A stretch of DNA of 63,910 bases, counting the filler, from Stramenopiles sp. TOSAG23-2 (taxonomy: Eukaryota): the NCBI GenBank assembly GCA_900128395.1. It is 3 parts of 3 records of this genome, joined end to end, with 100 filler letters (N's around TTAATTAATTAA, not from the genome) between each part and the next. Parts side by side here need not be neighbours in the genome. Positions count along the whole stretch, not along the records: positions 23,460 to 46,770 come from LT649490.1; 2 more parts are not named here. The stretch is one strand, 5' to 3'. Within the stretch, counting starts at the first letter, position 1. Every line of letters starts with the position of its first letter. The position numbers and the translations under genes were made by a program. Below are positions 1 through 63,910 of this stretch, in pieces. The notes below the pieces were generated by a model. That model was not told the DNA's origin. It saw nothing but the letters and a program-made list of their open reading frames with translations, and ran no database searches.

Positions 1-1135
1 GTGATTAAAAAATTTAAAGCACAATCACAAAGTGAAGGTGCTGGATTTGTAATTCGAAGGCCAATTGGACGTACATTATCAGATGAAGAAGCAGATCCAT
101 TTTTATTATTAGATGAACTAGGTCCTGTATCATATGCCAAAGGTGAATTTCCTGGAGCACCATGGCATCCACACCGTGGTTTTGACACCGTTATGTATAT
201 GTTACAGGGTGAAGGGAAGCATCAAGATTCTATGGGAAATTCGGGGATATTAAGAGCTGGGGATGTACAATGGATGACGGCTGGATCTGGAATTGAACAC
301 GACGAGGGTAGAGACCATCCTGGTGGAATTTTGCATGGTTTTCAAATGTGGATCAATTTACCAAGTCATTTAAAAATGTCAGATCCATCATATCAAGATA
401 TTCCAAGTGATGATATACCTGTAGTAGAAATTAAAGATGGTCTTAAAGCTAAAATATTGGCCGGCACATGTCATAGAATAAATGCAATCATTCAAACACA
501 AGTCGAATGTCAATATTTGGATTTTCAAATAACGTTAGAAGGCAAAAGTAGCGATGGCTTGGAATATACACATATAGTGCCAGAGAAAATGACTACTGGT
601 ATAGTTTTTGTGTATCATGGCACTGGTCTATTTGGTGCTAATGATATAGAATGTACAGATGGAGACACCATATTATTGGGACCAGGAGATTCCTTGCGTT
701 TTAAATGTGTCACTAAATTAGATAATAGGAATAAAAAATTATACACGGAAGATTTACGATTTTTGTTTCTTGCAGGTAAACCTCTGAAAGAACCAATTGA
801 AAGACATGGCCCATTCGTTATGAATACTCGCGAGGAATTATTAATTGCATTTAAAGAATATCAACAAGGTACATTTATTAAAAAGAAAGGCATAATGTTA
901 AAAAAAACACCGACGGTATTAGGAGAGAAAGATGAAGGAGAAGAACGAACAATATCAACAAGGTACATTTATTAAAAAGAAAGGCATAATGTTAAAAAAA
1001 ACACCGACGGTATTAGGAGAGAAAGATGAAGGAGAAGAACGAACTGGCGAAGAAACCAATTCGGATGATAATGGTAATAATAATAATAATATAAAGAAGA
1101 AGAAGAGTGATGACTCTGGAAGTAATAAAGAATAA
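1..1135 (+). CDS. Pirin-family (bicupin) protein, 5' probably truncated at the contig edge; the C-terminus is interrupted by a 94-bp tandem duplication
   Basis: Pirin motifs DPFLLLDE, HPHRGFDTV, GDVQWMTAGSGIEHDE, HGFQMWINLP and GKPLKEPIERHGPFVMNT. Positions 857-950 repeat exactly at 951-1044; removing one copy extends the ORF to the stop at 1135. Confidence 0.93.
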
Positions 1136-1523
1136 TACATATGCATACATATCTGATATATCGATATGATATCATATTGAAAAAACCCCCCATTTTTTAT
1201 TAAAATAATAAAAACTGGTTGGCTGTGTGTATAATATGAGAGCGTGATGGTGGCAGGTGGTAGATACGCTTCGTAGTATAAATAAAATAATAATAAAGAG
1301 TACATTACGTCTAGTAGTAGTTTGTTAATCATACACTCTCTCCTCTCCCCAAAAATTTATTTCGTACGGGGTACGGGTGTGTTCGTGTGTGCGTATGTTA
1401 TTTTTTTGAATGTGCATATTTTGATACTTGCACATTTAGAATTGATAAACAGATCATATAGGCCTCTCGCAGCTCTTCAAACTATAAAATATTTTTTTCT
1501 GTCTTTATTTCTTCACTTTCTTT

Positions 1524-2249
1524 TTAAAAGCCATGATTAGAAAAACTAGTACAATTATTATTTGAATGAAATGGCTCCATGCCATCACGTTGCGACAATT
1601 GTGTTTGTAATGAATAGTTTCGTTGCTCCAATTTCATGATATGATCTTTCATTTGCGAAATTAATGTTTTATACGAGTTGGCTTCAACTGTTAATTGTTT
1701 ATTCTTCGTTTCTTGTATAATTACACCACGTTTTAAAATACCATTCTCCGATTTTACAGCCTCAAGTTCCTTCGCCTTATGTGTCAATATTTCTTGTTGT
1801 TTATTTACTACTGTTTCAAGTTCATTTACTTTATGTGCGTGTTGGTTGCTCAAAAGTTCTAAATGTCGTTGAGTAAATTTAATAACATCCTTGGAATCTT
1901 CTTGTCGTACTTTTTTATATGTTACACAGTTACCACTGGTTTGCTCTACATTGTGGTAATAACTGCCACGCCCCATAAGCATGTTTGTGCCATTTTCATC
2001 GTATATCGCGGAGCGCCTTTTTAAGCGATTCCTGTTATTATTATCGTTGTTGGTATTGTTACTATTGTTGTTGTTATATAGTTTTAACTTTTTGCGTCGA
2101 ACACGCCCTTGTAATCTTTCCATATTATTATGTGGGTCTCCTTGTTGTCCCATCATATTATTATTGACATCCGTTAATAATGGATATCGTTGTGGCGAGC
2201 ATACCATCATTTCTCCAGCATTACGTTTTGTACCTAACATGTTGTTCAA
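1524..2249 (-). CDS. Coiled-coil protein whose C-terminus resembles the plant/algal CUE-domain-associated family
   Basis: 241-aa ORF. ENGILKRGVIIQ...LEQRNYSLQTQL resembles the conserved ENxILKRAVxIQ...LExxNYAL tail of that family (recalled similarity, not searched). Confidence 0.55.
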   Translation of the reverse strand: MNNMLGTKRNAGEMMVCSPQRYPLLTDVNNNMMGQQGDPHNNMERLQGRVRRKKLKLYNNNNSNNTNNDNNNRNRLKRRSAIYDENGTNMLMGRGSYYHNVEQTSGNCVTYKKVRQEDSKDVIKFTQRHLELLSNQHAHKVNELETVVNKQQEILTHKAKELEAVKSENGILKRGVIIQETKNKQLTVEANSYKTLISQMKDHIMKLEQRNYSLQTQLSQRDGMEPFHSNNNCTSFSNHGF

Positions 2250-3293
2250 AAATATATTTATAATAATTCAAAAAAACAATATAAATAAATACACAACTAT
2301 ACAAAATTTATGTTATATTATTTATCGTTATTTTTTTTTCCAGTTAAAAATAATTTGTTTATATTTTCTTATCAAAAAATATATAATTATTATTGAAAAA
2401 AAATAATAATTAATATAATATAAATATATACAAAAAGAACGTTTGTACACTTTACACAAATAATCAACTAAAATTTAAATCAAAGTATTTCTCAATACTT
2501 TTATACTATTGTTCTTTGATTGTTTTACTTTCACCTTGTTCCAACTATGTTTATAATCTGTTCATTATTCATTTATTAGTCCAGGTAGTCCAGGTAGTCG
2601 TTCTTGTTGTATTTTAAAATATATAATAAATAGTGTAAATAGTTTAGATCGATATTGCTGTACTTGATTGTAATGTTAAATACAATAAATATCCTATACG
2701 TAGAAATATTAACAGACAAACTATCCAAATTACAAGTTGTAATATAGCAGGGAATAGCACGGCCGGAGGAAAATTCTTCAAAAAAAAGAGAGAAGTAGTT
2801 TAATTTTGATACGTGCATACTTTATTATTAGTTCACTACTGTACTAACTTGTTGCACTGCGATAGCTGCTACGTATGTGGCCTTTTTGGGCTGGGAAACG
2901 AGATAAAAAAAAATGTGGTGGCACAGGGCACAGACACAATATTCCAGATTACAGCATTACTAATATTAATATTAAATACTGTAATATACCTATTAAAAGT
3001 ACAATATAATATGCAGCCTATTCCAGTCAAAAGAGCAGCAGCTATAGCACACATTAATAACATATCATCAGCCCATAATAAGTATCTCTCATTCTTCTTC
3101 TCGTATATTATTATTAATATATACACATCAAATAATATATTCGTTTCATAAAATAATAATTTAGTATTACTAGAAAACGTTAAAGTGGGCACACACGTGT
3201 TTACAAGCAGCTATACTAAAATTAATACGTACCTTACGGTTTTTGTTGTTCGTTACTATATATATATATATTTTCAATTCAGTTTCACACGAA

Positions 3294-5855
3294 ATGCAGT
3301 CAATATATAATGTACGATTCTGTTTTGGAATGTCACTTTTGTCTTTGTTTTGTCTAGTAATACTTCAATGGCATACTCATAATAGTTATATCTCACTATC
3401 ACGAAAATCATTACAATATGCTTACAGAAATCTGGATGGATTTTTATCTGAATTCGATAATGAAAAACATGATACAATCATTTTAGGAAAAAAACGAAAA
3501 ACAAATATTACAATAAACAAACCAACCTCAACTCAACAATTAAAGTTGTCATCCTCAATAAAATCATTAATTGATACTTTAGAAAAACCAAAAGTAGACA
3601 AGATAAAAACTAGTAATACAAAGTCGTTCAAAAAACTAATTTTGGCTGGATCAATAAAGGCATTATGGCGTCAACTTGAAAATACCCCAAAGCAGGAAGC
3701 ACCATCGAAAAAAGAACCACCGAAGAAAATATCTTCAACAAAACCATCATCTGTAAAAAAAATTGCTGCGAAAATATTTGCGAAAATATTGACGAAAAAG
3801 AAAAATAAGAATAATAATAGTAATAGCAACAAGAAGCAAGAAAAATCAAAATCATCATCAACCTCTACTAACACGAATAATGACAACACAGTGAATGAAA
3901 TAGGAGAAACAAAAAAAAATAACATAAACAATAACGATGATTCAACTACAGTAGAAGATCCACCCGATGAATGCATGTCTGTAGGAAGTACAATGTTGAT
4001 TGAAACAAAAATTTCAACATTAATCATTGTACCAATTCCTGAAGAAGATATAAGAAATGCTGGTAACAATGTGGAGAAGCTTCATAGTGACTTTGCAAAA
4101 CAGTTTGTAAAGCCTTTAAATGCACATGTCTACCATATAATTTTTATATGGAACTTTGCACTTACTAAAATTAATCCAAAGACATTAAAAATTTTAGATA
4201 TGTTGAAACATACTGTCACTTCAATACTACTTAATCCTGACAAATATAAAAATGTGCACATAACATTTTTAACATGTACAGAAAAAGATAAATCAAACCA
4301 TAACACTATGGAAAAAGAAATACGAAACTCGGTACGACCATATTTAAAAATATTTGACTCGTTGAAAAAAAAAATAATTGTCACTTCCGTTCACACAAGA
4401 TTCATGGAGCATAAACTGGGCAATAGTAATATAAATAATTGTGCTAATGTAAAATCATTTACTAAACAACATGGGTGCCATTGTTCATGGGCAAAATCCC
4501 ATAAAAGTTGTATAAACGATAATTCAAATTGTTTCAAAGCATGTTGTTGTAAATATTATGATCCAACAGGATTTGATAGATTGACAAATGGATATCTCAT
4601 ACAACATGAAAAACGTTTTGAACATTTCAACACCATATATGCAATTGGAGGATATAAAATTGGAAAAGATAAAAAAGTAGGCTTACCGTGTTTTACTCAA
4701 ATGCCAAGACAAAAAGAGCAACAATTACCTGAGTTAGTACGTGTGTATAAAAAGAACATAGATGCTGGGCAAATTGATGATGGGAAACATATAAATGGAG
4801 AATCATTTGGCATATGCGATTTAGTTGAAATGCCATTAAGTGTAAATCCATACAAGAAAACAGAGGAGACGATTTCCATCCTTGTTTCGGCAGCGTTTAC
4901 AGGGCATGGCCACCTTGCAGCACCAAAAGCAAGAAAGATGTTAAATACGAAATATTTAGGCCAAAAATCAGGAAGCTTTGGTTTTTTGCCATACTTCACT
5001 TCATCTGAAAACAATTTTCAAGTTGATAAATATGTTTCCTTTAAGAATACAGCATACAAATTATGGAAAAAAGATTCATTATGTTTTACTGGAAGGGATG
5101 CACGCACACGACCGTCGTTGTTGTATGATGTCTCCAAGACAATAAATGATATTGTATCAACAGAAAACGAATTAACATATGAGAAAAATTCATTTAATGC
5201 AGTATACGGTTCGCTATTAACGCCGATGAAGGTAGGAAGCCTGCCGCCATGGGAGTTCGATATGGATTTGGATTTTATAATGGATTTGCCTTTCAGGGAA
5301 TCTTCGCCATCTAAATTACAAAGTAAATGTAGAAAAATATTAACCCTCGTAAAAGATAGAGGTCCAAAAAGTGGATTTCATATTCATGATATTAAATGTG
5401 GAAAAGAAGCTGGTGTTGATTTTAAAAAAAGTAAAGTGAAATGTATTATGAATGTGAATAGAAAAAAAGATAAAGCAATATTTTTCCCACACTGGAATCA
5501 AATATGTGGGGATTTAAAACGTTGTCCTGATTGTTGGGTATTGGATCCTGAAATATGGAAAATTTGCTTAAAACGTGTTCAAGATATAACAAGAAACGGG
5601 AAAAAAATGAAAGGTTATGAACGTAAGGAAGGTTTAAAATTTGAAATAGCATGTATGGCATCTACGCCACACAATATAAAACTAGTAAAAAATGCTCCAA
5701 AAATAGCAATTGCAGACCCAACTGGTTCCGGTGAGACGTTTTTCGTCAAAGTATTTCTTCATCATAATTCAAATGTTTTATCCGAAGAGTTTACATTGCA
5801 AGAATTTGGGAACTGGTTGCCAAGTCCATGGCAATGCCCATGGAAGGAAAAATAA
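3294..5855 (+). CDS. Type II membrane LicD/fukutin-like nucleotidyltransferase-fold protein
   Basis: N-terminal hydrophobic anchor, K/S/N-rich stem, and YGSLLTPMKVGSLPPWEFDMDL, which matches the LicD GTLLG..R....IPWDxDxD motif. Confidence 0.7.
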   Translation: MQSIYNVRFCFGMSLLSLFCLVILQWHTHNSYISLSRKSLQYAYRNLDGFLSEFDNEKHDTIILGKKRKTNITINKPTSTQQLKLSSSIKSLIDTLEKPKVDKIKTSNTKSFKKLILAGSIKALWRQLENTPKQEAPSKKEPPKKISSTKPSSVKKIAAKIFAKILTKKKNKNNNSNSNKKQEKSKSSSTSTNTNNDNTVNEIGETKKNNINNNDDSTTVEDPPDECMSVGSTMLIETKISTLIIVPIPEEDIRNAGNNVEKLHSDFAKQFVKPLNAHVYHIIFIWNFALTKINPKTLKILDMLKHTVTSILLNPDKYKNVHITFLTCTEKDKSNHNTMEKEIRNSVRPYLKIFDSLKKKIIVTSVHTRFMEHKLGNSNINNCANVKSFTKQHGCHCSWAKSHKSCINDNSNCFKACCCKYYDPTGFDRLTNGYLIQHEKRFEHFNTIYAIGGYKIGKDKKVGLPCFTQMPRQKEQQLPELVRVYKKNIDAGQIDDGKHINGESFGICDLVEMPLSVNPYKKTEETISILVSAAFTGHGHLAAPKARKMLNTKYLGQKSGSFGFLPYFTSSENNFQVDKYVSFKNTAYKLWKKDSLCFTGRDARTRPSLLYDVSKTINDIVSTENELTYEKNSFNAVYGSLLTPMKVGSLPPWEFDMDLDFIMDLPFRESSPSKLQSKCRKILTLVKDRGPKSGFHIHDIKCGKEAGVDFKKSKVKCIMNVNRKKDKAIFFPHWNQICGDLKRCPDCWVLDPEIWKICLKRVQDITRNGKKMKGYERKEGLKFEIACMASTPHNIKLVKNAPKIAIADPTGSGETFFVKVFLHHNSNVLSEEFTLQEFGNWLPSPWQCPWKEK

Positions 5856-6331
5856 ACTATTAAAATGTGTCACAGATATTTTACATTATTACCATAAATA
5901 TTTTACCATCATCGCTACTACTATACTACATAATATACTTCGTAATATGTATTATTGTCATAATCCATCGCACACAGAGTCGTCTGAATGAATTCGTCAT
6001 TTAAGATTCAAGTCGTCAGTCGTGTTTTGAGTACCTCTTCCTATACTATGTATCATTTTACTATACCAGGTACTGTACCAGGTACTAAAAATTGGGTCAG
6101 GCGGTAATAACAATATTTTCTGGCAGTTAGTTTTTTGTTGGTGCTACTATATTAGAAATATACTATATAAAATATATATATATATTTCAAAATATGTTGT
6201 TTCTAGGGAAAAAAAGAGAAAAAGAAAACAACGACAAGAGAATTTAAACAATATTATATGGTTTTTGTTTGTTTAAATCAAATAAAGTACGAAATTCATT
6301 ATAAGAAGACTCCCAGGACTAAAATTTGAAA

Positions 6332-8107
6332 ATGGAAATATTATCAGAAAGTGGAATACAAGATTCTACACAACAATTAAATACGAAGAAAAATATTGAT
6401 GTTAATAATAACGTAAAAAATGCTTCAATAAAAAATACTAATAATGCAACGACGACGGTTGATAAAGGTATTGATGATTATGAACGTGATACGGATGTAT
6501 CTGAAGAATTGTCATCGGCAAAATTGATGGAATTATTATTACCAGATGGATCGTTTCCAGGATCAAATTCAAATAAATCTAATTTCTTTATCGCATATTC
6601 AAACAACGCATTATCAGCATGGGTCAAGCAACGGTCACCTGGTTGTGCAGCAGCATCTGTTGCTGGTGCGTGGAATGCATTAGGTGGTTTAAAACGACAA
6701 GATAAAGGTGCTAGAACCATGGATGACAATATCAATGTATTGATACAAATACAGAAAGATCGCGTGAATAACACACGCGGTAGAATCGAACGTTTATTGG
6801 GTAATTTAAATATTGAACCTGTATTGGATGCAGTGAAAAAAGTCTTAAAAGAGAAGCATGATGGTAAATTTATTGGTGGTGAAAATAAAGCAACTAGTGC
6901 AAGTAAAAAATTGATGAAAGACACATTTAAAAAAGTCGTATTTGAATCGTTTCAACTGGAAGGAGATGATGAAAAAACATATGTTTACGCTGATCCTGTT
7001 TTTCAAATATTAAGAGAAGATATGGAAGATCCAGAAGAAGTGAAAAGGCGAAAACAAGAAAAAGTAGAAGCTAGAAAACAACAAGAAGCATTATTAGCAG
7101 AGCAAATTATGGAAGGTGGTAATCCATTTGAAACTAAATCTAATATTGGTCAAGATCCAGATTTTACAATACAACCATTTCAATCATCCACAAATAGCAA
7201 CGCGAATGGCAACAGCATGGCAAAAATAACATCTGCTTCTGAAAATGAGTTGAACAATGATAGTGATACAATTCCACGACGAACAGAAGAAGACGAAGAG
7301 CAACCAATTATTGTTGAGACGACGGTAAAAGTGAAAACGAAAAAAATAAGTTGGGTAAAAGAATTTAGTGAATTATTTAATCGTATGGGTGGATTACGTA
7401 AATTAGAGCGAAAACGACCAAGTACAGCAGCATTTGGTAATTGGGGTATTACATCGCAAGTGAATTGGATATCATCTGAATCATTGGGTTTAATGGATTT
7501 GCGTTGTTCTATGTTTATGGGAAAACGAGTACGTGGTTCAAAACTACGTTGTCCATTATCTACAATGGACAAAGAAGAAGATATTTACATGCAATGGTTA
7601 CAATTACGTGCTATGTTTACCAGAGACGATACTATTTTATTATCACATCATAAAAATCATTATGCATTGATTTATGCAATTCGTGAATGGACGGAAACCG
7701 TATCAGTAAAAAACGAGCAACAACAACAAGAAACGTCAAAAGAGGGAGAAGAAAACGCAATGACAAATGTACCGATACCACCAACTACTAAAGTTCATGT
7801 TCGTCAAGTATTAACTGCACGTAAAGGACAAAGACCAAGTGCATGGATTGATTGGAAAGAGTTACGATCAACCTATATTGGTTGGGCTGGTTATAAATTG
7901 ATGACAATACAGCGCAGTAGTAAACAACCAAATAAAGCTGAATGGGAACAATATGTGAATGATGTATTAAATAAACATGATGTACAGGAGGAGAAGGAGG
8001 TAGTAGAAGCAGATGCTACCTCATCTACTAATACTACATCAATTGTTAATGATGATGATGATGCAATGAAAGAAAACAATGATCAACAACAATTTCAACA
8101 TAAATAA
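6332..8107 (+). CDS. BIVM-like / C39-type papain-fold protein
   Basis: QRSPGCAAASVAGAWNAL (Q...C) and HHKNHYALIYAIREW (NHY) resemble the C39/BIVM catalytic segments. Long clean ORF. Confidence 0.55.
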   Translation: MEILSESGIQDSTQQLNTKKNIDVNNNVKNASIKNTNNATTTVDKGIDDYERDTDVSEELSSAKLMELLLPDGSFPGSNSNKSNFFIAYSNNALSAWVKQRSPGCAAASVAGAWNALGGLKRQDKGARTMDDNINVLIQIQKDRVNNTRGRIERLLGNLNIEPVLDAVKKVLKEKHDGKFIGGENKATSASKKLMKDTFKKVVFESFQLEGDDEKTYVYADPVFQILREDMEDPEEVKRRKQEKVEARKQQEALLAEQIMEGGNPFETKSNIGQDPDFTIQPFQSSTNSNANGNSMAKITSASENELNNDSDTIPRRTEEDEEQPIIVETTVKVKTKKISWVKEFSELFNRMGGLRKLERKRPSTAAFGNWGITSQVNWISSESLGLMDLRCSMFMGKRVRGSKLRCPLSTMDKEEDIYMQWLQLRAMFTRDDTILLSHHKNHYALIYAIREWTETVSVKNEQQQQETSKEGEENAMTNVPIPPTTKVHVRQVLTARKGQRPSAWIDWKELRSTYIGWAGYKLMTIQRSSKQPNKAEWEQYVNDVLNKHDVQEEKEVVEADATSSTNTTSIVNDDDDAMKENNDQQQFQHK

Positions 8108-9754
8108 GATGATTAATAGTTTTTATACTTGTTACACTATACTGCAGGATAATCGAAGAAAACTATATTTGTTAATGACCCGAACCACCGTGTTAGTGTC
8201 GTGAGTCGTGAGCTTCGGTGTGCCAAATAACTAATTTCATATACTTTAAGTACAATTTACCCGCGTATATTACTATCAAACATTATTTCTAGATCTGAGT
8301 ATTAGTTTTTGTTATCCTTCATGTGTTCATACCCAAACATAGCCATAATTACGTAGATTGATATATTATCCATTCGTGCATTCGCACATTCGCACATTCG
8401 TCATCAGCACAGCACCAATGATATTCCCGATCTTAACTTTAGCAGGTAAATACGACCCTACACACGAAACATAACAGCCGACAGGAATATAACAAGCCAA
8501 GAATTCGCCAGAGAGTGGGATACACTGTATGCATGTAGCAGTGCAATATACATATGAGTTGCATGATACATGACTGTATTATTAGATAATATATACGATC
8601 CGTATTATATATCATATATTATATATTTATTTCGAATTTATGCTCTTGCATATATAAAAACACTCTAGCATATAATACTGTATAGACATATTGACACTTT
8701 AAAAAGTTTTTAAAACAGTGAGACAGTGAGTGAATACATTAATATCTTGAGAATAAGAATTAAAAATAAACATAAACTTAACACGTTCCTTTATGCAGAA
8801 TCAGGTCATACCTTTCACCAATGTTGTAAAGATCAACATATAATTTGTGCTCTTAGTCACGCTGCTTATGCATGGGCACAAAATGTCTCTCCAAATGAAG
8901 ATATCATTGAAGAAGAATTTCGTTCGGCAAAAGAGGACGGTTTCTGTCATCCTGAAAATGTCATTGGCCATCCATTTTTAAAACAAACAAATGGATCAAT
9001 ACCGTAACATGTAAATTTGGTGAGGGCACTCCCAGATTCTTTAAATTTATGACCGCATACAACAAAAAAAAATATATTGAAAGAAATAAGAAAGTGACAA
9101 TAGGACAGCGTGTGCGAATGACAATCGCATTTTTCTGTTTTTTTGGAGTGTTTGGATTTTATAACTCTTTTCAGATGTTCCAGTCCAGTTTGAATCCATG
9201 CAGCAATGCTTATTGTGGCGAACATTAATAAAGGTCATTACGAAAACACACACACACACACACAATTTATCATATATCATCTTAATAATTAAGTTTACGC
9301 ATAATTTATTTTTTAATTTACTCCCATAATAATTCCTACTTTCTTCAAATATTATATAAATTAGATAAAAAACTTTTAATATTTGTGACATCCAAAAGAT
9401 ACATGTTTGTTTTTTATTTTTTATAATTATTTATTTTTCCCCTCAAATAATATTGGTTGAAATCTCTGGTCTCAGTACAGAGTAGTTGTATACTAGAAAT
9501 ATTTACCTATATATAATATATGTATTATTTATATTTTTTTATTACGCGCTCAGCCAAAAAAAGCTCTCGATTTGCACATTATTTGTCCACAGATGGTTCG
9601 GGTCTATAAATAATAATATCCATATATTTTTCATTTTCAAGATAGTACCCTTATGTAGATAAAGATACATATATATATAATATATGTCATCCAACACTAT
9701 TAGAGTAGTTATATTATCTTTATTACATTAAAAATATTACGTACACAACACGGC

Positions 9755-10207
9755 ATGCCATTATATAGTATAATAGCTGGTATATTTGGTGCATTTGCAT
9801 CCGTATTTGGTAAATTAGCATTTAGTTCTGATTCGATAGCAGTGAAATATATTAGTACAAAGTGTCATATGCAATTTGAAACAACAACTTCTGGGGAAGT
9901 ATATTGTTCGTATATAATTTATGCATTTCGAGCATTGATGTTTTTTATTATGATGACTGTTAATGGCATCATGTTGAGTTCTATGGTGCGAGCATTACAT
10001 TCAGATGGTTCATTGAAATCTACTGTTATGACTACGTCTGTTAATTTTCTAGCTACCGCAATTTTTGCTTATTTATTATTTAATGAACATTTATCAATAA
10101 CATGGTGGATTGGAGCAGTTTTCATTTTTCTTGGTGTATATTTTGTACAAAAAGGTAAAACAGTGAATAGTGATGTAAGTGATGAGAAGAAGAAGAAGAC
10201 GGATTAA
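9755..10207 (+). CDS. TMEM42: TMEM42-like small DMT/EamA membrane protein
   Basis: AGIFGAFASVFGKLAF at the N-terminus and TTSVNFLATAIFAYLLFNEHLSITWWIGA at the C-terminus; 4 TM segments. Confidence 0.8.
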   Translation: MPLYSIIAGIFGAFASVFGKLAFSSDSIAVKYISTKCHMQFETTTSGEVYCSYIIYAFRALMFFIMMTVNGIMLSSMVRALHSDGSLKSTVMTTSVNFLATAIFAYLLFNEHLSITWWIGAVFIFLGVYFVQKGKTVNSDVSDEKKKKTD

Positions 10208-10398
10208 ATGTAGATATTGAATGTCTGCGTGTGTATGTTCATGTTTAGAGAGAGGAAGTTAAAAATATTTTGTTTTATAATATTATAAAAAATGCATAAT
10301 TTGATACATACGAAAATATCATTCACATTATGATAATACTTCTTCTATCCTTTACCTTTATATATATACATACGATTTTCATTTTTACGGCCACATTT

Positions 10399-12345
10399 TT
10401 ACGGGCCACTTTCTTGTTTTTCCTTATTGATTTGTGAGATTGATATACCAGTTGGATCGGAAATGGTTCTTGATTTAGCGGATAACGATGAACGTACCTG
10501 ACTTTTCCGATTATTACCGTCTACATTATTACCATTACTGCTTTGTTTATTAATTAATAAGATATCATCACTTGTTAATGACCATCTTAACTTTGAATTG
10601 ATTGATTTTCGACCTTTTGATATTTCAATTGATTCTGAATCATCCTTTCTTAATAATGGTAAATGTACGCTTGTTCTAAAATGCCTACTTAATCGATCGA
10701 CACGATCATTACTAGTGCCATCATCATTTAAATTATCTGTATCATCATCATCGTTATTATTTCCATCTTTAAATAATGAACCAGGTTTCATACTTAATAT
10801 ATAAATACCACAAAATGATACAATACAACCAACTGGAAATAAAATCCAATTTGCAGTAGTAAATTCATCAAATTCTTTATAATATAAACCACCACCAATA
10901 ACGCCAAATATTTGATAAAATGTTATAAAGACAGGTACAATTTTCAATGCTTCGAAATATTTTAATCCTAGATTTAATATATTTGTTTGTGCTACTAATA
11001 CTAAAATCATTGCAATTAAATAGACATAGAAATCAATATTTGCAAAGCACATATAATCAATACCTTGGTTTTTCCCAAAAAAAGTTACTTTGACTAATTC
11101 AATAACTGTTTTTGCAAATATAATAGATTGACCGCCTAATAAACCAGATAAAAAAGAATAACCAAATCGTACAACAGCATAATCATATTCACCTTCTACT
11201 AACTCTAAATCTTCATAGGTTTCTTCTTCTTTACCATCATCGTTACTATTACTACTACTACTTTTACTTGCAATTAATTGTATATCTTTTGTATTAATTG
11301 CATCATCAATTGCATCATCAATTGATGAAAAATCTTTTTCTTTATTTGACATTTTTCGTAATAGTTCAACATTCACATCCAAACAACTTTTTGTTACCGT
11401 ACGTCTTTTTACAATACTTGTAACATAAAAATAAAATGTGAAAAAAATGACAACAACACATGATTCAAATATAATCATACCAAGTGATGTCCATCGTTGA
11501 AAAAAATAATCAGGAGATAAGATTGGTGTTTTTTTCGGTGCAAATACAGTTGCTAATAAACTGCCACTAATTATAATTACAGTTGCAATTAATGATTTTT
11601 TATCTAATTTTTCCTTTAATAAACATGGTGCAATAATAACATTATGAACCAAAACTAACGAAGCCAATGGTGCCAACATCGCTGCTGGCGCCATACCAAA
11701 CGTTAAAACATCTAAAATACCATCTAAAACAATTAAACTCATACCGATGATCCACAATGGCTGGGTATAATAACTACTTGTTCGATCTTTCTGTTGTTCA
11801 AGTTTATCATGAGTTAATTTTTGTAGGTTCATCCCTAACGTTGCACAGAAACTACCAATTGATGCTACCAATGCACCTAATATGAAATACGAACAAAATG
11901 TTGACGTACCTTCTATTAATTCACCATCAAAGATTGTATTATCTGTATTGTCTTTCTCACCATCTGTTATATACGTATCGCAATTATTATTCTCATTTTT
12001 TACGGGTTTATATATTTTTAACTCTTTATATTCAATTAAACTTATTGAAAAACATATAGTTGGTGATATAATAATATAATTACCATTTGATATAAATTTT
12101 GAATAGGTTGTTAATGTTGTTATTGGATTAGAGGTGGATGATACATTGAAAAATCCAGGTAATATTAATTCACCATCTTGAAATGTTAATGTCGTTCCAG
12201 TAATTATTACTTTTAATTTGTTGTTTGTTGTTGTTGTTGTTGTAAGATATTCACCTTGTATTTCACATTCATTTCCTAAGTCAGTGGATACGGTGATTGG
12301 GATGATAGTTAAAAATAGTAATATGATGATGATGGAATATTTCAT
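10399..12345 (-). CDS. NIPA-family Mg2+ transporter with a signal peptide and extracellular N-terminal extension
   Basis: GMNLQKLTH, YYTQPLWIIGM, FGMAPAAMLAPLASLVLVHN, LNLGLKYFEALKIVPVF and GGLYYKEF. Confidence 0.9.
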   Translation of the reverse strand: MKYSIIIILLFLTIIPITVSTDLGNECEIQGEYLTTTTTTNNKLKVIITGTTLTFQDGELILPGFFNVSSTSNPITTLTTYSKFISNGNYIIISPTICFSISLIEYKELKIYKPVKNENNNCDTYITDGEKDNTDNTIFDGELIEGTSTFCSYFILGALVASIGSFCATLGMNLQKLTHDKLEQQKDRTSSYYTQPLWIIGMSLIVLDGILDVLTFGMAPAAMLAPLASLVLVHNVIIAPCLLKEKLDKKSLIATVIIISGSLLATVFAPKKTPILSPDYFFQRWTSLGMIIFESCVVVIFFTFYFYVTSIVKRRTVTKSCLDVNVELLRKMSNKEKDFSSIDDAIDDAINTKDIQLIASKSSSSNSNDDGKEEETYEDLELVEGEYDYAVVRFGYSFLSGLLGGQSIIFAKTVIELVKVTFFGKNQGIDYMCFANIDFYVYLIAMILVLVAQTNILNLGLKYFEALKIVPVFITFYQIFGVIGGGLYYKEFDEFTTANWILFPVGCIVSFCGIYILSMKPGSLFKDGNNNDDDDTDNLNDDGTSNDRVDRLSRHFRTSVHLPLLRKDDSESIEISKGRKSINSKLRWSLTSDDILLINKQSSNGNNVDGNNRKSQVRSSLSAKSRTISDPTGISISQINKEKQESGP

Positions 12346-12627
12346 TTTTGCAGAAAAAAAATTATAATTATTAATATAAAATAGACTAGAAAATTACTTA
12401 AGTTTAAAGGTAAAAGATTGTCACTTTACCGTTGATGATGATTGTGTATATATATATATATATACATTGATAGATGATATGGTCTAAAAATATATCTAAA
12501 AACATAGATCTATATATAAATTTTGTATTTCTTTCCATTCATTATTTCTTACTATACATAGATACTACTACATACTATGTGCTACTACTATCTGTGAGCG
12601 TCGTGTGTTCCGACTAATGTTACTATC

Positions 12628-14024
12628 ATGCTATTACCAAAAATAACCCTACTTGATAACATGAAAATGGAAAAACAGCACGGCTTAAGCTGCCTAAGGT
12701 ACTCCAGAGGTAAACATTTTTCTTCTGATTTCTGTTAGCAGGCTGCCGTTGAAAGCCACAGCTCCACAATTAGCAGCAACAACACTTGGATTGAACCCAG
12801 TGTATAACAAATATCCTACAGTGACTGCAGCAATTGCACAATCGTTCCCAATTGATGGTACAGCCACATCCTATGTCAACGTTTCTTTTTGAACTGATGG
12901 TATCAAATAAAATTCTTTGCCTAAATTTTACAGTGTTTTAATTTTTTCATTATCCAAAGTTCTCTTCAATACCTGCATGCATTCTGCAATGGTCATACAT
13001 GTGTGTTTGTACAAGCCAAATGCGGTTATTGCTTTAACAGCAAAGACGAGCGGATCAAGGCAGAAGCCAACTGGAATAGCATCAGCTACTGAAATCTACA
13101 GCAACAATGCATATGACAACTTACATTTGGAAAACCTAAGAAAGGTATTGAATATAAAACTCTATGTACCTACTGCTGAGAGAAAAAAGTGGATGGGAAC
13201 AACAAATATTCCAATAGAAACAATTGATAATGAGCTTGAAATACATGAAATCAGACAATGTATGATGAAGGATAATTTGTTGTTCAATTACCAGGTAGAA
13301 ATGTCTGCAGATGGGTTATGGAAAAATTTAAACTCTTGAAAACACCGGAAAAATTTTGGAAATTTTGGAAAAAATTTTGTAAAAGCATTGATATTCCCTG
13401 GAGAACAAGTGATGTTGCTCATCGTTTGGGCTTTATTGGGTTCTGTGAATCATTTGGCTACATAGTTTACAACTTAAGTTGCAACCAAAAGCTGCGCCCG
13501 GATTGGTACAAGAATGGCAGTATAGCACCGTGGTACAATAAGCAGAACGAGAAGTTTTTACAAAAGTCAAAGATGGGAAAGTGTTTTTTTAGCTCTTTAA
13601 ATTCTAAATATTTTAAGTAATCTTATGTTCATAAACTCTAATCTTGTGAACAATATGCGTACGGCAAATAGGACAAGCACTTACTTTTTGAATACATTCT
13701 TTGTAATATATTTGTATTTATAGAAGAAAGAAAATGTCAGAAGAAATGGAAATAGAAATGGAAATGGAAATGGAAAAAGAAATACAAAAGGTATTTGATG
13801 GTATTAAAAAGATTGTAATGGTTACCCAAATGGAACCAGTGTATCGTTTGATTTGGCTACATGGCCTTGAGAAAATAAAAACGAGTGAGTTTGGTCAAAA
13901 AGAAATGACTCAGGCCCGTATGGGCATGTATGGAAATGAAGTATATGCGCCAGATATGGGACTTTTTAAAAAAGTGTCCAAATCAGAGTATAATGTCATG
14001 GGATACCTTGCCAGCTTGCACTAG
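12628..14024 (+). pseudogene. Fragmented coding-like island of unknown origin
   Basis: Consecutive same-strand ORF pieces (12917-13339, 13318-13620, 13734-14024) with protein-like composition and higher GC than the flanks. No recognisable motif. Confidence 0.3.
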
Positions 14025-14666
14025 AGCTAGCGGGCTAGCTGGCTAGCTCGAACTATAGCATGGAGATAGCATTATCAACTCCTACGGGAGATCATGTATA
14101 CTACCAAGTACAATTTCTCGGAAGGTGAAGTGGTTTGGTTGGCTCAGAAAAGGGAGGACGGTTATTTTTTAGAAGGAAGAAATCTGGAAATCCGATTCAA
14201 AAAAATCAACAGTAACCACGGCACGATAGCATGTAAATAGCATTATTCGAATAAGGTGAAATATGGCGGAAGAGAAAAGACCTTTCTTCGATTGAGTCAC
14301 AATGCTATTCCCATATTATGTGCTGTGGTCAACGCGTAAGTCTACCACGAATTCCCACTGGAAACCAGTTCTCAAAACCAAATTTTGTTGGTCGATTTTT
14401 GAAAATAACAGGTCAATACCATTGGAAAAGATTTGATTTCGTGCGTAGTCATGAAAATGGATATGCTCGAACATAGAACATACGTAGAATTAGATATGTT
14501 GAACTGTGGGGAGAACGAAGAGACAACAACGTATATAGATCAAAACAACAACAAAAATAATTTCAGTGTAGAACAGCACGTAGATTTATAAATAATAATA
14601 TTCGTTTATCATACCCGTTGTAAAACTTTGAAAGTTTAATTGTCATATATATATATATATTTCAAT

Positions 14667-16166
14667 ATGTTGATGAAAACAACTGGTAAAATGTCTGGTC
14701 ATGGCAGTGGAAAAGCTATCAACGGTAGGTGGACAAGAGAGGAACATGAATTGTTTTTAAAAGCATTAAATGAATATGGTAGAGAATGGAAGAAAGTGGC
14801 GAAGAAAATCAAGACTAGATCATCTGCACAAATTCGTAGCCATGCACAGAAATATTTTCAAAAACTATCAAAAGAGAGAAAAGCTGGTTTACACGGCGGT
14901 GCTGCTGCTTTACATGGTTCTCACGTAGTTCTAGATAAAAGTAATAAGAAAAAAGCATCTAATACGGGAGATAAGACTTTGATAAAGAAGAAACGAAAAA
15001 TGAAAGGAAAGAGCTTGAATGCTGCATATTCGAAGAAGCAAAAGCAAAGGCCGGTATCGCCAAACTTTGTATCAAAACCTGTTAATACATATGGAGGAGG
15101 AAGATTTTCACCTGTACAAAAAACACGAGCAAGTCCAAAAGTTATGGATGCTTCTTTGTCCTTACACTCAGCATATGGTGATGCGACTGCTATTATATCA
15201 TCTCCATCGCGAACGTCAACCTCTTCATTCACATCACCTTTCGTGACACGAAACTTTGTACAAACAATAGCAACTAAAAAGAAACTAGTTCAATCATGGG
15301 AGCAGAAACTTCGAACGTTACTAAGTAAACGGAAAAAAGTATCTGGTTTTACAAAAGGCGCTAATTTAGGGATGACGGCCAACACAACAATAAACGTGTT
15401 TCCAACTAGTACAACAGGAGTTGCACCACATGATGATTTAGTCGTGACACCACGTTTATCGCCTTTGAACATACCAGAAAACGAACGTGAAGTATCACGT
15501 ATACGCGAACGTTTAAATCGACGAGATGAGTTAATCAAAGTCGATAAAAAAATTATAGATGTCATTGATTCAGCATGTACTGCACCATGTATTTGTGGAG
15601 AACCAAAATTAATTTTTCATTGTAGAAATCAACAAGAGAAAGAAGTAGGAAATGGTAACAGTTACATATGTTTAACTGTTCGTCAAAAGATGTTGAATAT
15701 ATTTCAACGCTCGTATGAGAAAAATGGGCAATATTCAACACCACAAAGCACGGTTCTTTTAAAAGATTGGAAGAGAATCAATTTAGAAGTTGCTAATGCA
15801 AAAGCGGCAGAGTTAAGTTATCAAAATGCAGAAATGTTATATATGGCCTTATCACCAATTGCACGTGAAAATTTGAGTATATTAGATAATGAAGAATTGT
15901 CAGCTGTGCAAGTTTTAATTGGGAGCATGATGGGTATTCGACCGAGGAAAACGAAAGGTGGTAAAAAGAAGACACAACAACTTTCCATTACAACAACTAC
16001 TACAACAAAAACGACTATTAATTATGATGATGATGAGGAAGAAGATGATGCAAGTGAATCAGAATCGGATGAAGAAGAAGAATCCAGTTCGGAGGAGGAA
16101 GATACAGATGATGATGATGATTCTGAATCTGAATCAGATGATAGTGAAAGTGACGAGGAAGAATAA
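14667..16166 (+). CDS. SHAQKYF-class single-repeat MYB transcription factor with an acidic tail
   Basis: GRWTREEHELFLKALNEYGREWKKVA...TRSSAQIRSHAQKYF. Confidence 0.93.
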   Translation: MLMKTTGKMSGHGSGKAINGRWTREEHELFLKALNEYGREWKKVAKKIKTRSSAQIRSHAQKYFQKLSKERKAGLHGGAAALHGSHVVLDKSNKKKASNTGDKTLIKKKRKMKGKSLNAAYSKKQKQRPVSPNFVSKPVNTYGGGRFSPVQKTRASPKVMDASLSLHSAYGDATAIISSPSRTSTSSFTSPFVTRNFVQTIATKKKLVQSWEQKLRTLLSKRKKVSGFTKGANLGMTANTTINVFPTSTTGVAPHDDLVVTPRLSPLNIPENEREVSRIRERLNRRDELIKVDKKIIDVIDSACTAPCICGEPKLIFHCRNQQEKEVGNGNSYICLTVRQKMLNIFQRSYEKNGQYSTPQSTVLLKDWKRINLEVANAKAAELSYQNAEMLYMALSPIARENLSILDNEELSAVQVLIGSMMGIRPRKTKGGKKKTQQLSITTTTTTKTTINYDDDEEEDDASESESDEEEESSSEEEDTDDDDDSESESDDSESDEEE

Positions 16167-16766
16167 GTCACGCAATTTTATAGAGAAACATAGACGTACG
16201 TATGTATATACATACATACATTCAATGTTATTAATGTGTACAAAAACAGAAAGTTAGAGAAATAATAGCATGCCAAATATATGCGTGCCATGTACATAAT
16301 ATTTAAAATTTTCAAAAAAAAAAAAAAAGAAACAAAAAAATTACAAAAAAAAAAGTAAAAATTACACAAAATATACGTGTGTCGAAGAGAGAGATGTGGA
16401 ACATAGGGGAACATAATCTCTTTTGTTGTGATTTAGAGTGTATGATAATAAAAGAAACAGAGCAACAAGGTATAAAATATTTAAAATATTGTTTAATTAT
16501 TTAATATTATATTTTTATTTAAAATTATTATGATGCACAAATATAAAAAGAATGCGTTTGGTTCGTTGTTGCGTGTGTACTCTCCACATATGTCTACTCG
16601 TACTTTACCTCTTCTTTTAATTTATACGCGTTTTTATTTATTTATTAAATAAGCAGTTATGCATTAATTAAATATCATATATTTTAAATAAGCAGAGATA
16701 TGCATATCTCATATATATATATATTCATTTAAAATAATATATATGATGTATATATATCATACAACA

Positions 16767-19211
16767 CTACAAACCCTCAGGAAATTGATTCACAACTACC
16801 ATTTCTGTAATATTATTCCCACCGACACTAAATTGAACTTTACATTTCATTGCAATCTTCTTTTTACCTTGTGCAGCATTAATTAAATTCAATACTTGCG
16901 TTGCATTACCACCCATAGAAACGACGGTACTACTTGCTGGCTGAATATTTAATTTTAAAAATTTAGGGACAGCAACTTGAAAAGATAAATTTGAAATATC
17001 TCCACTATTGCTTTCATTATAAAAGGTCGCAGTCACACGTGTTTGCTCTGGCGAACCTGGCTTATCAAAAGAAAAATTTATACGCAATCCATTTTTTTGG
17101 AATGCTGTTATATCTGGGAATGATGGTGAGCTATTATCGCCCCCAAAAAGTCCTAAGATATTATCATTCGAATTGTTATTTTGTGGAGCTGGTGGATTGT
17201 TGCCACCTCCACCACCAAAGATATCTAGTATATCGTTATTGTTACTATTGTTATTATTGTTGTTACTATTGTTGCCATTTGCTTGTTGCTGACCACCACC
17301 ACCACCAGAGCCAAAAATATCAGCTAAATCTAATAAATCATCACTGTCACTACCATTTTCTCCACCATTTTGATCAGCAATGATGTTTTCCTCCTTGCTT
17401 TTGTTACCGTTGCTTTGGACACTTTCTAATCGGCTGCGCTGTTGTTGCTTCGTTTGATCAGGAACTGGCATTGGTTTCAACGTATTTGGCCTTACACTTT
17501 CCATCTGAGGTTTCAATAAATTGGAATATTCACATGAACGTGCTTGAAGCTCCATGTTCATTGATGTGGAATACATACCAACAATCTTTTTCAATGCTTG
17601 TATTGTATCCCCACTTGAAAACCTAGTCGTTAATTTCAAACTGGCACTAAGAATATACGATTTGGTTAATAATGTTGAATTATGCAATTTCAACAATTTA
17701 TTAAACATTTGAACAATCTCGTCTTCTATTTCATCTTGGGATTTTCCATCCATTTCCACTTTGTCACCATATTCACCTAGGCACCATATGGCAGCATGAT
17801 TCAAGCCAATTTGGGATTGGTCCTCGTCCAATGCAGCATATAATTTAGTGACACCATACTGTTTGTATTCATCATCCTGGCCAATCAAGGAAATTGTTTG
17901 CGAGACAATATCATCCCCACACGTGTTTCCTGCTAATTGCAACATGGAAATCATTGTATCAATATGCCATGCACGATCTGGACTGAAATCATTCACCACG
18001 GATGCAGTACGTTGACATAAATCAGCTTTTACATCATCATCTGCAACAACTAAATAATTTAACATTTCACGTGCCAATGCTTTGACATTTTTCGAATTTA
18101 CCAATGCATACAGTAATTCCAATGCACGACGACGTATGGAAACATCTGGATCTTTTAAACAATCCACAATAGTTGAACGATGGCGTTGTACTGCATCCAT
18201 GTCACTTTTCACAACACGTGCTAACATGGTCAATGCAATATATCGTGTATTATTATCACGATGTAATAAGAATCGTCCTAATATATTAATTGCAAGTACT
18301 TTCAAACCACTTTCACTTTCAATTTCCATGATAGTATTTACGCATGCATATAAAATCGCATTTCCAGCATTTTTATTTGATTCCGTATTGGTAGCTACTT
18401 GTGCCAATACATCATTCATTTCATCCGATGCATCCTCATCCCCATTACCAAGTACAGCTAGGATTTTCAATAAGCGTACTTGTAAAAATGGATCTGTAAT
18501 GCCACCGACATCATGTTCCGGGGAGAAATTATTCACCACTAAATTTTTTAACACACGTACAAGTGTTGGCACTAATCTACGGAATGTGTCAACCATTGAT
18601 GGATCTTCCTCCATAGCCGTTTGCAACAAAGTTGCGCCGGTTAATAATACCGCATGGTTACGATCTGACATCAAGCTTGCTATACGATCAACACAATCTT
18701 CGATTAAATCTGGTACTTTTTGCAATATACGAACACATGCTAACGCTGCTTTTTTTCGAATATATGAATTCGAGTTTCTCATAGCTTTGTCAACCTCTGG
18801 GAACAAATCGCGACACATATCTTCGCTAGCGATGTTGCCAATTGCAGTCAATGCTAAACCAACAACATATTGATTTTTATCAATAACATCGTTTTTTACA
18901 CTATTTGTTACCAACATAAGTGTCTCCTCCGTCTCCGTCATTAAAAGCATTAAACCTAAATATCCAATTCTTTTTTCAGAAAATTTTGAACCAGCGATTA
19001 ATTTTAAACATTCCATTTGACCAAAGTGTGATGGATAACCAAGCATATGTATGAACAACAACTTGGCTACATTCCTATGTCTTAAATTTGATTTTTCATC
19101 TTTAAACGCTGTACGTATTAATGCACATTCTTTTGTAATTGTAGCCCTTTCCTCCGACATTGTTTTACAGGCTCTTACATTACGTATCAATTCACGTAAT
19201 TGTATACTCAT
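16767..19211 (-). CDS. AP1G1: AP-1 adaptor complex gamma subunit
   Basis: LRELIRNVRACKT..EER, HMLGYPSHFGQMECLKL and EHDVGGITDPFLQV, a hinge with DLLDL, and a C-terminal ear (FQVAVPK). Confidence 0.97.
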   Translation of the reverse strand: MSIQLRELIRNVRACKTMSEERATITKECALIRTAFKDEKSNLRHRNVAKLLFIHMLGYPSHFGQMECLKLIAGSKFSEKRIGYLGLMLLMTETEETLMLVTNSVKNDVIDKNQYVVGLALTAIGNIASEDMCRDLFPEVDKAMRNSNSYIRKKAALACVRILQKVPDLIEDCVDRIASLMSDRNHAVLLTGATLLQTAMEEDPSMVDTFRRLVPTLVRVLKNLVVNNFSPEHDVGGITDPFLQVRLLKILAVLGNGDEDASDEMNDVLAQVATNTESNKNAGNAILYACVNTIMEIESESGLKVLAINILGRFLLHRDNNTRYIALTMLARVVKSDMDAVQRHRSTIVDCLKDPDVSIRRRALELLYALVNSKNVKALAREMLNYLVVADDDVKADLCQRTASVVNDFSPDRAWHIDTMISMLQLAGNTCGDDIVSQTISLIGQDDEYKQYGVTKLYAALDEDQSQIGLNHAAIWCLGEYGDKVEMDGKSQDEIEDEIVQMFNKLLKLHNSTLLTKSYILSASLKLTTRFSSGDTIQALKKIVGMYSTSMNMELQARSCEYSNLLKPQMESVRPNTLKPMPVPDQTKQQQRSRLESVQSNGNKSKEENIIADQNGGENGSDSDDLLDLADIFGSGGGGGQQQANGNNSNNNNNNSNNNDILDIFGGGGGNNPPAPQNNNSNDNILGLFGGDNSSPSFPDITAFQKNGLRINFSFDKPGSPEQTRVTATFYNESNSGDISNLSFQVAVPKFLKLNIQPASSTVVSMGGNATQVLNLINAAQGKKKIAMKCKVQFSVGGNNITEMVVVNQFPEGL

Positions 19212-19971
19212 CTTGGTATGTATTTATATTTGTATGCGCCAAATTTCACTCGCTCGCTCTCTTCTAATATATTCTTACGTCTGGATGATGATCACGTATA
19301 TATACCACCAATATTATTTAATGTAATACTCTTGTTCCACCCTTATATCATCTCCAATCACCTATTATATATATTCATAATATGTATATATTTTGGATCC
19401 ATTCATTATTTTTATTAATAAATTGATGATGAAGAAGAATGACAATTATTATTTTATTTTGGGAGGAGGGTTATATCAATGCTGTATAGTGTTAATAGGA
19501 TATATTGCAAAAACTATCCCTACATTTCAAAGTATATCTTATTGTATATGTATATTATTTATATAATGCAAACTCGGTAATTTTTATAATATATAATTTC
19601 ATATAAATAGTAATAGTAGTGATATCTAGTTGAATGCACCTACATTTGCACCTAAATGCACCTACATTGATTTCCATTTATTTTTTCTGGAAATGTCTTA
19701 TCCCTATATGATTTTGAATATTCTCTACCCGGTATAGTACAACAAATAGGAGGATTGTCATCATTGTTTTTTTGGCCAAGCAAGAAAGGCAAAAGCAAGC
19801 TGGCAAGCAGTTTTGGAGACCAAGAAAACCATTAATAGGATATATAGATTGATGAGAGAGAGAGAGATCATCATATACATCACATATATATTACAAAATA
19901 GTTTATACATTATTTATTTTTATATTTTTGATCGTACATAATATATAACATATATATATATATATATAAGA

Positions 19972-20328
19972 ATGTTCCGAAATTTATTGACATCAGCACA
20001 AAGAGTTGCAACCAAACAACGTGCTACCATGGGAAGAACGGTACAAAAACGTAATATGGGAGTTGCAAAAAAATTGCCACCTAACAGAGTAGCTGACGAA
20101 GCAAACTTAATGAAACAGTGGGGACAAGATCCAGGTACATACCCAATCATTGTTGTAATTGGCTTTGCATTGTGTGTTATGGTTTTCGAATGGGGCCATG
20201 GTTTAAATGCACCATCTGTACACATTGGCAAAGGCGATCGTGGAACTTTGGATTATTGTGAAAATGACAGAGATGCAGCATCTGCAAAAGCTTGGGCTTC
20301 ACACAGACGCGATAGTCATTTCAAGTAA
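19972..20328 (+). CDS. NDUFA4/B12D-like small mitochondrial membrane protein
   Basis: Arg-rich, acid-free presequence followed by QDPGTYPIIVVIGFAL and a single TM segment. Confidence 0.7.
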   Translation: MFRNLLTSAQRVATKQRATMGRTVQKRNMGVAKKLPPNRVADEANLMKQWGQDPGTYPIIVVIGFALCVMVFEWGHGLNAPSVHIGKGDRGTLDYCENDRDAASAKAWASHRRDSHFK

Positions 20329-20877
20329 ATACATACATAATTAATAGATTCGTTTCATAATATTAAGATGATTGTTTTTTTAGACAAAAGCGTCGTATAT
20401 ATATATACACACTTAGTTATTGTAGATATGTATGCAGTCAAGAGATATCATTATGGAGTTTTACTTTTTTATTTAATATTGATACAGAGAGAAACAATAT
20501 TTTGCCTCCTCTGCGTTTATTTATCAATATTTGTCTTACTAAATCCACATAATGTATTATTTAATCTCTAGAACTAAGAGATGTGCATGATCTGTGAGCG
20601 TGTGCGTGATATGATGATTTGATTTTAAAAATATTTTTATACAGAAATAATATAATATTGATCTATATTTTTTAAAATAATAATACCGTACAATTAAACA
20701 AAAGAAAATAGCTAAAAAATCGTCGTGTCAGAGTACACAGATATATTTAACAGATAAACCGGGTCTTTAAAATATTTACAATAAAAGTCCTTTTAAAATA
20801 TATGCATACACTGAGAAGCATAATGAAGTTCGCACGTAACGTTCTCCTTATCATATAAAATACGAATCATGCCATAA

Positions 20878-22668
20878 TTATTTTTGTCTTTTGCTATACA
20901 CCCGTAAAACACAACGTTCATTTATACAGCTCCGTTCCTTCATGGATTTAAACGTATATTTTGCTTCACCGTTTTCCATCGTCATAAATCGTTCAATCAT
21001 ATCTGTTCCACTTTTACTTTCTTGAAATAACTGTCCAGAGACAAATGGCAACAATACAAATGTTCGAAGTATCCCCTTTTCAACCAAACGTAACATTTCA
21101 ACATCAATAGGAAGTTCAAAGGGTATTAAATGTTGCAGCATTTTTTTCGCGCCTTGATAAGATACAATATAACTCACAGAGTTAATGTGTGCACATGGTG
21201 TACCTGTAATATCAACAAATAATCCACCACTAGTATTATAAAATGCATGAATACAATCATGAGGTACACCATGTTGTCGCAGACTTTCCATTCCTACATA
21301 CGGTGAAGATCCAAAATCTGTTACGATTACATCCCAATCATTACCAATTGTATCATATATCGCATTTATCCCTACATTTATATGTTCCTTCGCATTTGGC
21401 AATATAACTGCATCATCTTCTAATACCAACGCATAAGGTAAGCCTAATTTTACAATGTCTCGCCATATAGATATATGACTCAAGGAACAACCAATTGCAC
21501 CTTGATGTATAATCGTATCTCTTGAATCCACTAAAACTTCTTTCAAATCTTCCAAAGGCACCATCATTCCATCTACAGCTGGCATATAATGTATGTATTT
21601 AAAATCCATACCCGCTCGTTTTAATTCACTTTGTATGTACATACGTCGATATGGACTAGACATTAAATTTATTACAAATATATCTAAACGATTATTTGAT
21701 AACATATATTTACCTACAATAGTCATTCCATGTTGTATTTGCTTCACGTCATCCTTTTTTAATGTTTTTCTATCATAATTGTCTTGTTTCTTATAATTTA
21801 AAATTCGTTGGTTTGAATCTTTGACAATGTTATCTAATGTACTCGGGGCGCCTACAGTAGGTTTTAAATTAACAATGTTTTTCTTTTGCATTGCGTTTTC
21901 AAAAATCAATTTGGAACTAGTCTGTCTATTTTTTGCTAATTTGATTTGCGACGATAATAAGTGTAGAAAATGATCTAATGCTGGGGAAGACGATGATGAT
22001 TTAGTGTCGTCATCTTCTTTCTTTTTATTATTATTATTATTATTATTATTTATATTACTAGGATTAGTGTCTGTCAACTGTAAATGTTTTTTCAAAAATG
22101 TTTTTGCTGTATTTTTTATATGATCATCATCATTTTGAAACTGGGTGTAAGGATGCAAAGCCAATGCTGCTGCCCCGTCTATTAACATCGGTGTTACCAC
22201 GTGTGGTTTGTACTGGTTCGCATTATGATTTTCGTATGATTTTTCGTTAGTTAAAGTTGTTAAGGATGATGGGGTTGATATGAACTTTGAAGTATTCAAT
22301 GCTGTACAAGTATCTTTTAAACGCTGCAAAATGGTTAAAAATGTATCTTCTTTATTGCCACGATCGAATTGGTCATGTAATGCTTTGGCTCCCATCGAAG
22401 TTGCAAATGAGTAAATATTTTCGTTTAAAGTATACTCTGGCCACAATGGAATATATGAAGCGATAACGTTATCCAATGCAACTGGTATATAGTATGCTGG
22501 ATACATTGAAGGTATTTTTAAATTATAATAACTCTTAATATAGTCACCGTCATCATTAATGTCAATTGTTTTTTCACTCGGCGTAGCCTCTTCGATCTCT
22601 ACTTGTATCGCGCATAGTAGTAGCATAAACGTGCATGTAATGTAAGATATTATACGATATGAAATCAT
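20878..22668 (-). CDS. Glycosyltransferase family 25 protein with a signal anchor
   Basis: IFVINLMSSPYRR, GAIGCSLSHISIW, ALVLEDDA and SYIVSYQGAKKML...PID. Confidence 0.9.
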   Translation of the reverse strand: MISYRIISYITCTFMLLLCAIQVEIEEATPSEKTIDINDDGDYIKSYYNLKIPSMYPAYYIPVALDNVIASYIPLWPEYTLNENIYSFATSMGAKALHDQFDRGNKEDTFLTILQRLKDTCTALNTSKFISTPSSLTTLTNEKSYENHNANQYKPHVVTPMLIDGAAALALHPYTQFQNDDDHIKNTAKTFLKKHLQLTDTNPSNINNNNNNNNKKKEDDDTKSSSSSPALDHFLHLLSSQIKLAKNRQTSSKLIFENAMQKKNIVNLKPTVGAPSTLDNIVKDSNQRILNYKKQDNYDRKTLKKDDVKQIQHGMTIVGKYMLSNNRLDIFVINLMSSPYRRMYIQSELKRAGMDFKYIHYMPAVDGMMVPLEDLKEVLVDSRDTIIHQGAIGCSLSHISIWRDIVKLGLPYALVLEDDAVILPNAKEHINVGINAIYDTIGNDWDVIVTDFGSSPYVGMESLRQHGVPHDCIHAFYNTSGGLFVDITGTPCAHINSVSYIVSYQGAKKMLQHLIPFELPIDVEMLRLVEKGILRTFVLLPFVSGQLFQESKSGTDMIERFMTMENGEAKYTFKSMKERSCINERCVLRVYSKRQK

Positions 22669-23359
22669 ACTCTTTAAACAATTGTTATTATTTATATTAT
22701 ATATATGATCTTGAAGAAGTTTGTAAAGTGGAATATTTATCCGTGTCTTCTATTACTATATATTATTGGTCTAATTATAAGTGCCAAGTGCCGTGAAAGG
22801 CAAGGACCCCTGCCCTGAATGATGATGAAACGATAGAAATGTCGTTAAAGAAGGAGAAATTTAAGTGCATTTCATTAACACTCGAAGGATAAATTTTGAC
22901 CGGTGTTAATGAAATTGTAGTGTGGCTAGAAGTGCGATATAGCAGGGTGATAAGTTCATTAGGAGTATCCAAAAGGCGGAGATTTGTTTTTTTCTTATGT
23001 GAGAATCGGTTTTTACGGTGATTTGTTTTTTTGTTATGTGAGAATCGGGTTTTTCGGTGGAAGTGTACACCTTTTCTTGACAATAAATGTTTGCTACTAA
23101 TTTTTCTCCTTAACCAAAAAGCGTACAATAAAGGAAATTTATGTGTGTTTTAAGTGACTTTGCATTACGATATCATGAATTTTGCTGTTTCTTGTATTTT
23201 CACTAACAGGTACATAGCAGCCTCCAAAGTAATTTCAACTCTATTGGAAAACACGCCCCTTTTCATTCATTTTTAATGCTATGTCTATGTTAAGACTTTT
23301 TTACGCCGTCACAGCACTATTTTGACGAAAAATTACCTGCTATTGCGGCCTAATTAGTG

Positions 23360-23459
23360 NNNNNNNNNNNNNNNNNNNNNNNNNNNNNNNNNNNNNNNNN
23401 NNNTTAATTAATTAANNNNNNNNNNNNNNNNNNNNNNNNNNNNNNNNNNNNNNNNNNNN
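23360..23459. other. Artificial contig linker
   Basis: 44 N + TTAATTAATTAA (stops in all six frames) + 44 N. Confidence 0.98.
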
Positions 23460-25589
23460 CATTTCATTTATAATTTCCTCAACTTTATCGAAATCATCAT
23501 TCTTTCCGTACAGATTAATAAGTGTGCTGTATGTAATAACATTAGGTTTAATATTATTTGATTTCATTTCATTTAAGTATTGTTCAACTTTATCAAAATA
23601 ACCATTTTTACCAAAGATACTAATCAGTGTGTTATATATAAAAATATTAGGTTTAATATTATTTGATTTATCATCAATTTTATCAAAATCGCCATTCTTT
23701 CCAAATACAGAAATTAATGTATTGTGTATAACACCATTCGGTTCAATATTATTTAATTTCATTTCATTCAAATACTCCTCAACTTTATCAAGGTCATTTT
23801 TCTTTCCGTACGCATTAATAAGTGTGCTGTATGTGATAATATTAAGTTCAATATTATTTAATTTCATTTCATTTAAACATTCATCAACTTTATCAAAATC
23901 GCCATTCTTTCCATTTGCAGTTTAATTATATAACATACATATTGGTAGGCCAAGTTATAATAAACATTTCATTTCATTTACGAATTCATCAACTTTATCT
24001 AGGCCACCATTCTTTCCACACGCATCAATTAAAGTGTTGTATGTACGAAGAGTCGGCTCAACATTATTTGATTTCATTTCTTTATAATATTTTTCAACTT
24101 TATTGAACTTCTTCCTCTTCACACATGCGTTAATAAGCATGTTATAGTGAAAAACTTTTGGCTTGATATTTTTTAATTTCATTTCCTTGAAACATTTTTC
24201 AATTTTTTTCACATTGCCTATCTTTGCGTATGCTTTAATCAACGCACTGTATGTACTTTTATTTGGTTTAATATTATTTGATAACATTTCATCTATGTAT
24301 TTCTTAACTGTCTGTATGTCACCATTCTTTCCGTAGAAACTAATCAGTGTGGTATATGTAACAACATCAGGTTTAATATTATTTGATTTCATTTCATTTA
24401 TGTATTCATTAACTTTATCGTAGTCACCATTTTTACCATAGATACTAATCAGTGTGTTATATATAAAAATATTTCCAAATTATAATAAACTAAACATCTC
24501 ATCGACATATTCATCAACTTTAATGTATTCATCATTCTTAGCACATGCATTAATAAGTATACTATACATTGAATTGCTAGGTTTAATATACTTTATTTTC
24601 ATTTCCTTAAAAACATTTTCAATTCCGTTTAAATCGCACTTTTTACCATACATATACATATTAATTAGTATATGGTATGTATAAAAGTCCGGCTCAATGC
24701 CATTCAATTTCATTTCGTTCATATATTCATCAACTTTATCGAAATCACCATTCTTTTGATGAATATTGATTAGTGTGCTGTAAAAATTAGCACGAAGTTC
24801 AATATTATTTGATCTCATTTCATTGATATACTCATCAACTTTATCGAACTCACCATTCTTTCCATATAGATTAATAAGTGTATTGTACATAACACCATTC
24901 GGTTCAATATTATTTGATTTCATTTCGTTGAAAACTGCTTCAACTTTATTGAAATCGCCATGCTTTCCGTACAGATTAATAAGTGTGCTGTATGTAATAA
25001 CATCAGGTTTAATATTATTTGATTTCATTTCATTTAAGTATTGTTCAACTTTAGCAAAATTACCATTCTTTCCATACATATTAATCAGTATGTTATATGT
25101 AAAAATATCAGGTTCAATGTTATTAAGTTTCATTTCATTAAAATATAGTTCAGCATCAGCTATTCTATTCATGCTACTACAACGTTGTAGGAGAATCTTA
25201 TATGTTATAAGAGATATAGGAACTCCATTTTTTTTCATATCTTCAAAAGCTACTGTAAAGTCCTTGTATTTTTTTATGCGTCTAAGTTCCTTATCCTCTT
25301 TTGATACCACATGTTCTTTATCTGTTACAGTATTTGATGAACCAAAAAAATCAAATACAGCACCAGCTTTTTCAGAAAATGTAGTAGAGTATAATCGTTT
25401 ACTATCATGCATTTCATCAACACCAAGTTTATTACTCCCCACCGTAAATAAAAATGGTATTTTGTTATCATAGCGGTGGTTATTAAAGCACTGTTTTTGC
25501 ATTTGATGCATACGATATTCACCTCGAACAATCCTTTTTATTTGCATCCCACCACGTCGTGGCATCATTTTCATTGCAATCCTCATCAT
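23460..25589 (-). CDS. P-class PPR protein, about 17 repeats, mitochondrial-type presequence, 3' truncated by the contig end
   Basis: 35-aa repeats (YNTLINxYGKNGDFDKVxEYxNEMKSNNIKPD). The three listed ORFs are in one frame; all interrupting stops lie inside the two in-place complemented segments. Confidence 0.9.
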
Positions 25590-25858
25590 ATTTACTTCTT
25601 TCCTTTCTATTGTACCAACCAATGTATAAAACGGACCAAAGACGCGCTCCAACAACACACACACACACAACACACACCTTTCATACATAATTTTTCTATA
25701 TTACATAATTTTTCCACGTGAAAATCGAAGTAATGTTTGAAAAGAAGAGCAGCTGGCAAGTACCAACGAACAGTACTATTTACCTGTTGTTGGTTAGCAT
25801 TGACATAGCATTAAAATCACAAATTTCAGAGTTTCATAAGTGGTTGAACCGTTTTAAG

Positions 25859-27080
25859 TTACCAAACTGACTATTTAGAGTGAATAGTAACAATAATATC
25901 CGATAATCAGTAATTATTGACTATATCCAGGATATTATTCAATGATTATTTTTAGATGATTAAAATTCCTGAAATGTTATTGATTTTTTTAAGGCAAAAT
26001 CCATCGCCATCACCTCATGACAAAAGCAGCATCAATATTATTGGATGTGAACACACACATTTGTATCTAAAAAATAATACATATCTCCTAATGGTGCGAA
26101 ATGAGCAATCATCTGGCAATAACATATCAATTTATCTTAGGCCGAACAAACAAGATATAATTAAGTTACCAAACTGACTATTTAGAGTGAATAGTAACAA
26201 TAATATCCGATAATAAATAATTATTGACTATATCTAGGAGATTATTCAATGATTATTTTTAGATGAAAAATTCCTGAAATGTTATTGATTTAAGGCAAAT
26301 TTGTATCTAAAAAATAATACATATCTCCTAATGGTGCGAAATGAGCAATCATCTGGCAATAACATATCAATTTATCTTAGGCCGAACAAACAAGATATAA
26401 GACGATTGAAATATATAAAATATCAACAACAAAAATATATATAAGTGTTTTGTAGATCGTACCTTTATACAATTTGAAACAAAAACCCACTTGAATTGGA
26501 AGAAAAAAGATATATAAATATACTTTTGGAAGATACGTATTAATAACAAATAAGCAACAAAACAATTTGGGAAAATAATAACAAATAATAATAACAAAAT
26601 AATATCATGAAATCTGATCGGGCCAGTAACCTCCTTCCTTTAGTATTGCTCCTTGCAATTATAACAACAACTGTAGTAGTTGAAAATGTATACGCACAAT
26701 CAGATAAAAAACAAACTGCACCATCCGAACGTGTAATGATAAATAATGAATTGGAACAAATAAGTGTTTTGTAGATCGTACCTTTATACAATTTGAAACA
26801 AAAACCCACTTGAATTGTAAGAAAAAAGATATATTAAATATACTTTTGGAAGAGACGTATTAATAACAAATAAGCACAAAAACATTTTTTTGGGAAAATA
26901 ATAACAAATAATAATAACAAAATAATACCATGAAATCTGATCGAACCATTAACATCCTCCCTTTAGTATTGCTCCTTGCAATTATAACAACAACTGTAGT
27001 AGTTGAAAATATATATGCACAATCAGATGAAAAACAAACTGCACCATCCGAACGTGTAATGATAAATAATGAATTGGAAC
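25859..27080. repeat. Nested local duplications (about 300-320 bp periods)
   Basis: 25859-26000 recurs near 26166, 26060-26160 recurs near 26300, and 26441-26760 recurs at 26761-27080 with several substitutions. Confidence 0.85.
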
Positions 27081-27874
27081 AAATACCTGAATTATTTACA
27101 TATACAAAATGGGAAGATAATAAAAGGAAAGGAAACCGAGGGGAAATAAATTTGAAAAACAAACTGCACCATCCGAACGTGTAATGATAAATAATGAATT
27201 GGAACAAATACCTGAATTATTTACATATACAAAATGGGAAGATAATAGCCCAACTGTTTTAATTGCAGCAGCTAATGCACTTGCTGATTACCATGCCCTC
27301 GCTGTGCCACATTTAGCAGATGATAAAGATTATACCTCACAAAGTAAATATTTGACTGATGCCATGAATACTATTATTGGACAAATGGATAAATTCAATC
27401 TAAAACGAGATAAAAAGTCGGTGCAAATCATTGTAGATTTTAAAGATATTATCAGTAAATTATATTCAAAATTAAATGAATGGCCAACAACTATGGTATG
27501 GAGCTCTGCTGAAAGGGTAAAGGAAGACGGACCAGCAAGAATTCCGGAGGATAAGCTTTTAGTACATCGAGGATTTGACATTGCAAACTTCTTTTTAAGT
27601 GAAGTTATAGGTGATAGTTTAAACTTTGAAGTACAACAAGCAGTTAAATTGATGAAACGAACGAAGGAAAAACAGGAAAGTACTTTATTATGACATTGCA
27701 AACTTCTTTTTAAGTGAAGTTATAGGTGATAGTTTAAACTTTGAAGTACAACAAGCAGTTAAATTGATGAAACGAACGAAGGAAAAACAGGAAAGTACTT
27801 TATTAAATTTAGCACATAAACAAAGAGCAGTGGAGCTATTTGCTTCGGAATCAGAACCAAAATCGGAGTTGTAA
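26930..27874 (+). CDS. Secretory-pathway protein of unknown function ending in KSEL, broken by two local duplications
   Basis: Signal peptide ILPLVLLLAIITTTVVV. Removing the duplicated inserts near 27121-27240 and 27692-27804 gives one ORF ending ...ESEPKSEL*. Confidence 0.7.
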
Positions 27875-28063
27875 TAAAAGGAAAGGAAACCGAGGGGAAA
27901 TAAATTTGACCTGAACCTTTGTAATTAATGCTGTGTCACTAAATACAAATTTGTTGTGCAGTGTTGGTGTGTGTGTGTGTGTGTGTGTGTGCACGTTTTT
28001 TAAAAAAATTAATATCATATATAAATTATATATATTCTGAGTTTTAAAGAGACTCAGGATGTT

Positions 28064-28315
28064 GTGAGCTTTGTTGGGCGCGAAATACAACTAACGAAGG
28101 ACTATACAACAGGTAATGCAACATTTAAACAAGGAAGTAGAGGGACAGTTATTGAGGTGCCCTCCCGTAAGGATGGAAAATTGAAAGTTAAATTGGATAA
28201 CGACAATGAGAAAACATTTAGATTGATTAAAGAATGTGATTTACAACTTTATGAAGGAGGACCTCTTTCATCTAGCTCTGAATCACAGACAGCGGAAACA
28301 TCTTTTGAATACTAA
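28064..28315 (+). CDS. Possible terminal exon or gene fragment with an SH3/KOW-like beta barrel
   Basis: VGREIQLTKDY...FKQGSRGTVIEV...LKVKLD pattern; no ATG start. Confidence 0.35.
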   Translation: MSFVGREIQLTKDYTTGNATFKQGSRGTVIEVPSRKDGKLKVKLDNDNEKTFRLIKECDLQLYEGGPLSSSSESQTAETSFEY

Positions 28316-28742
28316 ATAATTTTTACCAAAATTTATAAATCATTTTCGATTTGAGATGTTAATAAACGGGAGTAAAAGAATTTTATATAACATATGAGTA
28401 AGAGAAAAACACATATATATAATATGATAATATCCTTTTTTACCTCATCGGTAATTTTCTGTTACAGGAAATTACTAGGTATTGACACATTTTTATGAGA
28501 TTAGACTATCATATTAATAATTTAATAATTTGGGCCCAAGTCACTGTATTTCTTTTGAGAGTAGGAATTGTCATGAGTAGGGAAAATTAAAAAATTAAAA
28601 TTTACGTGTGTGTTAAATACATTTTACGAAGTAATTATTAAAAAATCCTTTATCTCTCTGATTTTTACGAGTAATTTACGCGCGTGTAAAAACACTTATT
28701 TTTATATTTTTCGTAATATTTCATATTTTTTCTCTCTCGCGC

Positions 28743-30462
28743 TCAAAAAATATCCTTTATCAATGATATGAATGATGATCGCTTATCAACTTTTCTATCT
28801 TTTGGTTTTTTTTTTTTCAATTCTTTTTTTTCTCTTTGTGTTGGTGTTTTGACTTCTTCCAAATTAGTGATGTATTGTCGATGTTTTTTATGGATTGTTT
28901 CTAATTTAGAAATATCTGAATCTTTTGCTTCGATTTGTTTTTCTAATGACTTAATATATTCATTTTTATGGTTATAATTTTCTTTATAACCGATATAGTT
29001 TAATGTGTTCTTGATAAACTGGTCCTGTTCGACGCCGTTCTTCTTCATCTCTTTTAAGTAGTTTTTTACCTTTTTGAAACTCTTGTTCTTACCGTAGGAA
29101 ACAAGTAATGTATTGTATATATGCGAATTTAGACTTATGCCATTCTTCTTCATCTCAGAAACATACATCTCCACCTCTTCGAATTGTTTTTTTTTTCCAA
29201 GTACATAAAGTAATGAATTGTAATGATACACGTCTGGTTCAAGATTCTTTGCTTCCTTCATTTCATTGAAATACTTTTTCGTGTCTTCCAAATTTCCACT
29301 TTTAGCACAACGGTTAAGGACAATACCGTATGTTTTGGTGGTAATGGAAATGTCTCTCTTTTTCATGTCTTCAAAAGCTAATATAATATTCTTATATCTT
29401 CTTATCTTCCTTAGTATCATATCGTTATCTGATGACGTAACTTCTGTGCAAGTCTGGAAATTAAAATTTCCACCCATTTTATTTCCCTTGCGCAATTTAT
29501 CTCGCGTTAATGTATTATATGTAACATGATTTGGTTTAATACCATTTAATTTCATTTCCTGTAAACATTCATCAACTTTAGCAAAATCGCCATGCTTTCC
29601 ATACAGATTAACTAGTGTGTTGTGTGTGACAATATTCTGTTTCACATTATTTGATTTCATTTCACTTAAATATTCATCAATTTTAGCAAAATTACCATTC
29701 TTTCCATATGCAGAAATTAATATATTGTATGTATAACAATCCGGTTCAATATTATTTGATTTCATTTCATTCAAATACTTCTCAACTTTATTGATTTCAT
29801 TACTCCTTGAAAATCTATTAATTAATATATTATATGTAATAACATTAGGTTTAATTTTCTTAAGTTTCATTTCATTAAAATATAGGTCTACTTTTATTGA
29901 TTTCATTACTCCTTGAAAATCTATTAATTAATATATTATATGTAATAACATTAGGTTTAATTTTCTTAAGTTTCATTTCATTAAAATATAGGTCTACTTC
30001 GTCTACTTTACTCATTCTACCGCAACGGTGAAGGAGAATATTGTATGTTACGACAGTAAGAGGTATTCCATTTTTTTTCATATCTTCAAATGCTAATTTA
30101 AATTTGTTGTAATTATTTATCGCCATGAGTTTTTTATCTTCCTCTGATGCACCAGTAAGTAGTCCTATATTCTTATCACTTGGGCTATTTAAATTATTTT
30201 TATTGTTTAAATCATTTGATATACCAAAAACATCAAGCACAGTACCAATTTTTTCAGAAAATGTAGAGTACAATCGTTTACTATTATATTGTTCATTTAC
30301 ATCACTTCCCAGTATCAATAATTCTTGTTGTTTTCTACCTAGCCCAGCATGATGGTTGTATAAAAATTGTTTTTGTATTTGACTTATATGATTATATCGG
30401 GGCATCTGTTTCATTTGCCTTCCACCATGTCGTGGCATCATTTTCATCGCTATCCTCATCAT
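28743..30462 (-). CDS. Second PPR protein, paralogue of 23460-25589, with a C-terminal coiled coil
   Basis: Same N-terminus (MMRIAMKMMPR, SKRLYST) and PPR repeats. A 106-bp duplication (29787-29892 / 29893-29998) explains the frameshift between the two ORFs. Confidence 0.88.
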
Positions 30463-30995
30463 CTTGTCCACTCAAGAAGAACAAAAGATCCAAAAAATAC
30501 GTATAAGATATAACAGGCACACAACGTACATATATTAACATATTTCCTATATTCATTCATTCTCGTTCTTATTTATTGTTTTACTTTTGTATTTAATACG
30601 TGCAATACCGTATACAGTAGCTCTATCACATAATAACCATTTATTATTATTATTTTTTCAATTATAAAAAAAAAAAAAAAAAAGTTCGCATTTTTTTATT
30701 TTTGTTCGCCTGCTAAGGCCTGCTGTGTAGTGTTATTTTTTTCTTCCATAAAAAAATCGTCCAACACCACCACCAACATAATAAATACATATATCTCTCC
30801 AGCTCTCTCCCTTTTGTGGTAAACATGTAAAAATGGAGATAGAGAGATAGATATTGTATATTTTACTTGAAAGATAATAGTATTCCTGACAATATACGAT
30901 CACAAAGTACATAGCAGTAACAATATATAACTCCCGATAATCCCCGACAATAAATCAATTTTGCATATATATAAACAAAATAAATTTGGAGAAAC

Positions 30996-32171
30996 ATGTC
31001 ATATACAGTCCCAATGAATGAAAATAATAATAATGAACAAAATAATGAAATAAACAGCAGTCAAGGAAATACCGTTGAGGATTTACCATCGTTCTTAAAA
31101 GCTACGGTCATAAGACATGGAAATCCTATATTTCGAAAACTGTTAGTAGTGATAATCGCTTTGGGGGGACTTCATCATATATTTATGTGGTCGCAAATAA
31201 CGCAATCTGTTGCTGCTGGGATTATTATATATATTTTGTTTTGTGCGAGTGCTTTGGTGGAATTTTTTACACCACCAAATTTCTCACACGGCTTCTTTTT
31301 AGAAATTCTTTTATTGGATATGAAAAAAGCTGAAAAAATAAATACTGAAATTAAAAATAGCATATATGGAAATTTGGTTATCATGGGTATCATAATAATG
31401 CCTGCATTTATTTATGTGTTTATTTTTCCATTTGCACAAAGTCAAATGCTTGGATCAAATACATTTGTAATTACTGTATCAGGTACAATTATTAGTTATA
31501 TTATGGGAATTATTATATGTATTTATGGTATAGGCACTAGCCTTTTAGTTCCGATGCTTACACCTATTTGGGAAGCTAAAGTGAAAGCATATTTGAAAAG
31601 GGTTCGTGAAATTTTAATTATGGAAAATAATGAAATAAATATGGAAAATGGAAAAGAGAAGATTGACTATATCGTGAATGAATTATCAAATGAGCAAATT
31701 AAAATTGATACGTTTGCGTCAAAAATGTCAAAAGGTTTGAGTCCATATTACTCATCGATGATCATTATTTGCACTTTGTTTGTTGTGGTGTCTGCCGTTT
31801 TTGTAATCACGCCAACCCTTGGAAGCGGTGCACGCATAAATATTATTATTGTTTTCTCTCTGATGGGTTTAATGATGCTTTATTGGTTATATGTTACTTT
31901 ACAAGGTCTTTCTCAACCAAGCCGTATTTGGGAAGAAACAAAATCGAAATTATTATCAGATGCAAAAATTCAACAAGCTAAGATAAATCTGGGGTGGACA
32001 CCAGAAATTTTTAATGAATGGATAGATAATCATCAATGCAAAGGATTAAAAGCATTTGGTTTTCATGTCACATCTGCTATTGTTCGTAAAGGATTTTCAG
32101 CATTTGCATCTGTGCTTACAATTGCAGTCTATTTTCTAGCTCGTGAAGAATTAAGAGGAATGTTGTCGTGA
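30996..32171 (+). CDS. Multi-pass membrane protein resembling gustatory-receptor-like (GRL/7TMIC, DUF3537-like) proteins
   Basis: 391 aa with about 7 hydrophobic segments, a long helical loop between TM4 and TM5, and C-terminal GLKAFGFHVTSAIVRKGFSAFASVLTIAVYFL. Confidence 0.6.
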   Translation: MSYTVPMNENNNNEQNNEINSSQGNTVEDLPSFLKATVIRHGNPIFRKLLVVIIALGGLHHIFMWSQITQSVAAGIIIYILFCASALVEFFTPPNFSHGFFLEILLLDMKKAEKINTEIKNSIYGNLVIMGIIIMPAFIYVFIFPFAQSQMLGSNTFVITVSGTIISYIMGIIICIYGIGTSLLVPMLTPIWEAKVKAYLKRVREILIMENNEINMENGKEKIDYIVNELSNEQIKIDTFASKMSKGLSPYYSSMIIICTLFVVVSAVFVITPTLGSGARINIIIVFSLMGLMMLYWLYVTLQGLSQPSRIWEETKSKLLSDAKIQQAKINLGWTPEIFNEWIDNHQCKGLKAFGFHVTSAIVRKGFSAFASVLTIAVYFLAREELRGMLS

Positions 32172-32199
32172 GTAGCTAGTACCGAATGTAGTGGTGAGG

Positions 32200-35100
32200 T
32201 AGATTAAAATATTATTTATTGTATAATTCTTATCGTGATTATTTTATAATTACAGCGCTACATACTAATACCATTGCTAATCGCATATTTTCCATTAAAT
32301 TTCTATAAAATCATCATTTTCAGCTTTTATTATCTAAATTTTAATATTTCATTGTTATGATGATGGATTTTTCATTTCATTACAAGAAAACAAAGGAAAA
32401 ACATTGAAAATACCTTTTTAAACTTAGGCTCCACTAGTATACTATTTTTCCTATCAATTGGCAAAATAATTTTGACATTTCACGTTTTCAGAAATTAGGG
32501 ATAGAAGAATTTCTGGCATCAAATTTATACATTAAAATTTGTACTTAAATAAATTATTAATTTACAGAAATGACTAAAATAAACTATAAAATTCATAGAA
32601 ATCATGAAATTATAAAAATATCCATTTTTTAAAACACAAAATACATATAAAAATTACATCGTCATTTTAACAAATTCATCCTTTTCTTAAAATTAGATAT
32701 AAATACGATCTTCATAGAAATCATTAAATTATAAAAATATCCATTTTTTAAAACACAAAATACATGAAAAAATTACATCGTCATTTTAACAATTTCATCC
32801 TTTTCATAAAATTACATATTAATACCACTAATATGAAATCATACAAAATATCATATTTTAGATGGAAATTCACTTTTTTACATAATGGAAATATCATTTT
32901 TTACATAAATTGTAAATATCGTTTTTGGAATATTGAAACCTATCAATAATTTAGTATAATATTTTTGTACTAAAAAGTGTAAGACAGAGTCGACACTACA
33001 TGTGAAAATCACCTATCAAGTAGAGTTACAGCTATAGGGTTACGCGTTTTTTTCAACTTTTAACGGTTATTCAAATATGAAGTAGATACAGAAATAATAA
33101 CATACCTTGTATATTTATTACTAATCATATATAAATTCATCGTAGATACTTGTTTTGCGAAAGTTATGTACATATGAATACCACCAAATATGATATCATT
33201 ACAAAATATCATATTTTAGATGGAAATTCACTTTTTTACATAAATTGTAAATATCATTTTTGGAAGATTTATTGCTATATTTAATCCTATCAAAATACAG
33301 TATAATACTTTTGTACTAAATAGTGTAAGAAGAGCCGACACTACGAGTGAAAAATACCTATCAAGTAGAGTTACAGCTATAGGGTTACGCGTTTTTTTCA
33401 ACTTTTAACGGTTATTCAAATATGAAGTAGATACAGGAATATTGATATATCTCGTAAATTTATTACTAATCATATATAAATTGATCGTAGATACTTATTT
33501 TGATAAAGATATGTATGTGTATTTCCAAAAAACTACCTTTTGTAATTTTCAAATTTTCCATTTTTAGTCCAGCCTATGTCCATGCTAATTTCGAAAAAAA
33601 TCACCATTTTGAAAAAAATTCAATACCTTGTCAGTTTCATTTAAAACATAATTAGATCAAAATATTCATGTACATCTTTCCTAAAAAACTACCTTTTGTA
33701 ATTTTCAAATTTTCCATTTTTAGTCCAGCCTATGTACATGCTAATTTCGAAAAAAATCACCATTTTGAAAAAAATTCGTTACCTTGTCAGTTTCATTTAA
33801 AACATAATTAGATCAAAATATTCATGTACTTCTTTCCTTTAGACATGTGTTAAGAGATGTGTCTTATTTCGAATTAATTTGTAGAAGATTTAGATAGAAA
33901 AAATCGACACATTGTATTTTGGTGATATTTCTGAAAAATTTTCAATATTTTGGTGATTTTTTGGGCTATAACCCTAAACTAACCCGATCTTGAAAATCAC
34001 ATATCGGTGTAAAGCTCGACTTATATCCGATGTATGGGCAGGAGAACAGTCAGGGAATGTTTATGGGATCAGTATACGACTTTTAGGTATTGGTTTCAGC
34101 TTTGTATATAATGGGAAAGTGTAGAAATGGCATTTGTGTGAGTGTATGTTGGTGCTGAACGCGAACTTATTTAAAAATGACAGCAATCTTTTTTTGTGTG
34201 TATTTTTAATATATATATATATATTTTAAAAGGAAAATCTATTGTACGCGTGAGTGTGAAATGTTTTTTGAGTTAAAATCTGCCACTACACATATATATT
34301 TGTGGGTACACACGCGATTTAAAAAAATCATTGGTTTCGTAGTGCTAGCATCTCTAACCCTAACGTAAATGATCAAAATGCACGATATTTTTAGTAAACA
34401 AGGTTCTAAGTGTAAACTCCCCAGACCACGACCTAAAGACATTGTATGTGTAATAAGTAACGGATATACAACGTTTCAAAGTCTAAAATGAATAACTTCA
34501 ATGAAAGTTTTCAACCTTTCCTGATTTTCACCATTGTGATGAAAAAAAAATGCACGATATTTTTAGTAAACAAGGTTCTAAGTGTAAACTCCCCAGACCA
34601 CGACCTAAAGACATTGTATGTGTAATAAGTAACGGATATACAACGTTTCAAAGTCTAAAATGAATAACTTCAATGATAGTTTTCAACCTTTCCTGATTTT
34701 CACCATTGTGATGAAAAAGTGCTCTAATACTAACTCCATGCTAATGTACGATTTAAAATTTTTTTTCAGCACTTTTTGTTAAAAACATAATTATACATGT
34801 AAACTCTCGGAGAAAAGTTAAATATATCACCTACGATATAGAACCTACGACATTTTATCAAAATTTTTTATGTTGCATGTTTAAAATGAAGATTTTTAGG
34901 TCCCGTTAAAATTGTTGTGAATGAAAATCGATTTGGATTTTTAGGCCTTTTTCAGGCATGTTAAAATACATTGCAAAATGGGGTATAGTCGATACAATAT
35001 ATCTCAAGTCGATGAAAATATTAATTCAAAAATAGGTTCGATTCTCATTTGTACATGTATAGAGCCAAACTTAAGAGTAAGTTGACGACAACTGAGTGTC

Positions 35101-36230
35101 AGGAACATACTTTACTAACGACGTCTCAATTGCATGTCAAAGTACCCTTACTATGAAATAGGCCTGTAAAACCTTAATAAAAGTGTCCAAAAATGTGCAT
35201 TTTTTAGTGAAAATTTACTTTGGGTCTAGCGTTTCATGTAAATATGATATTTATTTTGGTTGGAGTTTAGAGATACAAGTTATATATATAAAGTAAGGAT
35301 GTGGAACTTTATATGACTTCAAAATGTTGGGGATGATGTTGTGAGACATAATGCAATTTTGATATATTTGATGAAATTTCTCAATTTTCGTACCCACTTT
35401 GGCGGAACTTTTAAAAATGAAAATAAAGGAACATACTTTACTAACGACGTTTCAATTGCATGTCAAAGTACCCTTACTATGAAATAGGCTTGTAAAACCT
35501 TAATAAAAGTGTCCAAAAATGTGCATTTTTTAGTGAAAATTCACTTTGGGTCTAGCGTTTCATGTAAATGTAATATTTATTTTGGTTGGAGTTTAGAGAT
35601 ACAAGTTATATATATAAAGTAAGCATGTGGAAGTTTATATGACTTCAAAATGTTAGGAATGATGTTTGAAGACGTAATGCAAATTTTATATATATGATGA
35701 AATTTCTCAATTTTTGTACCCACTTTGGCGGAACTTTTAAAAATGAAAATATAATTGGCAAAAATATTCGTGTTTGAGGTTTTATAAAATTGTAGTATAA
35801 ATTTTGTAGTCTAATTTACATAATTTTGGCAATATACTTAAAACTTAAGTATGGAGATTTTTTGTTAATTGCTATTGTTTATGAAAATGGTCCTATCAAG
35901 TGTATTTGTCTTCGTGCTGTGTTTATGGTGGAATTAGCATGGAATAGCCCGTTCAGCAATTTTTCTTTGATTTTACGTGTACAAGTATAGCATATTTGTA
36001 GTGTTTGATATGTTTGATAGAATACGTTCAAAACGAGGCATTTTCCTGTAAAAATGAGACGGCTTCGCAAATTGGTGATTTAGTACATTTAGTAATATGG
36101 AAATAGCAGGTGTTATAGATGCGTTAGTTTGGAATAAAATCACAAGTTAAAATTTAGTAATATGGAAATAGCAGGTGTTATAGATGCGTTAGTTTGGAAT
36201 AAAATCACAAGTTAAAATCGTCGACTTTTT
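32200..36230. repeat. About 4-kb ORF-free region made of successive two- to three-copy tandem repeats
   Basis: Periods of about 120 (32592/32711), 345 (33012/33357), 157 (33527/33684), 172 (34375/34547), 327 (35101/35428) and 65 bp (36087/36152). Confidence 0.85.
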
Positions 36231-36352
36231 GATGAAATATATATATATATAATTGTAGAGACAAACAGAACAACATGTGATATAGTGTGAAAAGAGGAAA
36301 GATATAGATTCAAAATAATTAGAGACCGCACCCTTTAGAAGGATTAGTAAAA

Positions 36353-37455
36353 ATGTATAAACGAAAATCAGTACCGAAGACTACTCATCCAGAGTTTTTA
36401 ACGGTGGAGGAACAATTAGTATCGTCTAATATATTACCTATGAAATCATTGTATAGTTCAAAATCAACACCTGTGATATACGAATCAACAAAACGAATAC
36501 AACCAGTTGCAAATACTACGTGGACACGATCAATACGTAATCGTAAACGACGAATGAATGAATTCCCAGCGATGAGACGCAATGAAAGCAAACAAACTTC
36601 TACCTTTGGTGTCGTAGGGCACCAAGAAGGTAGTGAAGTAGATATATTAGAAAGACAACATAGACATAGGCCAGGGTAAGTTTTAGATTATCTTTTTAAT
36701 ATACACATAATATATTACACGCATTCCAATAATACATCTTCGTAGTAAATAATAAAAAGATGTTTATATATATACTCTTTCAGGAAATATATAAAAAAAT
36801 ATAATGTTTTAACTAACAACAACACTCTATTTCACACACACACATATGTATAATATACACAAAACAATATAGACCTGCATCATATGATGTAAAACCATTA
36901 CCAAGTAAAGGTGGTAAATTTAACTTATCAAGAGCAAAATCTGATTTAGAATGGAAAATGTATTTCGCAAGTAAAATTCCTGGGCCAGCTGATTTTGATC
37001 CTCAACCATTGAAAAACAGAGGTGGTAAATTTAGTAATGCAAATCCAAAATCAGATGTAGAATGGTTAATATACCATGCAAGTATGAAACCAGGCGTAGG
37101 AGAATATGATTTAGTCCAATCATTTAAAAATTTAACCGGTCCAGGACCATGTGCACGTATATCAAGCATTGAACGTGGTTTGCAAAAGCAAAGTAATTAC
37201 AAAGCTAAAAAAGTAGATAGAACGATTAAAGGGAAAGATATTGTCGTGCAAAAACAGGAACATATACGTCGTAAAAAGAAAAAACCAATGGCACGTGGAA
37301 TCAAAGGTGAATCGCCTGTACGCGTAACAAAGACTGTAAAGAAGAAAGGATTAAATGTCATGAAAAGTAAAAACAAAGGTGATATTGTATATGTACAAAA
37401 GGTAGATAAATTAGGACGTGTACGTGTAGCAGCAGTGAAAGTTCCAAGATTTTAA
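36353..37455 (+). CDS. SHIPPO/ODF3-like PGP-repeat axonemal protein; two exons (36353-36675, 36873-37455)
   Basis: GT-AG intron 36676-36872 (GTAAGT...ACTAAC...TAG). Splicing rebuilds RPGPASYD, followed in frame by IPGPADFD and KPGVGEYD. Confidence 0.82.
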
Positions 37456-37836
37456 ATGTATATATAATGCGCAGAGATGAAGTTTAATAAAAAAAAAATA
37501 TGTAAAATTGTAATAAATTGTAGAAAATATATGATATACCGTATATTATTTTTTATTTTACACACACGTAAAAAGACTTCTTTGACTATTAAAGTTTACA
37601 CATCATATTATATATATATATTTGCATCTATCGTCCAGAACAGAAATAAACTATTATTTTTACATTGTACAATTTTGTACGATCAACCAAAAACCTTGTG
37701 TGTGTGTAACAAACACAAATGATACACACACTCCTATGATATTCAACATATCATATATATTTATTAAAATATTCGTAATATTATATTTATAATAATAAAT
37801 TATTCATATGCATGTAGATACGTGCATAAATAATAT

Positions 37837-38130
37837 TTATTCATCATCGTCATTATTTGCAAAAGGGTTACTAATTTGCGCAAAGCCTTCCTCTGGTGCT
37901 ACTAATGTCACTTGTGGACCTCTACATATTACGTTTGGTATTTTCCTAGCCATGTTATTACTATTGCCTTGATTATCCACTAAATATTCAATACATTCCT
38001 CTAATACCATATTTACCATATCATCATATCCTTTCAATACACCTACTACTTCCCTACCACCTTGGAAGGTTACCCTTACTTTTTTTCCCAATTGACTTTT
38101 CAAGTCTAATATTTGTTTACGTTTTGACAT
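37837..38130 (-). CDS. LSM7: U6 snRNA-associated Sm-like protein LSm7
   Basis: ILDL...KKVRVTFQGGREVVGVLKGYDDMVNMVL, VICRGPQVTLVAPEEG and ISNPF. Confidence 0.93.
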   Translation of the reverse strand: MSKRKQILDLKSQLGKKVRVTFQGGREVVGVLKGYDDMVNMVLEECIEYLVDNQGNSNNMARKIPNVICRGPQVTLVAPEEGFAQISNPFANNDDDE

Positions 38131-38949
38131 GATATATATATATATAAGTTCCTTCTCTTTTTCACTTACTATGTTTTCCTTCAAAGTATGACAATACATC
38201 TTTTTACTTTTCTTTATATATATATCGTTTATCGATACGAATGGTCAAAAATTCATCTTTTTTGATCTTAATTAAATTCAGTATTTTATGTTATTCTAAC
38301 TTCCCTTTCAAGTATAAATTAGTATGCTATCATTTGATAGGATTTCATGCAAATTTTGTCGTGATTCAGCATATCCGAAATTCCAAAAAACAAATGAAAA
38401 TATATGATGGAAATATCCGCATAAATCATATTGATTGGGAATATAACTTGTATGTATATATACTAATAAGTATAACAACACGTTTTGTTCCAAGATTTTC
38501 TACATTTAGCATACGAATAGCGTTAACTTTGGCCCCCATCCACGACATGTTTTCTGCTCTACGGCATGTTTCCATATTTGCGTATCGGTTTTTTCATATA
38601 GTCTATAGTATTTACATGCTAAACAGCTTATTTAATTAATAAGAAGCCATATGACTTCTTTTTTTTAATGAAAGACACACACATTTCCAATAAAATATAT
38701 ATAATAGATGGGAGATAGAAATAGATAGATGTTGGTTGTGTGAGATGAAAACAATTTCTGGATATATATATATTGTATTTGATAACTATAATATATCATT
38801 CGTTTTTGTAGTGTTGTATGCGTGTGAAAACAACGTGTATAGTATAGAAATCACTACATATATACATATATATATACACACACAATTTTATTATTATTTA
38901 TTAATATTACGTAGATAGATATATATCAAATTTATAATAATAAAAGATC

Positions 38950-39907
38950 ATGAATAATAATAATAATAATAATAAGAAAGAAACAACATTTCCATCTTCC
39001 GTTTCGAATAATACTCTTCATAAATCTAACAGTACAAAACAACTAGAAAATGAAAAGAAAAAGCTATTGAAAAAATTACGGAAAACGCATAATGAAATTG
39101 CTACAAAGCAAATGACAGTCAAATTTATATGATGAAGAATTGGAATCAAAAGGCTGGAATAGAAAAGAAGTTGCATTAGCAGCTAAAGACGTAGTTGATA
39201 TATGTTTATTGAAACATATTAACGATGATGATGATGATGATGATGATGATAATAATAATAATATTAGCAACCCAATCCAAGAAAAAGGCTTGGAAGAGGA
39301 AGAAGAAACAGAAGGTATCGAGGATGAGGAAAAGGTCGAAGAAACAGAAGATATCGAGGATGAGGAAGTGGAAGAAGAAGTACTAGTTGTAGAAGTAGAT
39401 AGCGCGAAAACGAACCAAGAAACAGTGTCATTGGAAAGCGTAGTTAAAGTAGAGTCAGAGGAAATATCAGAAGAGGATAGTCGAATTAAATTTGAAATTA
39501 AAACATTGAAAAAGATGGTAGATAATAATGTAAAAAGAGTGCATGATAGAATTGAAAACTCAAGTACAACAAGTAGCAATAATGACAATAATAAAAATGA
39601 CGAGACAACAACGGATAGAGAAGAAGAATATTTTCTTGCAATGAAGAAAAAAAAGGATGAAGAAGAGCTTGCTGCAAAAGAAGATAGAGAGAAGAAATTA
39701 GCCAGCATGAATGAAGAAGATAGACTTGCTTTTTTGCTAACTGAAGCGGATCAATTAGAGCATCGGAAGAAACAAGATAGGATGTTAAAAACTCAGTCTA
39801 GCTCCTTTTTCGTTGGAAAAAAGAAAAAAGTTGGCGGTGGTAGAGGAAAGAAGAAGAAGAAAGGAAAAAGCAAGAAGAGCAATAAGAATAACAAAAATAA
39901 AAAATAA
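38950..39907 (+). CDS. Acidic/basic low-complexity protein with one apparent +1 frameshift near 39121
   Basis: ORFs 38950-39132 and 39140-39907 join if one A is removed from GTCAAATTTATAT. Lys-rich GGGRGKKK tail. Confidence 0.6.
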
Positions 39908-40178
39908 AAATTAGAGAGAGAAGGGTACGTCATACTCGTGTAAGTTTTTTGGAAAAAGAATATAAAAATATATGTGTCGCGTATAAAATATATACGTCGT
40001 AAAATGTTCTCTTACTCACATATATTATATAAATTTGTTTTACTCATAAAATATATATATATATTATTTAATTTATATACGACGTATGTGATATTTTTTT
40101 ACGTAAAATTACTACGCACTCAATATATATTTTGAAGAATATATCACGTGGTATTACGCGTAGTCGTCTAGCTTTACG

Positions 40179-40691
40179 TCAAAAAGCAAATTTGCGTTTC
40201 TTCATTCCAAACATCCCACTTCCATCGTCGTCATCGTCATCAATTAAATTTATCACCTTGCTAGTATTCCTAATATTACTATTACTCCCTCCTTTTAACA
40301 TCGTGCCATTTGCCGTAGTTAAATCAAGAACTGCACCATCCATACTATTTTTTTCTTGCCATTCTATAAAATCAGCTCCATATCCCCATTCTTTTTTCCA
40401 GGTTTTACTTTCTAACTTGAATTGTTTCGAGTCTTTATACGATGAGGAAACACTACTATTTTCTTGTTTCTTTCTTTTTTTAGTTCTTCTATATACAGTT
40501 TTATTATTGTCGTCAGATGTGGTAGCAAAATTAAAGCTGCTACTGGTGCTGCTACTAGAGCTACTTGCTCCATCAGGTGACCAAGTAATATTTGTGCTGG
40601 TACTACTACGATTATTTGTTCCTGCTGTTATATTTCTTCTCCATACATATGGATTATGATTATTATTATTGCTTTTCCACAATGATGACAT
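40179..40691 (-). CDS. Hypothetical Ser/Asn-rich protein
   Basis: ATG-initiated 170-aa ORF with the host's typical low-complexity runs and basic clusters. Confidence 0.55.
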   Translation of the reverse strand: MSSLWKSNNNNHNPYVWRRNITAGTNNRSSTSTNITWSPDGASSSSSSTSSSFNFATTSDDNNKTVYRRTKKRKKQENSSVSSSYKDSKQFKLESKTWKKEWGYGADFIEWQEKNSMDGAVLDLTTANGTMLKGGSNSNIRNTSKVINLIDDDDDDGSGMFGMKKRKFAF

Positions 40692-41688
40692 GGTTTACTT
40701 ATTTACATATATGTACATTGAATGTTTCTATATTTACAATTTTGGTCTATTCAACGTGTAGATAACGGCTGATAAATACTCTTTCCTATATTTATTTTTA
40801 TTACGCATACAACAAAAAAGATACATGTTGTATTTGTGATGTTGCTGATGTTGTGTCGATGTTGTTCGTTTATTGTTTCGCAACTTTCCGATTATATTAA
40901 AAAAAAACGGACTTAGCGAGACTTCTGCTTCTGGTTTCTTGCTGTGAGAATATCAAATTTTATACTTGAGAAGAGGGCATGAAATCTCCTAATATAGATC
41001 TATGATCTAGATCTAAGATCTAAAATCTAAGATCTAGATCTGTACAATATAATACCTTAACCTGGTAACTGGTGATGCGAGTTTTTTTTTTGTGAGATTT
41101 TTTCTTCTTGCTGGATCTGTACAATATAATACCTTAACCTGGTAACTGGTGATGCGAGTTTTTTTTTTGGCTGCTGGCTTGCCTTAGCTTGCATGCAACT
41201 CTTTATCTTCTTCTAGAATTTTTAGAATTTTTAATAATAAGAATATTTGAATTTTTTTAATCACACACACTCTATAGCTGGCTTGCAAAAAGTTCTCAGT
41301 CCCCCTTTTTTTTTTTCATTTTTCTACTACGTTACATCTTTGTTATCTGTATTTTATTGTATTGACGTTGAGTTTATTATTCTAGTTTTTGTTTTGTTAT
41401 ATTATCATTTAATTTTATATATTATCAACTTCAAGTTTAGTAAAACATGTTGAAAAAAATGAAAAAAAATAAGCCATTGTTGGTTGAAATATTATTGACA
41501 TTATCAGCTGCTTTTCTATATTATGGTGTAGAAAGTGCAAAAATGATACGTACAGTTGCAGCAAATGGACAAGGTATTGATATGCGTGATGTATTTTATT
41601 GTATTGACGTTGAGTTTATTATTCTAGTTTTTGTTTTGTTATATTATAATTTAATTTTATATATTATCAACTTCAAGTTTAGTAAAAC

Positions 41689-44600
41689 ATGTTGAAAAAA
41701 ATGAAAAAAAATAAGCCATTGTTGGTTGAAATATTATTGACATTATCAGCTGCTTTTCTATATTATGGTGTAGAAAGTGCAAAAATGATACGTACAGTTG
41801 CAGCAAATGGACAAGGTATTGATATGCGTGGATGTGGTGTTGAAGGAAATATTTACTGTAATACTACACAATTTGCTATATTTGAATCAAATGATGGTGA
41901 TGAAATTGTATTATTAAAAGGTATTCATACGTGTGATACTAATATTACAACCGTAGTATATGGCGATAGTAATGGTGGTATAAGATTTGTACAACGTGAT
42001 GGAAACACTGCTATTAGTGGAATATATATACATGGTGCTAACAATACTAGAAATGATAATGTTATATATGATTGTAAACATACAAAACGCGCATTTGCAT
42101 TTATGAGTGAAAATGAAGGTTTAAATACTGCATTGAGTAATTTTAGTATTTCTAATGGGAGTGCTCATCGGGGAGGTGGTGTATATATTCAATCACAAGC
42201 TCAACCTATATTTAATCATGTCATTTGGATTCGTAATGTAGCACAAGGTGGTGGTGGTGGTGTTTTTATCGTAAATTCTAATACCAATCCAACATTTAAT
42301 AATTGTACATTTCAAGAAAATAAAGCACAATATAGTAAATATGGTGGAGGTGGTGTATATATTGAATTCGATGCTCAACCTATATTTAATCATGTCATTT
42401 GGATTCGTAATGTAGCACAAGGTTATGGTGGTGGTGTTTTTATCACAGATCCTAATACCAAACCAACATTTAATAATTGTACATTTCAAGAAAATAAAGC
42501 ACAATATAGTAAATATGGTGGAGGTGGTGTATATATTGAATTCGATGCTCAACCTATATTTAATCATGTCATTTGGATTCGTAATGTAGCACAAGGTCGT
42601 GGTGGTGGTGTTTTTATCTCAAGTTCTAATACCAAACCAACATTTAATAATTGTACTATCGCAAGTTCTAATACCAAACCAACATTTAATAATTGTACAT
42701 TTCAAGAAAATGAAGCACAATATAGTAAATATGGTGGAGGTGGTGGTGTATATATTGAATTCGATGCTCAACCTATATTTAATCATGTCATTTGGATTCG
42801 TAATGTAGCACAAGGTTATGGTGGTGGTGTTTTTATCTCAAGTTCTAATACCAAACCAACATTTAATAATTGTACATCTCAAGAAAATGAAGCACAATAT
42901 AGTAAATATGGTGGAGGTGGAGTATATATTGAATTCGATGCTCAACCTATATTTAATCATGTCATTTGGATTCGTAATGTAGCACAAGGTTATGGTGGTG
43001 GTGTTTATATCAGAGATTCTAATACCAAACCAACATTTAATAATTGTACATTTCAAGAAAATGAAGCACCAAATAGTAATTATGGTGGAGGTGGTGTATA
43101 TATTCAATCACAAGCTCAACCTATATTTAATCATGTCATTTGGATTCGTAATGTAGCACAAGGTGGTGGTGGTGGTGTTTTTATCATAAGTTCTAATACC
43201 AAACCAACATTTAATAATTGTACATTTCAAGAAAATAAAGCACAATATAGTAAATATGGTGGAGGTGGAGTATATATTGAATTCGATGCTCAACCTATAT
43301 TTAATCATGTCATTTGGATTCGTAATGTAGCACAAGGTGGTGGTGGTGGTGTTTTTATCATAAGTTCTAATACCAAACCAACATTTAATAATTGTACATT
43401 TCAAGAAAATAAAGCATTAAATAGTAATTATGGTGGAGGTGGTGTATATATTAAATACCAAGCTCAACCTATATTTAATCATGTTATTTGGATTCGTAAT
43501 GTAGCACAAGGTCGTGGTGGTGGTGTTTTTGTCACAAGTTTTAATACCAAACCAACATTTAATAATTGTACATTTCAAGAAAATGAAGCATCAAATAGTA
43601 ATTATGGTGGAGGTGGTGTATATATTGAATTACAAGCTCAACCTATATTTAATCATGTCATTTGGATTCGTAATGTAGCACAAGGTCGTGGTGGGGGTGT
43701 TTTTGTCACAAGTTTTAATACCAAACCAACATTTAATAATTGTACATCTCAAGAAAATGAAGCACAATATAGTAAATATGGTGGAGGTGGAGTATATATT
43801 GAATTCGATGCTCAACCTATATTTAATCATGTCATTTGGATTCGTAATGTAGCACAAGGTCGTGGTGGTGGTGTTTTTATCATAAATTTTAATACCAAAC
43901 CAACATTTAATTATTGTACATTTCAAGAAAATGAAGCACCAAATAGTAATTATGGTGGAGGTGGTGTATATATTCAATCACAAGCTCAACCTATATTTAA
44001 TCATGTCATTTGGATTCGTAATGTAGCGGAAGGCCGTGGTGGTGGTGTTTTTATCATAAATTTTAATACCAAACCAACATTTAATAATTGTACATCTCAA
44101 GAAAATGAAGCACAATATAGTAAATATGGTGGAGGTGGAGTATATATTGAATTCGATGCTCAACCTATATTTAATCATGTCATTTGGATTCGTAATGTAG
44201 CACAAGTTGTTGGTGGTGGTGTTCTTATCACAGATTCGAATACCAAACCAACATTTAATAATTGTACATTTCAAGAAAATGAAGCACAATATAGTAAATA
44301 TGGTGGAGGTGGAGTATATATTGAATTCGATGCTCAACCTATATTTAATCATGTCATTTGGATTCGTAATGTAGCACAAGGCCGTGGTGGTGGTGTTTTT
44401 ATCATAAATTTTAATACCAAACCAACATTTAATAATTGTACATCTCAAGAAAATGAAGCACAATATAGTAAATATGGTGGAGGTGGAGTATATATTGAAT
44501 TCGATGCTCAACCTATATTTAATCATGTCATTTGGATTCGTAATGTAGCACAAGGCGGTGGTGGTGGTGTTTTTATCATAAGTTCTAATACCAAACCAAC

Positions 44601-46770
44601 ATTTAATAATTGTACATTTCAAGAAAATGAAGCATCAAATAGTGATTATGGTGGAGGTGGTGTATATATTCAATCACAAGCTCAACCTATATTTAATCAT
44701 GTCATTTGGATTCGTAATGTAGCACAAGGTGCTGGTGGTGGTGTTTATATCACAAGTCCTATTACCAAACCAACATTTAATTATTGTACATTTCAAAACA
44801 ATACTGCTATCAAAGGTGGTGGCGCGATACGACTTCCATTTTATCCTGACTCACCACCCAGCACCGGTGAATGCGGAACATCACTCAACTTTACAAGTAA
44901 AACAATATTTTCCAATAACAAGGCAAATTACAACGCTGGTAATTCAATTTATATTGATATCATACAACCACCATCTGTTCAAACACCTATGAAAGTTTAC
45001 TTTGCACCAACATGTTTTCATAATAAATTTATCAGCACCGGTGAATGCGGAACATCACTCAACTTTACAAGTAAAACAATATTTTCCAATAACAAGGCAA
45101 ATTACATCGCTGGCAATTCAATTTATATTGATATCATACAACCACCATCTGTTCAAACACCTATGAAAGTTTACTTTGCACCAACATGTTTTCATAATAA
45201 AATGGTGGAGGTGGTATATATATTGAATCACAAGCTCAACCTATATTTAATCATGTCATTTGGATTCGTAATGTAGCACAAGGTCGTGGTGGTGGTGTTT
45301 TTATCTCAAGTTCTAATACCAAACCAACATTTAATAATTGTACATTTCAAAACAATACTGCTGTCAAAGGTGGTGGCGCGATACGACTTCCATTTTATCC
45401 TGGCCAACCATTCAGCACCGGTGAATGTGGTACACAAATCACCTTTACAAGCAAAACAATATTTGCCAATAACAAGGCAAATTACAACGCTGGTAATTCA
45501 ATTTATATTGATATCATACAACCACCATCTGTTCAAACACCTATGAAAGTTTACTTTGCACCAACATGTTTTCATAATAAATTTATTACATATATAAATC
45601 AAAACGATAACAGGAAGCAACACGCAAATATCAATTACAACATTGCTACATCTCCATATAAACTTACCATCAGTAAACCAGGCACATTAATACCAACTTC
45701 CATATCGCCAGGAATACAATTAAAAGGTAGTTTACAAGTACAAGATGTATTTGGTAGAAGTTGTACTGAAATTCAAGATAATGATTACACCGCATCAGTG
45801 CGTTTGCAAAACGACAAACAAATTAAGTTTCAAGGTTCGACGGTATTTCTAATTCGTAAATCTGGTATAGTAAATATTTCATATTTAAATGAATTAAAAA
45901 TTAGGAGCGCACCATCCAACTTAATAGGTAAACAAATATCATTACAATTTACTCAAGAAAAATTACAATCTGTAAATACAACAATAACACTTCGTCAATG
46001 CAGAAAAGGATTTCAATCCTCAACAATTAATGATGGAGTATTAACATGTAACCCATGTCCAGCACAACAATATAATGTTATTTCTGGTGGAATATGTCAC
46101 GATTGCCCAACAATTGGTGCAATTTGTATGGGACAGGATGATGTCTATGTACAGCCAGGATATTACGGACATGTTGGACATATTAATACACATTATGGTG
46201 AAATATCAGTATTTGAATGTAGTAGTGGTCTATGTTGTCCATATTTTAATGGTTCTTCCCTTGAACCGTATGATATAAATGGAATAGGGTGTCGTGTTGG
46301 TAGTGGAAAAGATTGTACAACAAATCGTGATCCATTAATCCCTTTATGCGGTTCTTGCATCTCCGGCTATAGTGAAGTTTTAGGCAGTTCTATATGTCGT
46401 AAATGTACCTACATAAATTGGTTTTGGTTTATCATTCCTTTTCCAATTGGTATGATATCCATTATATATTTATTACGTAAAACCTATCTTGCAGCAACAA
46501 AAAATATTTTATTCACATTAATATTTAAGAATTTAATGTTTTTTTACCAAGTTGTTGGTTTAGTATTAAGTCCATCGCAATTAGTAAAACGTGTTAGTGG
46601 CCCTTTATTGATGCTTTTCAGTTTTAATGTTGCAACAAATGAAGCAGATCATTCAGATAGTAATAGTAATGATAAAAAAATAACGACTGAAAATCCATTC
46701 AGTTGTTTAATACCAAATTTAACACCAATTGGTAAATTAGCATTTAATATATATCCAATGGGTATATTAA
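41689..46770 (+). CDS. Polymorphic-membrane-protein-like (GG[A/G]V/I, FxxN) beta-helix surface protein with a Cys-rich stalk and multi-pass C-terminus; truncated
   Basis: Signal peptide, 15 x 58-aa repeats, then CxxC-rich CNPCP...C...QPGYYG...LCGSC..GY, then TM segments (FKNLMFFYQV). Frames are broken by duplicated blocks at 45030-45585. Confidence 0.85.
42170..44800 (+). repeat. 174-bp coding tandem repeat, 15 copies
   Basis: TTTAATCATGT recurs at 42211, 42385, 42559, 42778 and then every 174 bp to 44692. Confidence 0.97.
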
Positions 46771-46870
46771 NNNNNNNNNNNNNNNNNNNNNNNNNNNNNN
46801 NNNNNNNNNNNNNNTTAATTAATTAANNNNNNNNNNNNNNNNNNNNNNNNNNNNNNNNNNNNNNNNNNNN
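46771..46870. other. Artificial contig linker
   Basis: 44 N + TTAATTAATTAA + 44 N. Confidence 0.98.
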
Positions 46871-46924
46871 AGAAAGAGTGGGAAAGATGGTGGGCTGTAT
46901 GTATAAATTAAAAAAAAACAAAAT

Positions 46925-49900
46925 TTCGATTTGATTTGGCCATACCATCACTTTATTTCTATCTCCACCACCAGTAGTTTTTATCGAATCAGTTTTTCTT
47001 TTCTTCAATGCTCCAGCATCGAAATCATGCATTGGCATTTTCATGTTACACGCGCCTACTTTAAATGTACTTGGTTCAAATGCATTTGGATTCCATATTA
47101 TACCGATGGTATGACCTTTATATGAATCACGGAAGAAAAAAGCTAAGTTACCAAATGATTCACGTAATTTATTGATATACTTTGTAAACGGGTCGAAATC
47201 AAAGATTAGACGGTCTAATGGATCTTTAGTTGATAAATTTCGATATGTTTCAACACGAAAACGTTGACCAAACTTACTTGTTGACCCTTTTAATTCATTT
47301 ATATGTTTGTGTTTTCTTCTTTTATTTGTATTCTTGTTTGATGGCATGAAAAGGGGATATTGTCGGCAAGGTATATTTTCTGCTAGTAGATATATAGTTG
47401 CATCATAGTCTTTTCTAGATGGCGGTTTAAATGCATTTATGGCATTGTCCATCATATGGTTCTTTTTAATCATATTTACCGTTTCTTTTGCCAATGCAAC
47501 GAAGCGTTTTAAATACACGCTAGGCATGGCATTATTTTCCATCCACGACGGGACCCATTTAAGTTCTCGATCATACGATGTTACGACATAAAATAAAGTT
47601 TTATCTTCGCGAGTATGTTTCCTTTGTTGCGTTAATATTTCTTGTTTATGTTCGAATATTTCTTCGATCTCCCCTATGTCGTTAGGGGAAATGGAATCAT
47701 CAATGTCTACAATCAATGGTTCAAATTCCCATTCGTGATTTGCTACTAATTCTAAAAAACGTAAAAACCCAGTTAAAAAGGAGGATGGCGGCTCATGTGG
47801 TCTACAAGATGGATCCACGAATAGGCTAGCTACTATAATTTCAATCATCTCCTCTGACAATATATCCGATAACATTTTTGCATGAAACCAATGTTTCACT
47901 AATCGAACAACTTCCCCATAGACATTAAAGCGCAATTGCAAGGAATGAATTAAGTTGCTATGGATAATTTTTAAATCTGTGTTTAAACGCAAATTTCTTA
48001 ATCGTTTCTCCGCATCAATTTGTGTTACCATGACCCTATTATCAAAAATAAACTTTCTTTTGCCTCCTATTATTCTTGGTATCTTTGACGATGCAATCGC
48101 CAACAGTTCCTTCTCATGGTCGCAGATAATACTTAAACGAAATGCATAGCCAGCATATGCAATATCCAATGCACCATCCCGTGCTAGACTTTTGATGCTA
48201 AAGGATTTACGCAGCGATGCGCCAAGACTACATAAAAATGCAGTTTTTACTTTTTGTATTGCAAACAAATCATCTGGCCATCTACCACTGGATTCTAATG
48301 AAACCATCACTTCGTGTGGATGAATAATTTTGGATGCGTATCCATTATCTTTTAACCCATCTTCAACATTGCCTAATAAGGGGTGGAACGCTGGAGGATG
48401 TTCCCTGGTGTAGCGCCCACCAGAACTAATGAATTGCAACGCAGTGACACGCAGCGGTAATGTTTCTAAACTTGTGACTTTGATGGCCAAATCATCTAAT
48501 GTTTGCCTTAAACGTTTAAACAAATCATCCGACGTAGATGTTGTTTTAAACACGGGCTGTAAAAATTGATTTAATTGATTAGAGGATATTTTCATTCGCT
48601 TCAGTTGCATATCGTCTATTGCATATTTTAAATGTCTATTGAAAATATATTTAATAATTTGAGATATTACAGAGTACTGATTCCCATATTTATTTTGCCA
48701 CAATGTCGCCTCAACAATAGAACCATCTTTAAAGCGCCTTAATTCAGATTTTTCACCCCAGAATTTTCGAAATGTCGCTGCCATTTCCTTCTCCTCAGCA
48801 TTTGGACCACGATCCAGGGTACGTGCAAAAGTAGATTTTTCCAATATAATACCAACTATAATATTGCGTAACGGCAGCTGTTTGCGCCGTAACTGCATGC
48901 AATTCCATGAATTTTTGCTCCTTTTTTCCCACATCACTCGTATTAAACGAGCGCGGTCAGTCAACGCTCGAGACAACACATCATGCATATGNNNNNNNNN
49001 NNNNNNNNNNNNNNNNNNNNNNNNNNNNNNNNNNNNNNNNNNNNNNNNNNNNNNNNNNNNNNNNNNNNNNNNNNNNNNNCATGCATATTTTGCAATGTTT
49101 CTTGCTTCCAATATTTGCGTTTGTTCCTATTACGGCTTTCGTTGTTGTTGTTACCAACGTTGCCATCAGCATCGCCTTCATCTACGTTGTCTATGCTCGG
49201 TAAAATGCCATATACATCATATTTACTCCAAAGTTTCAAATTCGACTGACCTAAAAACAATGGATCAAATGAATATGTTGATGAACCATGATTGTTTTTT
49301 AAAAAACGATGAGATAATTTAGCTTGATACCGCAGTTCGTTATAAGCATCGAGGGAGACCCTCGATGCTAAATTCAACAGACATTGACTGTCTAGCATAA
49401 CTACATCATGAGATTTTAAATGTGTATTAATGCTTTGTTTGTAATTCTTATTCTTTTCATTATTATTATTATTATTTAAAATCAACACATGTCCAATTTT
49501 TCCAAAGTCACGCTTTGCTATATATACAATAACTTTCTTAAATATTTGTTTTGCAGAAGCATTGTTATTTATTTCCTTTTTATTTAATAAATCCGATGCC
49601 AATATCGAAATTAAAAATCCATTAAAAGTATCTGGTGCATGTAACATTTCGCGTCGTTGTAACCAAACTTTGAGCAACTGGCATGCGCCAATAAAACCTT
49701 TGCATTGCAAAGCTGTCTGGTGTAAACTTTGTAGATGGTCTCGCATATAGATATCTTCTAATATAGAACAATTATAACGTGGAGTTGGCACTTTTTTTAA
49801 TTCTTGTTGTTCATCATCATCATCCTCGCCATTGCTAGTCAAGGTTTCTTTGTGCATTCTTAAATTACCCTTTAGCGGATTTAATTTTTGAACTTCAAAC

Positions 49901-50949
49901 ACATCCTTACTAATGATTGGATAGATACGAATAGAAAATTTCTTTGCTAATTTTGATGTTTGACCAGATGCTTTCTTGCGTTTCTTTGTTTTTCCTTTCG
50001 TATCCTTCTCATAACTACTATTATCATCATCAGCTGCTAATTTAAATACTAATATTGGCTTGCTAAGATCATTTCCTTCTCTCCAACCTTGAATTTCGAT
50101 ATCTGAAAAAGAACTTTCTTTTGAAAGTTCATTAGCGATAGCTGATAAATACAACCGGCGTTTGTCATGATACCGATAATCTAAAACATCTTTTGGAACA
50201 AAACAACTGTTTGGAATTTGCACCGTAATATCAACATTACAATTCGATTTGATAATTGAATGTAACAAATAACTACCAACAAGATCAATTCGAGACGGTT
50301 TTTCAAAACGTAGAGATATTGGCTTTGTGTGATGTTTCCATAATGGATGTAAACCTTTACATTTTTGAAAAACTGGAGAATTTTCATTCATATCAAACGG
50401 TATCATTCCGTTTAATATTTTTTTTAACGTAAATAGACACTTTTCAAGATCTTTTAATGCCTTGTAATCAATACTAACGTGTTTCAATAATGATATAATT
50501 TTCAGTTCCATCATATTTGATTTTACTCTATTCGATTTACTTTTATTAAAACCATCTGTTTGTCTTAATTGTTGCATTTCAGATGTTGTAGGCAATGAAA
50601 AACGCGGATCATAAGAGGAATGCTGGGAATTTTTTCCTTTTCGGTTGCTTGTTTCTGTTGTTTTTGCCCTTCCTGTTGTCGTCGTAGATGCCACTACTGC
50701 TACAGTAGTATCTAAATAATAACCAAGACCATTATCATCGTTTTTAAATACATAACCTTTCTTTGCTCCAACAAATTTTGTGGATGGAAAAAATTCGACA
50801 TCGTAATTCGAAGAATTTTCAGCTTGAATAGATGACGATGAATCTAAAGTATTTTCTAAATCCGAATCTGATTCACTGCTAGAATCAGAAGAGCTATTTT
50901 GTACCTTTTTTGTGTTACCACGTGCTGCACGTCGTCTATTTCTTGGCAT
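46925..50949 (-). CDS. NOL6: Nucleolar protein 6 / Utp22 (Nrap family); spans an N gap, last codons missing
   Basis: VGSYLL, KDVLDYRYHDKRRLYL, PTPRYN, LLKVWLQRR, FRKFWGEKSELRRFKDGSIVE and ESSGRWPDDL. Confidence 0.95.
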
Positions 50950-51493
50950 TTTAAATTAAATTGTATTGCCTAATTGCAATGTATATATATATATATAATC
51001 TCCCTTAATCCAAACAGCAGCAAAAGATAATTTTAAAGATAGTTTTTTTTTTGTTTTTTTTTTTCGTTACAAATAAATATTATATTTGTTTTATGTAGTT
51101 ATAATTCTTACTATTTATTCTAAAATGAATGTATGACTATATTATGGTACATCGATATTCGGCACAAGCCAAGGAGGAAATATTTAAAATGAATATATTA
51201 TTATATATATTTGTTTTGGTGGTTTGGTGGTGATGGTGATAAAATATATTCGGATATATATAATATTATATGTGGTGGTGGAGAGGTTTGCACCACTTTT
51301 GTCCTCAACAATTCTAAACCATCGATTTCGTTAATAATACATCTCTAGCAACAGCTTTATAATGCTATTCCTACATTATAACATAATAGCACCCACACAC
51401 CATTGTTCAAAAATTAATTTGTATATATATATATTATTTCCATTTATTACCATCGAATTACAAATAGGTTTGCAAAAGCCTGATGTATGACCT

Positions 51494-51547
51494 GCGGATA
51501 TAGCTCAGTGGTAGAGCGTTCGATTGCAGTTCGAATGGTCACTAGTT
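51494..51547 (+). tRNA. tRNA-Cys(GCA), 5' portion only (pseudogene or interrupted gene)
   Basis: GCGGATA-TA-GCTC-AGTGGTA-GAGC-G-TTCGA-TTGCAGT-TCGAA-TGGTC-ACTAG-TT: intact D arm and anticodon arm, then a T6 run where the T-loop should continue. Confidence 0.8.
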
Positions 51548-51908
51548 TTTTAAGGGAAATGAAATTTGCAAATGAGGAACTCTGAACCTGGTTCTGCCAT
51601 ATTTATTGCAGATGTTAAAACAAAATATATTTAATATTTTTGTTTGTTTTTATCCTTTTTTTTTCTTTTCAGTAGTAGGATTGGGGATTGGATTACATCT
51701 CTGAGATAGAATATTGAGCATATACATAGTCTTTTTCATTGGGAGGTAAAATTATTTAAGAATATTTTAACTTAAAGGTTTGTGTACACAATATTTTATT
51801 ATTATATTATTCATTCGTGTTTCTATGTTTACTAAAAAACGATTTTTTTAATGAAATATTAAATATTATGCATATAAAAGAGATAAATTTTTTATTTTTA
51901 AATAACAT

Positions 51909-53636
51909 CTACGGCCCACCACTTGAAAAATAAGTTGGAGCCTTCGGAGGAAACGATATAACTCGTTCATCTTCAGCAAATTTTAATATATAGCGTATTA
52001 AATCAACTGAAAAATTTGTTTCAAAACTGTATTGCTGGATTATATAAATCAACAAAATTATATTTTCATATTTTACTGGAACCGTTTTCCTTTGTTTTGT
52101 AATGGCATTTGCCCATGTTGTAAAGTTGCTGCATCTTCTAGATATGATGACATTGGTTAAATGTAAATTATCTTCCAGTGCGCCCAGGATACATGAATTT
52201 CCGCTATTTGCATCTAACACTGTATCTGCTATATTCAAAATCTTTAAAAACAAACTTTTTCTGATCATAGTACTAAAGCATTTCCGAATCTCCACCTCTC
52301 TTTTACCATGTACTTTAATATTTCGTATGTTCAAAATTTTCAATTGTTTGTTATTATTAAGCGATAATAATGCACAGATCAATATTATATCACTTTCACG
52401 ATATGTCCGTAACATTGATAATGAGATTGTATTTGAAGTGATTTGAAAAGAAGATGTCGTTAAATATGCAAGTTTACAGAAATTGTTTTCCAAGTTACAT
52501 AATTCTTTTGAAAAATAATCTAACCCTACTTCAGTTACTTTTGTAGAGGCAATGTTTAGCGATTGGATATTTGATTTCTTCGAAAGCAAACCATGCAATA
52601 ATACTTTTAATCCTAAATCACCAAGCGTAGAAAATTTCAAATTTAGCTCAACAATGTGTTGATTGTTTCTAATTAATTTGCTTAATGCACCTGCGCCAAT
52701 ACTATTGATGGATTGTTTATTAATTGCTAATTTCCTAATTTTTTTATGGTTGGTTAGAATGCCAGCAAGCAAAACAATATCTTCAGAATTACATAATATA
52801 TCCATTTTATCATCCTTATTATCTCCGTCGTCAGATACATTGTCATTTCTTGATGGCAATATGGCAACATTCGTTTCCTTCGAGGAAACAGAGAATTTAC
52901 TACAAACAAATGATGAGAAGAGTCCACTAGCACTTGATTCATTTGAATCATTAAAATTTTCTCTGCCATGGCATTTGTCAAGCAAGATATTTCCTAGCGC
53001 TAATTTGAAATTCTTAGTCAGTCTGTTCTGAAGACGAAGTATTTTCAAATGCTTTATGCTCGATAAAATAAACAATAACCAAGATAGACTTGGCAATTTA
53101 TTTTTATCAAATGTTATCAACGTATTGTTGGACAAAGTCAGTCCAATCAATGTATCGCGCATCAAAAATGCCGATACATGATTTATCATGTCCACAGTGG
53201 CTTTGTTGGGAAATAAATTATTATTTTGAAAGTCGAAGGTTTTTACAGAAAATTTTGAATTAGATAAAACGGATGAAAGCGTTGAGAGGCCTTTCCATCC
53301 TATCTTTTGATTGGATAAATCAATATGTTTTAAGGATAAGATCGCAGCTTTTGGGTTACTTATGGATATCATTTGAATACTTTTAGCAAGATATGTAACA
53401 CCATTATTTCCTAGGCTAGACAAGGCATTCCTAAATGGCCCAATTTTGACTATGGTTTGAAAGTGTTCGTTCTCTTCCACATCACTATCACTACTGGCAC
53501 TAGCAACAGATTGCAACTCACTAATTACTTTGTCCACTGCTAGTTTTACATTTTTATGTAACTTTACTGTATAATTTCTTGTCTCGCTGTTGTTACGATC
53601 GGCTTTTGTATAGGCATTCATATTTAGTTTACGCAT
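51909..53636 (-). CDS. Divergent RNI-like LRR protein
   Basis: LKHIDLSNQKIGWKG, IVELNLKFSTLGDLG and IQSLNIASTKVTEVG; C-terminal SVDLIRYILKF. Confidence 0.85.
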   Translation of the reverse strand: MRKLNMNAYTKADRNNSETRNYTVKLHKNVKLAVDKVISELQSVASASSDSDVEENEHFQTIVKIGPFRNALSSLGNNGVTYLAKSIQMISISNPKAAILSLKHIDLSNQKIGWKGLSTLSSVLSNSKFSVKTFDFQNNNLFPNKATVDMINHVSAFLMRDTLIGLTLSNNTLITFDKNKLPSLSWLLFILSSIKHLKILRLQNRLTKNFKLALGNILLDKCHGRENFNDSNESSASGLFSSFVCSKFSVSSKETNVAILPSRNDNVSDDGDNKDDKMDILCNSEDIVLLAGILTNHKKIRKLAINKQSINSIGAGALSKLIRNNQHIVELNLKFSTLGDLGLKVLLHGLLSKKSNIQSLNIASTKVTEVGLDYFSKELCNLENNFCKLAYLTTSSFQITSNTISLSMLRTYRESDIILICALLSLNNNKQLKILNIRNIKVHGKREVEIRKCFSTMIRKSLFLKILNIADTVLDANSGNSCILGALEDNLHLTNVIISRRCSNFTTWANAITKQRKTVPVKYENIILLIYIIQQYSFETNFSVDLIRYILKFAEDERVISFPPKAPTYFSSGGP

Positions 53637-54249
53637 TTATTTTTATTAGTCACGTGCTTTTGAAATTAAAAGTTTACTTGTACATTTGTTTTGTGTCTCT
53701 GATAATATTTTAATCATCATTTTAATAAATATATTATTTCCTTTATTGAATTTATGTATGCCAGTATTAGTATGGCAACTATATACCTGTATTGCTATAT
53801 ATGCCAATATATTCAATATAAAAAAATGGTATTATACTTAGTAAACTATTATTATACTATACTCATACAGGCGGTATGGTGGCCATGGTAAATAAGTTAC
53901 TTGAAAAACTAAATACGACAGATACCATTAAACGTTTTGTGAAAGAAAAACAATTTGATCATTTCTTAGAGGCCGGCGGATTGGCAGAGGAGAAGATCCA
54001 GTATAATGGAGAATGTCTTATTGTATATGTTTGTAAACTTTAATCTAACTATGATATTGTATTTCGTATGTTACAAGGTGTTTCACCATTAAAAATTCGT
54101 CTTGATCGTATCGCTTAAAAAATTGGAAGGGCAATTGGACGGAGTGGATAGAGGGCATGTGTGACATAACCATTAAAATATGGGATAAGTGTTGTTGTAG
54201 TTCATTTCGATTATAATAATATTTTTTTCCATTTTGTTTTTTATGTAAT

Positions 54250-54981
54250 TTATACATACAGCCCACCATCTTTCCCACTCTTTCTCCACGCATCACGTAA
54301 TAACTGTTCTCCTTCATCACCGATTTTATTATTCGTCAAATAAACCACTTTCAACAAGTTACCTACTTTAAACGCCTTCGCAACATGCTTCGCCCCTTCA
54401 TCACGGATGTTATTACCATTCAAATAAAAGGTTTTCAACGACGTATTCACATTTAATGCCCCCGACAAATATTTTGCCCCTTCGACACCGATGTTATTAC
54501 GAAGCAACCAAATTCTTTCCAACGAATTATTCACTTTCAACGCATCCGCAACATGTTTCGCCCCTTTATCACGGATGTTATTCCCACTCAAATTAATCCA
54601 TTTCAACGAAGTATTCACTTTCAACGCCTCCGCAACATGTTTCGCCCCTTCAGCGCCGATGTTATTATTATTCAAATAAATTTCTTTTAAGAAGTTATTC
54701 TTCAATCGGTCGGTTTTGTCTTTCCCAAGCATAGCTTCAATTTTATTCCATCGCCAGCCCCATTTAAATCCTTTCAGCACTACATGGTTCCAGTATTTAT
54801 TCGCATGCGAAGTTAGTTGGAACCTACCAATTGTCCTTGCATCTAAAAAAATAAATTGAAGTATAGAAAGATACAAATATTCATTCTCAAAGATTTTAAG
54901 TCTTGATACTTCCAATTCGTTGTTTTCTACAACTGCTGAACTCGCCATTTGTATTTTTGTTTTTTTTGTTAAGCTCGCCAT
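54250..54981 (-). CDS. RNI/NLRC3-like LRR protein with 28-aa repeats and a possible F-box-like N-terminus
   Basis: Five LxxxxLxxNNIGxEGAKHVAxALKVNTS units (84 bp each). Confidence 0.9.
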   Translation of the reverse strand: MASLTKKTKIQMASSAVVENNELEVSRLKIFENEYLYLSILQFIFLDARTIGRFQLTSHANKYWNHVVLKGFKWGWRWNKIEAMLGKDKTDRLKNNFLKEIYLNNNNIGAEGAKHVAEALKVNTSLKWINLSGNNIRDKGAKHVADALKVNNSLERIWLLRNNIGVEGAKYLSGALNVNTSLKTFYLNGNNIRDEGAKHVAKAFKVGNLLKVVYLTNNKIGDEGEQLLRDAWRKSGKDGGLYV

Positions 54982-55213
54982 TTGTATAATTTAACAAAAA
55001 ACGTATCTTGTTATTTAGTATATGCGTTTGCATTTATTTATTTAAAATATTATGTAAAATATTATTTATTTATAGTATCTTGTTATTTAGTATATGCGTT
55101 TGCATTAATTTATTTAAAATATTATGTAAAATATTATTTATCTATTTATTATTCAAGTATTATTTATTCTTCTAGCTTGCCCAGCTTGCCTTAGCTTGTT
55201 ATATATATAACGG

Positions 55214-55416
55214 AATGAAAGTAAGTGCCAGTGCGAAAGTCAGTTCCCTCGTAAAATCCAGAGAGGAAATCCTGAAAATGTCCAAAATTTTGACAATATA
55301 CAGTAGCAACTATAAATATGGCCTATATAAGTCAAAATTTTGGTAAATTTTCACAAAGAGAGGTGCAGAGGATTTACGAGGGAAAACTAACTTTCGCACT
55401 GGCACTTGCTTTCATT
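55214..55416. mobile_element. Foldback / MITE-like palindromic element
   Basis: Outer arms AATGAAAGTAAGTGCCAGTGCGAAAGTCAGTTCCCTCGTAAAATCC and a near-perfect reverse complement at 55370-55416. Inner arms are 55273-55294 and 55331-55353. Confidence 0.75.
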
Positions 55417-55654
55417 TCAGCCGGATTTCCTGTCTTTTTACGAAGTACAAGCACGCGATAGATAGAATAGATGTATATTCGTATAGTACATCCAGTGTAT
55501 GTTCTTATACTTCGTGCTTTGAAAGATATATATATATATATATATGCATGTTCACTGTTCAATTTAACAGTAGTTTTGTGTCGTATATTTGTAACACTAA
55601 TAATATCAATACTGTTTATATATATTTTTTCAAATAATTTATACTTTTAAAAGA

Positions 55655-55891
55655 ATGGGAATTTCAGGTGAGCAAATCTCACTTGGAATGCAATTTGTTG
55701 CAAGTTTTTTCTGGGCAATTGGAGCTATTCTTGCCGGGCCCGCTACCGCTGCGGACTTCTTGCAATTTTTTGCCGCGGTGGCGTGGTGCATTGCAAATGT
55801 TGCCTCCGCGTGGTCCATGTATGTCAATAAAAATAATACATTCTCTGTTGAAACTGCTGATAAAAAAAATGTTGAAATAAGTAAAATATGA
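55655..55891 (+). CDS. 78-aa two-helix membrane microprotein
   Basis: ATG ORF with elevated GC and an internal repeat QFVASFFWAIG / QFFAAVAWCIA. Confidence 0.65.
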   Translation: MGISGEQISLGMQFVASFFWAIGAILAGPATAADFLQFFAAVAWCIANVASAWSMYVNKNNTFSVETADKKNVEISKI

Positions 55892-56445
55892 TGTGTAATA
55901 GTTGTTATGATGAAATGCATATGTACTTGTGTTCTTTTTTGTATATAGTGGGGATGTGGGGAGGAGCAATCGGGACAATAAATTTTTAAGTATAAAATAA
56001 ATCATATATTTACCTGTTATTTGTATTCTATTTCTTAGTATATGAAAATACATCCCTAGCAACTTAACCTTACAATGAAATCATTTTTTCTTCTTCTTCT
56101 ATGATTCGACGAAGAAAAACCCATGCACAATTAGAACTGTTGTAACAAAATATAATATACAGTATGTAATTATTTACACAGATATATATATACATACGTA
56201 TTTTTATATTATAGTAGTATTAAAAAATATATACAAGGTATAAACTCTATATAAGAAAAACAACATATAAGTTTGGTAATATTTGTTTTTGCATTTTTTT
56301 AATCTCATCAATTATATAATATCTCATCAATCAACTATAAACAAATATATATATTATATATATATATTATACACGAGATATACATATATAAAATTTTCCG
56401 ATATATAAGTCATCGTATCTTTTTGAATAGTAAATTCCAGTAAGG

Positions 56446-58296
56446 ATGAAAAAAATGAAATTAGGTGCGAAAATCAAAGAGACGAAAATTGTCGATACAG
56501 ACGAGTTAGATCGGGCTGAAGATATGTTAGAAGAGAAAGACTATTCTGGTGCAGCAACGATAGCTGACGAATTATTATTAAAAGTTCCATCAATTACTGA
56601 TCTTACATCACTATCACGTGCTGCATTGCTTAAGGGTAAAATAATAACGTTGCCATTGGTAGATCAACTACTTGATGAAAATCAAGAAAATCCAAGTCGA
56701 GAAATGTTTCACGGCGCATGGGATTTATTTCAACTTGCCGTGCGTTTAGATCCAGAAAATGAAGAAGCACATGATTGCATTGATAATATGAAAGGTATTA
56801 TGGAAACTACGAATACATCCGTGAAACATGAGGTCAATCATTCTGAACCGCTTGATGTTATTATCGTTGGTGCTGGTGCTTCTGGAGTTGGGGTTGCATT
56901 GATGTTAACCCGTATTTTTGGCCTTGACCCAGAGCGTGTATTGCTTATTGAACGTGGCGATGGTGTAGGCGAGACATTTAAACAATGGCCAAAAGAAATG
57001 CGATTTATTTCTCCAAGTTTTAACCAACAAGGTTGGACAAATTCATTTGATCTGAACTCCATCTTTCATGGTACATCACCAGCCTTTACGCTTCATGGTG
57101 AACATCCCACTGGTGCGCAATATGCTAAATATCTCCATGCATTGACTGAGAATGCTAATTTAAAGATCCGAGCAAAAACAGAAGTCACATCAGTAAAACC
57201 ATTTGCAAATGGAAAAGATGGCTTCAACGTGGATGTTGTATCTGTTGATAAAGTTAACATGGAGACACTTAGTGCTCGTTACGTAATATGGGCCGCTGGG
57301 GAATTCCAATATCCTCGAGTTGGTGGTGGAAAAAAAGGAAATGATTCGGCATTATTTCCTGGTGCTGAACACTGTATTCATAATTCTAGTGTACGAAGTT
57401 GGAGCGAGTTATCTGGTGATGATTTTGTCATCATTGGCGGATATGAAAGTGGTATAGATGCAGCATCAAATCTTTCAATATGTGGTAAGAAATGCACAGT
57501 TGTTTCTTCTACTGCATATTGGCGTGTTACTACTGAAGACCCATCAACGGAGCTGGCCCCATATACAGCAGATCGACTTCGAAGAGCTTGTGCCTCGTCA
57601 ACTCCACCACGATTGCTTGCCCCTTTTCGTGTATTTAAAGTCGAGCAAGTGAGTGAGGAGGGGATCAACCCAGGATATATTGTCCATGCAAAACGTGGCC
57701 CAGCAGTCGTTCATAGTGGTGGTGAGCATCGTATCCCCGTGTTATTACCTAATAATAATTCTGCTTCTAAAAAAAATAAACCAAATGACGAAGATTCCAC
57801 GGATGATGATGTTTCAAGATTATTTACAGCGCACCCACCAATTTTATGCGCAGGTTTTGAAGGTAGTGTTCGTTTGGGAGTTGCAAAGGATTTATTTGAT
57901 TGGGTCAAAATGGATGATGATAGTATCAGTGATGATGAAAGTTCCAACGAAGAATGTGGTGTAGATGTAGATGATGTAAAAGTTGATACTGTTCATGAGG
58001 AGAAACAAGATGATTCTAAAGAAGAAGATGGCTGTGCCTTGAGCTCTCCACAACTTAGCGAGTTTGATGAAAGTACAAAAACGCCAGGTCTATTTCTTGT
58101 TGGTCCAGCAGTACGACACCAAGATCTTTCATTTTGCTTTATCTATAAATTTCGACAACGTTTTGGAGTTGTTGCGGATACCATTGCACAAGGACTTGGA
58201 TATAGCACAGACAAAGCTGTGGAGGATGCTCGAGACATGAATATGTATATGGATGACTTCACCTGCTGTAAATCTGCATGTGGAGAGACATGTTAA
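56446..58296 (+). CDS. FAD/NAD(P)-dependent oxidoreductase (Pyr_redox_3/CzcO-like) with a TPR-like N-terminus and Cys-rich tail
   Basis: VIIVGAGASG, WAAGEFQYP, VIIGGYESG, GLFLVGP and FCFIYKFRQRF; ends DDFTCCKSACGETC. Confidence 0.9.
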   Translation: MKKMKLGAKIKETKIVDTDELDRAEDMLEEKDYSGAATIADELLLKVPSITDLTSLSRAALLKGKIITLPLVDQLLDENQENPSREMFHGAWDLFQLAVRLDPENEEAHDCIDNMKGIMETTNTSVKHEVNHSEPLDVIIVGAGASGVGVALMLTRIFGLDPERVLLIERGDGVGETFKQWPKEMRFISPSFNQQGWTNSFDLNSIFHGTSPAFTLHGEHPTGAQYAKYLHALTENANLKIRAKTEVTSVKPFANGKDGFNVDVVSVDKVNMETLSARYVIWAAGEFQYPRVGGGKKGNDSALFPGAEHCIHNSSVRSWSELSGDDFVIIGGYESGIDAASNLSICGKKCTVVSSTAYWRVTTEDPSTELAPYTADRLRRACASSTPPRLLAPFRVFKVEQVSEEGINPGYIVHAKRGPAVVHSGGEHRIPVLLPNNNSASKKNKPNDEDSTDDDVSRLFTAHPPILCAGFEGSVRLGVAKDLFDWVKMDDDSISDDESSNEECGVDVDDVKVDTVHEEKQDDSKEEDGCALSSPQLSEFDESTKTPGLFLVGPAVRHQDLSFCFIYKFRQRFGVVADTIAQGLGYSTDKAVEDARDMNMYMDDFTCCKSACGETC

Positions 58297-59117
58297 GTTT
58301 TATTTTTTTTCACTATGTTACAAAAGCATGTGTCATAAAATGTAAAAATATGATTACGAGGTTTAAAAGAATAAAAATTTTTGATATTCTAATATAGCTA
58401 TAAATATAATACGAGCAACAAATAATAAAAAACACTTTGTTTTTTTTTTACGTCAAATCAACAACGTACGAAGTGTAATAACTTTTAAGATTTAACCACA
58501 ATTTAACCACATTCATACAAGAAGTATATTTACCTGTTGGATTATTTATAAAAAGAAGAGTCTTTAATCAATTATTTCCTCCTGGTCTTGTACAGTAGCT
58601 ATGGTAGACTATCCTCGTAGTATGTCATTGCTATAAAATTATATATGTATTCCCTTAATTGTGCAATTTACTATTACATATCATATTAATATATATTTAA
58701 ATATATATATACAGTATATATATATCCAGATGAAATTTGCGGATATTTCTACTTCGTATCATATATTTTTATATTTTCATTTTGTTGTTTGGAATTTCAG
58801 AAGGAAGGCGCACAGTTTGTAGACGGCAAGCCTTAAGGCAAGCCAGCAAGATGCCAAGTGAAAAAAAATTACGTCAGATGTGATATTTCAGAAAAAATAG
58901 AAATTTTTTTGTTATCGGTTATCCTTGCCATCAACACTGTTCTTCTTCCATCACTGTGTTATTCATTGTAATTTTATATTTGATGATGGAAAGATAAATT
59001 ATTGTATTGTTTCCACTGGATTCTCTGAATTTGGATGGGTACTATTTGCATCATTTAAAGACGTAGTTGGCAACATCATATGGCTGGGTACACCAACATT
59101 CCTCCCTGCTGCTGCTG

Positions 59118-60914
59118 TTAAATTTGACGTTTAGCATTTACATCCAAACCACTTCCATTGTTACCGATTGCTGCCATAGGCAATTGATGCTCCATATTTG
59201 ATATCCCTCCCATCGTTGTCGGTAATGGTGCAATTGATGCTGCGATGGATGCTCCTGGTGTTGGTATTGCATTTAACAAACTACTATTACTACTACTTAT
59301 AAGTGCTCGTATCTTGGCTAATGCAGCACTATCGGCACCACCATCTTGTAATTTTTGTTGCTGTTGCTGCAAAAGATGCAAAGCTAATAATTGTTGTTGC
59401 TGTTGTTCGAACAGCTTTTGCATTTGGTTATTTAATAATAATTGTTGCTGTTGTTGCTGCTGAAAAATTTGACGATTTTGGCGTGCAAATATTTCTTGTT
59501 GTTGCAATGTAAGTGTTGGTACGTTATATAATGCATTTGGTAGTTGTTGAGTGTGCATTGAAATATTTGAAGAAGGGGAAGTAGAAGGATTCCCAACTTC
59601 CGTAAACTTTAATGATGATGATGACTGTTTTTGTTGTCGTTTTTTCCCCTGTGTATGATCAAATGTGACCTCATTTGCACTTTTGGTATATTTTGGAACA
59701 CGTGTCAATGATTTCCATCTAATTTTTACAGCATTTTCTGTGCGTCCTTCAAGCATACTAGCAATTTTACTCCATTTATTTCCCAAACGTGCTTGTTCTT
59801 TCAACAAAAAATCATCCTCTTCATAGGACCAATTTCCACGTTTAATTTTAGGATTTAAATGGTTATTCCATCGTTCACGGCATTGCTTTGTACTTCTTCC
59901 TTGGATTTCTGATGCAACCCTTGCCCAATCAATGATATTTCCAGTAAGATTAACCGCAGGCAAATTGGTAGTATTCCCTCCATTAGCTTTCATATTATTG
60001 AGTTCAACAGCTCCATTTGTTGTAATATTGCTAACTAGAGCATCCCTTTTACCTTGCAATTTCAAATCGGTACTACCTGTTCCAGATATTTTATCTACAT
60101 CATTTGGTGTACTTCTTGTTGTTGAAATTGTAGCATCTGCATTAGTTGGAATCATTGTAGTCGTCGTTGTTGTATTTACATTTACATATCCACGCTGTTC
60201 TTGTTGTTCCTTTAATTGCAAAAGTCTCTCTGCATTCTTTTCCTTTCGTTTCGCTTCTTCTGCCGCGATTTCTCTCTTATCGTTTTCCTCTTTTATTTTT
60301 AAAAATATTTGTTTACGATGTTTTTGTCTTGCCAATTCTTCATAGTAGACACGTACTAATAATTCATCTTCTTCTTTGTCCCATTGACCCTTCCTCAAAC
60401 CCGGTTTTAATACTTTATTCCATCGTTGCGAACATTGTACATGGTTTCTACCTGGCACATGTTGCGCAATTGATTTCCAATTTTTGCAATTATATCGTTT
60501 CACTGCTAATACTAATTCATCATCTTCCCATCGATCCCATTTGCGGGGAACAGTTAAACCAGATAATGCATATTCCGATATTCTCTTTGTGTTTCGTGAT
60601 ACTGGAGAAGAAGAAAAAGATGATGATGATGGCACCGCCGTTTTCCTATGATTTATTTTGCGTTTTTTTTTTATTCCAACTATTTTATTATTGCTTACGT
60701 TGGAATTATTGGTACTATCGCTTTTATTCGTTTTGCAATTACCATTAGTACTGCTACTGTTGCTATTGTTTGCTTTGCGTTTATTACTATTACTATCATT
60801 ATTTTTATTACCATTATTATTCCCTTCGTCTACAATTTCATCATTATCATTCTCAATATCATTACTATATAATCGAGCTGCAAAATTTGCTAATGCTTCC
60901 ATCTGCTTTGCCAT
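59118..60914 (-). CDS. Three-repeat c-Myb-like transcription factor with a Gln-rich C-terminus
   Basis: WKSIAQHVPGRNHVQCSQRWNKVL, GRSTKQCRERWNNHLNP and NKWSKIASMLEGRTENAVKIRW. Confidence 0.93.
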   Translation of the reverse strand: MAKQMEALANFAARLYSNDIENDNDEIVDEGNNNGNKNNDSNSNKRKANNSNSSSTNGNCKTNKSDSTNNSNVSNNKIVGIKKKRKINHRKTAVPSSSSFSSSPVSRNTKRISEYALSGLTVPRKWDRWEDDELVLAVKRYNCKNWKSIAQHVPGRNHVQCSQRWNKVLKPGLRKGQWDKEEDELLVRVYYEELARQKHRKQIFLKIKEENDKREIAAEEAKRKEKNAERLLQLKEQQEQRGYVNVNTTTTTTMIPTNADATISTTRSTPNDVDKISGTGSTDLKLQGKRDALVSNITTNGAVELNNMKANGGNTTNLPAVNLTGNIIDWARVASEIQGRSTKQCRERWNNHLNPKIKRGNWSYEEDDFLLKEQARLGNKWSKIASMLEGRTENAVKIRWKSLTRVPKYTKSANEVTFDHTQGKKRQQKQSSSSLKFTEVGNPSTSPSSNISMHTQQLPNALYNVPTLTLQQQEIFARQNRQIFQQQQQQQLLLNNQMQKLFEQQQQQLLALHLLQQQQQKLQDGGADSAALAKIRALISSSNSSLLNAIPTPGASIAASIAPLPTTMGGISNMEHQLPMAAIGNNGSGLDVNAKRQI

Positions 60915-61716
60915 TCGATTTTCTTCTATTGTTTTGACGTCTCTGCACTGGTCAGTTTGTTTATTTAAATCCTTTTTCCCAGAAGTACCCTACAGGATTT
61001 ATCAAAAAAAATATTTGCTCGTCTGGATCACGTAAATAAAAAAGTTTCAAACTAGGTTAAAAAATTTTTCTTGCTTCTCTTCTTTAAAAACACTATGCAA
61101 AACAATTTTCCTCAACAACACTGTAGTAGATTTTGTTACAAGTTCGTTAACAATTAGTTTTAAAACCTTTCTTCACTTTTTCTTTATTTTTGTTTTGACA
61201 CGTTTGCAACGTTTCTGTTTTCATCTTTGTGAAACAAAAATATATGTTCTTTTTTATTTTAATTTTTCGTCTAACTTATGGTTCTTTTGTGCCGCAGGTA
61301 CTACAAGTAAATAGCATTAGAAAAAAATCTTTTTTTACTCGGACCAAAAAGTGTATGTGTGCATGTTAATGTAGCTATAATTATAATACAATAATACCAC
61401 CGCTCCTTTTTGTGGGTCATGTGATGTATGGTCAGGGAGAAACAGGAAAAATTCCGGCTGAAATGATGAAAGCCTGGAAAGCAAATATAGTGCTCTATAC
61501 TAATACCAGGTAGTGCTATATAATGTATTATTATTATTTTTAAAAAAATATATTATTATTATCTATAATAATATCATAAGTTATGTATAGATAGTACGAA
61601 AGAAACGAAAGAGCAGAGCGGGGGTGAGAATCAGTAACGAAAATAACAAGATATATATTCATTACCTATATATATTTATCACATATATATAATTATTACA
61701 GATATTATATTTAACA

Positions 61717-63741
61717 ATGGGTACATCATCATCGTATTTTTTATTTAGTGGGGATAACGTAATTAGAAAGAAAAGTAAATTATTATCCGATATTAGTAGA
61801 AATAATACATCAGCAAGTAGTGGGTTATTAGTACAACGTTGTTCTCCTTTGGAATATTTACCGTCTGTTATTGCGAAGATGGTATGTGGCTATTTAAATG
61901 CAGGATCATGTTGGTCTTTTTCATCGACTTGTAAAAATAATTATTTTCTAGTAATGAAACGTTTGCAAAGTTACCGATTAGTATATGCAGCAAAAGATGG
62001 TTTAACAGATGTAGTTATACAAACATTAAAAATTAATAATATAAATGTTAATATGAGGGCAGATATTCTAGATGAAGCGGATGATTATTACGGGAAAACA
62101 GCATTGCATTATGCAATCACCGGAGAGACAATAAACAAAGAAATGGCAGTAGCATTAATTGGTCATAAAGATATTGATTTGAACTGCATCGCATATGCCG
62201 TCTCGTATGATAGGGGCTATACACGAATGGAAGAAGATTTGAAAGACCAAAATTTATTTCAATCTAGATTCGATACATTTCGTGTACGTAAAAATAATAA
62301 TGATGATGATAACAACATTATGATTAGTAATGAAAATGGAGTCACGCCTCTTATATCTTTAGCATTAATGGATTTTGATGATATTCTTTCAGAAAATTAT
62401 GTATCTAGTATATATATAACAAATTTATTATTAAACCATCCAAATATCAATACACAAGTGAAAGGTGGTCCAGATTCGACTACTGCTTTTATGTATGCAA
62501 ATGAAAACAATAGAAGTTTAATTCAATATTTGAATCAACATTTACTTCAACGCATTGCTAATGTAATTGAAAATGATGATAATAATATTAATGAACTGAA
62601 CGATAATGGCGATACGTTATTAAACATAGCAATTGCAGAGGGAAATGAGGGGGCATTTGATGCATTGATGAAAGTTAAATCTATTGATATCAATTGCACA
62701 AATGCTAGACAAGCACCGATCGCACAAATTTTTCAAACTGGTCCTATTAATTCACTTCATTTTGATATGTTTCTTAAATTAATAGAAAAAAGTCAAAACA
62801 ATGTAAATAGTAATAATAAAATTATGCTTGATGTGAATGGGCAATCCCATCCTGATCATGCAAGGGAAGATGGTTGTACGGCATTGTTTTACCTGGCGAA
62901 AATGTCTGATAGTAATTTCGATCACATGGATCTGGAAGATGATGTTATCCATGATATGCTATATGATGTTGTACATGCTTTATTGAAGAATTCGGATATT
63001 GATGTAAATCTCAGTTCAGATTATGAAGTAACTCCATTATTTGCTTCTATACAATGGGGAAGCATTGAGTTTACTGAATTATTATTGCAACAAGAAAAAA
63101 TCAATGTCAAAGGTTCTTTACATTATTGCTTGAATGTAATAAAAGAAGATGGCAATTTGAGTCGCAATGCACATTTTGATTTATTATTGCAATGCAAAAA
63201 AATAAATGTCAATTCACTATCCAATATTACATATCAAGGCATGTATAGATTTTATCCTGCAATATCATTAGCGATTTTAGTTAATAATATGTATGCGTTT
63301 AACAAATTATTAAATCATAAACAAATCAAAATTGATGTTAGAACTACTTGTCATGGTGGAACTCCATTATTTGAAGCGATACGTGAACAAAATATAAAAG
63401 CAGTTGAGTTGTTGTTAGAGTCAGGTGCGAATGTTGAGATAGCCCTTAGACGATTTTTACATCCAACAAATTTAAGTTGTATACAATTTCAGTGTGAAGA
63501 TTGTAGTAATAATGTTGCTGAAAGATTTCGTTGTTTAAATTGGGAAGGTGTCACTCCATTAATGCTTGCAGTGCAACAAGATAATTTCGAAATTGTGGAA
63601 ATGCTTATTAAGGCAGGTGCTAATATTAACGTAAAAAATAAAATTGGTGAAAAAGCTATGAATTTTACAACAAAAGATATTCCTAACATTGAACGAAAGA
63701 ATACAGAGAAAATTAGATTTGCATTAGAACAAAAGTGTTAA
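61717..63741 (+). CDS. Ankyrin-repeat protein with an N-terminal F-box-like motif
   Basis: LEYLPSVIAKMVCGYL...FSSTCK, then GKTALHYA, GTPLFEA and GVTPLMLA...AGANIN. Confidence 0.9.
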   Translation: MGTSSSYFLFSGDNVIRKKSKLLSDISRNNTSASSGLLVQRCSPLEYLPSVIAKMVCGYLNAGSCWSFSSTCKNNYFLVMKRLQSYRLVYAAKDGLTDVVIQTLKINNINVNMRADILDEADDYYGKTALHYAITGETINKEMAVALIGHKDIDLNCIAYAVSYDRGYTRMEEDLKDQNLFQSRFDTFRVRKNNNDDDNNIMISNENGVTPLISLALMDFDDILSENYVSSIYITNLLLNHPNINTQVKGGPDSTTAFMYANENNRSLIQYLNQHLLQRIANVIENDDNNINELNDNGDTLLNIAIAEGNEGAFDALMKVKSIDINCTNARQAPIAQIFQTGPINSLHFDMFLKLIEKSQNNVNSNNKIMLDVNGQSHPDHAREDGCTALFYLAKMSDSNFDHMDLEDDVIHDMLYDVVHALLKNSDIDVNLSSDYEVTPLFASIQWGSIEFTELLLQQEKINVKGSLHYCLNVIKEDGNLSRNAHFDLLLQCKKINVNSLSNITYQGMYRFYPAISLAILVNNMYAFNKLLNHKQIKIDVRTTCHGGTPLFEAIREQNIKAVELLLESGANVEIALRRFLHPTNLSCIQFQCEDCSNNVAERFRCLNWEGVTPLMLAVQQDNFEIVEMLIKAGANINVKNKIGEKAMNFTTKDIPNIERKNTEKIRFALEQKC

Positions 63742-63910
63742 TGTGCGAGAGAAGTGAAAAAAGGGAGAGCGTTTTGAAATTAAAATAAAAAAATGAAAAA
63801 TTAAAATCCTGTATATATAATTATGTCGTATATATATAATATATATTATATATATTATTATAAAAGTACATATAGATATACGAGTGTATATATCTTTATT
63901 AATAAATACA

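Follow-up and report, generated by a model that had tools for sequence, protein, structure and literature searches.

Here, we show that two short stretches of a pentatricopeptide repeat (PPR) gene, 45 nt at positions 23921-23965 and 21 nt at 24474-24494, stand in the sequence record as the plain complement of normal coding sequence, complemented base by base without being reversed. Both are almost certainly errors of the record and no part of the organism's DNA. At this locus the organism's PPR gene is ordinary and intact, and the stretches are not a real biological feature. Matches to related repeats within the same stretch of DNA define the normal form of both, and contigs assembled from four public sequencing runs carry that normal form.

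The window, by which we mean the whole 63,910-nt stretch of DNA analysed, is a draft scaffold in which at least three contigs have been artificially joined. Its two joints are identical unstranded 100-nt linkers of the form N44-TTAATTAATTAA-N44, at 23360-23459 and 46771-46870, with stops in all six frames. Because the joins are artificial, gene order across the linkers is no evidence of linkage. The DNA is eukaryotic and nuclear, with genes for adaptin, Nrap, Myb, ankyrin and NIPA proteins. Position 23460 is the start of the contig that carries the PPR gene, and from there it is 461 and 1014 nt to the two complemented stretches.

The PPR gene occupies 23460-25688 on the minus strand and comprises 743 codons, its 3′ end missing: the start codon, an ATG, is at 25688, and the frame is cut by the contig end at 23460. 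ORFs, Pfam matches and a 105-nt period (units of 35 residues) delimit it. PPR_2 is found on all three ORF pieces, with E-values of 4e-55, 9e-53 and 3e-38 (184, 177 and 130 bits, for a cut-off of 30), and these tandem 35-residue motifs above the Pfam cut-offs make it a member of the PPR genes. A paralogous PPR gene lies nearby. Its ORF at 28743-29906 (PPR_2, E 2e-56, 188 bits) holds the normal form of the 45-nt stretch at 29714-29758, minus strand.

When the 45-nt stretch, to which no strand is assigned, is complemented base by base without reversal, it is identical to paralogue positions 29714-29758 at 44 of 45 letters, whereas in its written form it shares none (0/45). The flanking sequence agrees with the paralogue directly: on the left, 6-10 letters match in every block of 10 across 120 nt, and on the right, 9 of 10 match in the first whole block. 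A blastn comparison of the complemented window with the window itself returns the pair 23921-23965 / 29714-29758 at E = 1.2e-15 and, besides this stretch and the one at 24474-24494, only low-complexity noise. Translated as written on the minus strand, the 45-nt stretch reads KCLL*LGLPICMLYN*TA, with false in-frame stops at 23957 and 23924. Complemented in silico, it reads KSNNIEPDGYTYNILISA, identical to the paralogue at 17 of 18 residues in unchanged register, as against 2 of 18 for the written form. Since the stretch is not a mirror palindrome, plain complement and reverse complement are distinct operations at 23921-23965. An earlier note on this DNA had described the stretch as PPR coding sequence complemented in place between matching flanks, a swap that removes both in-frame stops and restores the peptide in register. 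That description is correct; after the swap one stop is left in the frame, outside the stretch. We thus confirm that the 45-nt stretch is normal PPR coding sequence in plain complement.

The second stretch, 24474-24494, lies in the same gene and was absent from the earlier note. It too has no strand assigned, and it was recognised from sister repeats, blastn and contigs. Once complemented, it is identical at all 21 letters to four sister repeats (at 23544, 23649, 24369 and 25005; E 0.002 each). As written, it reads FSLL*FG on the minus strand, where the sister repeats read KSNNIKP, and it contributes a false stop at 24482. Its edges are exact: the preceding letter agrees directly with the sister repeat at 23649, and the following letter agrees directly with three of the four. 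What all five copies in the window have in common is exactly this 21-mer.

The minus-strand frame from 25688 to 23460 contains three stops (24482, 23957 and 23924), all three of them within the two stretches. One stop remains when only the 45-nt stretch is complemented, two when only the 21-nt stretch is, and none when both are; with both stretches reversed in place, or reverse-complemented in place, three stops remain. It is only because of the two complemented stretches that the gene looks split into three ORFs. The regained open frame is nonetheless weak evidence by itself, because complementing arbitrary stretches of the mended frame often keeps it open (516 of 2183 stretches of 45 nt, 1132 of 2207 stretches of 21 nt). 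It is the paralogue matches, more than the open frame, that carry the weight.

Homologues were also sought. With the 169-residue piece between the two stretches as query, a search confined to longer proteins gave 128 matches, for the most part PPR proteins of plants (24-43% identity); P0019, the nearest homologue, is 77% identical over 58% of the query. Among the 128 matches there was no orthologue reading through the complemented stretches. An exact look-up of three ORF products, with the intact paralogue as control, found 0 of 3 in the protein collection, a result that says little since the control was absent as well.

Sequencing runs provide a second line of evidence, which comes from outside the record. 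When public runs were searched with 23465-29000, 24 were listed, of which 20 contain part of that interval (12 studies; best word share 0.63). Runs labelled marine or seawater metagenome are among those with window sequence, and the RNA runs X15-X20 have word shares of only 0.07-0.14. Four DNA runs from four studies (X1, X4, X6 and X10) were chosen for a contig test, in which their contigs were placed on 23465-25800 at 90% likeness. The earlier note had proposed looking for both versions across the junctions, and that comparison, carried out here on Logan contigs, in 4/4 runs gives the normal form on at least one side of the 45-nt stretch. The written form occurs in 0/4, with no instance of either complemented stretch among the listed contig pieces of X1, X4, X6 and X10; Logan contigs lose rare variants and are better evidence of presence than of absence. 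The note's view that a pipeline error is the most likely reading accordingly gains support from contigs of four studies.

At the 45-nt stretch, two runs cross the entire segment. In both X4 and X10, one bridging contig accounts for the full depth over 23922-23965 (9634.4 of 9634.4 and 7.04 of 7.04, respectively), and the two bridging contigs agree in all eight of their gap positions between 23922 and 23965. Compared with the normal form, the edit script of the bridging contig gives 16 mismatches, the very number of other letters reported for X4; the count rises to 34 for the written form and to 30 for the reverse complement. All four inserted letters of the script agree with the normal form, and the kinds of the 16 changes are compatible with the tally for X4. 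X1 and X6 have zero placed depth within 23921-23965, which we do not count as evidence. Their contigs begin to align at 23966, and the 17 loose letters in front (CGGTTCAATATTATTTG) equal window positions 23949-23965 after complementing; on the other side an X1 contig continues past 23920 with AAATTAATA, the normal form.

For the 21-nt stretch, position 24495 is the exact starting point of the pieces listed for X1, X4 and X6 alike. In X4 and X6, the 26-27 letters ahead of 24495 are placed on 23643-23669. This apparent joint from 23669 to 24495 arises because the normal form of 24468-24494 is identical to 23643-23669 at 27 of 27 letters; the written form agrees at 6 of 27. The X1 contig has 27 letters ahead of 24495 that do not fit the window. 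Among the pieces listed there is no contig spanning 24474-24494 in the written form, and it is precisely at this stretch that three runs break off. Cover in X10 is zero over 24401-24790 and hence at the 21-nt stretch, which again is not counted as evidence.

Run X4 deserves separate comment. Over 24495-25623, all six of its listed records show 0 other letters relative to the window, and its bridging contig (record 17) shows 0 other letters outside the 45-nt stretch. As X4 is otherwise letter-identical to the window, its difference at the stretches is not strain divergence. X4 may be the source of the record or the same strain. It is, however, an imperfect copy of the record's source, since it differs from the window at 25054-25057 and within 25594-25800. 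At the former site three extra letters are present in X4, X10 and part of X6, X1 being like the window; over the latter, 10 letters and 4 gaps distinguish X4 from the window, X1 again being like the window. These differences are natural variation between strains or gene copies, and we rejected both sites as candidates for a third complemented stretch in favour of variation among runs. If X4 is set aside, three studies still support the normal form.

The same comparisons turned up other irregularities of the locus, which we record for completeness. Two letters at 25732 are missing from X4 and X6, with X1 and X10 like the window, and the window as a whole is a mosaic relative to X1, X4, X6 and X10. 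Within the PPR gene, the unit at 23640-23700 is about six residues short (DKIDDKSNNIKPN compared with DKV.EY.NEMKSNN in other units), and TRF reports a 90-nt period there. Over 23651-24388 the X10 contig has 753 letters to the window's 738 (+15). The short unit may be a small assembly collapse or a genuine short repeat. The paralogous gene contains a tandem array at 29715-29999 (2.7 copies, 90% identity) with a period of 106 nt instead of the usual 105 nt, and it consists of two overlapping minus-strand ORFs in different frames (28743-29906 and 29875-30462); this split is a frameshift, either genuine or an assembly error. The spacer between the two PPR genes holds a perfect 115-nt x 2 tandem duplication at 27576-27805 (100% identity) and a 323-nt x 2 duplication at 26441-27085 (94%). 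In a draft assembly, a perfect tandem duplication may be an artefact.

Elsewhere in the window, a scan for stop clusters with at least 100 open codons on either side found five places, two of which are the complemented stretches. The other three, 15290-15292, 5018-5020 and 43978-43980 on the minus strand, were rejected as non-coding-looking shadow frames. No further complemented stretch in the window emerged from the paralogue and stop-cluster scans, which are blind to unique and non-coding sequence. A 26-nt segment at 16074-16099, in the Myb-domain ORF at 14667-16166, matches its own reverse complement under the exchange A<>C/G<>T (blastn E 2e-6); this lies in purine-rich sequence encoding acidic residues and is probably a chance match in low complexity. 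An ORF of 1195 residues at 41689-45276 has right-handed beta-helix repeats (Pfam Beta_helix, E 5e-38) and long tandem DNA repeats, and its antisense frame is a long repeated shadow ORF. Finally, 88 N's at 48992-49079 interrupt the gene for Nrap, the nucleolar RNA-associated protein. Nrap domains 1-2 (49080-50949) and 3-6 (46871-48988) flank it on the minus strand, making this a true within-scaffold gap.

How might the complemented stretches have arisen? Their content, their exact edges and their absence from the contigs of four runs are direct observations, and since they are absent from the runs, the fault would have arisen between the reads and the record. We infer that a software or handling step made them. 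At that step, two short pieces of a highly repetitive PPR gene, close to the end of its contig, would have been written as their plain complement, which amounts to the opposite strand written backwards (3′ to 5′), with length and register retained exactly. The outcome is three false stops and the conversion of a single long PPR frame into three ORFs. The earlier note named two candidate mechanisms, a reverse-strand gap fill that was reversed without being complemented and a colour-space decoding shift, and either may apply.

We give about an even chance to a slip of orientation, in which a piece from the opposite strand was reversed without being complemented, or complemented without being reversed, before it entered the consensus. 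Such a piece could be a gap fill, a graph node or a read from the reverse strand. A reverse-strand read that is only reversed yields the plain complement in place with its length unchanged, as observed. Both stretches fall on the core of the PPR unit, its most repeated part and the kind of place that assemblers and gap closers must patch, and both lie within about 1 kb of the contig end; it is these repeat cores near the contig end that lead us to rate a slip of orientation the most likely among the artefact versions. De Bruijn word sizes are odd, and so are both lengths (21 and 45), which may hint at the same kind of step. On the other hand, no specific faulty program was found, and the association with repeat cores may partly reflect detection by way of paralogues. 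A literature search for errors of assembly in which sequence is reversed but not complemented, or similar, yielded no relevant paper; those listed dealt with synthetic enhancer constructs.

It is also possible, though we consider it doubtful, that the original contig was correct and the sequence was altered after assembly, in the editing or handling of the deposited or distributed version. Consistent with this, no public copy for comparison was found by pattern scans, by the exact protein look-up or by the homologue search. The junction pattern of the written form gave 0 hits in metagenome_contigs, and the pattern of the unchanged right flank was absent (0 hits) from all three collections scanned, metagenome_contigs, genome_contigs and viral_contigs. 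Speaking slightly against alteration after assembly, two events of unequal length that both strike a single gene's repeat core, close to where its contig ends, are better suited to assembler trouble, although the reliance on paralogues for detection makes this a weak argument.

An unlikely variant of the artefact invokes colour-space (two-base) encoding, two miscalled colours bracketing a stretch that is then wrongly decoded. Its appeal is that a sequence and its plain complement have one colour string in common. PMC4569514 states that one colour string corresponds to four base sequences, pairs the example ACTAA with TGATT, its plain complement, and notes that a single misread colour ruins the subsequent translation. 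The other two colour-preserving exchanges, A<>C/G<>T and A<>G/C<>T, should leave traces as well, yet in the window they gave 1 and 0 hits, with no paralogue match, and the sole hit was a low-complexity self match. If the three types were equally likely, the chance that both of two stretches would be of the complement type is about 1 in 9. The entries for X1, X4, X6 and X10 give no library type and so lend the colour-space variant no support. Single-pair exchanges, run as controls, gave only self-matches in low-complexity sequence in the window.

Far less probable than any of these is a biological origin. We know of no replication, repair or recombination process that yields a same-direction complement. 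Inversion and template switching produce the reverse complement, since the two strands are antiparallel, and the same antiparallel arrangement dictates the reverse complement for any cut-and-rejoin event. That 45 and 21 bases each changed to their pairing partner by independent mutation is not credible. A same-direction complement truly present in the source molecules, through an unfamiliar process in the cell or during in-vitro amplification, is therefore very improbable in our estimation. It would call for two events, 45 and 21 simultaneous changes, within 550 nt, both destroying the frame, and it runs against the finding of the written form in 0/4 runs and the normal form in 4/4, including X4, which is letter-identical around both stretches. 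In its favour, a rare or sample-specific variant could escape Logan contigs; we nevertheless see hardly any chance that the source cell or sample really carried both stretches and that the four runs simply represent other samples or drop a rare variant. An exchange of this type has, moreover, been claimed in public databases by one author (PMC4942731). An ordinary in-place inversion or short template-switch mutation, although these are known routes for swapping a short stretch with opposite-strand sequence, has next to no chance and is refuted: the 45-nt stretch matches the paralogue at 44 of 45 letters as the unreversed complement, whereas the reverse complement in place keeps three stops and agrees less well with the contig edit script (30 mismatches, compared with 16 for the plain complement).

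The preferred reading, an error of the record, carries a warning about quality. The record holds at least two stretches that are invisible to aligners as an inversion and that introduce three false stops, and an intact PPR gene is thereby made to resemble either a pseudogene or a set of three small genes. Should the fault be systematic, more such stretches are possible in the same assembly or in assemblies from the same pipeline; in unique sequence, no paralogue would reveal them. It may be worthwhile to scan for blocks with zero identity to the reads that turn identical on complementing, a search that would detect such stretches.

Comparison with known systems helps to place these stretches. 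Like the products of inversion or template switching, they are short replacements derived from the opposite strand between unchanged flanks; there, however, the replacement is the reverse complement, and here it is the unreversed complement. They also resemble colour-space mistranslation (PMC4569514): the plain complement is among the three colour-preserving exchanges and hence one of three wrong decodings, the length is kept and the ends are abrupt, the difference being that the window yielded neither of the two remaining wrong decodings. The third system is the 'swinger' DNA and RNA of H. Seligmann, for which a systematic exchange A<->T + C<->G is claimed (PMC4942731); this is the sole published claim we found of such an exchange in real molecules, and the text itself states that database entries have been called swinger-transformed only by the paper's own author. 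The resemblance is in the letters, since the written stretches are normal sequence after A<->T + C<->G, set beside untransformed sequence in the layout that its author calls 'chimeric', and the exchange accounts for 44/45 and 21/21 positions in the record only. In the sequenced molecules it appears in 0/4 runs, with the normal form at the 45-nt stretch in 4/4. While the swinger claim concerns molecules made by polymerases, the contigs of four runs here carry the untransformed form.

Follow-up and report, generated by a model that had tools for sequence, protein, structure and literature searches.

Within the window (the whole stretch of 63,910 nucleotides analysed here, from Stramenopiles sp. 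TOSAG23-2), a gene for a pentatricopeptide repeat (PPR) protein is interrupted by two short tracts that read as the complement, in place and without reversal, of the repeat sequence expected there. The question raised by this locus is whether these letters belong to the genome of the organism or only to its sequence record. Coordinates of the tracts, their unaltered counterparts and the features around them are given in Table 1.

Table 1. Positions in the window of the two tracts, their normal forms and the gene that carries them.
Feature	Position	Strand	Description
P-type PPR gene	23460..25688	-	5' complete, 3' cut by contig end; ~16 repeats of 35 residues
Tract 1	23921..23965	-	45 bases, in-place complement; contains two stop codons
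Tract 1 counterpart, normal form	29714..29758	-	in paralogous PPR gene 28743-30471
Tract 2	24474..24494	-	in-place complement of 21-base repeat linker; FSLL*FG in place of KSNNIKP
21-base linker, unaltered copies (n=4)	23544..23564, 23649..23669, 24369..24389, 25005..25025	-	BLAST 21/21
Contig-join linker	23360..23459	.	100 bases: 44 N + TTAATTAATTAA + 44 N; ends the contig of the PPR gene

Two complemented tracts in a PPR gene

The gene has a repeat period of 35 residues, equal to 105 bases, and its frame measures 743 codons when counted from the first ATG; from the second, at 25589, it measures 710. This second start is shared with the paralog in the window and with metagenome fragment P0121. 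In either half of the gene, and in the paralog too, the Pfam models PPR_2, PPR, PPR_1, PPR_3 and PPR_long exceeded their curated cut-offs, PPR_2 reaching E-values of 4e-55 and 1e-81 on the two halves of the gene; the N-terminus is Met/Arg-rich, and it is basic like those of the paralog, P0121 and P0122. The first-pass annotation of this DNA had attributed all premature stops to the two tracts, and each of the three stops in the frame does lie inside them; when both tracts were complemented back by script, the 743 codons held no stop. It had also predicted that undoing the tracts would give a single ORF of about 710 codons. This held for the 710 stop-free codons from the ATG at 25589, but the ORF is incomplete and open into the linker at 23360–23459. 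As it runs into this contig-join linker at 23460, the 3' end of the gene is missing. The linker with its TTAATTAATTAA core carries stops in all frames, a type of linker described as a means of chaining contigs (10.1101/2023.02.08.527609). With the tracts set aside, what remains is an ordinary P-type PPR gene, intact except for the part cut off at the contig end.

The + strand at 24474–24494 has the letters TCCAAATTATAATAAACTAAA, so that the coding strand (their reverse complement) reads TTT AGT TTA TTA TAA TTT GGA, the plain complement of which translates as KSNNIKP. Tract 2 had been called the exact complement of this linker and we confirmed the match at 21/21 bases in all four sister repeats, using BLAST of the in-place-complemented window against the window itself (same direction). 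The tract occupies unit positions 10–30, in register with the 105-base repeat, and in its restored form the 21-mer is common to five units of the PPR array. It does not behave as an inversion, its reverse complement TTTAGTTTATTATAATTTGGA being different from the expected + strand linker. Very probably the + strand of the organism reads AGGTTTAATATTATTTGATTT at 24474–24494, like the repeats around it, and a single PPR frame stays open through the gene.

Tract 1 lies in a different unit, at unit positions 14–58, and after complementing it is identical at 44/45 bases to its counterpart in the paralogous gene. The unaltered flanks of the tract also match the paralog (52/60 and 14/15 bases), which argues that its content is native and not imported. 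That the two tracts begin at nearly the same phase of the repeat, as had been observed at the outset, proved correct: the start, at unit position 10 or 14, directly follows EM or EMK. Both leave length, register and frame unchanged. When 15 repeat units were aligned to their consensus, complement runs in the remaining units did not exceed 4 bases.

A chance origin of the complement matches is excluded. With low-complexity sequence excluded, the window has 16 in-place-complement matches of 21-mers; every one of them touches these tracts and none lies elsewhere, and 19 of 20 first-order Markov simulations yielded no such match (the other yielded 12). By ORF-pair and codon log-odds scans, which have little power for short tracts, no further convincing tract was found in the window. 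The PPR tracts accounted for two of 26 same-frame ORF pairs; complementing also removed stops in several others, for example at 38637–38693, 40695–40736, 37453–37467 and 20326–20340, an outcome often expected by chance. The log-odds scan ranked tract 1 first (10.9) and placed tract 2 (5.4) within the noise, and it therefore cannot detect short tracts. Its next match, at 39562–39618, looks like a hydrophobic segment and was rejected as a further tract.

Paralog, relatives and genomic neighbourhood

The region 20878–32171 holds two paralogous PPR genes on one strand, about 3 kb apart, with near-identical basic N-termini (MMRIAMKMMPR...). A 120-base stretch of the first (23861–23980) is far closer to 29654–29773 than are the rest of the two paralogs to each other, which hints at gene conversion between them. 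The paralog (28743–30471, - strand) contains an exact tandem duplication of 106 bases at 29787–29999 (a 107-base exact match at a spacing of 106) that shifts its frame and splits it into two ORFs; removing one copy would let the frame read through. This duplication looks like an unmerged contig overlap.

Searches for relatives of the locus returned little beyond common PPR proteins. A pattern search of viral_contigs gave eight matches and one of metagenome_contigs 71 protein pattern matches, neither with any relative, and an exact 30-base pattern had no match in metagenome_contigs. Compared with proteins, the repeat region matched generic PPR proteins only, at no more than 37% identity among the 120 matches listed; a full-library protein search gave 26831 matches, essentially generic PPR proteins, and none of seven window ORFs was found by exact look-up in the protein collection. 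The N-terminal region had no match among proteins of 408–1301 residues and two among shorter ones, P0121 (226 aa, 99%) and P0122 (38%). P0121 is a 226-residue metagenome fragment that ends before the tracts. In P0122, DEFVNEM is followed by a normal PPR linker, in weak agreement with tract 1 as restored.

The window is nuclear DNA of an AT-rich, gene-dense marine eukaryote. Its nuclear eukaryotic nature follows from the neighbouring ORFs, which by Pfam encode adaptin, Nrap, Myb proteins, a NIPA transporter and a family-25 glycosyltransferase; the G+C content of the window is 31.5%, and the runs containing its DNA are mostly marine metagenomes. A giant-virus origin, considered for the very high contig depth described below, was rejected given these eukaryotic nuclear neighbours (adaptin, Nrap, Myb, NIPA) and the lack of relatives in viral_contigs. 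The Nrap gene is itself split, by a run of 88 N at 48992–49079 that is without the TTAATTAATTAA core, unlike the 100-base linkers at 23360–23459 and 46771–46870. Nrap domains 1–2 lie at 49080–50949 and domains 3–6 at 46871–48988, and the first 42 positions of domain 3 are missing.

Read-derived contigs across the tracts

Four public runs, each from a different study and here called X1, X5, X3 and X4, supplied read-derived contigs (k=31) that were aligned to 23460–25700; the comparison rests on the 32 contig pieces listed out of 242. X5 is from the same strain as the window, as its listed pieces 26–32 show no differing letter over 24233–25623, and it is possibly the source sample. X1, X3 and X4 represent independent populations, with many scattered differences from the window.

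Read evidence had been named by the first-pass annotation as the check on an assembly artefact, and it came down on the side of that reading: the read-derived contigs carry normal letters in place of the complemented ones, in 4/4 runs at tract 1 and in 3/4 at tract 2. At tract 2, an X4 contig fits the window to 24473 and then continues with the 21 un-complemented linker letters AGGTTTAATATTATTTGATTT. One contig each from X5, X3 and X4 has 26–27 un-complemented letters (equal to 23643/23644–23669) joined directly to 24495, and a contig of X1 ceases to fit exactly at 24495 with 27 letters left over. At tract 1, contigs of X1, X3 and X4 have the 17 un-complemented letters CGGTTCAATATTATTTG before 23966, and X1 also has nine, AAATTAATA, after 23920. 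In X5, a 417-letter contig spans 23846–24262 (417 window bases) with every listed indel at 23922–23965 and a net length change of zero. Among the contig pieces listed, none from the four runs follows the complemented form of the window through either tract. Positions 23949, 23975, 24468 and 24494 are true contig ends in these independent k=31 assemblies.

Two further places in the gene were noted. One PPR unit is 15 bases (five codons) short at 23664–23670, directly after the linker copy at 23649–23669, and two X5 contigs that fit up to 23669 then read CATTTCATTTA, unlike the window; the short unit may be another mis-join, or these may only be contigs of sister repeats. At 25054–25057 the sole listed X5 contig covering this point has three extra letters compared with the window, as does part of the X3 depth (12.3 of 37.5); the extra letters may be polymorphic, may belong to a contig from a different copy of the repeat, or may mark a small deletion in the record. 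Contig word depth over 23460–25700 was about 5000–17000 in X5 outside the most repeated bins and about 1300–3800 in X1, while the contigs of these two runs total only 6.6 and 20.8 million letters, respectively. Depths in the thousands are not usual for eukaryotic DNA and suggest that the material was amplified or enriched.

Origin of the tracts and comparison with known systems

Tract 2 is almost certainly an artefact of the sequence record and not part of the genome, given that read-derived contigs show un-complemented letters and that a complement without reversal has no known mutational route. We know of no mutation or DNA rearrangement with this outcome, which the polarity of DNA opposes; inversion yields the reverse complement. 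That the tracts are real DNA, in a pseudogenised PPR gene or a strain variant, has accordingly next to no probability: the window itself and nothing else speaks for it, whereas no known mutational process gives the form observed, tract 2 is not a reverse complement, and the runs with normal letters at the tracts include X5, otherwise identical to the window.

Patch, merge or flagged-letter handling is the software step that we infer behind the tracts, which would have arisen by a half-done reverse complement, the letters of a patch having been complemented and the reversal omitted; the letters of the opposite strand, reversed without being complemented, would give the equivalent outcome. Only two short patches (21 and 45 bases) would be affected, where a k-mer or de Bruijn assembler breaks the repeat array and must patch or merge the ends, and where the patching, merging or flagged-letter step would have written the patch wrongly. 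Gap-fill or overlap letters might, for example, pass through a separate code path, or lower-case fill letters be overlooked by a case-sensitive complement. An assembler filling gaps at repeats, as the first-pass annotation had proposed, is a plausible source of the tracts because they sit where independent k=31 contigs end or begin. When a k-mer graph was built from the restored window, the k-mer that ends at 24494 formed a branch for each k in the range 15–55, as restored 24440–24494 is an exact copy of 23615–23669. Neither end of tract 1 (23920/23921, 23965/23966) is a branch point at any k tested in this window-only graph, and the lengths of 21 and 45 match no single k, which counts against a simple patch. 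On balance we favour a patch at a contig junction as the origin of the tracts. A mask decided by the sequence alone was considered and rejected, the four other copies of the 21-mer being untouched.

Two other routes to an artefact were weighed against a patch at a contig junction. The tracts could have arisen after assembly, during record editing, format conversion or preparation of the window, with no relation to the resolution of repeats; the window is visibly post-processed, its contigs being chained by 100-base linkers and all its letters being in one case. Such a later edit, if random, would not be expected to fall twice in one gene, at nearly equal phases of the repeat and where independent assemblies break, and no further tract appeared in the other 61 kb, by weak tests; we therefore think this route improbable. 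A decoding error in colour space would account well for the form of the tracts. In two-base encoding a sequence shares its colour string with its complement, and two suitable miscalls complement everything between them, with an exact in-place complement of unchanged length as the predicted result; worked by hand, four of the four junctions need one class of colour change. There is nonetheless no sign of colour-space data, and a gene with two pairs of miscalls would be unlikely in a consensus of deep data. Searches of the 64 kb for the remaining base maps (A↔C with G↔T; A↔G with C↔T) gave nine and six short matches, respectively, none of them in the PPR arrays. All told, an origin in colour space is very improbable.

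The tracts are not real biology and their value is only as a data-quality flag. As the record stands, what is one gene looks like three pieces of a pseudogene, for which gene callers would report fragments or a pseudogene, and errors of this kind keep length and composition and so escape the usual misassembly checks. It is possible, if rather doubtful, that both tracts are only the exposed part of a systematic fault in software, in which the patches or merges of this assembly pipeline were written complemented but not reversed. If this were true, many more such patches would lie unseen in non-repetitive sequence, both in this assembly and in other public ones made likewise, and other genes of the assembly would be silently damaged where no repeat reveals the damage. 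It would then be a so far undescribed class of database error, one that a simple scan of repeat families for in-place-complement matches, or a scan for broken frames healed by complementing, could expose. Phrase searches of the literature for complement-only artefacts gave unrelated papers only, a result that covers those phrases.

Among known assembly faults, mis-assembly by inversion is alike in that the strand is mishandled locally at a repeat, with a broken frame as the result and no counterpart in the reads; it differs in giving the reverse complement, whereas here the complement stands in place with length and register kept. The setting of tandem 105-base units with common exact k-mers is shared with the repeat collapse, repeat expansion and unmerged overlaps of short-read assemblies, and the neighbouring paralog with its exact 106-base tandem duplication resembles the last of these; such faults change copy number or length, however, while the tracts alter letters only. 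Translation errors in colour space can likewise convert the bases lying between two miscalls to their in-place complement, but they should give all three base maps equally often and in the PPR arrays only the complement map was seen. The gene itself compares closely with P-class pentatricopeptide repeat proteins, with which it shares tandem 35-residue motifs and strong Pfam matches, and has nothing unusual about it once both tracts are read back.

Follow-up and report, generated by a model that had tools for sequence, protein, structure and literature searches.

Organization of the locus

The window (the whole 63,910-nucleotide stretch of DNA analyzed here) contains a gene of a marine single-celled eukaryote whose layout comprises a signal peptide, a right-handed beta-helix of the chlamydial Pmp type, a Cys-rich stalk, and a multi-pass membrane domain. 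The gene starts at the ATG at 41689, and its 3' part is lost at the contig end at 46770. Its first open frame (41689..45276, + strand) encodes 1195 aa, namely, the signal peptide, an N-terminal cap, 15 repeat units, and duplicated pieces of the C-cap. The predicted signal peptide, or N-terminal hydrophobic helix, covers approximately residues 1-31 (41689..41781, +); the Kyte-Doolittle hydrophobic segment spans residues 10-28, and the helix in the structure model spans residues 9-27. It is followed, 5' of the array, by an N-terminal domain (residues 32-160; 41782..42168, +) that is kept in relatives, is modelled with low confidence, and matched no Pfam family.

Beyond the array and its cap pieces lies a beta-rich stalk with a third copy of the cap (45378..45998, +), assigned at low confidence from model secondary structure alone. 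Next come a Cys-rich region (45999..46406, +; 15 Cys across the matching 145 residues of the relative P0008) and the first hydrophobic membrane segments (46419..46770, +), within which the contig end truncates the gene. Relatives carry about 310 further residues past position 46770, and at least six hydrophobic segments are found in the full-length relatives P0008 and P0009. Because of these segments and the N-terminal hydrophobic signal, a surface location of the protein is plausible. The contig end is followed by an artificial linker (N44-TTAATTAATTAA-N44, 46771..46870, unstranded), and the Nrap gene beyond it belongs to a different contig. The setting is eukaryotic, with neighbouring frames encoding adaptin, PPR, Myb, ankyrin, and Nrap proteins.

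Structure of the repeat array

The array (42169..44823, +) consists of 15 in-register units of 174 nt, or 58 aa, each made up of rungs of 28 and 30 aa. Tandem Repeats Finder (TRF) recovers the 174-nt period from 42172 to 44796 with a score of 3542 (2.8 copies at 94% matches and 12.3 copies at 92% matches). In the 1195-aa frame, AQPIFNHVIWIRNVA occurs 15 times; 13 of its 14 intervals measure 58 aa, and the other one measures 73 aa. A preliminary description of this DNA had proposed 15 units of 58 aa (28+30), and both TRF and the translation of 41689-45276 bear it out. Unit 15 is of a terminal type, ending in ...FQNNTAIKGGG.

The same description placed the variation among units at four slots, and every string that it listed is present: G/Y/R/V/A after AQG; FIVNS, FITDP, FISSS, YIRDS, FIISS, FVTSF, FIINF, LITDS, and YITSP after GGGV; QYSKY, PNSNY, LNSNY, SNSNY, and SNSDY after EN[KE]A; and EFD, QSQ, KYQ, and ELQ after YI. 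Change is concentrated at these places, but it also reaches codon 48, which is S in 4 of 14 units and F in the others, and codon 52, which is K or E. The slot before GGGG is perfectly linked to the slot after VYI in the next unit (QYSK then EFD, 9/9); therefore, there are fewer than four independent modules. QYSKY...EFD is the commonest module, with nine copies. The framework is near-invariant, as had been claimed, but not wholly so at silent sites (framework pS of 0.064). Among the 14 full units, 10 single-base variants are synonymous, versus 35 that are non-synonymous.

Several duplications interrupt this regular pattern. Unit 3 has a 42-nt internal duplication (42615..42698, +; TRF) that adds IASSNTKPTFNNCT; in the model, this insert is a loop of low confidence, with a pLDDT below 50 at residues 314-326. 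The unit also has an extra GGT (Gly) codon adjoining 42733-42735. The 5' end of the gene is tandemly duplicated over 242 nt (41348..41835, +; 2.0 copies, 99%; TRF), resulting in two ATGs, at 41447 and 41689, where the related locus L002 has a single copy. In runs X1 and X5, contigs pass straight from 41412 to 41652; therefore, the second 5' copy is absent or collapsed there. At the other end, degenerate cap rungs (STGECGT...FAPTCFHNKFI) form a 174-nt tandem duplication (44859..45201, +; 2.0 copies, 98%; TRF and alignment) whose first junction is in frame. An out-of-frame junction, CATAATAAA-ATGGTGG (45195..45206, +), shifts the frame of 41689 to that of 45201, the junction being one base shorter than the AAATATGGTGG of the unit, and the 1195-aa frame stops 24 codons past this change near 45200. 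A 16th unit, also of terminal type (ESQ / R / FISSS), lies in the different frame (45204..45377, +), and its nearest match is the unit that closes the array of the syntenic L002 gene. As assembled, with its frame broken at ~45200, the gene would either yield a beta-helix that lacks the membrane portion or be no longer functional.

Predicted fold

The Pfam profile Beta_helix (PF13229) matches over nine stretches with an E value of 4.8e-38 (130.7 bits; cutoff, 25.9), and Chlam_PMP (PF02415) matches with an E value of 1.4e-11 (43.8 bits; cutoff, 20.6), which assigns the repeats to both families. Two other Pfam rows for the 1195-aa protein, DUF6717 and AmyA-A_glucT_m, were rejected as summed repeat noise, with no single stretch passing. 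Both WIRN...GGGV and FQEN...GGGV are present in each unit, and chlamydial Pmps are described as accepting non-canonical GGGI/GGVI and (I/L/V)xxN variants (PMC10715098). An AlphaFold model of the N terminus and seven units is a regular solenoid, with block pLDDT values of 77-96 over most repeats and rungs of three to four strands (VYI / IFN / IWI / VA). The kinship with Pmps suggested earlier is thus borne out by the Pfam matches, the solenoid, and motifs that fit the rung scheme given for chlamydial Pmps (PMC10715098). A Foldseek search of the repeat model against the PDB returned 401 matches, all of them weak and to beta-helix proteins, with none at an E value of 0.001 or better.

According to the model, each unit corresponds to two helix rungs, and the slots would be two turns per rung beside the short GGGV-x-I strand. 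In the model secondary structure, they fall in non-strand stretches adjoining GGGV-x-I; since they flank this strand in each rung, they would run in stripes down a single side of the rod. For the chlamydial proteins, PMC10715098 places variable loops, on one face, in the turn from FxxN to GGA(I,L,V). A structure model had been suggested as a check on slot placement; it does put the slots in turns, with exposure read from secondary structure and motif positions rather than from coordinates.

Mosaicism, related loci, and selection

Of 210 informative site pairs, 108 fail the four-gamete test (Rm of at least 7), and the EFD variant occurs in seven different A-B-C contexts, within 90 nt of each other. 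The idea that slot variants are reshuffled between units therefore holds within the assembly, that is, for one draft contig. In L002, which belongs to a related assembly, the 4 kb upstream of the syntenic gene are 91-94% identical to those here, and the gene itself is an unbroken frame of 1026 aa with two units. Among the units of the array, pS is 0.062, versus a dS of 0.10-0.13 to this gene. The units are thus young, and the array is best read as a young expansion.

Framework pS is 0.024 against the units of L006 and 0.074 against those of L007, while pS reaches 0.40 and 0.41 for the C-terminal domains of these two genes; the framework appears to have been homogenized across paralogues. P0004, a fragment from another collection, combines this framework with different loop variants. 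The QYSKY...EFD module is absent from all the other loci and proteins compared, and QSQ, PNSN, SNSN, ESQ, and FISSS are common to other loci. Three related loci have arrays with four in-frame stops and one frame change among 12 units, a pattern as compatible with decay or faulty assembly as with function. A variant genetic code was rejected as the source of these stops because they are TAA (three) and TGA (one), while frames in the window end in all three stop codons (TAA 9, TAG 3, TGA 2; n = 14 frames).

In the array, pN/pS is 0.11 for 43 framework codons versus 4.5 for 15 slot codons, the latter having been picked post hoc. An analysis of dN/dS across units and paralogues had been recommended, and it gives an omega of about 2 at the loops. 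For the array alone, a two-class codon model assigns an omega of 2.1 to 41% of codons (likelihood ratio test [LRT], 3.10; p ~0.04), and for 30 units pooled from five loci (65 non-synonymous and 18 synonymous variants), omega is 2.05 (LRT, 5.66; p ~0.009); these tests are variant counts without a genealogy, and their significance is marginal to moderate. The same positions are the most variable across 23 units of six relatives (Spearman, 0.56; p, 4e-6). Loop diversity is tolerated and probably mildly favoured. The proposal of a diversifying surface receptor fares unevenly: a surface location is plausible and the units are mosaic, but the evidence for omega above 1 is weak for the array and moderate for the pooled set. 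The slot positions are simply the most variable ones in all relatives, and the gene is frameshifted as assembled.

Origin of the array

The reading we favour, with a probability of roughly 55%, is a young, lineage-specific expansion of the array by unequal crossing-over and gene conversion in the Pmp-type ectodomain of a surface adhesion or recognition protein. The invariant framework would consist of the strands and of the buried GGGV motifs, each paired with WIRN or FQEN, and exchanges both within the array and with paralogues would have produced the array and kept it uniform. Breakpoints would lie in long identical stretches of framework, so that loop variants are reassorted like cassettes. 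By analogy with the trichomonad Pmp-like proteins compared below, the likely role is cell-surface adhesion or recognition, in which repeat number would set the length of the rod.

Assembly error could produce much of the same picture, although we consider it unlikely. Short reads of near-identical paralogues or alleles, possibly from amplified or pooled DNA, would have been merged at a locus that truly has few units, and the reshuffling would be chimeric path-finding or in vitro recombination. The window is indeed built of draft contigs joined by N44-TTAATTAATTAA-N44 linkers, and tandem repeats are a cause of assembly errors according to a review (PMC6868369). The syntenic L002 gene has only two units, related assemblies break at the array (L004 and L005 begin in the last unit), and one related assembly contains three or more paralogues with identities above 86%. 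The second 5' copy is missing from the X1 and X5 contigs, and the odd 5' and cap duplications, like the frameshift, would stem from the merging. Over 1117 positions of the C-terminal part, X1 shows 51 differences from the window and is therefore another strain. Among public contigs of four runs, no piece shown bridges two units, the in-array pieces measuring 48-162 nt. From 42100 to 45600, 68% of 31-mers are repeated, as are 5% of 127-mers. Yet the longest exact repeat in the array is at most 177 nt and no 201-mer recurs, so reads or read pairs longer than ~200 nt could resolve it. Moreover, graph assemblers invent no k-mers, which means that the seven EFD contexts within 90 nt must occur in reads, and the QYSKY...EFD module is found in none of the other loci or proteins compared, so the array is not a mix of known paralogue types. 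Independent records (P0004, L001, L007, and P0009) show the pattern of framework and slots as well, and the cap junctions have few bases in common, unlike a graph misjoin.

The frame change near 45200 and the duplicated 5' end also suit a decaying pseudogene that lost its frame after runaway expansion, in which slot variation would reflect relaxed constraint rather than favoured diversity. So do the replacement of F by S in the buried FQEN motif of 4 of 14 units, the loss of the N-x-T sequon from units 10 and 15, and the four in-frame stops among 12 units of related arrays. We regard decay as improbable, given that replacements would be even in a long-dead gene, whereas framework pN/pS is 0.11; that 1195 codons remain open before the break and 523 after it; and that omega of the variable class exceeds 1 rather than equalling it. 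A few short RNA contigs from one poly-A library (depth, 2-6; 1-7 differences each) lie on the array and stalk and argue weakly in the same direction. Dedicated diversification, in which programmed, frequent, and possibly somatic gene conversion of loop cassettes would create cell-to-cell differences, resembles the logic of lamprey VLR and Borrelia vls. It would suit the invariant framework, the cassette-like loops, the extensive mosaicism, a loop omega of ~2, the homogenization of framework even across paralogues with diverged C termini, and the many close paralogues and broken copies that could serve as donors. Nevertheless, it is highly improbable in our view: no specialized machinery was found nearby, with no match to reverse-transcriptase or recombinase families in the 38 other window frames scanned; adenine bias is lacking, A accounting for 14 of the 45 variants (T, 16; G, 8; C, 7) and for 59 of 174 consensus bases; and the sharing of loop variants with other loci is expected of an old pool, not of fresh generation. 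Ordinary unequal exchange accounts for the same data. A diversity-generating retroelement target was likewise rejected, with no reverse transcriptase in the 38 frames and variants at all four bases.

Near-identical repeats that differ mainly in exposed loops are a familiar route of variation for surface proteins. If the array is real, it offers a clean natural example of a solenoid growing by whole double rungs via unequal exchange, its buried framework identical even silently and from one paralogue to another, while the turns along one side may differ freely or under pressure to do so. The locus would then also draw attention to a class of eukaryotic surface proteins that has been little studied, joining a Pmp-type beta-helix to a multi-pass membrane domain; such proteins may help abundant, uncultured marine protists to recognize prey, substrates, or cells. 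A bolder extension, to which we would give long odds, is a combinatorial recognition surface in which the framework, identical at silent sites, serves as a homology tract for frequent segmental gene conversion and cells of one population carry different receptors. Were it true, conversion would act within the array and from a donor pool of intact and broken paralogues, the loop cassettes flanking one strand of the beta-helix would be reassorted and rod length altered, and the system would parallel the LRR-based variable receptors on a beta-helix scaffold. If the array is instead a product of assembly, it is a warning that collapsed or chimeric repeats give the same pattern of invariant scaffold and reshuffled slots.

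Relation to known systems

Like chlamydial Pmps as described in PMC10715098 and PMC11166332, the array has rungs of ~28-30 aa, buried aromatic-x-x-N and GGx(I/V) motifs, and variable turns on one side. Unlike them, the gene is eukaryotic, its GGGV and WIRN/FQEN motifs are non-canonical, and its rungs are near-identical DNA copies rather than old, diverged ones. Pfam gave no match to the Pmp middle domain or the autotransporter barrel in the 1195-aa protein, the downstream frame, or five full-length relatives; the family falls outside the chlamydial Pmp autotransporters and has instead a stalk rich in Cys, followed by a multi-pass helical membrane domain.

Trichomonad Pmp-like proteins, for which Handrich et al. 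(2019; PMC6701047) describe a rise in adhesion on overexpression, are likewise eukaryotic and have N-terminal Pmp-type repeats, with a membrane anchor replacing the bacterial secretion domain. In that account (PMC6701047), they have one C-terminal transmembrane helix, ATPITK, and a short tail with endocytic motifs, in contrast to the six or more hydrophobic segments here. ATPITK is absent from all six proteins checked, which places the present family outside the trichomonad one, and the likeness seen is one of repeat type. Our search of the open-access literature found no papers on the present family or on a fusion of Pmp beta-helix and multi-pass domain in marine protists.

The repeats of yeast FLO/ALS adhesins are mostly disordered Ser/Thr-rich stalks. 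In these adhesins, near-identical in-frame units of a surface protein shift in count by unequal recombination, which alters the length or reach of the protein (reviewed in PMC3899988), and the array would resemble them in this. It departs from them in that its unit is two folded solenoid rungs and its variation is limited to defined turns. Plant NLR/RLP, lamprey VLR, and Borrelia vls combine a conserved scaffold with variable residues that are aligned on one surface of a solenoid and reassorted by gene conversion. This logic of scaffold and variable stripe is common to the LRR receptors (NLR/RLP and VLR), vls, and the present array, whose fold differs. Systems of the VLR/vls type have a donor-cassette archive, an expression site, and somatic assembly, of which the one contig read here gives no evidence.

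Affinities of the C-terminal part

A model of the C-terminal 723 aa (P0008, 10 rows) had a mean pLDDT of 33.4, unusable for a fold search, and a profile search of the C-terminal alignment against PDB sequences gave nothing meaningful (one row at an E value of 0.29). With the membrane region, a word-based homologue search returned the same six close relatives and no others. For TRP (PF06011) and Ephrin_rec_like, there was no Pfam match at E values up to 0.1 in P0008-P0012. A language-model search placed the C-terminal part near clusters carrying Chlam_PMP (24-34% of members), Ephrin_rec_like, or TRP, and in one TRP-bearing cluster (score, 0.92), 25% of members carry PF06011. Kinship with TRP or ephrin-receptor-like proteins may be taken as a lead rather than as membership. 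The taxa represented in these clusters are ciliates, haptophytes, green algae, and sponges.

Anatomy of the array and its reading frame

The array is real sequence anatomy. Tandem Repeats Finder recovers a 174-nt period at 42172-44796 (2.8 copies with 94% matches, 12.3 copies with 92%; score 3542), within a single open frame of 1195 aa that begins with the ATG at 41689 and ends at 45276. AQPIFNHVIWIRNVA occurs 15 times in this frame, at a spacing of 58 residues in 13 of the 14 intervals and of 73 in the other; unit 3 carries an internal 42-nt duplication and an additional Gly codon. The preliminary description of a repeat array with variable slots is confirmed, since all the variant strings that it listed were found, in register from 42169. 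Codons 48 (F/S) and 52 (K/E) vary as well. Linkage is complete between the slot preceding GGGG and the one that follows VYI in the next unit: all 9 copies of QYSK precede EFD, and xNSx forms precede xxQ.

After unit 15, the cap segment is present as two 174-nt copies (44859-45201). Their period is exactly that of the unit, though they lie outside the canonical units, and the cap resembles two degenerate rungs (…TIFSNNKANYNAGNSIYIDI…). This duplication is compatible with exchange in which the copies were out of alignment by one unit. Beyond the cap copies, an out-of-frame junction at about 45200 leads into a 16th unit (45204), after which come a third cap copy and the remaining protein. The junction (CATAATAAA joined to ATGGTGG) is one base shorter than the in-frame form, with only a few bases common across the join; it may be a genuine lesion, or amplification or assembly may have created it.

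The 5' end of the gene is copied by a 242-nt tandem duplication (99%) at 41348-41835, with start codons at 41447 and 41689. Public contigs from two sequencing runs (X1 and X5) connect 41412 to 41652, skipping the second copy; therefore, the duplication is absent or collapsed there. The syntenic gene in a related assembly (L002) has one copy.

Slot variation and possible selection

Among 14 complete units, single-base variants comprise 35 non-synonymous and 10 synonymous changes. Pairwise pN and pS are 0.073 and 0.062 over all 58 codons (pN/pS 1.17), 0.007 and 0.064 over the 43 framework codons (0.11), and 0.247 and 0.055 over the 15 slot codons (4.5), the last having been picked post hoc. When codons were not pre-selected, a two-class Poisson model gave omega 2.1 for 41% of codons versus omega = 1 (likelihood ratio statistic 3.10, p~0.04). 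Pooling 30 units from the window and four related loci (L001, L002, L006, and L007) yielded 65 non-synonymous and 18 synonymous variants, with omega 2.05 (statistic 5.66, p~0.009). These statistics, which ignore genealogy and recombination, are suggestive of omega above 1 in a variable codon class.

The variable positions of the array are also the most variable ones in six relatives (23 units; Spearman 0.56, p 4e-6), in which the turn preceding GGGG differs in length too. Thus, the slots are the loop positions of the family and are not peculiar to this array.

Fold and placement of the slots

The kinship with Pmp-type beta-helices proposed from the sequence was correct, as Pfam matches include Beta_helix (4.8e-38) and Chlam_PMP (1.4e-11). 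A phmmer search of 1.84 billion representatives returned 13742 proteins at E<=0.001; nearly all of the best 150 cover the beta-helix part alone, and a sample of 10 matches consisted of large Beta_helix proteins, of which 8 additionally carried Chlam_PMP. We modeled the N-terminus and seven units from an alignment of 11 rows. Mean pLDDT is 72.7, with blocks of 77-96 over most repeats and values below 50 in the 15-residue insert of unit 3. A Foldseek search with the repeat model gave 0 of 401 matches at E<=0.001, and the weak matches were to generic beta-helices.

In the model, each unit forms two rungs, GGGGVYI-EFD-AQPIFNHVIWIRNVAQG-R and GGGVFI-SSS-NTKPTFNNCTFQENEA-QYSKY, with strands VYI, IFN, IWI, and VA. 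In chlamydial Pmps, FxxN and GGA(I,L,V) motifs are buried and variable loops exit between them on one face (PMC10715098). Mapped on that scheme, WIRN and FQEN of the array correspond to FxxN and GGGV to the GGA-type motif. The turn between the two Pmp-type motifs houses the slots after AQG and EN[KE]A, and the slots after YI and GGGV lie in the turn just past the GGGV-x-I strand. All four thus border a single short strand in consecutive rungs and should form stripes along one side of the rod, a placement derived from secondary structure and motif positions.

The array contains 14 N-C-T sequons, among 22 N-x-S/T sites in the 1195-aa frame, so its glycosylation is possible. In units 10 (43780-43953) and 15 (44650-44823), N45Y abolishes the N-C-T sequon present in every other unit.

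Mosaic units and the age of the array

Four gametes are present at 108 of 210 pairs of informative sites, which requires at least seven exchanges within 174 nt. Between-unit pS (0.062) is lower than dS to the syntenic L002 gene (0.10 N-terminal, 0.13 C-terminal). L002 has the upstream 4 kb in common with the window at 91-94% identity; its 1026-aa frame is intact and holds only two units, which resemble the first and 16th units of the window. The commonest module, QYSKY...EFD (9 copies), is absent from all other loci and proteins examined; QSQ, ESQ, PNSN, SNSN, and FISSS are also present in other loci. These results fit a young, lineage-specific expansion accompanied by concerted evolution. In such a process, the long identical framework tracts would supply the homology for unequal crossing-over and gene conversion, and exchange guided by these tracts would carry the loop variants along and reassort them.

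Concerted evolution may extend across genes. Framework pS between the window units and those of the paralogues is 0.024 for L006 and 0.074 for L007, versus 0.40 and 0.41 for the C-terminal domains, a contrast unaffected by the frame change or extra codon in unit 3 of L001 and unit 4 of L007, which inflates pN for those two loci. A framework nearly identical at silent sites beside divergent C-termini could reflect either exchange between genes or chimeric assembly. L001 combines an L007-like signal peptide (ending in CTSSAK) with a mature N-terminus and a C-terminus near those of the window gene (L001:5542-6150 against L007:5503-6192), and it shows no similarity to the upstream region of the window. 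L001 may be a mosaic paralogue, or its contig may be chimeric. The 12 units of the L001, L006, and L007 arrays contain four in-frame stops (three TAA, one TGA) and one frame change: stops at unit 1 codon 52 and unit 3 codon 26, plus the 1-nt frame change, in L001:5998-6866; at unit 1 codon 9 in L006:151-498; and at unit 2 codon 8 in L007:5998-6870. Three of the four stops are at slot codons.

Caution applies to the order and number of units in the window, for which a single draft contig is the source. Exact repeats within the array reach at most 177 nt and no 201-mer is repeated, but 68% of 31-mers and 5% of 127-mers are; public contigs within the array measure 48-162 nt among the pieces shown, and none spans two units. 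The duplications, the junction, the stops, and the make-up of L001 fit equally well real turnover with frequent pseudogenes and assembly trouble over near-identical repeats.

The preliminary description had also proposed a diversifying receptor built by recombination, a reading that finds only partial support. Its mosaicism held up in the four-gamete pairs, and the signal of selection on the loops is suggestive. No reverse-transcriptase or recombinase family was matched in the 38 other frames scanned in the window, and the variants show no adenine bias (14 of 45 at A). Programmed diversification is only a possibility; the array is best read as an intragenic tandem-repeat expansion, ordinary in kind but striking, together with concerted evolution and variable loops.

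Protein architecture, function, and gene context

The complete architecture is visible in four full-length relatives (P0009-P0012, 1025-1259 aa): a signal peptide, a conserved N-terminal domain, 2 to about 10 units, degenerate cap rungs, a beta-rich stalk, a Cys-rich region (15 Cys in 145 residues), and at least six hydrophobic segments with a tail. The host gene belongs to a little-known class of protist membrane proteins. The membrane part matched no Pfam family, and a word search detected no distant homologues of it. A language-model search placed it near eukaryotic clusters annotated Chlam_PMP, Ephrin_rec_like, or TRP, the TRP cluster having PF06011 in 25% of members (score 0.92). As a lead, the rod might be coupled to a channel-like domain.

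Overexpression of trichomonad Pmp-like proteins increases adhesion (PMC6701047). By analogy with these proteins and chlamydial Pmps, we favor a cell-surface role in adhesion or recognition, in which repeat number would set reach.

The window DNA is eukaryotic: the products of its frames include adaptin, PPR, Myb, ankyrin, Nrap, and pirin proteins, and stop codons of all three kinds are in use. Linkers (N44-TTAATTAATTAA-N44) at 23360-23459 and 46771-46870 mark it as a chain of draft contigs; given the linker at 46771, the array gene is truncated at 46770, and a different contig carries the Nrap gene on the other side. That gene (minus strand, 46871-50949) is interrupted by an 88-N gap at 48992-49079. 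Upstream of the array gene are an acidic low-complexity frame (38934-39907) with GAT and 36-nt repeats (39224-39379) and 6.9 copies of the 7-nt repeat AGATCTA (40995-41041); frames around 38934-41041 matched no Pfam family. Parts of the stretch occur in runs from marine or seawater metagenomes and in small runs of one coded organism. Downstream of the L006 and L007 paralogues (L006:6034-7785, L007:12528-14243) lies what we take, from its translation, to be a mitochondrial-type ATP synthase alpha subunit gene, which could help to place the organism.
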